Assembly: GCA_963729625.1 (NCBI GenBank)
Contig: CAVSOU010000007.1
Coordinates: 617,705-681,704, forward strand
Source of the DNA: an uncultured bacterium
GTDB taxonomy: Bacteria; Chloroflexota; UBA5177; JANWHV01
Reading direction: 5' to 3'
DNA: 64,000 nt
Shown here piece after piece: positions 1 to 64,000 of this stretch (its first letter is position 1; each line of letters opens with the position of its first letter). Below the pieces are notes generated by a model. It was not told where the DNA came from and did no database searches. It worked only from the letters and a program-made list of their open reading frames with translations. Position numbers and translations under genes: made by a program.

Positions 1-1043
1 GCGAACTGGCGATCGCCGATGTGGCGCACCGAGGGCCAGGCGACCAGGCCGGAGGTGAAGATTCGGTGCAGATACGTTGGTCTGGGCTCCTGGATGCAGT
101 TGGTGGTTACCAGGATGGCACCCGGGAAAGCCTCGAACTCGCGTGCCTGATCCTGCCAGGCACCTCCATAATTGCCCACCAGGTGCGGGTAGGCGTGCAG
201 CGCGGGATAGCCATGAGCCGGAAGCATCTCGCCGTGCGTATAGACGTTGATGCCTGTACCCACAGTCTGCTTGAGGACGTCTTCCAGATCCCTCAGATCG
301 TGCCCGGAGACCAGAATTGCCTTTCCGGTCACCGGCGTGACACGCACCGGCGTGGGCGTTGGGTGACCAAAGGCGCCGGTGTTCGCGGCGTCGAGCAAAG
401 CCATTACCTTCAAGTTCAGCTCGCCAACCGCCAGGCAGCGGCGAGTCAGCTCCGCGACAGTCGGCTCGGGACGGGTCAGGTAGTCGAGGTGTTCGTGGAA
501 GGCGGCGTAGATCTCGTCATCCTCACGTCCCAGTACGCGGGCATGCTCCGCGTAGGCAGCCGTCCCCTTCAGGCCATAGGTCAGCAGCTCTTGCAGGCCG
601 GTGATGTCCGGGCCGTGCGCTGCCAGACGGGCGAGCAGGGTGACGGCGCGGCCTTGATCCACAAGCTCGGCCAGGCCGGCGGCCGGTCGCCAGGACGCCG
701 CACCGGCCAGGATCTCTGCAGGCATGGCCGCCTGTTCGCAGGCACGCTGGTAGAGGGCCCGCGCGCGCGCCTGCATCGCGGCCGCGCGGTCCAGCCATTC
801 TGCCATGCGCTCCGGATCAAAGTCCACGTTGGTCATGGTGGTGAACAGCGCTTCGACGATGAAGACATTCACCTCGCGATCCACCGCGCCCAGCCGCTGC
901 GCCCGATGCGCGTACATGGCCACGCCCTTGCAAGCATGGACGAGCAGGTCTTGCAGGGCGGCTATTTCGGGCGTCTTGCCACATACGCCCAGCACATCGC
1001 AACCCTTGCCTCTGGCTGTCTGCTCGCATTGATAACAGAACAT
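1..1043 (-). CDS. hcp: Hybrid cluster protein / hydroxylamine reductase (3' end beyond window edge)
   Basis: Manual minus-strand translation from ATG 1043: MFCYQCEQTARGKGCDVLGVCGK...ILVSGHDL...VYTHGEMLPAHGYP...GNYGGAWQ...TTNC; RBS AGAAGGAG upstream. Missing from the ORF track because it has no stop inside the window. Confidence 0.95.
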   Translation of the reverse strand, partial: MFCYQCEQTARGKGCDVLGVCGKTPEIAALQDLLVHACKGVAMYAHRAQRLGAVDREVNVFIVEALFTTMTNVDFDPERMAEWLDRAAAMQARARALYQRACEQAAMPAEILAGAASWRPAAGLAELVDQGRAVTLLARLAAHGPDITGLQELLTYGLKGTAAYAEHARVLGREDDEIYAAFHEHLDYLTRPEPTVAELTRRCLAVGELNLKVMALLDAANTGAFGHPTPTPVRVTPVTGKAILVSGHDLRDLEDVLKQTVGTGINVYTHGEMLPAHGYPALHAYPHLVGNYGGAWQDQAREFEAFPGAILVTTNCIQEPRPTYLHRIFTSGLVAWPSVRHIGDRQF

Positions 1044-1284
1044 GGTGCTTCTCCTTCTCACAATAGGCGGCAAGGATTCGTCTCCGTCCCTCGCCTCGAC
1101 GTCATCCACGGTGCGCCGGTCGAGCGGATTCCCTGATAGTGACCCGGCGGTCTCCGCCGGTCGGATCCTGGCCGATAGCGGCCTCGTTCTTGCTCACGTG
1201 CACGCACCAAAGAGGCAGTGATCCGCGCGCGTACATGTCACGCGTCGTCCTGTACGAGTATCGTGCCCTTCCACGGCGCGGCGC

Positions 1285-1300
1285 TGTGACTTGCATCACA
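1285..1300. promoter_or_regulatory. Crp/Fnr-family (HcpR-like) binding site TGTGA-N6-TCACA
   Basis: TGTGACTTGCATCACA, a perfect Crp-type box between divergent hcp and the Crp/Fnr gene. Confidence 0.8.
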
Positions 1301-1505
1301 ATTCAGCCCTATCCGCCCGCCGATTTGTCGAGGGAGCCACCTGCCGCCGCGACCGCTCCAGGCGCGTAGTCAGACTCTCTGACACATACAGAACGGCAGA
1401 AGTCCCGAGCATGTGCTATTCTGGCATTCTATTGGAGTGACAGTGGCCGACCAGTGCACGATATCCGCGCATAGTACGGGCAATGCCCAATGGAAAGCAC
1501 ATGCC

Positions 1506-2252
1506 ATGACCCCGAAGTCAACCAACGATCTCCGGCTGCGCTACCTGCGCGCCGTGCCCTACTTCGCGGGACTCACTGGGCCTGAGCTCCGGGCACTGGC
1601 GGCGCAGTGCAGCTCGCGGACGTTCGATGCGGGTGAATCCATCTTGCTGGAAGGGGAGGCCACGGAGGGGCTTTACGTCGTTCTCTCAGGAAAAGTGCGC
1701 GTGTTCAAGAGCTCGCCGGAGGGGCGCGAGCAAGTCCTGATCGTGGTGGCGCCAGGCGAGACATTTAACGATGTTCCAGTGTTTGACGACGGACCCAGCC
1801 CTGCCAGTGCCGACGCCCTGGGATCGGGCACCGGAGTGTGCCTGGTGCCCAGATCGGTAGTAGCGCACCTGCTGGCGACAAATTCGGTAGTTGCTGTGAG
1901 CGTCGCCAAGGCACTTGCCTCGCGGCTGCGCCATCTGACCGTGTTGGTTGAGGATCTCTCGCTGCGGCAAATCATTCAGCGCGTTGCGCGGCTGCTGCTG
2001 GAGGAATCGGCGAGCGGATCGGGCTCGATTCAACTCACACATCAAGAAATGGCCGCGCGCGTCGGCACCGCGCGCGAGGTCGTCAGCCGCGCCCTGCGCG
2101 AGCTCGAGAGTCGCGGCGCCATTTCACGCGACGATTCCCGTGCCATCCGGGTCAATTCTCCCAGATTGGAGGCTCTCCTCCATCAAGTCCCGGAAAGGGA
2201 AGATGACCAGCTACCGGCGGGCCAGCGAGATTACACAACACGCTCGCTATAA
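1506..2252 (+). CDS. Crp/Fnr family transcriptional regulator (HcpR-like)
   Basis: cNMP-binding domain (GLYVVLSGKVRVFKSSPEGREQVL) and C-terminal HTH (LTHQEMAARVGTAREVVSRAL). Confidence 0.92.
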   Translation: MTPKSTNDLRLRYLRAVPYFAGLTGPELRALAAQCSSRTFDAGESILLEGEATEGLYVVLSGKVRVFKSSPEGREQVLIVVAPGETFNDVPVFDDGPSPASADALGSGTGVCLVPRSVVAHLLATNSVVAVSVAKALASRLRHLTVLVEDLSLRQIIQRVARLLLEESASGSGSIQLTHQEMAARVGTAREVVSRALRELESRGAISRDDSRAIRVNSPRLEALLHQVPEREDDQLPAGQRDYTTRSL

Positions 2253-2728
2253 TCCTGCTCGATCTTGTTGAGCAGGCCTCGGACACGCGGGCTGCCCAGG
2301 TACATGTACACGTAGCTAAGCAGTTGCTCCGTCTCAATCGGCTTTGTGAGGTACTCGTTGGCGTGAGCCAGCCTCGCCTTGACCCTGGGAATGAGCCCCT
2401 TGGACGTGGTAAGCACGATAATCGGCGTGCCCTTGAGAATGCTCGTCTTCAGCTGCCGGCATACTTGCAAGCCACTGATCTTCCTGCCGAGCTTTGGCTT
2501 GCCGTGCTTATCCACGTCGCCGGTCGGCGGCCGCTCAAGGTTGACCTCCAGCAGGATCAACTTCGGCCGCTTGGTGAAGGCCACGGCAAGCGCGTCCCGA
2601 GCGTTAATCGCCCAGTACAGTTCATATTCATCTGCCAGGGCAAGGCGGAGATGGCGGCGGTGTGTCTTCGACGCTTCAACGACAAGGATGCTCGGTCGCT
2701 CGAGGTCTGTTCCAGCCATGTTCGTCAT
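2231..2728 (-). CDS. Single-domain response regulator receiver, atypical
   Basis: Receiver fold motifs (ILVVE, P.LILLE, SGLQVCRQLK, TPIIVLT, ANEYLTKPI); phosphoacceptor position is Glu. Confidence 0.8.
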   Translation of the reverse strand: MTNMAGTDLERPSILVVEASKTHRRHLRLALADEYELYWAINARDALAVAFTKRPKLILLEVNLERPPTGDVDKHGKPKLGRKISGLQVCRQLKTSILKGTPIIVLTTSKGLIPRVKARLAHANEYLTKPIETEQLLSYVYMYLGSPRVRGLLNKIEQDYSERVV

Positions 2729-2967
2729 TCTCGATGCCTCCCAGAGCCTGAAGGAATAGGGATTATGCCGCGCTCACACGATGCATTATGTGTGGCTTGC
2801 CACCTCCTTCCACCATAGCACAGTTCAGGTGAATGGCGCGCACCCGCCTTCACGCGGAATTGCCTCGGGCGAGGCGCGCGTCGCGGCCCTGGGGGGTACG
2901 AGAACGCCGTGCAATCGGGCCCTGGTAGCCGCCAGATGGGCAATCTACTATGATGCAAGCCGAAGTA

Positions 2968-3678
2968 CTATGTGCGCCGATCCAGCTCTCGACGCAGGCG
3001 CTCGATCTCGACCTCAGCCCGCCGGAGCGCCTCCGCTTCAGCTCGGTGCGCCTGCGCCTCCTGCTCAGGTGTCAGCAGCAGCCGGCCGTCTGCCGTCTGA
3101 GCCTGCAACATGTTGTCGAGAACCGCCAGACGGAGACCCAGGACACCGCTCCACAAGCTGCCGTCCTCCGCGACTTGCCAGGGCACAAACCGCCCGCCCT
3201 CGCCGCGCTGAAAGCCGGCAATGGACGAGACGCCCCTGGTCCGTGGCGTGAACAGCAGATACTCGCGAGCGCCAAGCAAGTCGTACGCTCGCACTTTCTC
3301 TTCCCTGTCCCGCCTGATGCTCGAGGGCGAGACCACCTCCAGCACGAACGCGGGAAAAACGCCTTCCCTGGTCACGTCGAAGGATGCGCGCGTGCGCTCC
3401 GGTACGAAAGCCACGAAGGTGTCGGGAGCCAGTTGCTTCTTGCGCTTGGACGTACCCCACGTGTAGCGAATCGGCAGCATAGCGGCCACGTACCAGGGCA
3501 GGTGGTGCGCGTGCGCGTGTGTTCGCAAGCTGTGCGCAAAACTGCTGGCCGACCAAAACTGCGTGTCACCCATTATCATCCAGGGTGCATCCTCGGTGTC
3601 GTCCTCCAGCAGAAGCATGAACAGCTCATCTTCTTGTGCCTTCGTCAGAGGTGGCTCCCGCCACGGTGCCGCCGACAT
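2968..3678 (-). CDS. Uma2 family endonuclease (DUF820)
   Basis: APDTFV...PAFVLEVVSPSS...DREEKVRAYDLLGAREYLLF and a C-terminal coiled coil. Confidence 0.9.
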   Translation of the reverse strand: MSAAPWREPPLTKAQEDELFMLLLEDDTEDAPWMIMGDTQFWSASSFAHSLRTHAHAHHLPWYVAAMLPIRYTWGTSKRKKQLAPDTFVAFVPERTRASFDVTREGVFPAFVLEVVSPSSIRRDREEKVRAYDLLGAREYLLFTPRTRGVSSIAGFQRGEGGRFVPWQVAEDGSLWSGVLGLRLAVLDNMLQAQTADGRLLLTPEQEAQAHRAEAEALRRAEVEIERLRRELDRRT

Positions 3679-3880
3679 CGCAACTCCTCCCAGGATATGG
3701 TCCGTCGAATCGAGTATACCATTGTCATCATTCTGTCATTTCAGTGTATTAGCATGGACGTGTGGCGGGCGCTCAGGCTCCGGCCGGTGCTTTGATCTGC
3801 TGGGCAGTGCGCGCGTTTTCAGGGAATTCCGTCGATCTCATCGGCGCGATCGCCGGGCAGGCAAGGGAGGGATTGGTTAC

Positions 3881-4291
3881 GTGCAACAGTTGGCTTCATT
3901 TGCGTCGTCCCTTTTCACTCGAATCACGCACTGGCTCGTAATTCGGAACGGTGCGCGTTATGTCCTTGCCGGTACGGTTGGCCTGGCCGCTCTGGGCGCG
4001 GTTGTCTCCAGCCAGGCCGCGCCCAGCCCGACGTCCACACCGTCCGCCTTGCACGTGAGCGGTGTCAGCAACAATCATGACGGTTGGTATGGCGGGCATC
4101 ACCGCCACCACTTCGGCGGATACTATTTCGGACGGCACCACGGTTTTGACAGCACGTGGCCCAACGCGTCCGGCAGCGGGGGGAACGGCTACGTGTATCA
4201 GGGCCGGTACGGCTACACGTACCAGGGCCAGAACGGCTATGTGTACCAGGGCCAGGGCGGCAACTTCGCTCAAGGTGGCAGTGGCTACTGA
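3881..4291 (+). CDS. Small exported Gly/Tyr/His-rich protein
   Basis: GTG after GGGAGGG; hydrophobic segment; His-rich tract; three GY[VT]YQG repeats. Confidence 0.6.
   Translation: MQQLASFASSLFTRITHWLVIRNGARYVLAGTVGLAALGAVVSSQAAPSPTSTPSALHVSGVSNNHDGWYGGHHRHHFGGYYFGRHHGFDSTWPNASGSGGNGYVYQGRYGYTYQGQNGYVYQGQGGNFAQGGSGY
4184..4255 (+). repeat. 3 x 24-bp coding tandem repeat
   Basis: aacggctacgtgtatcagggccgg / tacggctacacgtaccagggccag / aacggctatgtgtaccagggccag. Confidence 0.85.
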
Positions 4292-4585
4292 TCAGGCCAG
4301 CGAATCGGCGTTGGCAGCCCGGTCGACTCTGCTCGCACTATCGACCTGATCCCGTCTTGACTGCTTTGCTCGTTACGCGGCGGTATCCCGTGGCGTGCCG
4401 GTTCCTTGCCGCGGCGGTAGCCATTCGCGAGCAGTTCACGTCCGAACCGAGGATAGCGGGCGCGCGGTTTTAGAGGGTACTCGAGCGCGCATATCGGCGA
4501 CGATGGGGTCTGCTCGCCGAGCTGTCGCTCGCACGGGCTCAACGCGGGGTACTGGTCAAGCGAGATGGTGACGCCGAGGCGCCGA

Positions 4586-5473
4586 CTAGGCGATCGCGTG
4601 TTCCGGCGCCGCGAAGCGCGTCAACAGCGGGCGATGATCGGAAGCGGTCACCGCCGCGGGCAGATCCACGACCTCGCACGATAGCAGCCACGTGCGCAGA
4701 ACGGCAGGGGCAAACACGTAGTCGATGCGAATTGCCGGATCCGGCGCAGGAAAGGTATGACCAGGCTCATCGGGATGCAGGTAACGGAAGCAATCGATAT
4801 ATCCCGCGTCGAGCACTTGCCGGACCAAGTGCCGTGGCAGCAGCGTTTCACCGGTGAACAGACCGCTCCGCGCGCCGCGATCCAGCAGAGCGCCGATTGT
4901 CATTTGCCGCACTCTGCGCGGCGCGCCAATCTCGGCCCCGGCCATGCGATTGGCGTAGTGTGCCGTCAGGTTCTTGAATATGATGGTATCGCCCGGCGCC
5001 AGCGAATTGCAGTCGCCAAACATGAGGTGCGGGGTGGTCGCGCGGGGACCAATGCTCTGAAGAATGGCATCCATCTCTCGCAGCCGTCGCCGCTCGCCGC
5101 CGATTGTGGCCGTGGCATTGAGGTGAATGACGAACAGCGTGAAATCAGTTTGGCCGGGTAGACGCACCTGCACCTCGAGCAAGGTCTTGCGCAGGATCCC
5201 CGGATGCGGGTGGTTGCGGCTGCGGACGATCGGGAAGCGGCTGAGAAACGCCACGTGGTGAATTGTGTTCGCCACCCCGAACACGTAGCCCATGCCAAGT
5301 GCGTCGGCCAGGCGCGCGACCGCAAGCTCGTCGTCGGCTTCCTGTATGCCCAGGAGATCCGGGCGTACGTCTCGCACCACGCTGGTGATCGGCTCCATGC
5401 GCCCCGCGCCGCCCAAAAAGATGTTGTAAGACATCAGCGAGAAGCTGGCCGGCCGATCTGCGAGGTTTGTCAC
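4586..5473 (-). CDS. Endonuclease/exonuclease/phosphatase family protein
   Basis: MSYNI, PDLLGIQE, GDCNS, RIDYVF, SDHRP motifs. Confidence 0.92.
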   Translation of the reverse strand: MTNLADRPASFSLMSYNIFLGGAGRMEPITSVVRDVRPDLLGIQEADDELAVARLADALGMGYVFGVANTIHHVAFLSRFPIVRSRNHPHPGILRKTLLEVQVRLPGQTDFTLFVIHLNATATIGGERRRLREMDAILQSIGPRATTPHLMFGDCNSLAPGDTIIFKNLTAHYANRMAGAEIGAPRRVRQMTIGALLDRGARSGLFTGETLLPRHLVRQVLDAGYIDCFRYLHPDEPGHTFPAPDPAIRIDYVFAPAVLRTWLLSCEVVDLPAAVTASDHRPLLTRFAAPEHAIA

Positions 5474-5533
5474 GGACTACCTAGAGGCGTTGCGCCCGGC
5501 GAGAGGCATGGCCAAGCGAAGAAGAAAATGGGG

Positions 5534-5606
5534 CAGGGGCGGCAGGATTCGAACCCGCAACCGACGGTTTTGGAGACCGTTGCACTGCCAATTGTGCTAC
5601 ACCCCT
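5534..5606 (-). tRNA. tRNA-Trp (CCA)
   Basis: Reverse complement AGGGGTGTAGCACAATTGGCAGTGCAACGGTCTCCAAAACCGTCGGTTGCGGGTTCGAATCCTGCCGCCCCTG; cloverleaf with anticodon CCA; 3' CCA not encoded. Confidence 0.95.
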
Positions 5607-5612
5607 GTGCGG

Positions 5613-5685
5613 TGGAGCTGAGGGGACTCGAACCCCTGACCCCTGCGATGCGAACGCAATGCTCTCCCAACTGAGCTACAGCCCC
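5613..5685 (-). tRNA. tRNA-Ala (CGC)
   Basis: Reverse complement GGGGCTGTAGCTCAGTTGGGAGAGCATTGCGTTCGCATCGCAGGGGTCAGGGGTTCGAGTCCCCTCAGCTCCA; G3-U70 pair, anticodon CGC. Confidence 0.95.
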
Positions 5686-5695
5686 GCGCCACAGT

Positions 5696-5723
5696 AGTAT
5701 ACCGCACCTCGCCAAACCGTCAA
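5696..5723 (-). promoter_or_regulatory. Sigma70 promoter of the tRNA operon
   Basis: TTGACG-16nt-TATACT about 10 nt upstream of tRNA-Ala. Confidence 0.8.
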
Positions 5724-5887
5724 TGGCGTGCTTCTAAGGGCCGGCGCGCCGCACCACATCGCCCGAGCCATTCAATTAATACATTAACTCTATTGAATTA
5801 CTAGACAAGAATGGAGTACCCTGGAGTTGCACCACCTGACTGTGGGTGGAGGTCATGAATGGAAGCAGCTGAGAGGACGTAGAAGCG

Positions 5888-6376
5888 ATGAGTGTTGCCG
5901 ACGAGCTGGTGCATGCCAACAATGCGTATGCCGCCTCATTCACCAAAGGCAACCTGCCGATACCACCGGGAAAACACGTGGCTATCGTCGCCTGCATGGA
6001 CGCCAGGCTCGATCCCGCGCGGGCCCTCGGACTGCAAGAGGGCGACGCCCACGTCATTCGCAATGCCGGCGGATGCGCGGCCGACGCTATCCGCTCGCTC
6101 GTTATCTCGCAGCAGTTGCTGGGCACCCGCGAGGTCATGATCGTGCATCATACAGACTGCGGCATGCTCACCTTTACCGACGAGCAGTTGAAGAATCAGG
6201 TAGAAAAGAACCTGGGCGCGCGCCCTTCGACACCGTTTCACGCGTTTGCTGACCTGGATCAGAGCGTTCGTGACGACGTGGAAGAGGTCAGGTCATCGCC
6301 ATACTTGATCAAGGACATTACCGTACGCGGCTTCATCTACGATGTGAAGACGGGTCGCGTGCGCGAGGTGGTGTAA
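5888..6376 (+). CDS. Beta-class carbonic anhydrase (clade D-like)
   Basis: ACMDARL, VIRNAGG, HHTDCG zinc ligands. Confidence 0.93.
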   Translation: MSVADELVHANNAYAASFTKGNLPIPPGKHVAIVACMDARLDPARALGLQEGDAHVIRNAGGCAADAIRSLVISQQLLGTREVMIVHHTDCGMLTFTDEQLKNQVEKNLGARPSTPFHAFADLDQSVRDDVEEVRSSPYLIKDITVRGFIYDVKTGRVREVV

Positions 6377-6461
6377 AACCAGAATGCTCGCTTTCCCGAC
6401 GAGCACCGCCGACTGCCCTGGCTCGGCGGGCTCGCGGGCGCGGTTCGCCAAGCACCGTCCT

Positions 6462-6953
6462 CTACACGTGGCCCGGCGGCCATGTCCCCATCACCTGGCG
6501 AAGCAGGCCGAACTCGCCCAAGTGGTAAGCGTTGTGGTCCGCCACCAGCAGAAACTCGCGCAGCTGCGTCTGCCCCGTACCCCAAGCGATCCGCTGCGCG
6601 AGATCCAGGGCAGGGTCCTGAACCATCGTCTCCAACGTCGCGCGGTCGGCGCGGAAGAGGTCGATCGTCTGCTGCCACTGCTCCGGCGTGGCCGTAGCAC
6701 CCAGCGCCGGCCAGTAGTCCTGCGGCCAGCGGCGCTCGCGGTATCCAGCGTTGGTCATGAAGTCCAGAATGTCCAGCTGCGACAGCCGGATGTGCTCCAG
6801 CAGATGCCAGGGGCTATAGGCGCCATTGGGAATGCTCGTATTGATGCTCTCCATGGGAAACTCGGCCACCGCTTGCTCGAACGTCATGTAGGCACTGCCG
6901 CCGCGCAGGAGCTCCAGCACTCGTCCTCTCACCGCTTGGTCGTCGATCATCAT
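6462..6953 (-). CDS. DinB family protein
   Basis: YSPWHLLEHIRLSQLDIL...ADHNAYHLGE His triad. Confidence 0.88.
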   Translation of the reverse strand: MMIDDQAVRGRVLELLRGGSAYMTFEQAVAEFPMESINTSIPNGAYSPWHLLEHIRLSQLDILDFMTNAGYRERRWPQDYWPALGATATPEQWQQTIDLFRADRATLETMVQDPALDLAQRIAWGTGQTQLREFLLVADHNAYHLGEFGLLRQVMGTWPPGHV

Positions 6954-7465
6954 GTCTTCCGCTCCCTTGTCACACGATCCCAAACATGCGCTGCTGCTCC
7001 AACCACCTTCACGCCGATAGCCAGCTCCTTGCCACGGGGCTTCGAGCCGGCCGTGCCAGGCGCCGTGTTGCCTGTTGCCTCTGATGATGCCGCGCCCAAC
7101 GAACTCATGCAAACGATCGCCTTACTCGAGGATCCCGCAGACTACCGGCAGATCCGCAGCCAGCACGGCGCCCTGCGAACGCCGGTGACCCGCTAGAGGA
7201 GCCCCTGCGCCCGACGATGATGTGAGGCGAGTGCCGATGATGCCGCAAGCGGTGGACAAGCCCGCTGCATCGGACTACAATTGGGGCCGCCGGGCGAGGA
7301 GGCGATAGCCCACGCCAGGCGCCAAGCGCGATTCCAGGCCTGTTTGAGAGTTTCATCCAGTGGTTTGCCTGGAGTTGATAGCGCCTCGACCGCTAGTCTG
7401 TGTGTGCGGATGGGATGAGTGTCTTCAACGACTACTGCCTAGGTCCGCAGATTCTGGAGGTCGAT

Positions 7466-8341
7466 ATGTCGGCCGAACAGCACAGCGTAAGCTGGAACAA
7501 GGCGACTGTAGTCTACGTTCTCTTGATTCTTGCCGGCTGCGCGATGGTCGCGGCTCACGTCCTTGATGACCATATCCCCCTGGCAGCAGCGCCTCAATCC
7601 GGGGGTCTGGCTTTCGACATGACGCCGCCCTATTGGCTGATCGTCGGTTGGGGGCTGTTCCTCCTGTTCTTCTTCGCCGTTTCGACGTATGAGACGGACT
7701 TCGAGAGCGGTGGTGGTAGCCGGGCATTCTTCCGACTGGCCGGCGGCGCCACGCTGCTCTATACCGTGCTCTTGGCACTGGGTGATTGGAGTGCGATTGG
7801 CAGGGTATGTGCCCGCGGAGAGAGCCCAGACGACCTGGGCTTCGGACCTTCGTGCTATCCAGCCGATTGGGTGCATTGGACGGAGCTGCAGCTCCTGTTA
7901 CACGTGGCGGTCTGTGTGCTGCTCATCATCGCCTTCCACTACGCTGCTCTGACCTGGAGGCAATTGCGAGTCCGCACCGTCGAAGATCGAACCCTGCAGC
8001 CCCCACCAAGCCCTGCTGACAGCGCAGTCCAACTCCTCGATGCGATGCACTGGCGACCTGAAACGCAGTGGCCGAATGGCAGCGACTCGCTTGAGGTCTC
8101 CCATCCCGACAGCCCCGCAGAGGCGCCAGGAACGACGCGCGACAGCTGGCTCGGGGAGTGGGCGCCATTTGCGCCCCTGCCGGCGGAATGCAGGGAAGCG
8201 AGCGCGAACTCAGCCATTGAGTGCACTACACAACAGCGCCCCCGGTTCCAGGACTGTCCTATCTGTGGAGAGTACGTTTTCCTGCAGGACGATGGCACGT
8301 GCCCGGCATGCCACGGATCTTCTGCATACCATATTCCTTAG
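7466..8341 (+). CDS. Hypothetical membrane protein with C-terminal zinc ribbon
   Basis: About 4 TM segments; CPIC...CPAC; GGAGG RBS before ATG 7466. Confidence 0.65.
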   Translation: MSAEQHSVSWNKATVVYVLLILAGCAMVAAHVLDDHIPLAAAPQSGGLAFDMTPPYWLIVGWGLFLLFFFAVSTYETDFESGGGSRAFFRLAGGATLLYTVLLALGDWSAIGRVCARGESPDDLGFGPSCYPADWVHWTELQLLLHVAVCVLLIIAFHYAALTWRQLRVRTVEDRTLQPPPSPADSAVQLLDAMHWRPETQWPNGSDSLEVSHPDSPAEAPGTTRDSWLGEWAPFAPLPAECREASANSAIECTTQQRPRFQDCPICGEYVFLQDDGTCPACHGSSAYHIP

Positions 8342-8545
8342 AACCCCGCCACCGGCAAGAGCGTGCAGCCCACCAGACTCCTTCGCCTGAGACTGCCCCA
8401 AGTGTAGAATGAGCATTGACGCGGCTAATCCGCCTTGTGGCGATCCCGCGGGACCGCGCTGGGCAGCGAGGGCGTTCGAGAGGCCGCCAACATTCAGGGG
8501 TGGGCGACCCGACCATCGACGTGCATATGTGAAGGGGCGTGTGAG

Positions 8546-9481
8546 ATGACCGCGATGACCAAACGCGAGCGTGTGATGGCCGCGCTCAGAGGCGGCGAGT
8601 TCGACCGGCCGCCGATCGCCTTCTGGCACCACTTCCGTCCGCGCGGCTCCGCGCGTGCCCTGGCCGAGGCAACGCTCGACTTCTTCGGTGGCTTCGACCT
8701 GGATATCTTCAAGGTGATGCCCGACCTCCCCTACCCGTTCCCCCGTGACAGCATCCACTCGGCGGACCAATGGCATTTGCTGGCGCCCCTGGCGTTGGAC
8801 GCGGGCAACTTCGGACGACAGATCGAGACCGTGCGCCGTGTGCGCGCCGCGGCCGGTCCAGACGTGCCGGTAATCAGCACGCTATTCTCTCCGCTGACAG
8901 AGGCGGTGGCGTTCGCCGGAATCGAGAACGTGCGCGCGCACATCCAGGAGGAACCTGCCACCTTGCATGGCGCTCTCGCGGTGATCGCGGACAACCTGGC
9001 GCGTCTTGGCCGCGCCCTGCTGGATGCCGGAGCCGACGGCATCTTCCTCTCGGTCCAGGGGATGGGGAACGGCCTCTTCACGCCGAGTCAATTCGCCGAG
9101 TTCGGCCGGCCCTACGACCTGATGCTGCTGAGCGCCTGGCGTGAGGGATGGCTCAACGTGCTTCATGCGCACGCCGAGTACGACCTGTTGATCGACGAGC
9201 TCTTGCAGTATCCAGTGGCCGTGTGGAGCTGGAGCGACCGCTACACCGGCGTCTCGCTGCGGCATGTTCGTGGGCTGCTGCCACGAATGACGCTCATGGG
9301 CGGCTTGCACGAGCGCGGCGCGATTGCTACGGGGCCGGTAGAGGCGATCGCGGCGGAGATGCGCGACGCGCTGGTACAGGCCGATCACGCGCGGCTGATC
9401 CTGGCTCCCGGCTGCTCCGTGCCCGACGATTGCCCGGACGAGTGGCTGCGGGCCGCGCGCGCCGCGGTGGATCCCGACTGA
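8546..9481 (+). CDS. Uroporphyrinogen decarboxylase (URO-D/MtaA-CmuA) family protein
   Basis: MTKRERVMAAL..DRPP, FSPLT, AGADGIF, LILAPGCSV. Confidence 0.88.
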   Translation: MTAMTKRERVMAALRGGEFDRPPIAFWHHFRPRGSARALAEATLDFFGGFDLDIFKVMPDLPYPFPRDSIHSADQWHLLAPLALDAGNFGRQIETVRRVRAAAGPDVPVISTLFSPLTEAVAFAGIENVRAHIQEEPATLHGALAVIADNLARLGRALLDAGADGIFLSVQGMGNGLFTPSQFAEFGRPYDLMLLSAWREGWLNVLHAHAEYDLLIDELLQYPVAVWSWSDRYTGVSLRHVRGLLPRMTLMGGLHERGAIATGPVEAIAAEMRDALVQADHARLILAPGCSVPDDCPDEWLRAARAAVDPD

Positions 9482-9668
9482 TGCGCGCGCACTGCGGCGC
9501 CTGGAGATGTCAGCTTTTCGGAGGCTTAGCGTAACCTTTACACAACGTTTACAGATCTGCAACACGGCAGCAACGCACGGTGCATACTATAGTGCATAGA
9601 AGACTCACGATCTTCTATCGCCGTCTACCCAACGACCGGCGCGGTGCCGGAAGAAATGCGTGCACGCC

Positions 9669-10484
9669 ATGACCCATCGCATCGTTGCCCTCGCCTCCGC
9701 CGCGGTACTTGTGTCGTCGAGTCTCGGTCTGATTCCTGCCGGCACGCACGCCGGCATGGCCCTGGACAGCATCGCCGTATCTGCGTGCGCGGCTCCCAGC
9801 AATCCCGTCCGCTACGACAGCGGCACCACCGACGTGCTGGTATGCACGTCCACCATCCAGTCCGGCGAGACGCTCCACATTGTCATTGCTACCCGGAAGC
9901 TCGCGTCCGTCCAGGTGCGGCTGAAGTTCCCTGACGGAACGACCGCGCCGCAGTCGGGCATGTTGACGGTCGTCGCCGACAAGAAGGGCGTAGCTCGGGC
10001 CAACCTGGCCATTCGCTACAACCCCATTACCAGTTACGCGCAGGCGGAGCTGACGGTCACCGTCCTCAACAAGGCTCACCCCGACGTGATAAGCGGGTAC
10101 GTCAGGATAGCGGAGACGGCGCCGCTCGCCTCCACTGTCCTGCGCGCTCGCCCGCGCTACCTGGCCAATTGGTGTCCAGAGGATCAGGCTGCGTGCTCCA
10201 TACGCAACGGCGCCGCGCTGATCATCCAGATCGTCAGCGATCCGGGTGCTCAGGTGACGGTCAGGCTCGTCTACCCGGACAGTACGTCGATCAGCTGCTA
10301 TCGCAATGATCTCACCGCCACGTCCCTGACGAACGCTGCCGGTATGTATCGCTGCCAACTGCCCGTCGTCTATCAACCGAAAAGCAGCGTTCAGGGCACC
10401 ACCCTGACGGTCGTGGCGGAACTGAGTCTTGGCGGCTACACGGGACCGCAGCTCTCGCTCGCTCTTAACCTGCTCGGGCGCTGA
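9669..10484 (+). CDS. Exported hypothetical protein (beta-rich, Cys pairs)
   Basis: Signal peptide; stop overlaps the next ATG (TGATG). Confidence 0.75.
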   Translation: MTHRIVALASAAVLVSSSLGLIPAGTHAGMALDSIAVSACAAPSNPVRYDSGTTDVLVCTSTIQSGETLHIVIATRKLASVQVRLKFPDGTTAPQSGMLTVVADKKGVARANLAIRYNPITSYAQAELTVTVLNKAHPDVISGYVRIAETAPLASTVLRARPRYLANWCPEDQAACSIRNGAALIIQIVSDPGAQVTVRLVYPDSTSISCYRNDLTATSLTNAAGMYRCQLPVVYQPKSSVQGTTLTVVAELSLGGYTGPQLSLALNLLGR

Positions 10485-11971
10485 TGCGGCGGCAACACCT
10501 CGTTGCGCTTGCACTTCTCACGGCACTGCTCCTGATCTCCGGGCTCCTGCTGCTATCGATCTTCGGCGTGACCCTCCTGCCGCGCCAATCGGTGAGCCTG
10601 CCCACGCTGCCTCCAGATGCTCTCAACGTGGGGCAGCCCTCGGGCTCTCCTGCCGGGATCGACCTGGGGCTGGGCATCGGCCTGGGCGACGTGCCGACCA
10701 ACTCCATGGTTGAGTCAGTGCAAACCGCGCATGTCACGGTGCTTCGCTTTGGCGACACGCATGCCGACGACTACGACTGGCAGCTGGGATGCCTCTACGA
10801 CCCCACGCGGCCGCACCCCGATTGTTACAGCCAGGCTGGACGGGGTAGTCCACTTGACCAGTTCCTCGCGTTTACCGGCCAGGTAGGCGCGCAACCGCTG
10901 ATCGTGGTGAACGGAGAACTCGACGATCCGCAGCAGGCCGCGCAGCTCGTAAGCTTCTACTGGCAGCATTGCGCGCACGCGCCGGGACGCGACTGCCCCG
11001 ACCCATATTGGGAGATCGGCGACTCGCCCGCCACCTGGTCGCACTTCGCCATACCCCTCAAGCAGCGCCGGCCGAGCGACTCTTCCATGGCTACTCCGGA
11101 CCAGTATGCGGCGTTGGTGACCTCGTATCGGGCGGCGATGGCCAACGCCGCGCCATACTACCAGCGCCATCCGATCAAGATTGTAGCCGACGAGTTCATC
11201 ACCGGCGCCACCGACGAGAGCTGGATCGACGCCCTGAGCTACGGCGGTGTCGACACGCACTACGCACCGTTGATCTACACGCGCGGAAGCCGGACGCCAA
11301 GCGTGCAGGACGTCATTCAGGCCGTGGAGCACGGTTATCAAGACCGGCCCGGCGTGGACGCGTGGCTGCAGGGCCTTCGCGAAGGTCTGCAACAGTTCGA
11401 CCAATCCAGCTCACTCAAGATCTTCATCGGCCGCTGGTCGATCGACGCGAACACGGGAGTGGGAGAGCCCAGTGTCTATGGAGGCTACACGCAAGCGTTG
11501 TTCACCGCCGCGCTGCTCGCGAGCGTGTGGCAGGACACGGGAGGCGCCAACCCGATTGCCATGGCCATCCAGGCGCCGATGAGCGGCCCCGCACAGGAGC
11601 CATTCGACATCGCCACCTCCTTGCCGCGTTCGGCTGTCGACGTCTATGCACTGGTCGGCCGCTACTTCGGGAGGCATCCCGTGCCGGCGGATCTGGGAAG
11701 CGGCGCCACGGCGGCCGGAATGCTCGCCGCCGGATCGTCCGTAGACCCCGGAGACCTGCGCATTCTGCTCGTGAATCTGGACCAGAAGAAGTCCCACACG
11801 GTAGAGCTACAAGGTGTGTCGCGAGGTGTCGCCGAGATGTGGTGGATCGTGCCGGACAGCGGGCAGGCTGACGGCGCGAGCGCGGTGAGGCACGCCGCGG
11901 CATCCGGGTCGCGAGTCACGGTACCGCCCTGGGGCATTGCCGTCGTGCGTTTGCGACCGCCATCACGATAA
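10484..11971 (+). CDS. Membrane-anchored clan GH-A glycoside hydrolase-like protein (GH44/51/79-like), catalytic Glu residues apparently absent
   Basis: N-terminal TM; LRFG..ADDYDW, FLAF..QVGAQPLIVVN, YWEIGDSP, ILLVNLD beta-sandwich tail. Confidence 0.7.
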   Translation: MRRQHLVALALLTALLLISGLLLLSIFGVTLLPRQSVSLPTLPPDALNVGQPSGSPAGIDLGLGIGLGDVPTNSMVESVQTAHVTVLRFGDTHADDYDWQLGCLYDPTRPHPDCYSQAGRGSPLDQFLAFTGQVGAQPLIVVNGELDDPQQAAQLVSFYWQHCAHAPGRDCPDPYWEIGDSPATWSHFAIPLKQRRPSDSSMATPDQYAALVTSYRAAMANAAPYYQRHPIKIVADEFITGATDESWIDALSYGGVDTHYAPLIYTRGSRTPSVQDVIQAVEHGYQDRPGVDAWLQGLREGLQQFDQSSSLKIFIGRWSIDANTGVGEPSVYGGYTQALFTAALLASVWQDTGGANPIAMAIQAPMSGPAQEPFDIATSLPRSAVDVYALVGRYFGRHPVPADLGSGATAAGMLAAGSSVDPGDLRILLVNLDQKKSHTVELQGVSRGVAEMWWIVPDSGQADGASAVRHAAASGSRVTVPPWGIAVVRLRPPSR

Positions 11972-12457
11972 TCGTGTTGCGCACGTGAAGATCGCCTGGC
12001 GCGAGATCAACGGCGCGCGCACGGAATCGCGACTCATGGACATGGACGTGCGTTGTCGAGGCGGACATGATGTCCGCGGCCCCAAGAAGCCAGCAATCGC
12101 ACTATTCCAGGGCAATCTGATGGCTGGAAAGGATAGCGTTGCGGACCATCTTGTGGCAAACTTGCAGTGACATCGTGACATCCTGGCCTTTCAGGGGGCA
12201 AACGACTTCTTGCAGGCGGCGCCCACGTTGTCCAGGAGGGTTCACAGGAGCACCTGTTTAGCCTAGGATAGGGGTAGCGCTCGTCATGGTTCGGCGGCAT
12301 GCCAGATGGCCAAGCAAGGGCACGGAACCAGGGGCCTCGTTCATTCCCGCGGGTGACCAAGCGCCAGTGATCGGATTGCCCAGAGCCGGTGGCGGAGAGC
12401 GCGGTGCTCCGCCCGGCAGGTAGTGGTGTAGACAAGACCTGATCGAGGAGGGGCCAG

Positions 12458-13798
12458 ATGAATCAGCAGCGCATCCCGGAAACCTCGAATCGCGGCCGAA
12501 GCGCGCCTCGTCTCACGGCTATGTGGCATCGAGCCCTGGCGGTTGTCGCCGTGCTCGCGCTCCTCGCGTCCTCATTCGCCATCTGGGATGCGCGGCATCC
12601 GGTGACCGCGGCAGCAATTCCCCCAACTCCAACCTTCGCCGTGTCTCCGACCAGTGGGGCAGCGGGCAGCGCTGTATCGCTGAGCGCGACGAACATCCAG
12701 CGCATCTACGACACGGGCACGCTCAGCCTCACCTTCGACAAGGTGCCGATCTCCCCCGCACCCGGCCTCGTTGCATGTACGAGCAGCGCCCTCTTCGGCT
12801 TTGGCCCCGACTGCAGCGCCAACTCGCCCTACTCCTACGTCATTCCGGCGGGCACGCTTCCCGGAATCCACACCTTCGAGTTCACCGCTTCGACTGCCAA
12901 CGCCCCGGCGCCCCTGGACCTCACGGCCACGTTCACCGTACCCAACCCTCCTGCCCTGATTGTGGTTCCGACCTCTGGACCGGCCGGAAGCGCCGTGTCG
13001 GTAAGCGCCATCAACATTCCGGCAATCGCCCTTCAGTACGGCCCGGGCGCCGTCAGTCTGACATTTGACAAGGTTGTTATCTCGCCCGTGCCGGCGCTCA
13101 CCCAGTGCTCAGTCAGCGGCGTTGGCTTCGGCCTCCAGTGCAGCCCCCTCGCCGCGTTCCCCTACACGATCCCGGCCTCCGCGCTTCCCGGCGTCCACAC
13201 CTTTGAATTCGTCGTTCAGGCATTGTCCGCCGTTGCCGTCACTGGGCCGCTGGTAGACGTGACGGCGCCGTTCCTGGTGGTAGCCCAGGCAACCGAGACG
13301 CCCACCACGAGCGTTACGGCCACGCCCACCACGAGCGCCAGCGCGACACCCACCGCTACCAGCGTGCCGCCGACAGCCACACCCACCAGCACCGCCGTAC
13401 CGCCGACCGCGACCTCCACCCTGGTGCCGACGCACACGGCGACTGCCACGGTGACTGCCACCCCGAAGCCCAAGCTCGGCGCCCTGGTGAGTATCGTGCG
13501 CCCAGAATTCGATTCCAATCGGGTAACGTTCTTCGCCAAGGGCAGCCCGGGAACCATGGTGCACGTGGACTTCACGATCGTGGCGCCCAACGGCCACGGC
13601 GGCACGACCAAGACCTTCTCCTATAGCGTCGACCAGAAGATGGGGCCAGCGGGAACCGTCGCCCTCAACATCAAGGTCAACCCCATCGCGCAGACGCCCG
13701 GCCTGGCCACGATGATGCTCAAGGCTACAACGCCCAGCGGCGCCGTGATGGCGTCCAAGCGCTACTTCCACTACGCCGTGTACAACACCAAGCAGTAA
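12458..13798 (+). CDS. Exported protein with two tandem Ig/IPT-like repeats and a Pro/Thr-rich linker
   Basis: Repeated PTSG.AGSAVS.SA.NI...LTFDKV.ISP.P.L..C...IPA..LPG.HTFEF; TATPT linker; GAGGAGG RBS. Confidence 0.8.
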   Translation: MNQQRIPETSNRGRSAPRLTAMWHRALAVVAVLALLASSFAIWDARHPVTAAAIPPTPTFAVSPTSGAAGSAVSLSATNIQRIYDTGTLSLTFDKVPISPAPGLVACTSSALFGFGPDCSANSPYSYVIPAGTLPGIHTFEFTASTANAPAPLDLTATFTVPNPPALIVVPTSGPAGSAVSVSAINIPAIALQYGPGAVSLTFDKVVISPVPALTQCSVSGVGFGLQCSPLAAFPYTIPASALPGVHTFEFVVQALSAVAVTGPLVDVTAPFLVVAQATETPTTSVTATPTTSASATPTATSVPPTATPTSTAVPPTATSTLVPTHTATATVTATPKPKLGALVSIVRPEFDSNRVTFFAKGSPGTMVHVDFTIVAPNGHGGTTKTFSYSVDQKMGPAGTVALNIKVNPIAQTPGLATMMLKATTPSGAVMASKRYFHYAVYNTKQ

Positions 13799-13903
13799 CG
13801 CGAGGGCGCAATCCTGACGATCACACGCGGCGCCTGAATCTCAATCACTCGCCCGCGGTCCCGCTCGTCGCACGTGACGGTAGCGTGACCGACCCGCGGG
13901 CGC

Positions 13904-15616
13904 CTATTCCACGACCGGAATAGTGAACCAGAACGTCGATCCGGCGCCCTCGGTGCTCTCAACGCCAACCTCACCACCGTGCTGTTCGACGATGGTCTTG
14001 CTGATGAAGAGTCCAAGGCCCAGCCCCGCGCGCGTGCCGGACTGCTGCGCGATACTTTCGACGCGATAGAACCGCTCCCAGACGTGAGGCTGCTCCTCAA
14101 GCGGTATGCCTGCGCCACGATCACTCACCCAGACGCGCGCCACGCCGTCCACGCGTTGCACGCCGACCTCCACGGGGCTCGGCTCCGGCGCATACTTGAG
14201 CGCGTTGGTCAGGTAGTTGTGCACTACCTGGCTGATGCGCACCGCGTCCGCGTCACAGGCTATGGGCGCCGCCGCTATGTTCAACCGCACCTCGCGCGAC
14301 GCCGTCTCGGGCAATTCCTCCACTGCTTCCCGCACCACGGCGGTCAGGTCGCAATGCGCTCGATGCAACACGAGCTGGTCGCTCTGCAGCCGCGAGATGT
14401 CCAGCAGATCGTTGATCAGGAGATTCATGCGGTTGAGCGCGCGCAGCGCCCGCGACAGTGCGATGCGCAAATCGGCCGGTACCGGGGTTCCGCGCGCTGC
14501 CTCCTGGTCGATGCGACGGAGTCCAACCTGAATGTTGCCGCTCGACGTCGTCAGCGGCGTGCGCAGCTCGTGCGTGACCAGGCCCAGGAACGCGTCCATG
14601 CGCCGGTTGGTCTCGCGCATCACAAGTTCTTCGGCCGCCGCTGCGGCACGTTCACGAGTCAGCCGGTCACGCTCGATGGCCAGCGCCACCAGCGAGGCCA
14701 CCGCCCGTGCCAGCATGGAGTCCTCCGCCGCGAGCCGGCGCCGCGCGTGGCTGAGATCCAAGGCCAGCACGCCGACCAGTCGCGAGCCGGCCGTCAGCGC
14801 GATATAGAGCGCGACTCGCCACTCGTAGGGAAAGAGGCGGTCCGGGTACTCGCTCCTGTCGAGCAGCAACAGTCCCTCCTTGAATAGCGTGTCCAGCTCC
14901 TCCGCGGTCATGAACTCCCGCAAACCAGTGCCGGACCGCCCCGATCGCCACTGTTGCTCGATCTCGGGAGCAAGGCCCGAGCTGGCGCCAGCGTGCCAGG
15001 CTCCTGCGGCGTCGACCAGGGTGACGGCCACCGACTGCGCGTCGAGCGCCTCGCGCGCCAGGCACAGAATCGACTCCGCCAGACTCAGCTGGGCGTCGGG
15101 CGAGGCCTCCTCATCGGAACTGTCTCCGGCTTGCACCAGGGCGCCGGCCATGCCCATGAGCGTGGCCAGCGATGTTCGTATGTGCTTCAGCAGGGTCAGG
15201 TGCTCCTCTTCTGCCCGAGCGTGTTCCGTGATGTCGCGGGCGGTGACCACCATGCCGCGCACGACCGGATCGCTGAGGCGGCTTTGCCACGTCAACTCCA
15301 GCACGCGGTACGAGCCGCCGGCATGACGGCAGCGAGCCGTGGCGCTAACGGGCGCGCCCTCCGCGGCGATGGCCCGCGAGAGCGCGTCCCGCATGGCCGC
15401 CGCGTCGTCGGGATGCACGTGCGCGAGTGCGTCGACGCCGGAACTCGTCGCCGGCGAGCGGCCCAGCACGCGTTCGCATGCCGATCCCGCATAGCGCACT
15501 GTGCCGTCGGCATTCAGCACGCACACGATGTCCGTAGCCCAGGCGAGCAGCTCTTGATAGAACCGCGCATCAAACGGTTGCGGCGCGTCTGAAGAATTCA
15601 CCGAACCAGTGCCCAC
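13904..15616 (-). CDS. PAS/GAF sensor histidine kinase
   Basis: PAS (HVHPDD), H-box THELRTPLT, N-box NALKY, G-boxes DRGAGI and GLGLGL; start set at GTG after GGAGGAGG. Confidence 0.92.
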   Translation of the reverse strand: MGTGSVNSSDAPQPFDARFYQELLAWATDIVCVLNADGTVRYAGSACERVLGRSPATSSGVDALAHVHPDDAAAMRDALSRAIAAEGAPVSATARCRHAGGSYRVLELTWQSRLSDPVVRGMVVTARDITEHARAEEEHLTLLKHIRTSLATLMGMAGALVQAGDSSDEEASPDAQLSLAESILCLAREALDAQSVAVTLVDAAGAWHAGASSGLAPEIEQQWRSGRSGTGLREFMTAEELDTLFKEGLLLLDRSEYPDRLFPYEWRVALYIALTAGSRLVGVLALDLSHARRRLAAEDSMLARAVASLVALAIERDRLTRERAAAAAEELVMRETNRRMDAFLGLVTHELRTPLTTSSGNIQVGLRRIDQEAARGTPVPADLRIALSRALRALNRMNLLINDLLDISRLQSDQLVLHRAHCDLTAVVREAVEELPETASREVRLNIAAAPIACDADAVRISQVVHNYLTNALKYAPEPSPVEVGVQRVDGVARVWVSDRGAGIPLEEQPHVWERFYRVESIAQQSGTRAGLGLGLFISKTIVEQHGGEVGVESTEGAGSTFWFTIPVVE

Positions 15617-15829
15617 GGGAGCCCTCCTCCGGCTGCTGCGCCTGGGACGAATCAGCACACAGATAGCCCTATTATGCCCACCATAGGCCGATCGACCGGC
15701 GGGAGCAACTAGCCCGTTCGGGCTAGTCCTACATGACCGGCAACGTCCCGATGTGGTACCACACACGGTACGAAGCAAGGTTCGTGTGGATCTTCTCGTA
15801 GCGCCATGGGTTAGCTCCCAGGAGGAACG

Positions 15830-16841
<1,012 letters not shown>

Positions 16842-16849
<8 letters not shown>

Positions 16850-17510
16850 GATCTGGGCGAGGGTCAGGAACAACTGGAACACGACGGCCCCGCCGGATCC
16901 GCCTGTGACGGTCGCCACGTGGGCCGACGAGCTGCGCGCCATGGCCGCAGTCGGCTTGCAATTCGCCCAGAACAGTTACGATCGGGGGCGCTACGCCCGC
17001 CTCCAGCAAATTGCCGAGGAGATGTTCGGCTTCCTCATCGACGCCGGGGCGGCCGAGATCCATGCGCGGCTTGGCGCTGAGGTTGGCTATGTGACGCCCA
17101 AGGTCGGCGTGGCCGCGGCGGTATTCGACGAGCATCAGCGGATCCTGCTGGTGCGGCGGCGCGATAATGCGCTCTGGGCCATGCCGGGTGGCTGGGCCGA
17201 CGTTGGCGAATCGGCCGCCGAGATGACCGCGCGCGAGGCACGCGAAGAAACCGGGCTCACTGTCACTGTCGATCGGCTGCTCGGCCTGTACGACAGCTAC
17301 AAGCGCGGGTTCCGGCACCCGCACCAGATCTATCACGTGGTGTTCCAGTGCTCCGTGGTGTCCGGTACACCGGCGCAGACAGAGGAGACTCTCGGCGTGG
17401 ACTGGTTCTGGGCCGGCGACCTGCCCGACCTCTCGCCCGGCCACCTCGACCCGGTACACGATGCGTTCCGCGCCCTGGTCGACCCCGGCATGCCGGCTGT
17501 GTTTGATTGA
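16842..17510 (+). CDS. NUDIX hydrolase with N-terminal helical domain
   Basis: Nudix box [23 protein letters not shown]. Confidence 0.93.
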
Positions 17511-17772
17511 GCGTACTGCTACGAGCGACACGTCTCAGCCAATGACTGACCATGGCCGGGCGTCCGCGCGCAAGGAGGCTTGATACGTCGTACCGCGAAA
17601 CATGTACGATATCTGCGTCCATGCGCGCGAAGGTTCGCCCGTCTACCAGTGGTATTTTGGCAACACGATCGAACCGAGCGTTCACTACGGTACGATATAC
17701 CTCGACCTGACCAAGCAGCTCGCTGCGGAGTGACGCAGCAGCCGGTAGCGCAGAGCCGCGAAGGAGCACGCT

Positions 17773-19278
17773 ATGGGTTCCGACAGCGCCCTGTTTATCG
17801 TGCATGTAGCCGGCTATGGCGTGTTCCTCTGGCACGGACTCTATGTGTTGACCCGGGGCGATCGCGGTCCGATCGCGCGCTTGACCGGGTGTACGGCCCT
17901 GGTCACTGCGGCGCTTTTCGGGTTCGGCGGCCTCCTGGAGGCATTGAGCTCCAATCCAGTGAGCTTGCAGCTCGCCGTGGACCGCGCGCAGTGGTGGGCC
18001 TCCGTGCTGCCGGCCGTTCTCTGGTTGCATCTCAGCTTTCGCCTGCAGGGCGGCGCGCTTGTCAATCGCGGGCAGCGCGGCCTGATCCAGGCCGCCTACG
18101 TGGCGGCGGCGGCGCTGATCGTGCTGGGCACGTTTACGGATCTGATCCGAAACTATTCGGACAAAGGCTCCGGATCCCTGGATTCAGCCGGCTCCCTCTA
18201 TGTCGTATACGTCGCCTTTCTCTTTGTCTGTGCCGGCCTGGCCCTGGTCAAGCTCACTTGGAGACGCCAGCTTTTCCGCGGTGAGGCCGCCTCAAGCGTG
18301 GAAAACCTCATGCTGATCGTCGGCGCCGCGTGCTTTCTGGCCGGCGTGGCCGACTTCACGCTGCACAAAATGCTCGGCAACAACTGGGACGAGGTGCCGG
18401 CCTGGCTATTGCTGGTAATAGGACTGGGAGCCGTCGGCGGCACCGTCGGCGTGCGCAGCAATCTCCTTCTCGGCACCGATGTTCGGCGCGACTTCCTCTA
18501 CAGCGCTACAAGCCTGGCGGCGTTGGTCGTGCCCTACCTGCTGGCGAGCGCGATACTGGTCGGATTCGACACCGGGCGGTCGCGCCTGCTCGCTCTGTTC
18601 GTGCTCACGCTCATCGTGCTCAGCCACTCACTCAGCGATGAGGCGGGAGAGTGGCTCGACGCTGCCTTCTTCTCGCCTCCCGTCCGTGAGGAGCGCGCAT
18701 TGGCTCGCGCGTACGTGGGCGCGCTGGCGACGCAGCCCGTCGGACTCAGCCCAGAGCTGGGGACGGTCAAATCGTTTGACGACGCAGTTCGCCGGGCTAT
18801 TACTCACCTCTCCGATCCCACGAAGCTGGCTACGTCGCCGCTCTTGAGCCTGAGGACAGTCGAGCGCGGCATCGAGGAGCAGAGCCAGGAGGACAACCGT
18901 CTGAACCGCGCCGCGGCGCTCAAGGAAATCTTGCTCGACCTGCTCGGCGGCCTGCGTCCGGCGGATGGCGGCAGCGTGACCGGCGATGCCAATCGCTACT
19001 ACAACTGCCTTTACTACCCCTATGTGCGAGGGTTCAGCCGGAAGCGTGCGCCACGTATCCTGCGCCAGCTGGAGGAGCGCCGGCAGCGCGACGGCGGCGC
19101 GCCGACCGACGGCGAGCGCATCGTCCACTGGATCCTGCAGGTCGACGAAGCAACCTTCTATCGATGGCAGCGGCGTGCATCGGACACGATCGCCGCGGCG
19201 TTGCGCGAGCGGGAGATACTGGCAGGCGGCATCGTGACAGTCGACAGCGGTGCCGCGCCGGCAGAGGTCGCCACATAG
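17773..19278 (+). CDS. Multi-TM membrane protein with C-terminal putative DNA-binding domain
   Basis: About 9 hydrophobic segments, then a soluble tail ending LQVDEATFYRWQRRASDTIA (HTH-like). Confidence 0.75.
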   Translation: MGSDSALFIVHVAGYGVFLWHGLYVLTRGDRGPIARLTGCTALVTAALFGFGGLLEALSSNPVSLQLAVDRAQWWASVLPAVLWLHLSFRLQGGALVNRGQRGLIQAAYVAAAALIVLGTFTDLIRNYSDKGSGSLDSAGSLYVVYVAFLFVCAGLALVKLTWRRQLFRGEAASSVENLMLIVGAACFLAGVADFTLHKMLGNNWDEVPAWLLLVIGLGAVGGTVGVRSNLLLGTDVRRDFLYSATSLAALVVPYLLASAILVGFDTGRSRLLALFVLTLIVLSHSLSDEAGEWLDAAFFSPPVREERALARAYVGALATQPVGLSPELGTVKSFDDAVRRAITHLSDPTKLATSPLLSLRTVERGIEEQSQEDNRLNRAAALKEILLDLLGGLRPADGGSVTGDANRYYNCLYYPYVRGFSRKRAPRILRQLEERRQRDGGAPTDGERIVHWILQVDEATFYRWQRRASDTIAAALREREILAGGIVTVDSGAAPAEVAT

Positions 19279-19403
19279 ATCGGGCTACAGCTGTACATAG
19301 GCTGTGATGTGGCCGGTGAGAGTCCTGGAGAGCGATCGCGCTGTTCGTGAGAGCGTCCTTCGACGTACGGTATGTCCGTTAACGGGGGAAGGGGGTTTGT
19401 CCA

Positions 19404-20369
19404 ATGGCAAACATTGCTGTCACGCAGGCACCCGCGGCACACGATCGAAGCAAGCGCGGAAGCCGGCGCCGCTATCTGATCTGGCTTTTCGCCGCCATTC
19501 TCGTGCTGGCAGTCGTATTCGTCGGCCTTCCAGGCTATGTCGGATGGCAGATGACCCACCCCAGCCGCGACTACGCCACGCGGACGCCTGCCGCCGCCGG
19601 CCTATCCTATGTCGACGTGTCGTTTCCCAGCCGCATCGGCGACGTGCGGCTCTCCGGCTGGTTCATGCCCTCCAGGCACAGCGCGCGCACCGTGATTATC
19701 GCCCATGGATACCCGCACCATCGCCTGAACGAAGTGCCGTCGGTGCCCATGGCCCAGGTGCTGGTACATCACGGCTTCAACGTGCTGGCCTTTGACTTCC
19801 GCGGCTGCGGAAAGTCCGGGGGCGATACGGTCACGCTTGGCCAGGACGAGCCCGGCGATATGCTCGGCGCCGTCGACTACCTGAAAGGTCGGTTTGCCGG
19901 GCAACAGGTGCGGATCGGTCTGCTCGGCTTCTCACTGGGCGCAACCACCAGTCTCGAGACCGGCAGCCAGGATACGCGCGACATTCGCGCGATCGTCAGC
20001 GACAGCGCCTTTGCCGATCTGTATCCCTACATCGTCGATCACGCGGACACATGGACCCATCTGCCCCCGTTCCCGTTCAACCGCCTGATCGCCTGGATCA
20101 CGCCGCCGCTCACCGGGCTGGATCCGCACAAGGTCAATGCCATAACGGCCGTGCAGCACTTGCCGAAGACGCCGATCTTCTTCATCGCAGGCACCGCGGA
20201 CAAGACCATCTCGGATGATAATTCACTCGATCTCTACAGGGCAGCGACCACGACATCGAAGCAAATCTGGCTCGTGCCCGGCGGCGGCCACACCACCTCG
20301 TATGAGCAGCAACCACGCGTGTACGAGCAGCGCGTGCTGGCATTCTTTCAGCAGTACCTCAGGGCATGA
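19404..20369 (+). CDS. Alpha/beta hydrolase, membrane-anchored
   Basis: AHGY, FDFRGCGKSGG, GFSLG nucleophile, GTADKTI, GGGH. Confidence 0.92.
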   Translation: MANIAVTQAPAAHDRSKRGSRRRYLIWLFAAILVLAVVFVGLPGYVGWQMTHPSRDYATRTPAAAGLSYVDVSFPSRIGDVRLSGWFMPSRHSARTVIIAHGYPHHRLNEVPSVPMAQVLVHHGFNVLAFDFRGCGKSGGDTVTLGQDEPGDMLGAVDYLKGRFAGQQVRIGLLGFSLGATTSLETGSQDTRDIRAIVSDSAFADLYPYIVDHADTWTHLPPFPFNRLIAWITPPLTGLDPHKVNAITAVQHLPKTPIFFIAGTADKTISDDNSLDLYRAATTTSKQIWLVPGGGHTTSYEQQPRVYEQRVLAFFQQYLRA

Positions 20370-20453
20370 CCGGTTCGTGCAGCAGCAGGCAGCCCGGTTT
20401 GCGGCCTGCGCCTGCAGGCGCCCGCCGCCGTCGGTGCCCGACGAATCCGCGGT

Positions 20454-23099
20454 CTACTGGAAGCGGCCCAGAATCCGGTCCGGATGTGTATGGCCCAACG
20501 TATCCATATGCATGACCAATAGCGCCTTGTCGATTGGGTCGCCGATGCCCAGGGCATTGACATCGGACGGCGACGGAGGCGTCTCGTTGAAATGTATCTG
20601 GCCGGCAACACCCTGATACTTGATGCCGGCGATCGCATCGCGAAGGCTGGATCGCGTGACGGACGCCCCGACCTGCCCAATAGCCTGGCTGGTCAGCTTC
20701 ACTGCGTCATAGAAGAGCGCTGCCTCGGACGGGACGCGGGCGTAGCCGTAGCCGTTCGGCTTGCCGGGAGCGCGGAAGTTCGCGGCGTAGTCGCTCTTCA
20801 TCGCCTGGCTTACTTTCGCGGCGCTACTGCCACGTGGGAACAAGCTGTCCTCGTCCGGATAGAAGTAGCCGGTGAAGCGATAGCGGCCCTTGAACACATT
20901 GCCATAAGCGATGAACTCTGCCGGGTCGTAGAAGGCGTCGTCACTCACGACGGGCGTGGTGCGATTGCCCATCGTGTCGAGCGCCTGGCCCATGCGTAGC
21001 CCGTCGCTGGCGTAGCCGGTAAAGACGATGAGGTCCGGAACCCGGTTGAGCTGCTCGAGAATCGTCTGGTACTGCTGGGGAGACGTGCCGGCCGCGGAAG
21101 CGCTCTGCACGGTGTAGTTCTCCTGCACGAGCGTGCCCTTGCCGGCCATGTCCGCGGTGAAGATCGTGGCCAGGCCATTGCTGTAGGAATCGTTCGGATC
21201 GCGGAACACCACTATTGTGGGACTTGAGCGCTTTGCGAGAAGGGTCTGAGCATAGTTGGCCAGATCCTGGCCCTGCACGGTATCGCTTGGGCATACGCGG
21301 AAGAAGTAGGCGCTGCCGTTGAGACTGGGGTTGCTCGACGTCGGCGTGATCATCGGAATGCCCGCATCCGCCAGGTACTGGATACCGGCATTGGTGCGGC
21401 TGCTGGAGGAGTAGCCGAGGAAGGCGAGCACGTTGCTATCGGCCGCCGCCGCCTTCGCCGCTTCCACGGCGCCGCTGGCGCCGCTGGCGTCGTTCGCCAG
21501 CTCCAGCACGAGCTTATGGCCGTTGATACCGCCATTGAGATTGATCTCGTGCTGCGCGGTAAACGCTCCCTGCAGGGCGAAGCGACCGGTGGTGATCTTG
21601 GGACCACTGAATGAGCTGCCGACGGCGATCACGTAGTAGGGCTGGCCGCTGAGGAGGATGCCGGCGTTCTCGCTATAGATCTGGCTCTCGGCATCAGTCT
21701 TATCGTTCGTATACGCCTGCTGGTAGAGCGCCTGGGCTCGGCTGAGATTGCCATCTTTCCATTGCACGGAGGCGTCACGCTTGTCCTGCGCCCATGCCTG
21801 CGCGTCCGACGCGCTGCCGATGTTGTTATTGGAGGCGGTTGGTATACGCCCGCTCGTGTCGACGTCGAACGCCACCTTCCCGGTGCTGATGGCCCCGGTT
21901 GCCGGCAGTGTCGCCTGCTGCTGCTCGTAGACCATCACGCCGCCGCCCACGCCAACAAGCGCCAGCAGAACGATCGCCACGGCGATCGCCTTGGCCCGGA
22001 AGGTCGAGAGAATTCCCTTTGGCGCCAGCAGGGCGTCGACCTCGGCCTTCATCCTAGCGGCAGACTGGTAGCGATACTTGAGATCATTCTGGAGCGCTTT
22101 TTCGACGATGTGCACCGTGACGTCGGAGACGTTCGGATTGAGTGTCTTGATCGGCGGGTACGAGAACAGCGGCTCGACTCCTTGCGGATTCCGGCCCGTG
22201 AGAAGCTGGTGCGTGGTGGCTCCCAGGGCGTAGAGATCGGAGAGGGTCGACTCTTTGCCTTCGAACTGTTCGCGCGGCGCGTAGCCGGGCGTGCCCATGG
22301 CTGTCGAGGCCTTGTTCAGGCCTGCTCCCTTAGCGCCGACGCGGAAGTGGTGGGAAGCCACGCCGAAGTCGACGACGCGCACGCGGTTCGTGGCGTCGAC
22401 CACGATATTCGCGGGCTTGATATCGCGATGAATCACCTGCGGATCGAGGTTCTCGAGATAGACAAGGACCGAGAGCACCTGCGATACCCAGCCAAGCACC
22501 TGTTTCTCGGGCAGTCCCTTCCCGCCGGCTGCATCCAGCCTCTTCTGGAGATCCTCGCCGTCGATGAACTCCTGCACGATGAAGTGATAATTGTTCTGGG
22601 TAAAGAAGTCGCTGATCGCGGGAATGTTCGGGTGGCTCATCGCCGCGAGCGTTTTCATCTCCTCCTGGAATGCCTCTTCCGCTTCGACGCGTTCGGCTTC
22701 CGTAGAGTAGTTGGGGAGCATCTGTTTGATCACGACCGGCTTATCATTCACACGCGTGTCGTGCGCGAGGAAAATGCTCCCCATGCCGCCCTTGCCGAGC
22801 GGCTTCACGATGACATAGCGTCCGCCGTCGCCCAGCGCGATACCGGCCGAGAGGGCCATGCCGGTCTTGATCGCGCCTGACGCCGCGATCTGGCCTCCGA
22901 GCGGCGCCGACGTGCCGGCGGTTGGAGCCGCGGCTGCCGGCGAGCTGCCTGTAGCGGATGGCGCCGGCGCTGCGTCGGCCGGCGTGATATGGTGCGTGGG
23001 CACCTGCAACCGTTGCGTCAGGCTAATGCCGCAGCTGTCGCAGAACTTGCTCGACGCCGGGTTGACAGCTCCGCACTGTGGGCACGTATTCGTCGCCAT
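20454..23099 (-). CDS. Ser/Thr protein kinase with N-terminal zinc ribbon, TM helix and extracellular branched-chain amino acid SBP-like domain
   Basis: CPQC..CDSC; LGKGGMG, HRDIKPANI, DFG, GTPGYAP; INLNGGINGHKL and FFRVCPSD. Confidence 0.92.
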   Translation of the reverse strand: MATNTCPQCGAVNPASSKFCDSCGISLTQRLQVPTHHITPADAAPAPSATGSSPAAAAPTAGTSAPLGGQIAASGAIKTGMALSAGIALGDGGRYVIVKPLGKGGMGSIFLAHDTRVNDKPVVIKQMLPNYSTEAERVEAEEAFQEEMKTLAAMSHPNIPAISDFFTQNNYHFIVQEFIDGEDLQKRLDAAGGKGLPEKQVLGWVSQVLSVLVYLENLDPQVIHRDIKPANIVVDATNRVRVVDFGVASHHFRVGAKGAGLNKASTAMGTPGYAPREQFEGKESTLSDLYALGATTHQLLTGRNPQGVEPLFSYPPIKTLNPNVSDVTVHIVEKALQNDLKYRYQSAARMKAEVDALLAPKGILSTFRAKAIAVAIVLLALVGVGGGVMVYEQQQATLPATGAISTGKVAFDVDTSGRIPTASNNNIGSASDAQAWAQDKRDASVQWKDGNLSRAQALYQQAYTNDKTDAESQIYSENAGILLSGQPYYVIAVGSSFSGPKITTGRFALQGAFTAQHEINLNGGINGHKLVLELANDASGASGAVEAAKAAAADSNVLAFLGYSSSSRTNAGIQYLADAGIPMITPTSSNPSLNGSAYFFRVCPSDTVQGQDLANYAQTLLAKRSSPTIVVFRDPNDSYSNGLATIFTADMAGKGTLVQENYTVQSASAAGTSPQQYQTILEQLNRVPDLIVFTGYASDGLRMGQALDTMGNRTTPVVSDDAFYDPAEFIAYGNVFKGRYRFTGYFYPDEDSLFPRGSSAAKVSQAMKSDYAANFRAPGKPNGYGYARVPSEAALFYDAVKLTSQAIGQVGASVTRSSLRDAIAGIKYQGVAGQIHFNETPPSPSDVNALGIGDPIDKALLVMHMDTLGHTHPDRILGRFQ

Positions 23100-23307
23100 G
23101 AGAGAACGCCATCCCTTCGGCGGACCGGGCGGCCGCCACGCTCACTGTCACCACGCTACTCGCCATATTACAGCGTGAACGATTGCCGAGATTCCGCCCC
23201 AACTCGCTGCCGGCGAGCCGGCAGCAAGACCGGCGTCCCGGCAAGCAAATCCGGCGTGGACGTTACCGACAATAGTAGATTGACTCCGACCTGCTGTCCA
23301 GAGCAGA

Positions 23308-24282
23308 TCACCGCTCCGTATGCAGCATGCGCGGATCGAAGGCTTCGCGCAGGCCGTCGCCGACAAAGGAAAAGCAGAGCACCATCGCCGTGAGTGCCAG
23401 GCCGGGGAAGAGCGACTCCGTCCAGCTGATGTTGAGTACCTGAATGGCGTTGCTGATCATCAGGCCGATGCTGGCGCTCGGCGGTTGCACGCCGAGGCCC
23501 AGAAGGCTGAGGGTCGCTTCGTTCACGACTTGCGACGCCATATCCAGCGTGGTCACCGTCAGCACCAGGCCGAGTACATTGGGCGCGATGTGGACGAGGA
23601 CGATCCGCGCGGCGGACGATCCGCTGGCGCGGGCTGCCTCGATATAGTCGCGCTCCCGCAACGAGAGCACTTCGGCGCGCACATAGCGCGCCATGAGCGG
23701 CCAGCTAACGAGCGCCAGAGCGCCGCTGACCAGGGCCAGGCGTCCCAACCCACCGGCAGCATCGCCCACGCTCGGCCCGAACACGCCGGCAACGAGGATG
23801 GCCAGAAGCAGGCCGGGAAAGGCGAAGAGCGCGTCGGCGATGCGCGATAGCGCGAAGTCGACGGCGCCACCGTAGTAGCCTGCCGCCAGTCCGATCGGGA
23901 CGCCGAGGAGCACGTCGAGGAATTCCACACCCAGGGCCACGCCCAGCGAGACGCGGAGCCCAGCCATCAGGCGCGCGAGGATATCGATACCGTCCTTGTC
24001 GGTGCCAAGCAGATGATCCGCGCCTGGCGCGACATTGGGATTGAGATTGAAGATATCCGCGGACGTCGCGCTCTGCCCGTAGACCTGCGGTCCAATGATT
24101 GCCACCAGTACCAGCGCGATCAGCGCGCACAGCGCGGCGAGCGAGATACGATTGGCGACGAACGCCGACATGGTGCGTCGCCAGAGCGGCCGCTCGCCTC
24201 CCAGCAGCAGCCCCGCCGCGCCGCTCTTGGGATCGGGCGGCCCGGACCCCGGCACTCTGCTATCCTCGATCAAACTACCCAT
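23308..24282 (-). CDS. Peptide/nickel ABC transporter permease (OppC/DppC)
   Basis: HLLGTDKDGIDIL, DYIEAARASG EAA motif. Confidence 0.92.
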   Translation of the reverse strand: MGSLIEDSRVPGSGPPDPKSGAAGLLLGGERPLWRRTMSAFVANRISLAALCALIALVLVAIIGPQVYGQSATSADIFNLNPNVAPGADHLLGTDKDGIDILARLMAGLRVSLGVALGVEFLDVLLGVPIGLAAGYYGGAVDFALSRIADALFAFPGLLLAILVAGVFGPSVGDAAGGLGRLALVSGALALVSWPLMARYVRAEVLSLRERDYIEAARASGSSAARIVLVHIAPNVLGLVLTVTTLDMASQVVNEATLSLLGLGVQPPSASIGLMISNAIQVLNISWTESLFPGLALTAMVLCFSFVGDGLREAFDPRMLHTER

Positions 24283-24317
24283 AGCACCTGACGGCGGATC
24301 GAGCCGACTATACACAA

Positions 24318-25253
24318 CTACTCCGTGATCCGCGGATCGAGCATACGATAGAGGGTGTCGGCAAGGAGATTCATCAACACCACCACGACTGCCACGACGA
24401 TGGTCGCGCCCTCCACGACCGGATAGTCCCGCGCCTCGATGCTGTTGACGGCGGCGAAACCCACGCCGGGCAGGTTGAAGATGTTCTCCACCACAAACGT
24501 GCCGGTGACCAGGCCCCCGATCGCCGGACCGAGGAATGTGATCACCGGCAGCAATGACGGACGAAGCGCGTGGTAATAGACCAGCCGGCGACGCGAGATG
24601 CCCTTCGCGCGTGCCGCGCGAATGAACTCCTCGCGCAGCGTGCCGATCATAGTAGTGCGCGTCAGGCGCGCCAGATACGCCGCATTGCCTGCCGCGAGCA
24701 CGCCGATCGGCAGGATCGCCTGTTGAATCGTGCCCCAGTTGGCAACCGGAAGCGACGGATAGCCGTGCTGCTGCAGCCAGATGTCCACGGCCAGCAGTAA
24801 GGGGATGAGCACGAAGCTGGGCACCGAATAGAGGATCAGCACCGCGGCCATGCTCAGCCGGTCGCCTATGCGATTGTGGCGTGCCGCCGCGAAGACGCCG
24901 ACAGGCACGCCGACGGCCGTGGCAAGCAGCAGCGCCGCGATCCCGATCGTGAACGTCACCGGCAGGGCGTCCCCCAGGATGGTGGATACCGGCCGGCCGT
25001 CGTACTGGTATGAGTACCCGAAATCGCCAAAGCGGACGATACGCCATACGTAGTTGCCGTACTGCTCGAGCACCGGCTGGTCCAGGTGGTAGAAATGAAC
25101 CAGCCGGTGGTAGGTGGCAGGGTCGTACCGCAGTCCCAGGATGACCTTGATCGGATCGCCAGGCGCGGCGTGGGCGATGAGGAAGGTCATCAAGGTGACC
25201 GCGAACAGGACGAAGACCAGTCCGAACAGACGCCGGACCAGGAACGCGAGCAT
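24318..25253 (-). CDS. Peptide/nickel ABC transporter permease (OppB/DppB)
   Basis: APGDP, EEFIRAARAKG, VENIFNLPG, RDYPVV. Confidence 0.93.
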   Translation of the reverse strand: MLAFLVRRLFGLVFVLFAVTLMTFLIAHAAPGDPIKVILGLRYDPATYHRLVHFYHLDQPVLEQYGNYVWRIVRFGDFGYSYQYDGRPVSTILGDALPVTFTIGIAALLLATAVGVPVGVFAAARHNRIGDRLSMAAVLILYSVPSFVLIPLLLAVDIWLQQHGYPSLPVANWGTIQQAILPIGVLAAGNAAYLARLTRTTMIGTLREEFIRAARAKGISRRRLVYYHALRPSLLPVITFLGPAIGGLVTGTFVVENIFNLPGVGFAAVNSIEARDYPVVEGATIVVAVVVVLMNLLADTLYRMLDPRITE

Positions 25254-25260
25254 CAGGCGT

Positions 25261-26905
25261 CTATTGGACCGTGACGTCGGCCCAATTCGGCGGGATGATC
25301 AGCGATCCGCCGCCCAGCGCCGTGATCGCCAGTCCCTTCACTTTCGGATTGATCAGGACGTTCGATTTGCCCCAGTCGATCACGATGCAGCCCGCGTCAT
25401 TCATCAGTACCTGCTCCGCCTGCTGATACTTCTGGTAGCGCGCCGAACTGTCATGCGGCATGATGTCTGCCGTTTCAGTCAGCGCATCGAATTGCTTGTT
25501 GCTGTAATAGCCGTTATTGAAGGCGACGCCGCTCTGAAACTCCAGGCTCAGGAAGTCCTGCGGATCGGGGTAGTCGGCGCCCCACTGCACGGCCGAGAGA
25601 TCGAAATTGTGGTCGGTCAGGGCGTTTGTGTACGCGCCGTGCTCGAGCTGATTCAGGTGCACGGTGATACCCAGCACCTGCTTCCAGAACTCCTGCAGCG
25701 CTACGGCTTTGGTCTGGCCGTCATTGTCGCCGCCGTCCACATTCAGCGTGATGCTGGGGAAACCTTTCCCGCCCGGGTAGCCGGCCCTGGCCAGAAGCTG
25801 CCGCGCCCTGGTTGGATTGAACGTCTCGCCTACGAGCTTCATGTTGTAACCGGGCATGCCGGGCGGCAGCATCCCCGTGGCCGGCAGGAAGCGGTTGTCA
25901 AGCAACTTGACGATCGTGGCGCGGTTGACGGCATACGAGAGCGCCTGCCGCACCAGCGGATTTCCGAGCGGGCCATGATGCTCGTTGACGACGAGGAACT
26001 CGGTGAACAGTTGTGGAGTCGTGTGGAAGTCGGGCGTTCCCTGCACGTCCTTGAGGTGGTTGCCGGGGAAGTTGATCATGCCCATGATATCCAGGGCGCC
26101 GGTCTTATAGAGGTTGTACGCCGTCTCCGTGTCTTTGATAAACTCGACGACCACGCCCGCCAACTTCGGCGTGCCGCGCCAGTAGTATGGATTCGGGGCC
26201 AGATCGATCTCCTGATTGTGCTTCCACTGCTTGACGATGAATGGGCCCGTGGCCGCCGCGTGCTCCGTCCAGTTGTTTCCGTACTTCTCAACCTGGTCGC
26301 GCGGGACCAGGAAGGCGACGGAGTAGGCAAGCTCGTCGAGGAATACGGCCGCGGGCTGATCGAGCGTGATCCGCACCTTGTCGGAGCCGATCGCCATGAG
26401 ACCTTTCACCGTTTTGGCTTTTCCATTCGCCACGTCGAGACCGCCGACGACATGGCTGAGGTAGAAGCTCACGCCACCGGCAGCGTAGGCAGGACTAAAG
26501 GCACGATTTAGCGACCACACGACGTCCTGCGCCGTGACAGGCGTGCCGTCACCCCACTTCAGGCCTGGGCGAAGCGTGAACGTGTAGACCTTTCCGTCAT
26601 TCGATACAGTCCACGACGATGCCGCGTCAGGCTGCACCTTCAGGTTCTGATCCAGCCGCACAAGGCTGCCGAAGAGAAGGTTCTCCACGACATCGCTCTG
26701 CGCATCCCCTGCGCGCGGCGAGGGCGGATCGATGGACGCGAGGTCGCTTTCCCCTTCGTCCGAGATGCGCAGCACGGCGCCGGCCGCCTGCGTGTTGGCA
26801 GCACCGGCCGTCGTGATACCGCCGTGTCCCACAATAGGGCTCGTTATACCCGAGCATGAGGCCGAGCGCGGCAAGAAGGCGCAGTGCATGCGGTCGCGTA
26901 GTCAT
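25261..26905 (-). CDS. Peptide ABC transporter substrate-binding protein (OppA-like), apparent frameshift in the signal peptide near 26850
   Basis: SBP family 5 motifs (YTFTLRPGLKWGDGTPVTAQDV, WGADYPDP); MTTRPHALRLLAALGLMLG after GGAGG is one base out of frame with the mature part. Confidence 0.88.
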
Positions 26906-27107
26906 CGATGATCCTCCATTCTCACGTCTGAATCCTGTCGATGTAACCAATCGGATTAGTACAACCCGCTGAGATTACTGTACCTGACACCCGATCGAAG
27001 CTGCCACATATATATGGAAATGGCAGCTTCGTGGGGACACACCAAGATCGCATCCGGCTCGGCGGCAGCAGCGCTTTCACCTGCCGGCAGCGATCCCGGC
27101 CGAGAGT

Positions 27108-27136
27108 TTGACCGTTCCCTGTCCACCCGATACTAT
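27108..27136 (+). promoter_or_regulatory. Sigma70 promoter giving a probably leaderless mRNA
   Basis: TTGACC-17nt-TACTAT, 6 nt before ATG 27143, no SD. Confidence 0.65.
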
Positions 27137-27142
27137 GCGCGC

Positions 27143-27946
27143 ATGAGTGAGCCGGACGGTCCCGCGGAGCATGTCCTGCGCAATCGCGCCGCGTGGGATG
27201 TCATGGCGCGCGACTACGCGGCGCCGGGGCGCCGCAACTGGCAGGCAGATCCGCACTGGGGTATCTGGGGCATTCCCGAAGCGGACGCGCGGATCTTGCC
27301 CGAGGTCGCTGGGCTCGACGTGATCGAGCTGGGCTGCGGCACCGCCTACATCTCCGCTTGGCTGTCCAGGCGCGGAGCGCGCGTGACGGGCATCGATAAC
27401 TCGCCCGAACAGCTCAAGACCGCTCGCGCCCTGCAAGCCGAATTCGGGCATTCTTTCCCGCTCATCTTCGGCGACGCCGAGCATGTCCCGCTGCCCGATG
27501 CCGGCTTCGATCTGGCCATCAGCGAGTATGGCGCCAGCATCTGGTGCGACCCGTTTCGCTGGATCCCGGAAGCGGCGCGCCTGCTGCGGCCGGGTGGCCG
27601 GCTGATCTTTCTGGTCAATGGCACGATCCTCATGCTCTGTTCGCCGGATGAGGATGGCGTTCCGGCGGAGGAGCGACTGCTGCGCGACTATTTCGGCATG
27701 CATCGCTTCGAGTGGCCGGACGACGAATCGGTGGAGTTTCATCTCGGTCACGGCGATTGGATCCGGCTCCTGCGCGCAAACGACTTCGAGGTGGAGAATC
27801 TCGTCGAGCTGCAGGCGCCCGAAGGCGCCACCACCCGCTATCCCTATGTCACGCCCGAGTGGGCACGACGCTGGCCGTCCGAGGAAGTCTGGATCGCGCG
27901 CAAGCGCTTGAGGGACGATCCGGAGCGGCCGGCCACGCCAGAGTGA
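27143..27946 (+). CDS. Class I SAM-dependent methyltransferase
   Basis: VIELGCGTA, GIDNS, FDLAISEYG, LRPGGRL. Confidence 0.92.
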   Translation: MSEPDGPAEHVLRNRAAWDVMARDYAAPGRRNWQADPHWGIWGIPEADARILPEVAGLDVIELGCGTAYISAWLSRRGARVTGIDNSPEQLKTARALQAEFGHSFPLIFGDAEHVPLPDAGFDLAISEYGASIWCDPFRWIPEAARLLRPGGRLIFLVNGTILMLCSPDEDGVPAEERLLRDYFGMHRFEWPDDESVEFHLGHGDWIRLLRANDFEVENLVELQAPEGATTRYPYVTPEWARRWPSEEVWIARKRLRDDPERPATPE

Positions 27947-28112
27947 GGCGGCCGCTGCCTGGGATCGCGGCACGCATTCATTGCTCACGATGGATTCGGA
28001 TTCGGTTCTCGTTACGTGGGGATGCCTGAGCGCCGAGCAGTTCGGCGTCGGCGTGGGCGAGCCGGGGCGTGAGATATAATCGGAAACGATGTTTTGAGAG
28101 GAGACTGGTTAC

Positions 28113-28688
28113 GTGGGCAAGATGATGAGGCTCTGGCTTGCGGCAGTCATGGCGATCGCGATCGCGGGATCCGCGATGCTCCCGACGGTGGCGGCGTACG
28201 GCACACAGGCGGGCAACCCCAGCGCAGTGACGGTGATCAGGCGTTATGGCGCCGCTCTCCGCGTGGCGCCGTCCAGCGATGCGCGCGTGAAGACCATGTT
28301 GGGGTGCGGCGCTTACCTGCAGGTGATTGGAGGCAATGCCGGCTGGTACCTGGTGCGCTATGTCGACGCCGTCACTCCTTTGGAGACAGGCTGGGTAGGC
28401 AAGGCACGTGTAGGAGACAAGAACACGCCGTTGACGGTGATTTGCGCCAACGCCGTCAAATTCAATATCGGGCAGCACGTCTACACCAAGGTGGCAAGCG
28501 GCTGCCTGAGTCTGCGCGTGATAGCTTCTCGATCGGCGCTCTACCACTACTGCGTGGCGAACTACCATGACTACGTGATCGTGAATGGACCTGTCGGTGT
28601 GGGTGCCGATGACTGGTTCCAGGTAACCAGCCGATCCACCGGTACGGGGTGGGCTCTGGCGCAGTATCTCAGGCCATATAGCTCGTAG
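28113..28688 (+). CDS. Exported protein with two bacterial SH3-like domains
   Basis: Signal peptide; LRVAPS..GWYLVRY..GWV and LSLR..DWFQV..GWALAQYL. Confidence 0.75.
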   Translation: MGKMMRLWLAAVMAIAIAGSAMLPTVAAYGTQAGNPSAVTVIRRYGAALRVAPSSDARVKTMLGCGAYLQVIGGNAGWYLVRYVDAVTPLETGWVGKARVGDKNTPLTVICANAVKFNIGQHVYTKVASGCLSLRVIASRSALYHYCVANYHDYVIVNGPVGVGADDWFQVTSRSTGTGWALAQYLRPYSS

Positions 28689-28690
28689 GC

Positions 28691-28898
28691 CAGGTGGTCG
28701 GCACCTACCTTCACGGGCTCGTCGAGAACGCTGCCGCCCGTCGGGCTCTCATCGGCTGGCTTGGCGCTCGCCGCAGGCCTGCGCCTGCGGACCGGCCAGG
28801 TGCCGGCCCGGGAGCAGGAATACGATCGCCTGGCGTCGGCCGTGCGCGCGGAGCTGGACATGGCGCAGGTCTATGGCCTGCTGGAAAGAGGCGCCTGA
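28691..28898 (+). pseudogene. cobQ: Cobyric acid synthase C-terminal remnant
   Basis: VVGTYLHGL.ENAAARRAL then, frameshifted, REQEYDRLASAVRAELDMAQVY*; no N-terminal part. Confidence 0.75.
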
Positions 28899-28994
28899 GG
28901 TCGAGCGTGTGTTGTGGTCACGATGCATGCCGCAGTGACTTGCGGGAAACAACTACAGTCTGTTCAGTTCCGGTGAGGTGAAGGAAACGACAAC

Positions 28995-29675
28995 ATGCCA
29001 CAGGATAGCTTGAGCGCGCGCGACCTGCAGGTTCGGCTCGCCGTCTACCACTATATGCTCGACCATGAGCACGCGCCTGCGTGCGCCGATCTGGCCGCGG
29101 TGCTGGCAATGCCCGTAGAGGAGGCGCGGCTCTGCCTGCATCGCCTGCACGCGAATCACCTGCTCGTTCTCGAGCCCGGCACGGACACCATCCGCATGGC
29201 CCATCCCTTCTCGGCCATCCCCACCGCCTATCCGGTGCAGACCGAAGGCAAACGGCTATGGGCCAATTGTGCCTGGGACTCGCTCGGCATCCCTGCCATG
29301 CTCAGGTGTGACTCACGCACAGATACTGCGTTCACGTTCTCAGGTGAATCGACCACCTATGCCATCGAAGCCGGAAAGCTCCATGCGCCGGATGGGGGCG
29401 TCGTGCACTTTCCTCTCCCATTTGGCCGCTGGTACGACGATCTGATCCACACGTGCGCCACCATGCTCCTGTTCCGCTCTGACGCGGTCGTAGACGACTG
29501 GTGCGCTGCCACCGGCGAGCCTCGCGGCGAGACGGTGCCGTTGGCGCAGGTCTGGGCTCTCTCGCAGGCATGGTATGCCAATCGCATGGACCCGACGTAT
29601 CGGGGCCGGACAGCAGAGCAAGCCGTCGCCGTCTTCGAACAGGTAGGCTTGCGCTCCGCCTTCTGGCGCACGTAG
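28995..29675 (+). CDS. Organomercurial lyase MerB-like protein
   Basis: N-terminal HTH, MAHPFSAIPT, ANCAWD, C-terminal HTC. Confidence 0.82.
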   Translation: MPQDSLSARDLQVRLAVYHYMLDHEHAPACADLAAVLAMPVEEARLCLHRLHANHLLVLEPGTDTIRMAHPFSAIPTAYPVQTEGKRLWANCAWDSLGIPAMLRCDSRTDTAFTFSGESTTYAIEAGKLHAPDGGVVHFPLPFGRWYDDLIHTCATMLLFRSDAVVDDWCAATGEPRGETVPLAQVWALSQAWYANRMDPTYRGRTAEQAVAVFEQVGLRSAFWRT

Positions 29676-29774
29676 CAGGCAGTCGACACCGATACAGCTA
29701 TACTGGGCCCCAGTAGCAGCAAACGAACATGCCGCCAGGACCGCGCACAGGCAGCTGTAGTTGGTGCCGGAGGG

Positions 29775-29900
29775 TCAGTTGTCGTTGCCAGAGCTACAGC
29801 CGCGACCCAGGCCGATGGTCAGTCTGCCCCTCGCGGGAAACACGCACACGGGGCCATCCTTGGACAGCACAGTGCCCAGCTCTTGTTCATAGAGTTCTAT
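29775..29900 (-). pseudogene. Possible decayed cas1 5' remnant
   Basis: AAGGAG then ATA (possibly a mutated ATG) and ELYEQELGTVLSKDG, resembling the Cas1 N-terminal LYVxEQGxxLxKxG pattern; adjacent to CRISPR repeats. Confidence 0.4.
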
Positions 29901-30009
29901 CGCCAAGCTCCTTTCGGCTCGCACGCGAGGCACCCGGCGGGCTGTGCCCGGGGGACCTAATGTTGGGATCATCGCTAATGGTGCGGTATATCTCCAATTG
30001 CTTCCTGTA

Positions 30010-30171
30010 ATCGAAAGGCAGCCCTCGTCGATAGAGGATTGAAACCCTGGTTGTACCACGCCGAGAACGCCTGAGCCACAACGCGTCTAAAGGCAGCCCT
30101 CGTCGATAGAAGGATTGAAACCTCTTCCAGTGCTGCCTTGACGCGCGCATGGCCATCCACCGTCGAAAGGC
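30010..30171 (+). CRISPR. Orphan CRISPR mini-array: 2 full repeats, 1 truncated repeat, 2 spacers
   Basis: ATCGAAAGGCAGCCCTCGTCGATAGAGGATTGAAAC (30010-30045), GTCTAAAGGCAGCCCTCGTCGATAGAAGGATTGAAAC (30085-30121), GTCGAAAGGC (30162-30171); spacers 39 and 40 bp; ATTGAAAC 3' end. Confidence 0.85.
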
Positions 30172-30173
30172 GG

Positions 30174-30497
30174 TCAAGGCAAATCGAGCTGTACCCGGAT
30201 TGCCCGTTCTACTGCGAGCATGTCGCGCGGGTTCAGCGTGTCGATGCGGTTGGTCAGTCGTTCCTTGGCTACCGTGCGAATCTGATCGGCTAGCGCTTTG
30301 CTGGCTGTACCACCGACCTGCACCAGGGCTTCCCAACGATGTACGGTTGCCGTATTGCTCGTTAGGGGAACGACCTGCACTCGGTCCTGCGCTCGTGTTG
30401 CGGCGTTATTGCTCACGATCACGGCGGGACGACGCTTCTCGATTTCGCCGCCTCGTGCAGGGTCGAAGTCAACCCAGTAGACGTCGCCGCGGCGCAT
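30174..30497 (-). CDS. mazF: Type II toxin, PemK/MazF family
   Basis: MRRGDVYWVDFDPARGGEIEKRRPAVIVSN...VVPLTSN...DQIRTV. Confidence 0.95.
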   Translation of the reverse strand: MRRGDVYWVDFDPARGGEIEKRRPAVIVSNNAATRAQDRVQVVPLTSNTATVHRWEALVQVGGTASKALADQIRTVAKERLTNRIDTLNPRDMLAVERAIRVQLDLP

Positions 30498-30721
30498 CAG
30501 TCGAGTGCCTCATCGACCGACGCTTCGATCCAGGACAGGGCCTCGTGCTCGGCCTGCGTGTCTTCGGCCGCGGCGCGATATTCGGCTTCGAGCGCATCCG
30601 TGCTTAAGACATGAGGTCGCACCAATCCCTCGATGAAGCGACTGATCTCGCCACGCCCGATCTGCTGGTGCAGGCCTCGATAGACCTCGTCGGCAAGAGT
30701 GATGGTGAGTTTGCGTTGCAT
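30497..30721 (-). CDS. Cognate antitoxin (RHH-like)
   Basis: 74 aa MQRKLTITL..., acidic C-terminus, stop overlaps the toxin start. Confidence 0.88.
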   Translation of the reverse strand: MQRKLTITLADEVYRGLHQQIGRGEISRFIEGLVRPHVLSTDALEAEYRAAAEDTQAEHEALSWIEASVDEALD

Positions 30722-30755
30722 GATGATTCTCCGGTGTCAGCCATAGACGCCTTAC

Positions 30756-30773
30756 ACGTATATACGTATTATA
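30756..30773 (-). promoter_or_regulatory. TA promoter -10 box and operator palindrome
   Basis: TATAAT (30773-30768) followed directly by the perfect palindrome ACGTATATACGT. Confidence 0.7.
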
Positions 30774-30809
30774 TCAGGCAGACGACCAGGTGCGGCACGA
30801 TAACCTGAT

Positions 30810-30965
30810 TGTGAAGATGGCCGCTGTACGTGCGACACCAGGCGCGAATCATGCCTTCCGTGGGCCGAACCCAGAAATCGCGGGCCAGGCGATCGGGCAC
30901 GCGCCGGAAGGTCAGCCCATCCACGAACACGGCCTGGATCGCTTTGGCGACAATCCGGTTGGTAT
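30810..30965 (-). mobile_element. Transposase fragment (IS remnant)
   Basis: Unannotated frame TNRIVAKAIQAVFVDGLTFRRVPDRLARDFWVRPTEGMIRAWCRTY, an HTH segment recalled from Chloroflexota transposases. Confidence 0.55.
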
Positions 30966-31185
30966 CGGGGCATATTGCTCGGCGTCGACGTCCATTACCT
31001 GCACGAGCGCTTCGATGACCTCATTACCCTGCCACGCCTGCCCCTGCAGTGGAACACCACGTGGGTGGGAGAACCCGAGGTGTTCTTCCGCTGGATCGAC
31101 GATATGCCACGAAGAACAGTCGACGTGGAACGGCGACTCAAAGCGCAGCCGGAGCTGCGCGCCCTTGTGTCCAACTCCGCGGACG

Positions 31186-31824
31186 GGACCACTCCACGTG
31201 GAGCATCTCGTGCACCGATTCGTAGCCCGCAGCCACCAGAAAGCACACCGCACTCCCCAACAACAGCCGTTCCTCCAACGGGGACACCGGCGCCTGGGTC
31301 GGCGGAGCAGCAATATCTTGGGACGGCCGAGTGCCGCGCGTGAAGGCAACTAGATTGAACGCGGCGAATGCCATGCAGATCAGCAAGTAGCTTGTATACA
31401 GCCAAAAGAGCGGCCCGGTTGGGTCGTGCAGAAAGCCGATGTGATCGCGTACCAAATTGGTGCCGCTGCCGAGGACGGTGATGACCGCCGCGGCGACGTA
31501 ATTGGCCCAGAGCACCGGGCGCCGCCAGGGCACGGCTGCCGCGCGCGGATTGAGGCACAGTGTCAGATGGAGCCAGAGCGTGATGGGCAGCACATCGCAG
31601 ATCCAGCCAAACCGATCGAACGCCAGCCACACGCCGACAGGTCCATCGTGCAGCGCTTCCTCCATACAGCCATAGAGAAAGAAGAGGGCGGCGGAAAGCA
31701 CTGCAGCGCCGGTAAGCACTGATACCGCGGCGCGCTGTCCGCGCGCGAGGACATAGAAGCCCAACCAGAGGACTCCGGCGAGGCCAATCACGTGGAGCAC
31801 GAAGAGAGGCGTCTCGCTCGCCAT
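31186..31824 (-). pseudogene. 3'-truncated paralog of the 17773..19278 membrane regulator
   Basis: ETPLFVLHVIGLAGVLWLGFYVLARG...LPITLWLHL aligns with DSALFIVHVAGYGVFLWHGLYVLTRG...LPAVLWLHL; similarity ends at HEMLHVEW. Confidence 0.78.
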
Positions 31825-32155
31825 CGTCACGATGCCCCCATGGCATCCCTGCAGTAGCAGGCGCATCAATCACCAGCATCATAGCACTGCGTGACGGCGG
31901 CGTCATCCGTGGAATCCGTACTCCAGGGTTGTGAAAACAACTGTTACCTGGCCACAATGGCCAGGGAGAATCTGTAGTGGCAGACAGCCCCGTCGACTGC
32001 GTGCCCCTGGGCGGTTACAATCGGGGTGGCAAGGCCGGCGGCCGGCAACAATCTCTGCGTAACATGTTCGGCGCTTCAATGGGGCTGGACAGCGAGTGAC
32101 CGGTGACGGCCAGCGAACGACGGTCTGTGCCGCATCCCGGGAGGGGCGCGACGCT

Positions 32156-33130
32156 ATGCGCGGGACGCTTGACGAACGGATCGTGACACTGGGCGGGGGC
32201 ACGGGTTCATTCACGATGCTCTCCGAGCTCAAGAAAGTGGCCAGGCACCTGTGGGCCATCGTGACCATGATGGACTCGGGGGGCTCGTCCCGCCGGCTGA
32301 TCGACGAATTTGGCCGGCCGCTCCCTCTTGGCGACCTCCGTCAGGCGCTGGTGGCCCTTTCCCGATCCCGCAAACTCTGGGGTGACATCTTCAGCTACCG
32401 CTTTCCAGATGTGCCATCCGGCCTGGTCGGCGGCCATTCCTTGGGTAATCTGATCCTGCATGCCCTGCAAGATCAGAATGACGGAGACCTCCTCGGGGCA
32501 CTGGAGGACGCCGAAGAGATGCTCAATGCCGCCGGCCACGTCCTCCCGGTGACACTCGAAAACGCGACGCTGTGTGCTGAGCTCAGCGATGGCACCATCG
32601 TTCGTGGCGAGACAGCTATCGACCACCCGGAAGGGCGCACCCTGTTGCCGATCCGGCGTGTGTTTCTCGACCCCATCGTGCCGGTCACGGCCCGTGCCCG
32701 CAAGGCTCTCGAGCGAGCGGACAAGGTGCTTATCGGTCCCGGCGACCTGTTCACGAGCGTTGTGCCGTGCTTGTTGGCCGCGGGCGTTGCCGATGTGATC
32801 CGCTCGTGCGACGGTGAAGTAGTCTACATCTGCAACGTGATGACCAAACGGGGCGAAACCGATGGCTTCGCGGCAGCAGACTTTGTGCGGGTGATCCATC
32901 GCTATCTGGGCCGGCGAGTCGACACAGTGGTGGTGAACACGGGCGAATTCCCCGCTGATCTCGTGGCTCACTACGCCCGGGAAGGCGCTCATCCGGTCCC
33001 TGCCGATCTGGAGACGCTGCGCGCGCTGGTGCCCCACGTGGTGGCTGGGCCGTTCGCGATCACGGAGCAGCTGATTCGCCACGACGCCGAACGCGTGATC
33101 CTGGCTCTGTGGCCAGCACTAGCAGGTTGA
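32156..33130 (+). CDS. YvcK/GlmR (CofD-related) family protein
   Basis: IVTLGGGTG, DSGGSS, GDLRQAL, GHSLGNL, GPGDLFTSV, NVMTKRGET, RHD. Confidence 0.92.
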   Translation: MRGTLDERIVTLGGGTGSFTMLSELKKVARHLWAIVTMMDSGGSSRRLIDEFGRPLPLGDLRQALVALSRSRKLWGDIFSYRFPDVPSGLVGGHSLGNLILHALQDQNDGDLLGALEDAEEMLNAAGHVLPVTLENATLCAELSDGTIVRGETAIDHPEGRTLLPIRRVFLDPIVPVTARARKALERADKVLIGPGDLFTSVVPCLLAAGVADVIRSCDGEVVYICNVMTKRGETDGFAAADFVRVIHRYLGRRVDTVVVNTGEFPADLVAHYAREGAHPVPADLETLRALVPHVVAGPFAITEQLIRHDAERVILALWPALAG

Positions 33131-33148
33131 TGAAGGGGAGTCCCACCA

Positions 33149-34286
33149 ATGATGACACACCGACAACGAACCCAGGCTGTCTTGAACTATCAACCCTACG
33201 ATCGGTTGCCTCTCGTGCACTTCGGATTCTGGAGGGAGACACTCGAGAAGTGGCGGGCAGAGGGCCACGTCACCGCCGAGGAGGCAGCCGGCTGGGAGGA
33301 CGGCAACCGATTCGACCGGAGCATCTCGGCCAAGCTCGGCTTCGACTTCAATTGGCTGAACTCCATCTATCCATGGGGCGACCGCTTCGGAATTGCACTG
33401 GAGCCTCCCTTCGAGAAGCGCGTTGTGGAGGAGCGCGCAGACGGCACCCAGCTCCTGCAAAACGTCGACGGCGTCATTGTGCTCCAGAAGGCCGGCGCAA
33501 CCTCTATCCCCGCCGAGGTTGATCACCTGCTGAAAGATCGAACCAGCTGGGAAACCCACTACTTGCCGAGGCTCCAGTACTCTTCGGCAAGGGTCGACGT
33601 GAAGGAACTGGCAGAGGTGCAGGCAGCCGCGAGCGAAGAGGATCTCCCGATCGGCATCTACTGCGGCAGCCTGATCGGGCGCGTGCGCGAGTGGTGTGGC
33701 TTGGTCGGCCTGAGCTATATTACCGCGGACGATGAAGGTCTTCTCGACGAGATGATCGATACCTATGCCAGTCTCTGCTATAGAGTAACGGAGCAGGTTC
33801 TGGCCACGGGCGCCCACTTCGACTTTGGGCACTTTTGGGAAGATATCTGTTACAAGAGCGGCCCACTGGTGAATCCAGGTATGTTCGATCGCAAGGTTGG
33901 TCCCCACTACGCCCGCATTGTAAAGCTGCTGAACGACCATGGCATCAACATCGTGTCGCTCGACTGTGACGGAAAAATCGACAGGCTGATTCCCACCTGG
34001 CTGCACGCCGGAGTGAACACGATGTGCCCTATCGAGGTCGGTACATGGGGTGGCAGCATAGGGCCGTGGCGCGCGCTATACGGACTCGGAAATTCGTGGG
34101 GTCGGCGGCGTGAATAAGCGGGTCTTCTCGCAGGATCGTGCCGCGATCGACGCGGAGGTCAGGCGATTGAAGCCGCTGATTGAACTTGGCGGCTACATAC
34201 CCTGTCCCGACCATAGACTGGCCCCAGATGCCAAATGGGAAAACGTGCAGTACTACTGCGATCGCATGCGCATGGTGTTTGGCTAA
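33149..34286 (+). CDS. URO-D family protein, frameshift near 34085
   Basis: FWEDICYKSGPL, DCDGKI; C-terminus GGVNKR...GGYIPCPDHRL...MVFG* continues in another frame. Confidence 0.85.
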
Positions 34287-34404
34287 TCACGCAACCGCAG
34301 CCGCCACCTGGAGCCATGCCGCGCCGGCGACCGGGTCAACCATCGGCACGCGCATGCATTCCCAGCAGTCGGATCCTGCCTGGCAGCGCCAGCGGCGGAC
34401 CGCG

Positions 34405-35100
34405 TCAGGCTGGAGCACTGAAGGTCCCCGGGCTGGAGGCGGTGGCGCGAAACTCCGGCTTGCGATCTGGACGCGCCTCCGCGAGCGCGCGCCGCACGCC
34501 CGCAGCGTCCAGGTCGGCTGCATAGACCGGCGTGCCCGGCTGTTGCCTCCACGACTCGTCCAGCCGGCCCGCGTCGACCGCATCGAACCCGAGGTCGTCG
34601 ACGAGGCGCAGCACGAGCGCCTTGGCAGCCGGGTCGTCGCCCGCAACGGGCAGAGCGATGCGCCCAGGCGACCCCGCGGGCAGGCCGCGCTCGAGCAGGT
34701 GGCGCGCGTAGATGTTGTTGAAGGCTTTGATCACGGGCCGGCCGAGCTGCTGTGCGACCCACGCACTTTCCGTCATTCCCGCCTCGATGGCCTCGATGCG
34801 GCCATCTCGCTGCCGAGGATAGTAGTTGCCCGTATCCACGACAACCACGCCCTCTGCTGCCTCGGCGAACAGTCCGGGCGGCAGCTGGAGGATCTTCTTC
34901 TCAGGGATCGTCACGATGACGAGTTGGGCGCCCCGCGCCACCTCCGTGACCGGCGCTGCTTTCGCGCCGGTTTCCGCGGCAAGATCGGCGAGCGTATCAG
35001 GCTCGCGGGAGTTCGCCAAGGACACCTCGTGCCCGAGTCCGGTAAGCCGCCGCGTGAGGGTGCCGCCGATGTTTCCTGCGCCGATGATGCCGATCTTCAT
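34405..35100 (-). CDS. NADP oxidoreductase, F420-dependent family
   Basis: MKIGIIGAGNIG, VDTGNYYP, IKAFNNI, VAGDD, QQPGTP. Confidence 0.92.
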   Translation of the reverse strand: MKIGIIGAGNIGGTLTRRLTGLGHEVSLANSREPDTLADLAAETGAKAAPVTEVARGAQLVIVTIPEKKILQLPPGLFAEAAEGVVVVDTGNYYPRQRDGRIEAIEAGMTESAWVAQQLGRPVIKAFNNIYARHLLERGLPAGSPGRIALPVAGDDPAAKALVLRLVDDLGFDAVDAGRLDESWRQQPGTPVYAADLDAAGVRRALAEARPDRKPEFRATASSPGTFSAPA

Positions 35101-35352
35101 GCCTTCTCCTCGTGTCTCTGGTGTCACAGGGCTACCGGTACCGATGACTCTTCCGACGTGAACCGCCCCTTGCCATCAGGTCGCCTGTGTCTTCAGCATA
35201 CCTCTCCACGCGGCAAGTGCTGGACCACGGGCGGGCGTTCCGCTACACGATCTTGCCCTCGTGCCACGATGGCGCGGGCTTCATGAGCCGCGCCGGTGCT
35301 AGAATGGCGATGTGTTTGCCGCGTTATGCCTGCACACCGGGAGGTGCCAACC

Positions 35353-37860
35353 ATGCAAGCTGCCGACTATTCGCCGCTCGACCTGTCGTCCCTTTGCAAC
35401 GCCGGCGCGGACTGCGTGCCGGGGGAGGAGCGATTGGCGACAGGCCTCCAGCAGTTCCACGGCATACCGTTTCAGATCGGGTCCCCCACGGGCGACGGGC
35501 CTGCCTGCCTGGTCCGGCTGGCCGGCCAGGATCACCCTGTGTCGATCGACCTGGGTGATGTCACGGCGTATCATATCCTTTTTGCGCATCGGCAGTTAGC
35601 ATCGCGCCTCCTCGAGGGCGGGCCGCTGGGTGAGGTCGTGGCGCAGTACGTGGTTCAGTATGCCGGCGGCGACAGCCTGCGGCTGCCCATCCGCGAGCGT
35701 TTCGAGATCGCCACGGTGCCGACGCGGTGGGGCCAGATGCCGTTCCTGGCGATAGCCGACCAGACCGATAGCTTGCTCCCACGCCACCAGGGTCCTTGGG
35801 GCGAGGCTGGATTCCGGCTTGCCGAGGTCGTGCAGGGGCGGCCTCGCTCCTACTATCTCTGGGCCTGGACCAATCCGCATCCCGACCGCCCGATCCGGCG
35901 CATCGTGGTCGAGCCGGCTGGTCCGGACTTCGTGCTGGCAGCAGTGACCCTTGGTCATCTGGAGGAGGAGCCATTCTGTCGCACCGGCGCGACCACGGTT
36001 GCAATCAGGCTGCCGCAGGCCGGCGACGCCGCGCAGCCCTTCGCGCTCGGCGTACAGGTCGACCGCGGGATCGCGGGCCCGCCGTACCCGCTGCCGGTCG
36101 AGTCCGCGACGGGCTTTCTCGAAGCGACGATGCCCGGCTACGGCGCCGCCGCGAACGAGAGCAGCAGTCCCGCATATGTACAGGTGGCTGCCACGCCTTC
36201 GGCCACACTGCGCGTCACCCTGGGCGACGAAGAACTGGGCGCGGTACGCTGGGGCAATTTGCAGCGCGACGGCAGCAGCGCGCCGTCTCCTCGCCTGCGG
36301 GTGGAGATCGCGGATAGCGGTCGCAACTGGGTGCGCACCGAGGTGCTCGACGATGCGACTGGCGCGCCGATCCCCTGTCGCATCCACTTCCGCTCAGCGG
36401 GCGGAGTGCCCTTCGCGCCGCACGGTCACCACGCGCACCTCAACGGCGGCATGGACACCTGGCACATAGACGTGGGAGGCGACGTGCGGCTCGGCCAGGT
36501 CACGTATGCCTATATCGACGGTCGCTGCGAGGGTTGGCTGCCACGTGGCGAGGTGTTGGTTGATGTGGCCCGCGGTTTTGAGTATGAACCGCTGCGTACG
36601 ACAGTGCGCATCGAGCCCGGCCAGCAGCACCTGACTTTGCGCCTGCGCCGATGGTGCGATATGAACGCGCGCGGCTATTACAGCGGCGACACGCACGTGC
36701 ACTTCCTTTCGACTATCGGCGCCCAGACCGAAGCACGCGGCGAGGACCTCAACGTGGTCAACCTGCTGCAATCGCAATGGGGCCATCTGTTCACCAATAC
36801 GGAAGAGTTCATCGGACAGCCGCATCGCTCCTCCGATGGGCGGACCATTGTCTACGCCTCGCAAGAGAATCGTCAGCACATGTTGGGACACGTCTCGCTG
36901 CTGGGACTGAAGCAGCCTGTCATGCCCTGGTGCTCGGACGGGCCGGAGGAGGCCGAGTTGGGCGGTACCCTTGAGACCACCCTTTCGCACTGGGCCGACC
37001 TGTGCCACGAGCAAGGTGGAACGGTGGTGATTCCGCACTTCCCCGAGCCCAACGGCGAGCCGGCCGCGCTGATCGCCACCGGCCGCGCCGATGCCATGGA
37101 GATGACCAAGTACGGGATGTACGAGCATCTCGAGTACTACCGCTACCTGAACTGCGGCTACCGGCTTCCCCTGGTGGGCGGCACAGACAAGATGGATGCC
37201 GCCGTGCCGGTCGGCCTGTATCGCACCTACGTGCGAATTCCCGATGAAGAGTTCAGCTACGACAGCTGGTGCCGTCACCTGCGCGCCGGGCGCACCTTCC
37301 ACAGCGGCGGCCCGCTGATCGACTTCACAGTCGACGGGCGCCAAATCGGCGACGTCATCACCCTGCCGGGGAACGGCGGCACGGTGGAAGTCGAGGCCAG
37401 CGCCGACTCGATCCTGCCGATTTACCGCCTGGAGATCGTGCAGCAAGGCCGGGTGGTGGCGACCACCGAGGAGGCAGGTGGCGCGCGGCGGCTGCGGCTA
37501 CGGGCGCGCCTCACCATTGGCAGTCACACGTGGCTAGCGGCGCGCGTTGGTGGGATCGCCCACGCCGACGCGATGCACCACCACGATGTTTGGCAACGTG
37601 GGGTCATGGCCCATACATCGCCTATCTATGTCGCGGTCGGTGGGGAGTGGTGGCTCTACGACGCCCGGGAGGCAACCTACATGTTGACCCTGCTCGAGGG
37701 AAGCCTGGCCTATATCCGCACGCGCAGCCGCCAGGATGCATCGCACCGCGTGACACACGCGCACAATGAAGCGGACCATCAGGCATTCCTCGAGCGACCC
37801 GTGCAGGAGGCAGTGGCCGCGATTCATGCCCGCATGCACAGGCAAGGGATACCGCATTAG
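35353..37860 (+). CDS. CehA/McbA family PHP-type metallohydrolase
   Basis: YSGDTHVH, QENRQHMLGH, PH, GGTD, RTYV, AHTSPIYV. Confidence 0.85.
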   Translation: MQAADYSPLDLSSLCNAGADCVPGEERLATGLQQFHGIPFQIGSPTGDGPACLVRLAGQDHPVSIDLGDVTAYHILFAHRQLASRLLEGGPLGEVVAQYVVQYAGGDSLRLPIRERFEIATVPTRWGQMPFLAIADQTDSLLPRHQGPWGEAGFRLAEVVQGRPRSYYLWAWTNPHPDRPIRRIVVEPAGPDFVLAAVTLGHLEEEPFCRTGATTVAIRLPQAGDAAQPFALGVQVDRGIAGPPYPLPVESATGFLEATMPGYGAAANESSSPAYVQVAATPSATLRVTLGDEELGAVRWGNLQRDGSSAPSPRLRVEIADSGRNWVRTEVLDDATGAPIPCRIHFRSAGGVPFAPHGHHAHLNGGMDTWHIDVGGDVRLGQVTYAYIDGRCEGWLPRGEVLVDVARGFEYEPLRTTVRIEPGQQHLTLRLRRWCDMNARGYYSGDTHVHFLSTIGAQTEARGEDLNVVNLLQSQWGHLFTNTEEFIGQPHRSSDGRTIVYASQENRQHMLGHVSLLGLKQPVMPWCSDGPEEAELGGTLETTLSHWADLCHEQGGTVVIPHFPEPNGEPAALIATGRADAMEMTKYGMYEHLEYYRYLNCGYRLPLVGGTDKMDAAVPVGLYRTYVRIPDEEFSYDSWCRHLRAGRTFHSGGPLIDFTVDGRQIGDVITLPGNGGTVEVEASADSILPIYRLEIVQQGRVVATTEEAGGARRLRLRARLTIGSHTWLAARVGGIAHADAMHHHDVWQRGVMAHTSPIYVAVGGEWWLYDAREATYMLTLLEGSLAYIRTRSRQDASHRVTHAHNEADHQAFLERPVQEAVAAIHARMHRQGIPH

Positions 37861-38022
37861 GTCAGGCCGCCAACTGCTTGCTGATGGAGGTCACGCCGAG
37901 GCCAACGTGGAACCGGCGACGGCGGACTACAGTCCACACCGGGCGAGAAGTGAGTCTCCCCGGAATCAATTCCGGGGTATCCTGTCAGCGGCGCGGCCTG
38001 TAGTTCCCGATGTGGCTTGCGC

Positions 38023-39033
38023 CTACACAGCTTGTGCGAGGCCGCCGGCGAGAGCAGAGCGACGGAGGGCGTCGACTGCGCGCATGTTGGCCACGGCGTC
38101 TTCGGCCGGATACCGTAGCGGTCTGCCTTCCAGCAGGCAAGCGGCGAACTCCTCTGCCTCCAGCGCGTACTGATCGACACCAGGGATGCGTTCCTCATGT
38201 CTACCCTGAGCGTCGCTGAGGATCACCAGGGTGTCGACCTTCCCCGGCACAAAGGCAGACGGCACCTCGATTGTGCCGGTACTCCCCACCACCATGTAGC
38301 AACCTCGCCCGGCCGCGCAGAATCCGCAATCAAATGTGGCCGTACGCGCATCGGACAGCCGAAGCACGCCGGCAAGCGCGATCTCCACACCGATACTCCG
38401 GCCGGTAATCCCAGATGGCCGAGGCCAGGTTGGGCTCCTCGCCGAAGATCAGCCGGGTCGCGTTGACGCAATAGCAGCCGACGTCCATCAAGGCGCCTCC
38501 AGCCAGGTCGCCCTGTAGCCGCACGTTGGCCGGGTTCAACGGAGTCATGTTGAAGGTGAAACCGGCGCGCAGCGCGCGTACTTCGCCGATGGCGCCATCG
38601 TCGATCAAGGCGCGGACACGTGCATGCTGTGGGTGAAAGCGATACATGAACGCTTCCATCAGCAACGCGCCGCGCTGCTTGACGGCATCGACCAGACCGG
38701 CAGCTTCCTTGCGCATCCCGAGCGAGAGGCTTCTCGCAGAGGATCGGCTTGCCGGCCTCGGCTGCCCGCAAAGTCCACTCGGCGTGCATCGAGTTGGGCA
38801 ACGGGTTATAGATGGCGTCGACTTCCGGATCCGCCAGCAGCTCCTCGTAGGAGCCATAGCGCGCGCGGGATGCCGAGCGTGGCGGCAGCCTTCGCCGCGC
38901 GAGCCATGTCGCGGCTGGCGATAGCCGTCACCACACCGTTCCTGGAAGCGATGGCGCCGGGGATGAAGGCCTTCAGGGCGATATTGGCGGTGCCCAGGAT
39001 ACCCCATCGAATACGGTCTCGTGCTGTCATCAC
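38023..39033 (-). pseudogene. Gfo/Idh/MocA oxidoreductase with several frameshifts
   Basis: [41 protein letters not shown] and GTIEVPSAF fall in different frames. Confidence 0.85.
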
Positions 39034-39112
39034 GGTGCTCCTTGCTGCTCACGTCTGAACATCGTGCCATGCTGCAATCGTTCTAGTCGGAAACGCGCGG
39101 TGCGGGCTCTCG

Positions 39113-40008
39113 CTATCGTGGCAGCGGCATCGCGGCAAGGTGGGCATCCAGGGCGGCGTTGAGCATGTCGGGCATTGCCAGACCAGGAGGGCGCACGCCT
39201 GCCTCCGCGATGATGCCGCGCCTCCGCAGAGATCTCCTTGCGTATAGCCAGGCTCAGCTTATCCTGCGCCTCGCAGAGAAGCAAGGGCAGCCATGGGAGC
39301 AGTGGCTTCTCGCGCCGCCCTGTAACCGCCGCGCTGCCAGGCACTCACGGCAGCAATCAGCGCCTCGGGCACCGCGAACCCGGTCATGGTACCTGCCGAC
39401 CCCGCCAGCAGCTCCTCGAGGAGACTGGCGCCGCCCAGACCGCCGAAGATGGGCACGTCGAGATCCGCGGCCAGGGCCGCGATCGCCGGCGCCGTCGGCG
39501 GCGCTTCTTCTTTCACGGCCACCACGACCCCGGCCTCGCGCACGGACTGGGCCAACGCGCGTGCGGCAATGCTGATGCCCGAAGCAGCCGGATTATCTTG
39601 CAGCACGACGCCAAGTCCGGAGGCGGCTGAGATGCGCCGCAAGTGGTGTGCTACGACCGCGGGATCATTTGTCGGGGCAGGAACCATGACGGCGGTCGCG
39701 CCGGCTTCGGCCGCGGCTCGCGCCTCTTCAATGGCGGGCGCGGTGGCCGTGGCCGCCATTCCGGCCACAACCGGCAACTCGCCCGCCACTGCCAGGGCAG
39801 TATTGAGAACGAGCCGGCGCTCCGCCGTGTCAAGGCGCGCCGCCTCACCGAGCACGCCCAGCACGATCACCCCGCTGGCGCCGGCATTACGGTACAGCTC
39901 GACCAGGCGCGTCAGAGACTGCGTGTCGACTGCGAGGGCTTCCCCCTTGAACGGGGTGGCGAGGATCCCCCATACGCCTCGCTTGAGCGGCTCATATTGT
40001 CCTGCCAT
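39113..40008 (-). pseudogene. Dihydrodipicolinate synthase (DHDPS) family aldolase, frameshifted near the C-terminus
   Basis: GVWGILATPF, LGVLGE, AVKEE, FGGLGG, GTMTG; tail IRKEI/RRGII in other frames. Confidence 0.82.
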
Positions 40009-40096
40009 TGGACATCCTCCCAACACCTGTTTGGTACGCATCATCTTTCGCCGGCGGCAGGGCATCGCCCCGCAACCGCGCCGGCTCTCTCATCTA

Positions 40097-41267
40097 TTAT
40101 GTAAACATGCCTACACTCGAGGTGGAGTGCATCCTGCCGTAGAGAAAGCGCAAGAACTCGTTTCTCCTGGCCCGACGGCACGCTGTCCCACGCCGACTCG
40201 ACCGATGGCTCACCCGCCCAGTATGACCAGATGAGCGCGCTGCGTTGCGGCGCGGCAATGAACTGCATGCGGTTCTGCACCCAGCCTTCGCCGCCTACCA
40301 GGGTGTTGGCTCGCAGCCAGTCGACCACCTGCCCTGGCGCCCATCCCAGGGCGTGCAATCGCCACGCGGCGCCGGTCCCAATACCGGCGCGATAGCGGCC
40401 CATATAGGCGTTGAGCCGATCGTCGTCGTCCTTAATCCATTGGATCAAGCGAAGCCCGTGATCCGCGATCCCTTCGAATACGGAGGAGCTGGCCGAGTTG
40501 ACGATCGAGAGCAGCCCATCGGCGCCGGCCGTTCCCTCCCTATACCAGTGCTCGCGCAACTTGAACTGCACGTAGTGGCCGGGATAGCACTCGTGGACGA
40601 CCAGGTGTTTCAACGCCGGCCCGGTGAGCACCGGGTCAATATTCAGCTCGACGGTGCGGGCCATGTAGTCGCAGCGCGCATTGAAGTGCGTGCCGCGCAC
40701 GGCAAGCACGCGCATGCCGTCCGACCTGGGCGCCGGGATCGGCAGCACGGCCTCGGTTCGATCCCAGGCTTCGTCGAGCAGCGCCCCCACCGTCGCTTGC
40801 ACCTCGTCAGGCGGCACGCGATGACGCTGCTCCCACGAGGCGCACTGTGTTGCCAGGTCGCCGGAGTAGCCGAGGCCGCTCAAGAGATCGCGCATAGCCG
40901 TGCGAAGACGATCCAGATCCGCCTCGCCGGCGGGCTGGGCGGGCAGGTGCAGGAAGCGGCCGACCTGCTCTTCGAACGGCAGGCCGCGCTCACGCCAGTC
41001 CAGCAACGCGATTGTCGAGTCGCAGACCTGCCGGTAGTAGACGCGGCGATCCTGCTCCGGCAATGCCTGAGCACGCTCTCGCAGCTCCACGAACTGCGCC
41101 CGTGCCTCGGCGTAATCTGCCATCGGCAGCGCGTGGTGCACGTGCGACATGTTTACCGCCACGAGACCATCGTCGTCTTCGCCCCCAGAGATCCGGCAGA
41201 TGGCGTCCACGCTGAGCAAGGCCGGGGTCAACGACTCGGCGTAGGCGAGCGTGGCATCACTGAGCAC
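40097..41267 (-). CDS. DUF885-like metallopeptidase-fold protein (C-terminal frameshift near 40160)
   Basis: HECYPGH, EGIA, SYWAG; tail EFLRFLYGRMHS..MFT* in another frame. Confidence 0.75.
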
Positions 41268-42927
41268 GAGGATCCTCCCCCCGCATCGCGGCTGCTATAA
41301 GCGCGACGGGTACGGATCCGAACGAGAGCAGCCGATCGTGAAAGTCGCGCAGGTTGAAGCTGCTGCCCTCACGTGCTGCCAGGTCGTGCCGCAGATCACG
41401 GATCAGGTCCGTTCCAACCAGGTACATGACTGCCGCGCCGGGGAACATGCTGTTCTTCACCGCCTCTGCTTCGGCAGCCTCGGGCGACATGCCAACTGCG
41501 TCGCGGTAGAAGGCGGCAGCGTCCGCCAGGGAGAGCTCGCCACGATGCAGCCGAACGTCCACAATCGCGCGCGCCGCCATGCGCAGCCGGCTGTGCTGCT
41601 CGGCATAGAGCTCGAGCGGCGTCAGGCAGCCGATCTCGCCAACCAGCTCGGTCGCGTAGCAGGCCCATCCCTCTGCCATCGTGCCGCCGCAAAACATGGC
41701 GATCCTCGACGCGCAATCCACCGCCGCCACGCGACCGATACGCGAGGCAGCACGGTTCGCGTGATAGTTCTGCTGATGGTGTCCGGGACCGCCATGATGC
41801 ACGACGTGGTTCAAAGTAATGACGCTGTCGTTGGTCGCTCGCAGCCGGCGTCGCTGTTCCGCCTCCGGCAAGTCGGCCTCGATTGGCGGGACCAGGTACT
41901 CTACCGGCGTGACGGCGTCAAATGGCGCCGGCGCGCGGTAGGGCAGGAAATAGAGCGACGGCGCCGCGTCGCGCGCCCAGGCAGGCTGCGGCACATACCG
42001 AATTGGGTAGTCCTGCCAGGTGAGCACGTCGCCGGCACTGACGGCAGCACGAATCCTCTCCCAGGTCTCCTCGAATCGAGCGTAGTAGCGGTCGGCCGCG
42101 GGGTGCAGATCGGCCAGCGATGCCAGCGCTTCAGCCGGGCCGGCGGCGCCGAAATCGACGGCATGCGCCGCGAGATGAGCTGAGCACTGCTGGAGCTGGT
42201 CGACGGCGTACGCCTCGATGGCGCCGGCGCCCTGGTCCAGGCAGTGGCCGCGCCGCAGCAGCAGGTCGAACGCCTCATCACCGCAGGCGCAGGCCTCCGA
42301 TCCTCGCGACAGCAGCTCGCGCTCCAGGTATTCGCGATGGCGGGAAAATGCCACGGCCGCCACATCCGCGGCGGCGCGCAAGCGGCTGCCATCCAACCCG
42401 GACGCGCCGATCAGCGCGTCTACGCCACCGTTCAGGAACGCGATCGCTCCCGTGCATTCACGCATCGCGCGCGCGGTCCAGGCACGTGGCGCACTGCGCA
42501 CGTTGGCCTCTGCCTGCCGGAGCAATGTGGGTACGGCGTGCAGGCGCCCGATCGCGGACTCGACGCGCTCGGCAAAGGGAGCGAACGGCCGCAAGAACAG
42601 GGACAGCACGCCGAAGACGGCCTCGCCCGTGTACAGACTGGGATTGCCATGCTCGAAGTGACTTGAGGCCGCCTCCCAGAGCGCGATCTCCAGAAATCCT
42701 TCGGCCAGGCGGCGGTCGATGGCCTCAGCTTGCGTGAGCGGTTCGTCCGGCAGGGAACGGAGATGGCGCAGCTGGGCACGCATCTCCTCCACCGCACCGG
42801 CCATCGCCTCCTCCGAGAAGTCCGGCAGCAGGTGGTCGTGGGCATGGACGCCGATGAACGTGGCGTTTACCGGACGGCGGCGGTAGTAGGCGGCGAAGAA
42901 GCCGTCCAGCCATCGCGAGAACTCCAT
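41257..42927 (-). CDS. DUF885 family protein
   Basis: PVNATFIGVHAHD, HHGGPGHHQQ, AEGWACY, RAIVDVRLH, FHDRLLSFGSVP. Confidence 0.88.
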   Translation of the reverse strand: MEFSRWLDGFFAAYYRRRPVNATFIGVHAHDHLLPDFSEEAMAGAVEEMRAQLRHLRSLPDEPLTQAEAIDRRLAEGFLEIALWEAASSHFEHGNPSLYTGEAVFGVLSLFLRPFAPFAERVESAIGRLHAVPTLLRQAEANVRSAPRAWTARAMRECTGAIAFLNGGVDALIGASGLDGSRLRAAADVAAVAFSRHREYLERELLSRGSEACACGDEAFDLLLRRGHCLDQGAGAIEAYAVDQLQQCSAHLAAHAVDFGAAGPAEALASLADLHPAADRYYARFEETWERIRAAVSAGDVLTWQDYPIRYVPQPAWARDAAPSLYFLPYRAPAPFDAVTPVEYLVPPIEADLPEAEQRRRLRATNDSVITLNHVVHHGGPGHHQQNYHANRAASRIGRVAAVDCASRIAMFCGGTMAEGWACYATELVGEIGCLTPLELYAEQHSRLRMAARAIVDVRLHRGELSLADAAAFYRDAVGMSPEAAEAEAVKNSMFPGAAVMYLVGTDLIRDLRHDLAAREGSSFNLRDFHDRLLSFGSVPVALIAAAMRGEDPRAQ

Positions 42928-42944
42928 TGCACGCGATTCCATGC

Positions 42945-44066
42945 CTAGCGCTCCAGCGGAAGGTCGACCCAGCGGCGCTCGTGGAACGAGCGCTCCACGG
43001 CATTGATCGCCTCCTGCACCCATGCTCCGTCCCGAAAATTGCCCTGGTTCACCGTTCCGCCAGCCCGAATCTCGTCGATGAAGTCCTTGATCAGGTTGGC
43101 GTAAAACAGCGATCGCCATGATTCGGTGGGAGCGCCCCCGGCGGGGAAGAACTGTTGCGGAACGTCCAACTGACGGAACTCCACCGCATCGGGCGTCGCC
43201 ACGCGAATCGTCTCGGCGATTCCACTCTCCTCGACCAGGCGACAGATGATCGCGCCACGATCGCCGTACATGCGAGCCTCGATGCCCGGGTAGTTGCCCA
43301 CCGTGACAAAGCTTGTCTGGATGGAGCCGATTGCTCCATTGGCATATTCGCACAGGTAGATATCGCCGTCGTCGATATTCATACGCATCATCCGGCCCGT
43401 GGCACGCACTACTCGCTCCGGAATGAAATTGCGCATGGTGCCGACGACGCGCGTGTAGTCCGCCCCCACCCACCAATGACCGATGTCGATGATCGGTGCC
43501 CCGTAGCCTTCCAACGAGGACGTCTGCAGCACCGACTGGTCTGCTTCGTGATCGACCTGGCGGAGCGGGGTCTGTGGATCGAGCCATTGCGAGTTCTGTT
43601 CGAAGCCGTTGAAGATGAACGGCTTGCCCACGAAGCCCTGGTCGATGAGCGACTTGGCGTACAGCACGCCTGGGCTATAGCGAAACGTGAAGCCGAGCTT
43701 GGTCTTCAAGCGCTTGCGGTCCGCGAGATCCGCGGCGCCCAGCGTCTGGCGATAGTCGAAGGCGACAGGCTTTTCGCAGAGCACGTGCTTGCCGGCTTCG
43801 AGCGCGGCCATGGCCAGTTCGTAGTGCGTATGCGACGGCGTGCACACGTCTACCACGTCGACGTCTGCCCGAGCGATCGTTGCCTGCCAGTCATCGGACA
43901 CGGAATCGATGGCCAACTCCGCGGCGAGAGCACGAGCACTGTCGGCGACGACGTCGCACAGGGCGACGATCCGGCATCGCGGATCCCGTTGCCAGCCTGG
44001 AATGTGGGCGAACCGCGCCCAGGCGCCCGCGCCAAGCACGGCCACGCGCAAGATGCTGTCGGTCAT
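42945..44066 (-). CDS. Gfo/Idh/MocA family oxidoreductase
   Basis: VAVLGAG, VDVCTP, GKHVLCEKP, GFTFRY. Confidence 0.93.
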   Translation of the reverse strand: MTDSILRVAVLGAGAWARFAHIPGWQRDPRCRIVALCDVVADSARALAAELAIDSVSDDWQATIARADVDVVDVCTPSHTHYELAMAALEAGKHVLCEKPVAFDYRQTLGAADLADRKRLKTKLGFTFRYSPGVLYAKSLIDQGFVGKPFIFNGFEQNSQWLDPQTPLRQVDHEADQSVLQTSSLEGYGAPIIDIGHWWVGADYTRVVGTMRNFIPERVVRATGRMMRMNIDDGDIYLCEYANGAIGSIQTSFVTVGNYPGIEARMYGDRGAIICRLVEESGIAETIRVATPDAVEFRQLDVPQQFFPAGGAPTESWRSLFYANLIKDFIDEIRAGGTVNQGNFRDGAWVQEAINAVERSFHERRWVDLPLER

Positions 44067-44112
44067 CAGCTTCCTCCCGCATACATGATCATTGAGTCCA
44101 TTCGCGCTGGCA

Positions 44113-44919
44113 TCACGGCGACGTTGGCCGCGCGAGCACAACCTCCTCGTGATAGCCCTGGCGGCGCGACACGGCGGCGGCGGCAGATGTAACTGCATGG
44201 ATAAGCGGCGGCAGTAGCTCGGTTGTGACGCGGAACGCCGGTCCGGACACGCTGATCGCGGCTACCACTCTTCCGGTCAGGTCGCGGACGGGGGCCGCCA
44301 CGCACTTCACACCGTAGGCCCGCTCCTCATTGTCGATCGCGTAGCCCCGTTGGCGTACCCCAGCGAGCTCAGCCAGAATGGCCGCGGCCGATGTAATGGT
44401 GTTTTCGGTGAGGGAGGCCATGCCGGTGCGATCGAGCAGCCCGATCACCTCCTGGTCGGGTAGGCCCGCGAGCAGCACTTTGCCCAGCGCGGTGCAGTGC
44501 GCAGGATGCCGTGTGCCAACCTGTGATTGAATGCCGATCTCGCGCTGCGCGCGCTCGATGGCGATGTAGACAACCTCGCCGTGGTTCAGCACGCCCAGGC
44601 TCGCGGTCTCGCGACATGCCGCGGCCAACTCCTCCAGACTGTGCCGCGCGCTTTGCGGAAAACCAAGCTGTGCAAGGAATGCGGACCCGACCTCGAACGC
44701 CTTCACGCCCAACACGTACCTGCCTGGCTCATCCTGCTCGAGGAACTCTGCCGCGCAAAGGGTCTCCAGCAGCCGGAACAGGGTGGTCTTGGGCACGCGC
44801 ACCTGCTTGCTCAGGCCTGCCAGGGTGTGGCGGGGCTCCTGAGGGGAAAAGCAGGCGAGCACGGCCAGGCCCCGGCGCAACGCCCGCACCTGATAGTTGC
44901 CTTCGGCATCGTTGCCCAC
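44113..44919 (-). CDS. IclR family transcriptional regulator
   Basis: PKTTLFRLLETL HTH, HCTALGKVLLA, GYAIDNEE, VAAISVSGP. Confidence 0.95.
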   Translation of the reverse strand: MGNDAEGNYQVRALRRGLAVLACFSPQEPRHTLAGLSKQVRVPKTTLFRLLETLCAAEFLEQDEPGRYVLGVKAFEVGSAFLAQLGFPQSARHSLEELAAACRETASLGVLNHGEVVYIAIERAQREIGIQSQVGTRHPAHCTALGKVLLAGLPDQEVIGLLDRTGMASLTENTITSAAAILAELAGVRQRGYAIDNEERAYGVKCVAAPVRDLTGRVVAAISVSGPAFRVTTELLPPLIHAVTSAAAAVSRRQGYHEEVVLARPTSP

Positions 44920-45008
44920 TCAGTCCTCCTCTCAGTGAGGGTCGCGGCGGTGAAGCGATTCGGATGCTTCGAGCGATGCTGAAGAATCAGTATCCACTCT
45001 TCCTCGCG

Positions 45009-46046
45009 TCAATACAGCAACGTGTAGTTCAGCACGTTCCGTAGCGGTCGATCGCTCAGATACCGGCTCAAATTGTCGCAGAACAGATCTACCAGCTTGG
45101 CATTCTCGCTTCGGGCCGTGCTAGCCGAGTGCGGGCAGATCAACACGTTAGGCATGTCCCAGAGTGGGCTCGCCGGGGGGAGCGGCTCACGCTCGAACAC
45201 GTCGAGCGCCGCGCCTCGCAACTTGCCCGCGCGCAGCGCCTCGATCAGCGCGGACTCGTCCACGACCGCGCCACGGGCAACATTGATCAGCACGGCATCG
45301 CGCTTCATGCGTGCCAGGCGAGCCGCGTCGAGAAGGCCTTCAGTCTCCGGCGTGTGCGGGCAACACAATACCAGGAAATCCACACTGGAAACCAGCTCAT
45401 CCACGCGCTGCGCCGGTAGCAGCACATCCAGGAGCAGATCCTCCGCCCGCCGTCGATTGGGCTCGCGCACGGTGCCGATCACGCGCGCATCCAGCGCGCG
45501 CACGGTACGAGCGATCTCGCGACCGATTCGGCCCACGCCGACGATGCCGACGCTCTTGCCGGCAATCTCGTCGCTCGCATAGCGCTCCCATCGGTGGGCC
45601 CTCTGGTCGGCGGCGAGGCGCTGCGCGTCTTTACAGAACATCAGCACGGCCATCAGGACGAACTCCGCGATTGGCCGGGCATGGATACCACTGGCGGTGG
45701 CTACGATGATGCTGCTCTTGGCGAGACCAACTCGGGCGGCGAACTGTCCTACCCCGGCACTGCTGGCCTGAATCAAGCGCAGTGACGGCAGCCCTGCCAG
45801 CTCTTCCGTCATGCTCGCGGGACCGAAATCGAACAGAACCTCCGCCGACGCCAGCAGTTCGCGCCACCGCTCCCTCAGCTCCAGTGTACCGGCCTTCGGC
45901 GACGTGTGGTCGGCCGGATAACGGGGCGCAGCGATCAGATCCGCGGGATAGATAACCTCGAGGCGGGCGTCGACGTCTGCGATGCGCCGCACCAAGTCAG
46001 TCGGAAGCCACGTGGTGATCAGTACCCGCACCCGGCCCTGGCTCAT
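45009..46046 (-). CDS. D-2-hydroxyacid dehydrogenase
   Basis: GIVGVGRIG, LINVARG, ALDVFEREP, PH. Confidence 0.93.
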   Translation of the reverse strand: MSQGRVRVLITTWLPTDLVRRIADVDARLEVIYPADLIAAPRYPADHTSPKAGTLELRERWRELLASAEVLFDFGPASMTEELAGLPSLRLIQASSAGVGQFAARVGLAKSSIIVATASGIHARPIAEFVLMAVLMFCKDAQRLAADQRAHRWERYASDEIAGKSVGIVGVGRIGREIARTVRALDARVIGTVREPNRRRAEDLLLDVLLPAQRVDELVSSVDFLVLCCPHTPETEGLLDAARLARMKRDAVLINVARGAVVDESALIEALRAGKLRGAALDVFEREPLPPASPLWDMPNVLICPHSASTARSENAKLVDLFCDNLSRYLSDRPLRNVLNYTLLY

Positions 46047-46161
46047 TCGTATTCCCCCGTTTCGATCACGGCACAAGCAGGCCTGACTGGCCGCCCATCA
46101 GGACTCAAGGGCACGTCGACTCAACGCGCGGTTCCCGGCGCATTGATCGCGTCATCAGAGC

Positions 46162-46590
46162 TCATGGCGCCTGGAATCGCCAGGTACGGTCGCTGTAGGT
46201 CGTCAAATGCACGATCTTGCCGTCCCGGATGCGGTAGACGTGGCAGGTCGAGAGCGTGACCGGCTTGCCCTCACCAGTCGGTGTCGCGGCGGCCGCGCCC
46301 TTGGCGTTCGGATCGCCGTAGGCCGTGCCCTTGATACGGATCTCCAGGACCACCTGATCGCCGCCGACGATCGCATTGGCGACTTCCATATGCGTCCCGG
46401 CAACGGAGCCGGTGGTCTTCCGCAGAGCGGCGATGATCTCTTCCGGTCCGCGCTCAAGATACTGGGCGGAATGCGACCAGGCTTCGACGTCGGGCGCCAG
46501 TATCTCGTTGCGGAGGCGGTCCCAGTCCTGTGCATTGGTAGCTTCGCTGTATGAGCGCGCGATGGCGAGCGGATCGCTTGCGTTCGTCAT
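46162..46590 (-). CDS. SnoaL/NTF2 family protein
   Basis: GDQVVLE...HVYRIRDGKIV. Confidence 0.85.
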   Translation of the reverse strand: MTNASDPLAIARSYSEATNAQDWDRLRNEILAPDVEAWSHSAQYLERGPEEIIAALRKTTGSVAGTHMEVANAIVGGDQVVLEIRIKGTAYGDPNAKGAAAATPTGEGKPVTLSTCHVYRIRDGKIVHLTTYSDRTWRFQAP

Positions 46591-46751
46591 GTTTCGTCTT
46601 CTCCTGCTTCATTTGAAGTACTCGTCCGGCAGCGTCCGTCCGAGGTCGCGGCCGGCATTACCCCCGTCTCAATCTACCGCGCGCACGGGTGCCTCGGGGC
46701 ACGGCAGGGCGCCGGACAAGAGCGGCGTCCCACCGTGCTGGGGGCGTCAGG

Positions 46752-48365
46752 TCACTTCGCGATATAGAGATCCTGGAATAGCGGCCAGAGCGCGGTCACA
46801 TCCGTGTGAAAGCCCATGATATTCTTGCGGACGCCGAACACGACCTCCGGGATCCACAACGGATCGGTCAGCACGTTCTGCAGGATGTAGCGTTGCGCGG
46901 CCGAGTAGGCGCTCATCGCCTGCTTGCCGTCCAGGGTGCTCCGTCCTTGCACGAGCAGGTTGTCCAGCCCTGCGTTCTTGTAGAACGTGAAGTTGAGACC
47001 GCCGCTGGTCTCTTGCGTGGAGTCGTACGAGGTGTAGAGCACGTCCGCGTCAGGCGAGTAGAAGTTGTCCAACAGCAGATCGAAGCTGCCCTTCTGCGCG
47101 AGAGAAATGTAGTCCGCGGTCGGCTTGCTGACAATCGTCACGTTGACCCCTACGGCGCCAAGCTCCGCCTGGATCAGCTCGTCGGCAGCGGTGATTGCCG
47201 GCAAGTTGCTGGACAGCAGGGTAAACGGGCCGGTGACATGGTGGGCACTCAGCACGGTCTGAGCGGCAGTCGGATTGTACTGGGGTGCGAGGCTCTTCGA
47301 GGCAGGATCGTAGTACGGAATGTTCGAGCCCACCGGGCTATATGCCGGGACACCCAGTCCATTGAGCGCCACCTTGATCAGGGCATTGCGGTCCACCGCC
47401 TCGGAGATCGCACGACGCACGTCGACGCTATCAAACGGGGCCTCATTGGTCCTGAATCCGAGCTGGACCAAGAACTGGCCTAGCTCACGATATTGCTTGA
47501 TGCTGGTGTTTCCCTGCAGCCGGCCGATCTGGCTGCCGGCAACCAGCGAGACATCCACGCCGCCCGAGAGCAGGTCGCTCATGGCGGTCGAATCGCTCAC
47601 GATCGGCTGAAGCACGATCTTATCGAGGTAGGCAGCACCCTTGTTGATAGCCCAGTCCGTCTCCCAGTTGTGCAGGGGATTCTTGGCCAGCGTGATCTGG
47701 CTTCCGCCTGGCGCATAGTTCTGGATCATGAACGGGCCGGTGCCAATTGGATACTGGCAGAATTTGGTCTTGCCTTCCTTCTGCAGGGCGATTGGGTCGA
47801 CGATGCCAAGCGAGTCATTGGCCAGATTCGGCAATGCCGGACGGAAGGGCGTGGCAAAGACCAGCGTGACCTGATACTTGCTGTCCACGTTGACCGCCTT
47901 CAAAGGACCAAGGAAGGTCGACATGCCGGCGGCTTGACCAACTGGACCGAGGACACGCAGCATATTGAACTTGACGACGCTGGCATCGAAGGGATCGCCG
48001 TTCGAGAACACGACCCCCTGGCGCAGCTTAAACGTCATCCATGCGCCACCGTGGCTGAACGTCCACGACGTTGCCAGATCCGGGCGTGGGTTCCCATTGC
48101 CATCAAGAAGGACAAGGTTATCGAACGTCGGGAAGTCGGCCAGCCCCTCGGCTGAGGTAGGAGCGATCAACGGGTCCACACAGGTCGGAAGATTGATGTC
48201 GCGATAGGTGATCGTACCGCCGCTGGTCGGCGCGGATGACGCCGCCATCTGATGCCCTGCGAGGGCCGATGGCGCGACGGTCATAGGCAGCAAGGCCAGG
48301 ATGACGGTCGCGGCAGCAATTCTGCAACTGTGCTTTCCATACTTTCGGACGCTGTGCATGATCAT
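46752..48365 (-). CDS. ABC transporter substrate-binding protein (family 5)
   Basis: Signal peptide; TFKLRQGVVFSNGDPFDA, PIGTGPF, VRRAISEAVDR. Confidence 0.93.
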   Translation of the reverse strand: MIMHSVRKYGKHSCRIAAATVILALLPMTVAPSALAGHQMAASSAPTSGGTITYRDINLPTCVDPLIAPTSAEGLADFPTFDNLVLLDGNGNPRPDLATSWTFSHGGAWMTFKLRQGVVFSNGDPFDASVVKFNMLRVLGPVGQAAGMSTFLGPLKAVNVDSKYQVTLVFATPFRPALPNLANDSLGIVDPIALQKEGKTKFCQYPIGTGPFMIQNYAPGGSQITLAKNPLHNWETDWAINKGAAYLDKIVLQPIVSDSTAMSDLLSGGVDVSLVAGSQIGRLQGNTSIKQYRELGQFLVQLGFRTNEAPFDSVDVRRAISEAVDRNALIKVALNGLGVPAYSPVGSNIPYYDPASKSLAPQYNPTAAQTVLSAHHVTGPFTLLSSNLPAITAADELIQAELGAVGVNVTIVSKPTADYISLAQKGSFDLLLDNFYSPDADVLYTSYDSTQETSGGLNFTFYKNAGLDNLLVQGRSTLDGKQAMSAYSAAQRYILQNVLTDPLWIPEVVFGVRKNIMGFHTDVTALWPLFQDLYIAK

Positions 48366-48451
48366 GTCCTTTACCTGCGCTTGCACTGGTTACTCGAGGG
48401 ATACCTTTGTCTGGCTTTCCTCTTACCTCTACCCTCCTCTTTATGTGCAAA

Positions 48452-49351
48452 TCATCGAGCCCACTGCCGCGGATCGATAGCGCTGCTCAGTGCATCTCCA
48501 AGGAGATTGATGCCGAGCACTGAGATGATGATGGCGATGCCGGGGAAGGTAACCTCTCCCCAAGACTGGAACATATGCTCGTAGCCGTTGCTCAAGAGCG
48601 TGCCCCAATCTGAGGTTGGGAGCTGGGTGCCGAGTCCAAGGAAGCTCAACGCCGCCGTGGCCAGAATCGCCGATCCAAGGTTCAGCGTCGCGAGCACGAT
48701 AATAGGGTCGATGATATTCGGCAGGATGTGATGCATCAGGATGTAAAGGCTTCCGGCGCCCTGCGCTCGGCTCGCCTCCACGAAGTCCAGCTCGCGTGCC
48801 CGCAGCGTCGATCCCCGTGCCAGTCGCGCGAAGCTCGGGATCAAGGCAACACCCACGGCAATCACCGATGAGGTGAGACTGGGCCCCAATATAGCCACAA
48901 TGCCGATAGCCAGCAGGATGGCCGGGAAAGCCAACAGGCAATCCATGCAGCGCATGATCACGTCGTCGAGGAGCCCGCCGGAAAATCCCGCGATAACGCC
49001 AAAGGGCAGGCCGACGCCCAGGCCTATGAGCACCACGCCAAGACCGGCCGGAAGCGACGTGCGCCCGCCAAAGATTACGCGGGACCACATATCCCGGCCA
49101 AGATAGTCGGTACCGAACCAGTGTGCGGACGACGGCGCCTGATTCAGGCTGTTGAGATCGTACGCATTTGGCGCGTAACGCGAGATGAGCGGCGCCAGGA
49201 TGGCCAGAACTATCATGAGGGCAAGCAGCAGCGCGCCGACAAGCGCGTTCGGATCCGACAGCAACCGCTGCAGGATCTGGCGCCAGAACGTGCTCTGGCG
49301 CGCGGATACCGGCTCACCGCCGGTGGGTTCCAGGCTTTCTGCTACCTGCAT
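48452..49351 (-). CDS. ABC permease (DppC-like)
   Basis: HWFGTDYLGRD, DFVEASRAQG. Confidence 0.93.
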   Translation of the reverse strand: MQVAESLEPTGGEPVSARQSTFWRQILQRLLSDPNALVGALLLALMIVLAILAPLISRYAPNAYDLNSLNQAPSSAHWFGTDYLGRDMWSRVIFGGRTSLPAGLGVVLIGLGVGLPFGVIAGFSGGLLDDVIMRCMDCLLAFPAILLAIGIVAILGPSLTSSVIAVGVALIPSFARLARGSTLRARELDFVEASRAQGAGSLYILMHHILPNIIDPIIVLATLNLGSAILATAALSFLGLGTQLPTSDWGTLLSNGYEHMFQSWGEVTFPGIAIIISVLGINLLGDALSSAIDPRQWAR

Positions 49352-49394
49352 GTCGATGCCTCATCAGCGCCTCGGCGGGCGCAGGCGCCGGCGA

Positions 49395-50315
49395 TCACGA
49401 GTAATGAATCCGGGGATCGAGAAAGGCGTACGAGAGGTCGACCAACATGTTCGCACCGATCAGAATAACGGCGAAGAAGAACGTAGTGCCCTGGATCAGC
49501 GGGAAGTCTCGGTTGGTCACCGCGCCCACGGCCAATGTGCCGAGACCAGGCCAGGCGAAGACATTCTCCAGGATCACGGCGCCGCCGAGGAGCCCGCCCA
49601 GGTTGAGACCAAATATGGTCACGACGGGGATCAGGGCATTGCGCATGATGTGCTTGTACAGGACCATACGTCCCGGCAGTCCCTTTGCGCGGGCCGTGCG
49701 CACGTACTCGCGGCTCAGGATTTCCACGATCGAGGCGCGGACCAGCCGCGTCATAGTTGCTGTAACGACTATTGCCAGCGTGACCGACGGCAGCACCAGA
49801 TTGGTCACGCCGCCGGTTCCGGCAACCGGGAGCCAACCAAGCTCAACGCCGAAGATGACGGCCAGCATCGTTCCCAGCCAGAAGTCGGGAATGGAGATGC
49901 CCAGGACGGCAAGGCTCGTGACAGCCGTGCCCGAGAGCCGTCGATCGTGCGTCGCGGCGAATATGCCGCTGATCAGTCCCAGGGTAGTGGCCAGCACCAT
50001 GGCGCTGACTGCCAGCTCGGCAGTATAGGGGAAGCGGTCCCAAATCTCCTGCATGACCGGCTGGTGAGAGATGATGGACGTACCAAAATCCAGCCGGCAG
50101 GCATGTGTCAGAAAGTCCCAGTACTGGGCAAGAATGGGCCTGTCCAGTCCAAGCTGATGGCGCAGAGCGGCAATATCCGCCGGGTGGCCGCGACCGGAGA
50201 GCATGACTTCAGCCGGATCCCCAGGAATGAGGTGTATTGACGCGAAGACCAGCGTCAGGACACCCCAGAGAACCGGGAGTGAAACGAGGATTCGTCGGAC
50301 AATGTAGGTGAGCAC
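49395..50315 (-). CDS. ABC permease (DppB-like)
   Basis: PGDPA, EYVRTARAKGL, ENVFAWPGLG. Confidence 0.93.
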   Translation of the reverse strand: MLTYIVRRILVSLPVLWGVLTLVFASIHLIPGDPAEVMLSGRGHPADIAALRHQLGLDRPILAQYWDFLTHACRLDFGTSIISHQPVMQEIWDRFPYTAELAVSAMVLATTLGLISGIFAATHDRRLSGTAVTSLAVLGISIPDFWLGTMLAVIFGVELGWLPVAGTGGVTNLVLPSVTLAIVVTATMTRLVRASIVEILSREYVRTARAKGLPGRMVLYKHIMRNALIPVVTIFGLNLGGLLGGAVILENVFAWPGLGTLAVGAVTNRDFPLIQGTTFFFAVILIGANMLVDLSYAFLDPRIHYS

Positions 50316-50670
50316 CGGCTACCCCTCGTCGCCATCCACTTCGCGGCAATCAGATGTGTGATCTTGCCTGCCTGGAGCCGGCCTCAACGTGCGCTACGTC
50401 GCGCTCCGTCGGGTGCGTACGCGATGATGGGATGCCGAGCGACTGATGGGTCACGACGCCGGCCCATCTTTCGTCGGACTCTGAGTGGATTGAGTTCAAC
50501 CGAACACGGCAAAAACGTGAACTGCCGTTGCACGATATTGAGGCAATTCTAGGGCCTGAGGCCATGCGAGTCAAGTCCAGGGCCAGGCAATCAGGCAAGC
50601 CGGCTTAGTCTACAATGTGTATGCGAAGAACTCCGATGCCGGTGGTAGCTACTGAGTGTGAGGTAGAGAG

Positions 50671-51417
50671 ATGCAACTGTCGGGCAAGATTACGCTGGTC
50701 ACGGGGGCGGGCGCCGGTCTCGGACGCGCCGTCACTCTGCGCTATGCGGCGGAGGGAGCGGAAGTCGTGGCCGTCTCGCTCTACCGGCACGAGCTCGACG
50801 AGGTGCGACGCGCGGCAGGAGAGCACGCGAATCTCATTACCTCCGTCGTGAGTGATGTGGGCGATGCGGCGGCGGTTGACGCGGTCGCGCGCCTGGTGCT
50901 TGAGCGCTTTGGGCGCATCGACGTGCTGTTTAACAATGCCGGCATCATCATTGTCAAGCCGATCGAGGAGACGACCGTCGAGGAGTGGGATCGCCTCATG
51001 GCGACCAACCTGCGTGGCCCGTTTCTCTATTGCAGAGCATTCGTGCCGGCTATGAAGGCGCGGCGCGACGGCGTGATTCTGAACATGTCCTCCGGATCGG
51101 GCATCAAGGGTTTTGTCGGCGAGAGCGGATACTGCCCTTCCAAACACGGTATTGAAGGTCTGACGAAAACGCTGGCGCTGGAGCTCGAGCCGTACAACAT
51201 TCGGGTCATCTCGCTCACGCCTGGAGTACTGATCAATACGCCCATGTCCGAGAGCCACTATACCGAGGACCAGCGCAAAGAATGGCAAGACCCAGCCGTC
51301 CTTGCGCCGGCTTTTGTCTACCTGGCGCAAGAGCGGAATCCCGCTTTCTCCGGCAGGAGACTCAACGCGTACGAGATCTCGCAGAAGGTCGGGCGCGGCG
51401 AGGCGATCGAGCCGTGA
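50671..51417 (+). CDS. SDR family oxidoreductase
   Basis: TGAGAGLG, NNAG, YCPSK. Confidence 0.93.
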   Translation: MQLSGKITLVTGAGAGLGRAVTLRYAAEGAEVVAVSLYRHELDEVRRAAGEHANLITSVVSDVGDAAAVDAVARLVLERFGRIDVLFNNAGIIIVKPIEETTVEEWDRLMATNLRGPFLYCRAFVPAMKARRDGVILNMSSGSGIKGFVGESGYCPSKHGIEGLTKTLALELEPYNIRVISLTPGVLINTPMSESHYTEDQRKEWQDPAVLAPAFVYLAQERNPAFSGRRLNAYEISQKVGRGEAIEP

Positions 51418-51508
51418 AACGGCGTCGCGAGTCAGTGACGCGATCGTGCCTGCACCTCGGATCCGTCCTCGGTCTGACGGGTCGTACCTAGCGAACGCGG
51501 GCGGCGGG

Positions 51509-52300
51509 TCAAAGCGCCGAGAGCATCCCACCATCCACGAGCATGCTCTGGCCAGTCACATAGCCCGCCTCTTCCGAGGCGAGAAAGGCTACCAGGGCGC
51601 CGATCTCAGCCGGAGTGCCGTAGCGCTGAGCAGGGATAGCGCGCTCACTGTCGGCACGATACCGATCGTAGCCGACACCCAACGCCTTGGCGCGCGCCTC
51701 GTCGAGCGCGCGCACGCGGTCGGTGTCGATGCGCCCAGGAGATACCATGTTCACCGTGATCCCCATGGCCGCCACTTCCTGCGCCAGCGTTTTCACCACG
51801 CCGAGCAGCGCCGGGCGGAAGGCATTCGAGACCACCAGGCCGGGAATCGGCTGTTTCACCGACGACGATCCGATGACCACGATGCGTCCGTAGCTCCTTG
51901 CCTCCATGCGCTGCACGGCCAGTCGCATTGCGCGCACGGCACTCATGAGGGTCAGCTCGAACGCAGTCTGCCATTGCGCGTCTACCGCATTCAAGAAGGC
52001 ACTGGGCGGCGGACCGCCGGCATTCGCCACGAGGACGTCGAGCCGGTCGAAGCTCTCGTCGAGCGCGCGGAACACTGCCTCGATATCCGCGGCCCGCGCC
52101 ACGTCGGCGGGAACGCCAATGACCTTGCCGCCGAACGAGCGCAGCGCCGCGACGGTCTCCTCGAGCTCTTTCCCTTCTCGCGCGCAGATCACCAGGTGAC
52201 ACCCCGCGCGCGCCAACGCCTGGGCGCAGCCTCGCCCGATGCCTTTCGTCGCCGCCATCACGACCGCGACGCGTTCGTTAGCCCGGCCCACTCCGTCCAC
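51509..52300 (-). CDS. SDR family oxidoreductase
   Basis: AATKGIG, NAGGPP, PGRIDTDR, VDGG. Confidence 0.92.
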   Translation of the reverse strand: MDGVGRANERVAVVMAATKGIGRGCAQALARAGCHLVICAREGKELEETVAALRSFGGKVIGVPADVARAADIEAVFRALDESFDRLDVLVANAGGPPPSAFLNAVDAQWQTAFELTLMSAVRAMRLAVQRMEARSYGRIVVIGSSSVKQPIPGLVVSNAFRPALLGVVKTLAQEVAAMGITVNMVSPGRIDTDRVRALDEARAKALGVGYDRYRADSERAIPAQRYGTPAEIGALVAFLASEEAGYVTGQSMLVDGGMLSAL

Positions 52301-52482
52301 TGTCTTCCTCCTGATCCCTTGGCATGCACACGGCACATGTACGCCGGCAACTCGCCCCCCTCCACACTGTGCCAGACCTTACCGTAGCACGGCACGACAC
52401 CCAGTGCTACGGTACAGCCCCGCGCAGGTTGCCGAGGTCGGGCTTGGGAGAGGGAGGGCTGGTCTGCGGTCTCGTGCGCTGC

Positions 52483-53667
52483 CTACCCACGGCGGAAGGC
52501 CTCAGCGTCGGGCCGGCGCTCCTGCACGAGCCGCGCCAGCGGCCCGTCCGGATCTATGCCGCACACTGTCTCGAACACATAGGCTGGTCCCTGGGTGCGC
52601 AGCATCTCCTGCAGCCGGACGGCGGACGGATCCTGCGCATTCTCATAGCTCAATGCCGCTGCAATGGCCAGGGCCAGATTTCGGGGTTCGCCGCCGTACT
52701 GCAGCACCAGCGAGGCAGGTCCAACCAGGCGATCGTTGCGGCCGAGCTTGCGCAATGGGTCGCGTATCTGGCGCTCCAAGGGGTCCACAATTGTGGGATC
52801 CTGAAACTTGTGCAACGCCTTGGCGGCAAACTCCTCCTGGTCCTCGGCCGTGTATCCATATTTCGCGCATAACGCCATGCCCGCCTCCGCCTGCACACCC
52901 GCGGCAACCTCTAGAACCATCCGATCCTGGGCCGCTTCGCTCAGCAGAGTGTGCCCTCGCAACCAGCCAAGATAGGAGATCGTCGCGTTCGTGGCGTTGT
53001 ATGTGAACAGCTTCCGCTCCAGCGCCCCATAGAATCCTGTGATCGGGGTGAGCCCGAGAACGTCGGGAAGACCCGCCACCAGAGCATCCGCGTCGATCTG
53101 CAGCTGCCAGTAGTCCTGAGCCTGCACCGAGAGCGGATCGGCCGCGCGTTGCTCAGGCGTGGGGTCGATAGCCGAGCGCAGCACCGTAGCTTCGGCGATA
53201 CCTACGTGTGTGTCGAGATAGGCGCGATCTTCGCCGGTTAGCAGTCCTTGCAGTGCGTTGCGGATGATCTCTGCCGGCCGATGGTAGTTCTCGCAGACGA
53301 CCAGGTTGAGGGGAGCGCCCGTGCCGGTCCGGCGGGCGCGCAGGCCGCCGGCCAGATCAGCCGCCACGGCGCCCAGATTAGCGCCGCCGACGGATATGAA
53401 CGCGATCGGCGACCCGGCCAACACCGGCGCCAGATCGGCATCGCCGGCCTGCAGAGCCTTGATATGTCTGACCAACGAGCTTTTCGACGGGTTGCCCAGG
53501 ATGTGCACCATATACTCGCCGCGCTCGTTGATCAGTCGCACCACCTCAGGATTGACATCGACGAAGCAGATGGGGAAGCCGGAGAGCGAGAGCAGGTGGC
53601 CGATATAGCCGCGAGCGATCTTTCCGGCGCCCATCACCACCACTGGAGGTCTGTCAGTTACGGTCAT
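52483..53667 (-). CDS. Mannitol-1-phosphate/polyol-phosphate dehydrogenase-like protein (MtlD family)
   Basis: GAGKIARGYIG, VCEN, ERKLFTYN, RDPLRKLGRNDRLVGP. Confidence 0.88.
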   Translation of the reverse strand: MTVTDRPPVVVMGAGKIARGYIGHLLSLSGFPICFVDVNPEVVRLINERGEYMVHILGNPSKSSLVRHIKALQAGDADLAPVLAGSPIAFISVGGANLGAVAADLAGGLRARRTGTGAPLNLVVCENYHRPAEIIRNALQGLLTGEDRAYLDTHVGIAEATVLRSAIDPTPEQRAADPLSVQAQDYWQLQIDADALVAGLPDVLGLTPITGFYGALERKLFTYNATNATISYLGWLRGHTLLSEAAQDRMVLEVAAGVQAEAGMALCAKYGYTAEDQEEFAAKALHKFQDPTIVDPLERQIRDPLRKLGRNDRLVGPASLVLQYGGEPRNLALAIAAALSYENAQDPSAVRLQEMLRTQGPAYVFETVCGIDPDGPLARLVQERRPDAEAFRRG

Positions 53668-55253
53668 TGCGTGTATCCTTCCATGCTTCTCAGCTTGGCC
53701 AGTTCGGCGAACTGGTCCTTCAACCGCGGGTAGAGGCTCACGTAGATGGCGAAAAGCTCGTCGTAGAGCGCCACGTCCCGTTCCTCCGGATCGACCTGGT
53801 GGTCAGTATGGACCATCGCCGCGGCGGCGTCGAGCGGAGAGGCGTACCAGCCGGCGCCGACTCCGGCGAGGATGGCAGCGCCCAGGCAGCCCGCATCCAA
53901 AACACGCGGCACGAGCAGGGGACGCCTGAGCACACTCGCTTTGATGCGGTTCCAGAGCGGGGATCCAATCGGTCCGCCGGACGCGCGAAGTGAGTCGATC
54001 GGCAAGCCCGTTGCTGCCTCGACGGTCTCGAGCACGTGACGAAGGCTGAACGCGACTCCTTCGAGCATTGCCCGCATGACGTGCGCGTGCCGATGCGCAC
54101 CGTGCAGCCCGAACAGCACGCCGCGCGCTGACGAGTCCCAGATCGGCGCGCGCTCACCGTGTATATACGGCAGGAAGATCAGTCCCGACGAACCAGCCGG
54201 CACCGAGCCCGCCAGGCGCTCTTGCACGCCGCGAATATCTGCCGGCACGCCGAATCCATAGGCGGCCAAGGAGTCAGGCACGAACTGTCTGGCATACCAG
54301 TCCAGCGACCCGCCCCCGGCGGTTGTCACCCCATATACGACGCGCGGCGGGCCCTCAGTCCCTGCCGGCATGTAGGGCGCGAACATCAGGCGGTCGATGC
54401 CGTGAGAAGGAAGCTGCTCGTCCCACGTCATGCCGAGATGGTCGGACGTGCCGCTGATGGAGAAGCCGCTGCCCTTGGCGGCCAGTCCGCTACCGAGCAG
54501 AGCGCAGTTGAAGTCATTCCAGCCGGTGACGACCGGCGTGCCTGGCAGCAGGCCCATCGTCGTGGCGGCGCCCGGTGTCACGGAGCCCATAACATCCCAG
54601 GGCTTGCGCACCCTCGCCAGGAGGTCGAGCGGCAGTTCAAGGGCCTGGAGAATCTCGGTCGCAGGCAGTTCCGTGCCGGTGTGCACGAGCCCACGCCAGC
54701 TCGACGCATCGATTGCCAGCTCTCCCGTTAGCCGGTATGCAACATAGTCCTTGGCCAGGAGAAACCGCCACGCCCGTGCCAGCGTCGCGGGCTCCTCCTT
54801 CTGAAGCCACAACAGGCGTGGCAGAGGCCAGGCGGGCCCTTGAGGAAGGTCGATGCCCAGCGCATCGGCAAGTTCCATGCGTCCGAACCGGCTGTCCAGC
54901 GCCGGCCATGCTTGACCGGATCGCACGTCCTGCCAGGTGACCGCGGGGCGCAACGGCCGCCCCTGCCGATCGACCAGCACGTGCGTGGGGATTTGCCCGC
55001 CAATGCCAACCGCATGGATGCGGGCAGGGGAGACCGCGGCAACGCCCACGACTCGCCGGCACGCCTCACTCGTGGAGCGCCACCAATCCTCTGGATCCTG
55101 TTCGGCCCGTCCGTCCGCCCCGCGCACAGTGGGATACCTGGACCGTTCGCAGGCAATCAGCGATCCATCGCCGGAGAAGAGGCCGCACTTGCAGCCCGAG
55201 GTTCCCAAGTCGATGCCAAGGACCAAAGGCTGAGCGTGCATCTCCTGGTCCAC
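53664..55253 (-). CDS. FGGY family carbohydrate kinase (xylulokinase-like)
   Basis: GIDLGTSGCK, EQDPEDWW, FLPYIHGERAPIWD. Confidence 0.93.
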   Translation of the reverse strand: MDQEMHAQPLVLGIDLGTSGCKCGLFSGDGSLIACERSRYPTVRGADGRAEQDPEDWWRSTSEACRRVVGVAAVSPARIHAVGIGGQIPTHVLVDRQGRPLRPAVTWQDVRSGQAWPALDSRFGRMELADALGIDLPQGPAWPLPRLLWLQKEEPATLARAWRFLLAKDYVAYRLTGELAIDASSWRGLVHTGTELPATEILQALELPLDLLARVRKPWDVMGSVTPGAATTMGLLPGTPVVTGWNDFNCALLGSGLAAKGSGFSISGTSDHLGMTWDEQLPSHGIDRLMFAPYMPAGTEGPPRVVYGVTTAGGGSLDWYARQFVPDSLAAYGFGVPADIRGVQERLAGSVPAGSSGLIFLPYIHGERAPIWDSSARGVLFGLHGAHRHAHVMRAMLEGVAFSLRHVLETVEAATGLPIDSLRASGGPIGSPLWNRIKASVLRRPLLVPRVLDAGCLGAAILAGVGAGWYASPLDAAAAMVHTDHQVDPEERDVALYDELFAIYVSLYPRLKDQFAELAKLRSMEGYTQ

Positions 55254-55491
55254 GACTTCTCCCGTCAGCTTTCTGTTCCGATCCGGGGCGCGCGGCGCAG
55301 CGCATCATGATTCAGCGCCAGTGTCGGGTGCCGATACGAAACCAACATTCGGCACGTCACATTCAGATTCGCGCCACCCGGTGAGGACCACTGTGATCAG
55401 GGCAAGTGCTATGATCACACGCTATGATACATACGGTGACACGGAGCGTGTCGCCTGGCGGGTTGCGACGCGAGTGACGGCAGGATCTTCG

Positions 55492-56448
55492 ATGAGCAGG
55501 CTTGAACAGGTGCAAAAGGCGATGCGACTGGCAGGTCCCGACTATGTGCCGATACTCTTCTACAATGCCGACAGAGAGCAGTCGGACATCATCGTGATCG
55601 AGGTTGAGCGCCACTTCATGGGCGAGGGCAAGGATCAATCGGAGTGGGGCTTCACCTGGGATCGTCGCGATGAGACCATGGGCAAGGTGCAGCAGCCTCT
55701 CGTCATGAGCTGGGATCGGCTCGGGGATCTCGTGGTACCGTCGGCGAGCGACACGACAAGGTTTCAGCAGGTGGCGGCCACGATGAGCCACTTCGGAGAT
55801 CGCTACTATGTCGCCAGTCTCGCGTTGACCGGCTTCACGATCATGTCGTTCTTGCGTGGCTTCGAGAACCTGCTGGTTGACCTGTACGAGAATCCCGAGC
55901 AGGTCGGACGCCTGGCCGACATCGTCTTCGGGTTTGAAGAAGCGATCATTCGCCAGGCAAAAGCCTATGGATTCCATGCGGTGGCGTTCTACGACGATTG
56001 GGGCACGCAACGCAACCTGATCATTTCGCCCAAAACATGGCGGGAAGTCTTCAAGCCCCGCTACAGGCAGCAATTTGATCTGGCGCATCGCCATGGTCTC
56101 GACGTCTACTTCCATTCGTGCGGGTACGTCTACGAGCTCGTGCCGGACTTCATAGAGATCGGAGTCGACCTCCTGAACATCAGCCAGCCCAATCTCTACG
56201 ACATAGAGCGGCTGGGCCGGGAGTTCGGGGGCAAAGTCTGCTTCGTCTGCCCGGTCAGCTACCAGACGACCGGGATATCCGGCACCACGCAGGAGATTTA
56301 TCGGGAGGTCGGCAGACTGATCGAGAACCTGGGTCGTTTCAGCGGAGGCCTCGTGGGCTACGTCGAGGAGTACCACAGCATTGGAATGTCCGACGAGAAC
56401 TACCGCGCATGCATTCGGGCCTTTCAGGAACTGGGACGGTACAGGTAG
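55492..56448 (+). CDS. URO-D family protein
   Basis: LRGFENLL, YDDWGTQ, FHSCG, GVDLLN. Confidence 0.88.
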   Translation: MSRLEQVQKAMRLAGPDYVPILFYNADREQSDIIVIEVERHFMGEGKDQSEWGFTWDRRDETMGKVQQPLVMSWDRLGDLVVPSASDTTRFQQVAATMSHFGDRYYVASLALTGFTIMSFLRGFENLLVDLYENPEQVGRLADIVFGFEEAIIRQAKAYGFHAVAFYDDWGTQRNLIISPKTWREVFKPRYRQQFDLAHRHGLDVYFHSCGYVYELVPDFIEIGVDLLNISQPNLYDIERLGREFGGKVCFVCPVSYQTTGISGTTQEIYREVGRLIENLGRFSGGLVGYVEEYHSIGMSDENYRACIRAFQELGRYR

Positions 56449-56464
56449 GCGTTGGAGTATCCAG

Positions 56465-57190
56465 GTGGATAGCGCAGCCAGAGAGAACCCGAAGGCTCGT
56501 CCTCGCGGCGCGACCCGGACAAGCCAGACTGTCGATGCAATCACGGCTCTGATCGCGCGGGAGGGCTACGGGACGGGCGCCTTGCTGCCGACGGAGCGAG
56601 AGTTGCGAGCCCGTCTCGCAGTGAGCCACACCGTGGTGCGCGAGGCACTGCAAATCCTGGCGGCGCGAGGGATTGTCAGCATCAAGCGCGGCACGGGCGT
56701 GACCGTCGGCAGCCTCACGGCCAGACCGGTGCAGGATTACCTGAGCGTGCTGCTTCAGCACGACCGAGGAACGCTTGCCGAGCTGTTCGAGCTGCGTCGC
56801 ATTCTGGAGGTCGAGACAGCCGCGCTGGCTGCACAGCGCGCCACGCCACAGGATCATGCGGCCATGGCACAGGCCATTCATGCCATGCGGGCGCATAGCA
56901 CGTCCCCTGAGGGATACGTCGACGCCGATCTCGAATTCCATCGCCTTCTGGTGGCCGCCACTCACAACCGCATGTTTGCCACCGTGCTCCAGCCGATCAG
57001 CGGACTGTTGGCTGCCAGCCGCGTTGCCAGCTTCGGTGGCCATCCAGACGCCACACGCACGGTCAACGAGCACGAGGCCATCCTCAACCATGTGATCAAC
57101 GGCAACGCCCAAGGTGCGCGGGCGGCGATGACGATGCACCTGGATTCTACCGAGCACGACATCGAGTCCGCGGTGGCACAAGACGTCTAG
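56465..57190 (+). CDS. FadR/GntR family transcriptional regulator
   Basis: LPTEREL...VVREAL...G.G; FCD domain (DLEFH, EHEAIL). Confidence 0.93.
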   Translation: MDSAARENPKARPRGATRTSQTVDAITALIAREGYGTGALLPTERELRARLAVSHTVVREALQILAARGIVSIKRGTGVTVGSLTARPVQDYLSVLLQHDRGTLAELFELRRILEVETAALAAQRATPQDHAAMAQAIHAMRAHSTSPEGYVDADLEFHRLLVAATHNRMFATVLQPISGLLAASRVASFGGHPDATRTVNEHEAILNHVINGNAQGARAAMTMHLDSTEHDIESAVAQDV

Positions 57191-57289
57191 GCAGCTTGCG
57201 GTCTATACTCTCCACGGCACCGGCTCTCGGGCGCGAGAGGCACGGACCGTGTGGCCAGAACCGACAGCGCATAGCAAGAGGGAGCATGT

Positions 57290-58339
57290 ATGATACCGCG
57301 GACGATGCGCGCGATAGTGATAGAGGCGCCTCACCAGGTCGGCTTTCAAACGGTTCCTGTCCCGTCCATCGGCAAAGGCGAGGCGCTGATCCGCACGGCG
57401 TATACGGGCATCTGCGCCACCGACTTCGAGATCGTCGAGGGCCGTATTTTGCGCGTCCAGTATCCCCATATTCCGGGCCACGAGTGGAGTGGCACGGTGG
57501 CAGCAGTGGGAAGTGCGGACGACGCAGCGCTGGTTGGACAGCGCGTCGTGGGCGAGAATTTCATTACCTGCGGTAGCTGTCTGGCCTGCCGTCAGGGCAA
57601 GTGGAACGAATGCCCGCAGTCCCGGGAAGTGGGATTCCAATTGCCTGGGGGCTACGGGGAGTACTTCGTCACCCGTGCCAGTCACCTGCGCGTGCTGCCT
57701 GCCACGGTGTCTTTCCACGCGGCTTGCCTGCTCGAGCCAACCGCCGTGAGCGTCTATGCCGCCGAACGCACCGGGTTCCGGCTTGGCGACGGCGTGGTGA
57801 TCGTCGGCGATGGGCCGGTTGGTCTCATTTTAGTGCAGCTCGCGCTCATGAAAGGTGCAAGCAGCGTCATCGTGGTCGGCGGCCGAGAGGGGCGACTGGC
57901 TCTGGCAAAGACGTTAGGCGCCGTCGCCACGATCAACTATCACAGGGAGCACGACCTTGTGAGCGCCGTCCGGCGTCTCCAGGCACAGACGGACGTGGCG
58001 ATCGAAGCCTCGGGCAGCCCGAGGGCCTTCGAAGCCGCCTTCGCGATCCTCGCGCCGAGCGGGCGGTTGGGTGTCGTCGGCGCCTACGGCGGCCAGACCG
58101 TAACTCTTGACCCCTCGGTGATCATTCATCGCAATCTGACTATTGTCGGCTCCAACGCCAGCCCAGGCAGCTGGGATGCCGCGCTGGCGCTTGTCGCGTC
58201 AGGGCGCGTCCAGCTGGAGCCCTTGATATCCGGGACCTACAGCCTGGAAGAGTGGGAGCCGGCGCTCGAGGCCGCTCGATCGCACCGCGACGACGTGATC
58301 AAAGTGGTGCTTCGGGTCGGTAGCGAGGAACACGAGTAG
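57290..58339 (+). CDS. Zinc-dependent alcohol/polyol dehydrogenase
   Basis: GICATD, GHE, CGSCLAC...C, GDGPVG. Confidence 0.93.
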   Translation: MIPRTMRAIVIEAPHQVGFQTVPVPSIGKGEALIRTAYTGICATDFEIVEGRILRVQYPHIPGHEWSGTVAAVGSADDAALVGQRVVGENFITCGSCLACRQGKWNECPQSREVGFQLPGGYGEYFVTRASHLRVLPATVSFHAACLLEPTAVSVYAAERTGFRLGDGVVIVGDGPVGLILVQLALMKGASSVIVVGGREGRLALAKTLGAVATINYHREHDLVSAVRRLQAQTDVAIEASGSPRAFEAAFAILAPSGRLGVVGAYGGQTVTLDPSVIIHRNLTIVGSNASPGSWDAALALVASGRVQLEPLISGTYSLEEWEPALEAARSHRDDVIKVVLRVGSEEHE

Positions 58340-58486
58340 AGCGGCCGCCGGGCGAGGCGGCGCGCCCTGGGCGCGTGTCTCTCACATTGACGCCCGTACG
58401 AGCGTGCGGCGCGGATTGCGGTCCGGAAACGAGGAATCTGCCTGATGGGGTCGCGCGCCCCTGTGGCGGGCAGCCGCGGACCCTAC

Positions 58487-58514
58487 TTGACACGCACTAC
58501 GGCAAGCATATACT
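58487..58514 (+). promoter_or_regulatory. Sigma70 promoter
   Basis: TTGACA-16nt-TATACT. Confidence 0.7.
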
Positions 58515-58662
58515 GCAGAGTACGGTCGGTAACGGACCGGTCTGGACGTACTTGTGGCGCGTCCTCGGGCGACGCAGCGAGGCGGTGTGTCCTATGCCAG
58601 ACTCCGCGATCTATCTCGACAATGCGTCGGCGACGGTCTCCACGCCATTGGACGGTTGAGCA

Positions 58663-59703
58663 ATGCCAGACCAATGTCCGAGGTGTGGAGCGCAGAGTGC
58701 TGCCGGCGCAAGATTCTGCCAGCAATGCGGGACTCCGGTGCAGGAGCCGCAAGCGGAACCGACCCCTACGGCAACATCGACGGTGGCTGGTTCGGCGTCG
58801 CCAGTCGCGGATATGCGGGCGCCAAACACGACACCATGGCCAGGCGGGTCCGTGCCCACGAGCTATCGCAGCCCCTACTACATGCCGGCGAGCGTTCCCG
58901 TCCCGCCTGCTCGGCGGCTACAGCTCTTTGCCATCGTCGGATTGACCGCCGGCGTGCTTGGCATCCTCGTCGGCTGTGCCGTTCTTCTACTTAACCATAA
59001 GCCGATCGTGCCGCCGGTCGTTCCGGCTTTGCCGACCGCCACCCTGATGCCGGCGTACGTCCCGAGCCCAACGATTCCCGCGGCGCCCACGCTGCCGCCG
59101 AACCCAACCGCGACGGTTGCTCCGATTCAGCCGTCTCCGCCCGTCAGCACGCCCGGGACACAAGCTACGGTCGTGCCGACCTCGGTGCTCCCCGGGCCTA
59201 CCACGGTACCGCCCGTGCCCATCGCCACCTGCCGCCAGACCGGAACAAGCGTCGTATCAACCACCACGTTCTGTCTTGTGATGCAGTCCGGCTGGAGCGT
59301 CATAGACAAAGACAGCACCACCCTAAGACTCAAAGACCAGGTCAGCACCGGAAACTCGGGCGGGCTCGTCATCTATGCCGCACCGGTAGATGCTCCCACC
59401 ACCGTTCAAGCGGTGCAGCAGACACTCCTCAGCGCGGCCGTCAAGACCTATCCCGATATCAAGGCGTGCGGCAATCCCAGCCAGGTCACGGTGGACGGCA
59501 TCACCCAGACTGCCGAGGTGTACTGTCTGACGTCCACACCTCAGAGCGGCTCGGCGTTCCCGGCAGTTGCGGTATTCTGGGCAGCGACAAACGCTAGCGG
59601 CAGGATCGTCTACATCGTGCAGGTCTTTGCCCCGCTCAGTATCCCACAGGTGACAACCAACGCCGCTCACCTCCTGCAGGGCCTGCAGTGGCTGATCCGA
59701 TGA
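58663..59703 (+). CDS. Zinc-ribbon membrane protein with Pro/Thr linker and extracellular domain
   Basis: CPRC..FCQQCG, single TM, Pro-rich stalk. Confidence 0.82.
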   Translation: MPDQCPRCGAQSAAGARFCQQCGTPVQEPQAEPTPTATSTVAGSASPVADMRAPNTTPWPGGSVPTSYRSPYYMPASVPVPPARRLQLFAIVGLTAGVLGILVGCAVLLLNHKPIVPPVVPALPTATLMPAYVPSPTIPAAPTLPPNPTATVAPIQPSPPVSTPGTQATVVPTSVLPGPTTVPPVPIATCRQTGTSVVSTTTFCLVMQSGWSVIDKDSTTLRLKDQVSTGNSGGLVIYAAPVDAPTTVQAVQQTLLSAAVKTYPDIKACGNPSQVTVDGITQTAEVYCLTSTPQSGSAFPAVAVFWAATNASGRIVYIVQVFAPLSIPQVTTNAAHLLQGLQWLIR

Positions 59704-59773
59704 CAGCGTGTTCTGCGCACCAAACTGGTGACGCGGGCAGTAGATCTCTCTACAAGCAGCACTTGTGCGTCCT

Positions 59774-60448
59774 TCATTGCGCTGGGGTTCCACGGCTGTA
59801 GAATGAGCCACCTGCCCGGGCAAGCTGCCAGGCATGTTCTTCGGTGCATCCCCAACGCTGCACGATTCCGCCGTCTGGGCCTGGATGTACGGCGTGACCA
59901 CGGGCCACCGCGGCACAATCCACCGCGCTCAACACGTTGTCGAGGACCCCGTCACAGAGTGCCATGAGCGCGCGGACGGCCGCTGCTGCCGCCAAAGCGG
60001 CGCCGGTTACACTGCTGCCGCGAACTTCCAGGTCCCGGCGCCACGGCGCGGCATGGGCGCGCTGCTCAATCGCCTGGGCTTCCCGATCGGCCTCCAGGGC
60101 AGCAGACACCACCGCTCTCGCGGCAGCGACCGCCGTGTCGGGCGAAAGCCCCCCGGCTGTCATGGCCCTGGCAACGACGATCGCGTCGCGCACCCGTGCA
60201 TCGCCGGGAAAGCAATCCTCGTACAGCGCCAGCACGTGCTCCGCACAGTCCACGGCGAACTGGCACAGCTGAGGGTCATCCATTCGCAGCATCCAGATTG
60301 CCAGCTGGCTACGGAGTTGCACTCGGAGCTGCTGCTCCTCGGCTACGGACAGGTATTGATAGTCTGACACAGCCACGACCTCTGTGTGGAACGGATGCGC
60401 CCACCCGCCAATGTCGCTCGCCTGCTCGGCGAGTGGCTGGACAGTCAA
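59774..60448 (-). CDS. Hypothetical protein, Imm5-like immunity domain
   Basis: FAVDCAEHVLALYE...DARVRDAI..AR, Ala-rich helices, EHAWQ. Confidence 0.6.
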   Translation of the reverse strand: MTVQPLAEQASDIGGWAHPFHTEVVAVSDYQYLSVAEEQQLRVQLRSQLAIWMLRMDDPQLCQFAVDCAEHVLALYEDCFPGDARVRDAIVVARAMTAGGLSPDTAVAAARAVVSAALEADREAQAIEQRAHAAPWRRDLEVRGSSVTGAALAAAAAVRALMALCDGVLDNVLSAVDCAAVARGHAVHPGPDGGIVQRWGCTEEHAWQLARAGGSFYSRGTPAQ

Positions 60449-60558
60449 GTGTCCTTAGGATTGTCGTACGCCCATCCCTACGACCGGCCTAGGGCCGAGC
60501 GTCACCAGCGCAGCGACGAACGTCACGTGCTGCCCGGCACCGGAAGTCGTCCGTCAAT

Positions 60559-61338
60559 TTACTGCTGTGCCCAGAAGAGAATTCGCTTGAAGGGATAGAA
60601 GAACGGTGTTGCATCCTCCAGGCACGTCATCAAATGCTCACGATAGCGCTGCAGGAACAAGATGAAGAGGTCAGGAGACAAGCGCGCTTCGTAGTCGGTG
60701 AGGAGCGTGCCCTTGACCCACTCCACCACGGCGTCTCGAGAGGAGAGAACGTGCCCGTAGACCTGCAGGCGCACGTGCTGCGTACGGAAACCAAGGCGAT
60801 GCAGCGCCGTGGCGTACTGTTCCGGCGCCAGCACGGGTGAATGGCGCACGTAGCCGCCCAGAGCTTCGCGGAACGGTGGCTCGCCGGCCACGGCCGCGGC
60901 AACGGTGTGCGAGGGATGGTCATGGTTGGCAGGCACCTGGATCGCCAGCTGGCCGCCCTCCGCCAGCGATGCCGCCAGACGGCCCAGCAAGACCTCGTGA
61001 TCGGGCGCCCAATGAATGGCTGCGTTGGAGAATACGAGATCGAAGCACCGGTGCATGGAGAATGCAGCAATGTCGCCCTTCTCAAAGCGCAGTCCGGCGC
61101 CGGCATAGGCTGTGCTCTTGGCCAGCATCGCATCGGAGCTGTCCAGACCGAGGGTCTCGCGCGCCTGCAGGTGGTCATGCAGCAGGCGGGTCACCTCGCC
61201 CGTGCCGCAGCCAAGATCGGCCACTCGCATGGCCGGGCGCGGCCGCACCATAGCCATCAGGTCAAAGAACGGCGCATTCCGCTCCGCTTGAAACTTCACG
61301 TATTGAGCGGGATTCCAGGTGTCCGACCGAGCGGCCAT
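60559..61338 (-). CDS. tam: Trans-aconitate 2-methyltransferase-like protein
   Basis: WNPAQY.KF..ER..PF.DL, DLGCGTG, FSNAAIHW, EWVKGT, PFKRILF. Confidence 0.85.
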   Translation of the reverse strand: MAARSDTWNPAQYVKFQAERNAPFFDLMAMVRPRPAMRVADLGCGTGEVTRLLHDHLQARETLGLDSSDAMLAKSTAYAGAGLRFEKGDIAAFSMHRCFDLVFSNAAIHWAPDHEVLLGRLAASLAEGGQLAIQVPANHDHPSHTVAAAVAGEPPFREALGGYVRHSPVLAPEQYATALHRLGFRTQHVRLQVYGHVLSSRDAVVEWVKGTLLTDYEARLSPDLFILFLQRYREHLMTCLEDATPFFYPFKRILFWAQQ

Positions 61339-61432
61339 GCTGTTCTCGCGTCCTTTCGTCGGACTTGTGTGATAACCGAGAGGATAGTTGTAGTCTAGCA
61401 GGGTCTCTCGGCCAACAGCCCATGCAACCACC

Positions 61433-61651
61433 TCACCACGAGAGTCGCGATGCGGCTTGCTCTGCCCATTCAGCAAGGGTCGCATCGCCGCTCGCGAAGA
61501 GCGCGCCGGTCGGCAGAGGGCGCGGGGACGCGCTAACCAACGCCCTAATCGCTTCACGCATCACGTCGGCTTCTGAGCGGCCAGACGCAGCCGCGAGGCG
61601 GGCGAGGTCCCGCTTGAGGTCGTCGGGCAGGTAGACAGTGGTCTTAGTCAT
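61433..61651 (-). pseudogene. Duplicate RHH antitoxin with altered C-terminus and no downstream toxin
   Basis: Identical to 63122..63343 until ATLAE, then diverges. Confidence 0.75.
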
Positions 61652-61761
61652 GGGTCGGTGGCACCATATATGGCAACACTTTGAGCGGAAGCACGTTGTG
61701 CCCGCCCGCCGCCGCTACTTCCAGTGCCCGCTTGACGTGCTCCTGCCCGCGCACGGCGGCA
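61455..61761. repeat. Direct repeat copy 1 (~307 bp; comM fragment + promoter + antitoxin)
   Basis: Near-identical to 63147..63454. Confidence 0.93.
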
Positions 61762-61880
61762 AAGTCAGAGGCGACGGCAGGCTCGACGTCAAGGTCGAGC
61801 GCCAGCGGCTGGGCCGCCGCGATCGGCCGGTCGCCCCACAGGTGCCCCACCAGCGCCGCCGGGCTCTCTTCCGGGATGGT
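61690..61880 (-). pseudogene. comM: Internal fragment of YifB/ComM Mg-chelatase-like ATPase
   Basis: LVGHL...DFAAVRGQEHVKRALEVAAAGGHNVL, ending just before Walker A. Confidence 0.85.
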
Positions 61881-61992
61881 GGTCACGCCCTATCCACAGG
61901 AGCAGCCTCAACACAGCCGCGTACCTGTGTAGCCTGAAAGGGAAAGTATGATGGCCAGGCACCCGAATCCTGGATGGACGAAAGCGGCTACA

Positions 61993-62232
61993 ATGCCAAG
62001 GAAAGTGCGGGAACTGAAAGCGGACCTGAAACAGGCCGGGTACTGCCAGGTTCAGCGACGCGGGAAGGGCAGCCATACGGTGTGGAAGCATCCATTGGTA
62101 GCTGGCTCACTGCCGCTCAGCGGTGCCGATGGCGATGATGCAAAGCCGTACCAGGAAGAGGACGTGCGAGCATGGCTTGGGAAGGCTCGGATCGCCGAGC
62201 AAGAAGCACGGGGGAGCAATGAGCGCGCATGA
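61993..62232 (+). CDS. hicA: HicA toxin
   Basis: MPRKVRELKADL..AG....GKGSHTVWKHP...DAKPYQE. Confidence 0.92.
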   Translation: MPRKVRELKADLKQAGYCQVQRRGKGSHTVWKHPLVAGSLPLSGADGDDAKPYQEEDVRAWLGKARIAEQEARGSNERA

Positions 62233-62455
62233 CGACCGCGTAGATTTGTACGCTATAGTCATTGAGTGGAGCGACCGCGACGGTGCGTTCATGGCCACGA
62301 TTCCCGACCTTGGTATCCGCACGCACGGCGCCACTTGCGAGCAAGCTGCCTCACAGGGACGCGATGCTATCGATGCCTGGATCGACGCTGCAGAGCAGTG
62401 TGGTGATCCTATTCCCCCGCCACAATGGCGATTAGAGGTTGCTCGAGCCAGCTGA
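62219..62455 (+). CDS. hicB: HicB antitoxin (short form)
   Basis: YAIVIEWSDRDGAFMATIPDL...THGAT.EQA...GDPIPPP. Confidence 0.9.
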   Translation: MSAHDDRVDLYAIVIEWSDRDGAFMATIPDLGIRTHGATCEQAASQGRDAIDAWIDAAEQCGDPIPPPQWRLEVARAS

Positions 62456-62702
62456 CGCGTCTGCCGCGCGACGGTCAGACGCGCCTCGGCATGCGCCGAA
62501 AACTCGATCCACCTCTACAGAGCGCTCAATGCCTGCACCTGCTTGCGGGCCCTCCACCAGCGCTGCTTTCCACGCGTCCACAGCCGGCACGCACGCGGTA
62601 GTGATACCGCGCGCGCGCCGGCGCCACCTTGGGCGGGATGCGGTTGGTGTGGGGCAGAGCACCGTCCAGATGCGCAGCCGTGTCGGCGCGGGGGCTGCCG
62701 GG

Positions 62703-63119
62703 TTACTCGGCCGGCAGCAGTGTGAACGGCTTTCCGGCAAGAGTGCGAATCACACGAAAATGACGACGATCCAGCGTCAGCATGCGATTGGTGCCGAAAT
62801 GTGCCGCCAGAACGACGAGGGACGCGTCAGCCAGGCCGATGTTCTGATCTTGATACCGGTCGACGAGCTCGTGTGCGCGTCGGACAGCCGCGGCGTCACA
62901 GCCGGGCAGCTCCCAAGCACCGCTCGCGAGCTCTGCCAGAACGGCTAGCTCTGCCTGCACGCCTCGCCGAGTAGCCAGGAGGTAGTCGAGCTCGGCCAGC
63001 ACGTACGGAGAGACGATGAATGGCCCGATATCGGCTTCGACGACCGCTTGCACCGCCGCGTGGTGGGCGTCGCTGGCATCGAAGAAGGCGATGAGTCCGC
63101 TCGTGTCGCAGATGAGCAC
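62703..63119 (-). CDS. vapC: VapC/PIN domain toxin
   Basis: LICDTSG, VLAELDYL, GLADAS, TLDRRHF. Confidence 0.93.
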   Translation of the reverse strand: MLICDTSGLIAFFDASDAHHAAVQAVVEADIGPFIVSPYVLAELDYLLATRRGVQAELAVLAELASGAWELPGCDAAAVRRAHELVDRYQDQNIGLADASLVVLAAHFGTNRMLTLDRRHFRVIRTLAGKPFTLLPAE

Positions 63120-63121
63120 GT

Positions 63122-63343
63122 TCAGCGGTCCCCAAATCCGGTCAGCGCTTGCTCTGCCCGCTCAGCAAGGGTCGCATCGCCGCTCGCGAAGAGCGCGCCG
63201 GTCGGCAGAGGGCGCGGGGACGCGCTAACCAATGCCCTAATCGCTTCACGCATCACGTCGGCTTCTGAGCGGCCAGACGCAGCCGCGAGGCGGGCGAGGT
63301 CCCGCTTGAGGTCGTCGGGCAGGTAGACAGTGGTCTTGGTCAT
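63122..63343 (-). CDS. vapB: CopG/RHH antitoxin (VapB)
   Basis: MTKTTVYLPDDLK...SEADVMREAI...LTGFGDR directly upstream of vapC. Confidence 0.9.
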   Translation of the reverse strand: MTKTTVYLPDDLKRDLARLAAASGRSEADVMREAIRALVSASPRPLPTGALFASGDATLAERAEQALTGFGDR

Positions 63344-63454
63344 GGGTCGATGGTACCATATATGGCAACACTTTGAGCGGAAGCACGTTGTGCCCGCCCG
63401 CCGCCGCTACTTCCAGTGCCCGCTTGATGTGCTCCTGCCCCCCGCACGGCGGCA
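63147..63454. repeat. Direct repeat copy 2
   Basis: Near-identical to 61455..61761. Confidence 0.93.
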
Positions 63455-63517
63455 GGGTTGTTTTGTGTGGACGTGTCGTTTCCCATTCGATAGTCGGCGG
63501 CGAACGGGGGCTCGACT

Positions 63518-63889
63518 ATGACGGCAATGATCGGCAGACTGCGCGCTGCCATGCTGGCGCTGGCACTTGTGACGTGTGCGGGGACGACAGGGTCGACCGC
63601 GGCACACGCCGCGCCGTCGTTGCCCGCTCCGCTGCGGGCGACCCTGTTTGCCCTGGTCGCCAGCGAGTCGTATGCCTGGTCCGCGACGGATGCACTCAAC
63701 GGCACCGGATGGAGAAACGCCCAGTACGATGTGGAGTGGAAGGCCACTATCCGATCCAGCAGATTACCGCCCGCCTGCGCGACCACGCGCAAGACGCCGC
63801 CCCTACCCTCGCCCTGGTCGTCACCCCCCTCCCACCTCAACTCACGCATAAGCCCTGATTCAACAGTTAAACAGTTCTCTACTAGTTAA
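63518..63889 (+). CDS. Exported hypothetical protein, possibly truncated or frameshifted
   Basis: Signal peptide ending AHA; C-terminus runs into low-complexity and AT-rich sequence. Confidence 0.45.
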   Translation: MTAMIGRLRAAMLALALVTCAGTTGSTAAHAAPSLPAPLRATLFALVASESYAWSATDALNGTGWRNAQYDVEWKATIRSSRLPPACATTRKTPPLPSPWSSPPSHLNSRISPDSTVKQFSTS

Positions 63890-64000
63890 TTGCGTCGATC
63901 TATGCTATCGTTTTGTTATGGCCAAGTCTGATTCCTTTTGTTGGCCCTTCGCGTTCCGGTTTTGGCTGCGACTGCGCCCATAGCTACCTCCGACTCTCAC

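Follow-up and report, generated by a model that had tools for sequence, protein, structure and literature searches.

In the genome of an uncultured bacterium of the Chloroflexota, two CRISPR-like repeats and the beginning of a third adjoin the 3' end of a mazEF module, and the question is whether array and toxin-antitoxin (TA) pair form one combined system or have come to lie side by side by rearrangement. The window analyzed here, i.e., the whole stretch of 64,000 nucleotides, lies in contig 7 of an assembly of 21 contigs and 5.41 Mb, which is 87% complete with 5% contamination. The features that matter for the question are listed in Table 1.

Table 1. Features of the array, its leader side and the mazEF module (window positions).
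Feature	Position	Strand	Description
Intergenic stretch, merB-like gene to R1	29676-30009	+	last 60 nt (29950-30009) AT-richer, putative leader remnant
CRISPR repeat R1	30010-30045	+	36 nt, ATCGAAAGGCAGCCCTCGTCGATAGAGGATTGAAAC, read directly
Spacer S1	30046-30084	+	39 nt, read directly
CRISPR repeat R2	30085-30121	+	37 nt, degenerate: G4>T, 1-nt A insertion
Spacer S2	30122-30161	+	40 nt, read directly
R3 stub	30162-30171	+	GTCGAAAGGC, first 10 nt of third repeat; break point of the array
mazF, toxin of the PemK/MazF family	30174-30497	-	107 aa, intact; PF02452 (PemK_toxin), E 4.1e-27, profile 1-108/109
Antitoxin gene (mazE), probable ribbon-helix-helix (RHH)	30497-30721	-	74 aa; overlaps the mazF start by 1 nt
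Putative mazEF promoter/operator region	30722-30790	-	AT-rich palindromic stretch ACGTATATACGT

A sequence-only reading had described two degenerate repeats of 36-37 bp and a third one cut after 10 bp, placed 2 bp from the mazF stop codon and convergent with the TA operon, and direct reading confirms this description in every detail. After the stub come the two bases GG and then the stop codon of mazF (TCA on the + strand, 30174-30176), and beyond the stub the sequence has no resemblance to the repeat. We take a CRISPR array to consist of direct repeats of about 23-50 nt, separated at regular spacing by unique spacers of similar length. The locus has this spacing, with repeats of 36/37 nt, spacers of 39/40 nt that are unique in the genome, and start-to-start distances of 75 nt (R1 to R2) and 77 nt (R2 to stub); a repeat search of the window finds the R1/R2 pair at the spacing of 75 (family D1). 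R1 and R2 align over 33 nt with 97% identity and one gap (blastn-short). R2 begins with GTCT instead of GTCG and has its extra A within GATAGAAGG, and the first base of R1 is A where R2 and the R3 stub have G; at positions 1 and 4, R1 and R2 are unlike each other and unlike the stub. The 32-nt core of R1 has one match in the window at up to 3 mismatches, R2 being absent from these matches solely because of its indel, and none of 100 shuffles contains any match. When the flanks were searched for more degenerate copies none was found, as the best local score of 20 lies between the median (18) and the 95% point (22) of the null. An Rfam scan of positions 28000-33000 at E values up to 1 gives 0 matches.

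R1 is predicted to fold into a 4-bp CCUC/GAGG hairpin, as is the repeat of a relative described below, and it retains the 3' end ATTGAAAC, presumably the 5' handle of a crRNA. In the predicted fold of R2, the 1-nt insertion abolishes this hairpin. An intact hairpin together with the 8-nt ATTGAAAC 3' tag is not found in all units, the stem being lost in R2 and R3 being cut after 10 nt.

The repeats of the window are true CRISPR DNA. When 40 related genomes were searched at the DNA level, the 3' 25-27 nt of the window repeat were matched three times in G003, a metagenome-assembled genome (MAG) of the same genus, in which a 3.9-kb contig ends in a regular array of at least 5 copies of GTCGCGACAGGCCCTCGTCGATAGAGGATTGAAAC, 72-74 nt apart. 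Identity between the two repeats is confined to these 3' 25-27 nt, and the 5' third differs. A separate exact-pattern scan of metagenome contigs gives two records, L011 and L012, of which L012 represents the same trailer end as in G003. L011 contains one repeat, about 300 nt of non-coding leader and then cas1 and cas2, with cas6 convergent with cas1/cas2 (Pfam E values of 3e-80 for cas1, 3e-19 for cas2 and 1.8e-13 for cas6 with PF10040). The Cas1 encoded there is nearest to I-G, I-D and I-C models and reaches the cut-off of no subtype, Cas6 has no match in NCBIfam, and a search for relatives of this Cas1 in genome contigs confirmed 0 of 400 pattern matches. Because the L011 repeat stands beside cas1, cas2, and cas6, the repeat family belongs to a Cas6-processed class-1 system. 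The window repeat is of the GTCGAAAGGCAGCCC... type, and its three copies have AAAGGCAGCCC in common where G003 has CGACAGGCCC, which indicates that they descend from a sister repeat variant and do not reflect random decay of the G003 form.

On the side of the putative leader, positions 29950-30009 have a G+C content of 0.48 versus about 0.63 genome-wide, in keeping with a leader. Since the leader of L011 lies on the GTCG... side of the repeat, transcription of the window array would follow the + strand and head for mazF. A search of the putative leader upstream of R1 gave no sigma-70-like site on the + strand, and window positions 29660-30180 align convincingly neither with the L011 leader nor with the L012 trailer. 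The leader that does not align to L011 and the differing 5' third of the repeat imply that the direct ancestor array and its cas genes are not among the sequences seen.

Is there a system in the same cell that could make use of such repeats? The sequence-only reading had noted the lack of intact cas genes in 64 kb and had proposed to look for the same repeat and for cas genes elsewhere in the genome. A Pfam scan of 59 window ORFs brings up no Cas protein, and the negative result extends to the whole genome, in which neither was found. A six-frame profile search of the entire assembly for Cas1, Cas2, Cas5d, Cas6, DevR/Cas7, and RAMPs gives 0 matches with PF01867, PF09827, PF01881, PF10040, PF03787, PF09704, and PF01905 (Cas6 being covered by PF01881 and PF10040), each of which found its targets in control genomes. 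The Cas3 core model (TIGR01587) gives sub-threshold helicase matches only, as it does in 14 of 14 control genomes, and tblastn with Cas1, Cas2, and Cas6 of L011 against the genome yields a best E value of 0.33. The repeat does not recur elsewhere in the 5.41 Mb, where the best other blastn-short match is 15 nt long. As to other arrays, a k-mer finder for spaced repeats reports 14 clusters in the assembly, each of which TRF shows to be a plain head-to-tail tandem repeat with no unique spacers. Cognate cas genes, which a functional locus should have in the same genome, are thus lacking from this 87%-complete assembly. At this completeness, and with 5% contamination, cas genes may have escaped assembly or may lie on a plasmid that was not binned. 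Of five genomes of the genus, none has a match to Cas1 or Cas6, although G003 has an array, which means that cas loci can be missing from these bins; this is the main caveat of the analysis. CRISPR-cas loci often fail to bin, and G003 is an example.

The spacers give no hint of a target. Neither S1 nor S2 has a second copy in its own genome, where no match goes beyond 17-18 nt, or an exact match in viral contigs, and 0 of 20 other genomes of the class have a match at up to 3 mismatches. When compared with cas1, cas2, and the partial cas6 of L011 and with the G003 contig, neither spacer matches beyond 10 nt. Taken by their CreA-type seeds (nt 1-5 and 7-11 of the spacer), S1 and S2 match nothing in the mazEF region; in the wider search, the seed patterns recover their own sites only, plus one match of S1 at position 59880. 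The sole likeness between a spacer and mazF is a 9-nt inverted match of S2 with the mazF stop region. This was rejected as a signal, as a match of that length is at chance level, being reached in 658 of 2000 shuffles.

The neighboring module looks like a complete TA operon. MazF is 75 and 72% identical to two Chloroflexota orthologues over residues 1-107 and has the same C-terminal end, reading ...QLDLP* where the closest orthologues have ...QLGLP*. This native C-terminus shows that the toxin gene is complete and that the junction lies just outside mazF. NCBIfam models of MazF match below their equivalog cut-offs, and the match of the antitoxin to RHH_6 is sub-threshold (24.6 bits vs a cut-off of 27, E 4e-5). 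What characterizes a type II TA module of the MazF/PemK kind, i.e., a full toxin domain and a small antitoxin gene directly upstream in one operon, is present. Within positions 29500-31200 there is one sigma-70-like match; it falls inside the putative promoter/operator region, but on the + strand. No terminator-like site occurs between array and mazF, and the one minus-strand match, at 30197-30185, is located inside mazF. Transcripts of mazEF probably run into the relic, but we see no sign that this matters; the mazF 3' region with the antisense array has an unremarkable predicted fold (z -1.3). To the right of mazE, ORF fragments (30769-30930 on the - strand and 30975-31343 on the + strand) and a similar ORF in G001, the nearest relative, belong to no Pfam or NCBIfam family, and tblastx finds no significant paralogue of the fragments in their own genome beyond a weak match (C8).

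If array and mazEF worked together, relatives of mazEF might be expected to keep the mini-array, as the sequence-only reading had proposed to check. They do not. A scan of MazF relatives, with one genome per species, confirmed 28 loci that were inspected over up to 3 kb on each side, and neither the window repeat (0/28) nor an array of the ATTGAAAC type (0/28) is found at any of them. Any spaced repeat at all is seen at one of the 28 (L031), where a mazF relative of 42% identity has a two-copy repeat of 33 nt at a distance of 2.7 kb; as a CRISPR it is unconvincing. An antitoxin homologue lies directly upstream of mazF in seven of the eight closest loci. The nearest copy of mazE belongs to G001, which is of the same genus and contains mazE and the first ~40 nt of mazF as a DNA copy of 84% identity in another context (matching window 30442-30734), and there are no repeats at this copy either. 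The nucleotide likeness to it fades within the putative promoter/operator region of the window. The distribution of mazEF is patchy, and its genomic contexts are varied.

The relic is chromosomal and lies among metabolic genes; neighbors in the window encode transporters, dehydrogenases, a kinase, methyltransferases, a MerB-like lyase, and CofD. Synteny with G001, at 81% nucleotide identity, runs through transporter and methyltransferase genes and ends at about 27916-27960. Past this point the DNA of G001 is unrelated to window 27950-33100, so that the non-syntenic stretch measures 5 kb, and the genes of 27950-33100 match scattered places in relatives. The synteny break and the scattered matches place relic and mazEF in a mosaic, rearrangement-prone segment.

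The junction itself is located inside a 681.7-kb contig, about 34 kb from the contig end, and it has neither a repeat nor a shared k-mer by which an assembler might be misled. Independent contigs from public runs cover the region in pieces: X2 corresponds exactly to 29827-30018, X9 to 30030-30180, and X1 to 30546-30805. The 151-nt contig from run X9 differs from the window by 2 substitutions and has no gaps and no clipped part. It carries the extra A of R2, and this insertion is therefore not an artefact of the present assembly. As it is unclipped end to end, what comes after the stub in this contig is GG and 7 nt of mazF, and the repeat does not continue. For a contig to count as bridging we asked for at least 31 nt on both sides of the junction, of which X9 falls short, and none among the four public runs reaches this length. 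As to transcripts of the stretch, none came from the one metatranscriptome among these runs, and no RNA run was found to contain the stretch.

As cas genes could not be detected in the genome, the locus is most likely a leftover without activity rather than a novel joint system. We regard it as very probable that a CRISPR relic without function, left by a deletion or a replacement, adjoins an independent mazEF cassette. The ground for this is observed: the array has the anatomy described and is of CRISPR origin, the assembly lacks cas genes and further arrays, the linkage is unique, and synteny breaks. From these we infer the order and the type of the recombination events as well as the lack of function. 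The stump would be the leader-proximal end of a class-1, Cas6-processed array, of which two repeat-spacer units and 10 nt of the third repeat are left. The remaining array and the cas genes would have been lost by illegitimate recombination, either by deletion or by replacement with a segment carrying mazEF, and this may have created the new junction 2 nt beyond the mazF stop codon. On this reading, mazEF would be an ordinary self-contained type II cassette of an RHH antitoxin and a MazF endoribonuclease that works alone, and the cassette would have come to lie next to the array by chance, when a variable part of the chromosome was rearranged. If the cell has neither Cas6 nor an effector, and as a mutation has already hit the hairpin of R2, the repeats would only decay. 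As a counterpoint, a random deletion would seldom break so neatly, within 2 nt of a stop codon.

The sequence-only reading had left an either/or: insertion of the TA module or a deletion destroyed the array, or the locus is a unit of mini-array and type II TA, with TA readthrough giving antisense pre-crRNA, or its crRNAs are used by a distant Cas system. Its first half stands, as the array stops 10 nt into R3, no remainder of it exists in the assembly, mazF has its native end, and the surroundings are non-syntenic. For its second half we see no positive evidence, and of the three observations that it had named as refuting, two were made: the linkage is unique, and the searches of the 87%-complete assembly brought up neither a cognate Cas6 nor an effector.

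Four other explanations deserve to be weighed against a relic beside an independent cassette. It is very improbable that an orphan mini-array is transcribed from the leader remnant and served in trans by a Cas6 and an effector encoded elsewhere, be it on a plasmid or in the 13% by which the assembly is incomplete. The outcome would be interference with two spacers, or a block on the uptake of the cognate system as in the orphan CRISPR4 arrays of E. coli. Such a supply in trans would agree with the hairpin and the ATTGAAAC 3' end kept in R1, with the AT-richer stretch before R1, with the incompleteness of the assembly, and with the binning of G003 with an array of this family but without cas genes; orphan arrays that act are on record (PMC8616872). 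However, the 5.41 Mb contain no match to a Cas family, no tblastn match to the cognate Cas1, Cas2, or Cas6, and no other array. R2, which would be needed both for the 3' handle of S1 and for the 5' handle of S2, has a broken hairpin, and S2 lacks a complete downstream repeat. Nor do the spacers point to a target, their matches to cas1, cas2, and the partial cas6 of L011 and to the G003 contig being at most 10 nt long, with no exact match in viral contigs and none in the 20 class genomes at up to 3 mismatches, and the leader has no promoter-like site. An error of assembly, by which a fragment of an array and an unrelated mazEF contig would have been joined into a chimera in the MAG, is very improbable. 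The contamination of 5% and the lack of a public-run contig that bridges the junction with at least 31 nt on both sides would allow for it. Against it stand the position of the junction inside its long contig, the unclipped X9 contig, in which the stub is succeeded by GG and 7 nt of mazF, although below the 31-nt rule, and the absence of any repeat or shared k-mer at the junction.

The two remaining explanations would give the relic a role in the expression of mazEF. We consider it extremely improbable that relic and mazEF are coupled in regulation, be it by a CreTA-like repression or by convergent transcription, in which a leader transcript would run antisense through mazF or TA read-through would yield anti-crRNA. 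The geometry permits it, with convergent units, 2 nt from stub to stop codon, and no terminator-like site between them, and CreTA modules do derive from degenerated mini-CRISPRs (PMC8501985, PMC9458426). CreTA, however, needs Cascade genes and lies in or next to a cas operon (PMC8501985), and neither is present here. The CreA-type seeds of both spacers have no match in the mazEF region, the only spacer/mazF likeness of 9 nt is one that 658 of 2000 shuffles reach, and the toxin is a protein with its own protein antitoxin. Moreover, the linkage recurs in 0 of 28 relatives, the fold of the 3' UTR is not unusual (z -1.3), and no promoter-like site precedes R1 on the + strand. Scarcely credible, too, is a related possibility in which the leader remnant would be an active promoter with a transcript running antisense into mazF, so that a dead array would have been co-opted as a cis-antisense layer damping the toxin. 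The repeat hairpins would then serve only as RNA-stabilizing structures, without need of any Cas protein, and the transcript would reach mazF because no terminator separates it from the array.

Taken as an inert relic beside an independent cassette, the locus has slight importance beyond annotation. It offers a snapshot of CRISPR loss in an uncultured lineage of the Chloroflexota, in which one genome of the genus has a regular array and another a two-repeat stump. It is also a caution for automated scans, as a TA pair next to CRISPR repeats does not by that alone amount to a CreTA-like or "safeguard" arrangement. If a functional reading were true, this would be the first protein type II TA module coupled to a Cas-less mini-array in the literature, which was covered narrowly; the evidence speaks against it.

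How does the locus compare with known systems? As a TA module it is like type II mazEF/pemIK cassettes: the toxin domain is full, a small antitoxin gene lies upstream and shares 1 nt with the toxin gene, the operator region is AT-rich and palindromic, and the distribution is patchy. Nothing was found that sets the window mazEF apart from them. MazE of E. coli is an AbrB-fold antitoxin. The antitoxin of the window, by contrast, is probably of the RHH type, with a Pfam match below the cut-off.

Virus- and plasmid-borne mini-arrays and solitary repeat units are similar in that one or two spacers are flanked by complete and truncated repeats. PMC8616872 describes hosts of these elements as carrying the cognate system, and their spacers as often targeting competitors. 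In contrast, the window relic is chromosomal, lacks a cognate system, and has no spacer for which a target was found. The review PMC12737573 mentions neither MazF nor orphan arrays nor mini-arrays.

The resemblance to CreTA, i.e., CRISPR-regulated pairs of toxin and antitoxin RNAs (PMC8501985, PMC9458426, and PMC10097628), consists in one or two degenerate CRISPR repeats that adjoin a TA module. According to PMC8501985, CreT is a small RNA toxin, CreA is a crRNA-like antitoxin that needs Cascade and pairing of its seed to the creT promoter, and such modules are located inside the cas operon or next to it. In the window, both toxin and antitoxin are proteins (a MazF of 107 aa and a probable RHH protein), cas genes are lacking, and no seed match was found. 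CreTA thus differs from the window locus in every defining feature tested.

The closest parallels are orphan and degenerate arrays, which PMC8616872 presents as a known outcome of CRISPR-Cas loss. In the same review, E. coli lineages that lost the I-F cas genes are said to keep a small array, and the CRISPR4 arrays of E. coli are described as expressed, as carrying anti-cas spacers, and as blocking the uptake of a cognate system. Unlike CRISPR4, the window spacers match none of the cas1, cas2, and partial cas6 genes of L011 with which they were compared, and unlike E. coli orphan arrays, the window relic is smaller (two repeats and a stub) and visibly cut inside a repeat. With orphan arrays it shares its shortness, a genome free of cas genes, degenerate repeats, and relatives that keep a regular array of the repeat family.

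The same-genus genome G001 holds a partial copy of the window's mazEF module, at 84% nucleotide identity, which spans the antitoxin gene and roughly the initial 40 nt of mazF. Beyond these first ~40 nt, the reading frame of the G001 mazF copy runs on into unrelated sequence, and the toxin gene of G001 therefore looks truncated or fused through another rearrangement. TA loci seem to be recombination break points in this genus.

On the far side of the mazE promoter, the window carries a short ORF fragment for which no matches are found in Pfam or NCBIfam. Over a 68-nt core, it shares 81% identity with a portion of a 186-aa ORF in G001. This fragment may be the remnant of a mobile-element gene. 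For the predicted membrane protein encoded further to the right, a paralogue with 73% identity is present on the same contig (G000:C7:41101-41744) and G001 possesses a copy with 74% identity.

Directly 5' of the leader remnant of the CRISPR relic lies a MerB-like gene, which scores under the NCBIfam cut-offs for the MerB equivalog and, among the genus genomes, has a counterpart (67% identity) only in G004.

Features in the window, in its own genome and in the loci compared with it
Feature	Location	Strand	Remarks
MerB-like gene, alkylmercury lyase family	window 28995-29675	+	Pfam E 4e-25
Short ORF fragment, right of mazE promoter	window 30769-30930	minus	68-nt core 30853-30920
Predicted membrane protein, 243 aa	window 31138-31869	minus	no family match
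Large-ORF run (322, 368, 854 aa), adjoining CofD, with two DUF885 proteins downstream	window 33149-37860 and 40041-43587	+ and minus	no Pfam matches for the large ORFs
Second URO-D-like pair	window 8435-9481 and 55321-56448
Partial mazEF copy (L009)	G001:C10, about 689524-689816		counterpart of window 30442-30734
186-aa ORF, no known family	L013 5033-5593, G001:C12		near RadC/JAB-like ORF
Long in-frame tandem repeats	G000:C11:503799-506625 and C11:935771-937425		78-nt period, ~12 copies, two times; 105-nt period, ~7 copies
Cognate cas locus	L011 350-2589		array, leader, cas1, cas2; cas6 convergent

Elsewhere in the window, two DUF885 proteins are encoded downstream of the large-ORF run beside CofD. 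The tandem repeats in the window's own genome, which were met during the array screen, look like repetitive protein-coding genes.

For the Cas1 encoded in the cognate cas locus on the metagenome contig L011, the best-scoring model is the I-G Cas4/Cas1 fusion, matched in its Cas1 portion; the ORF itself shows no Cas4 domain.
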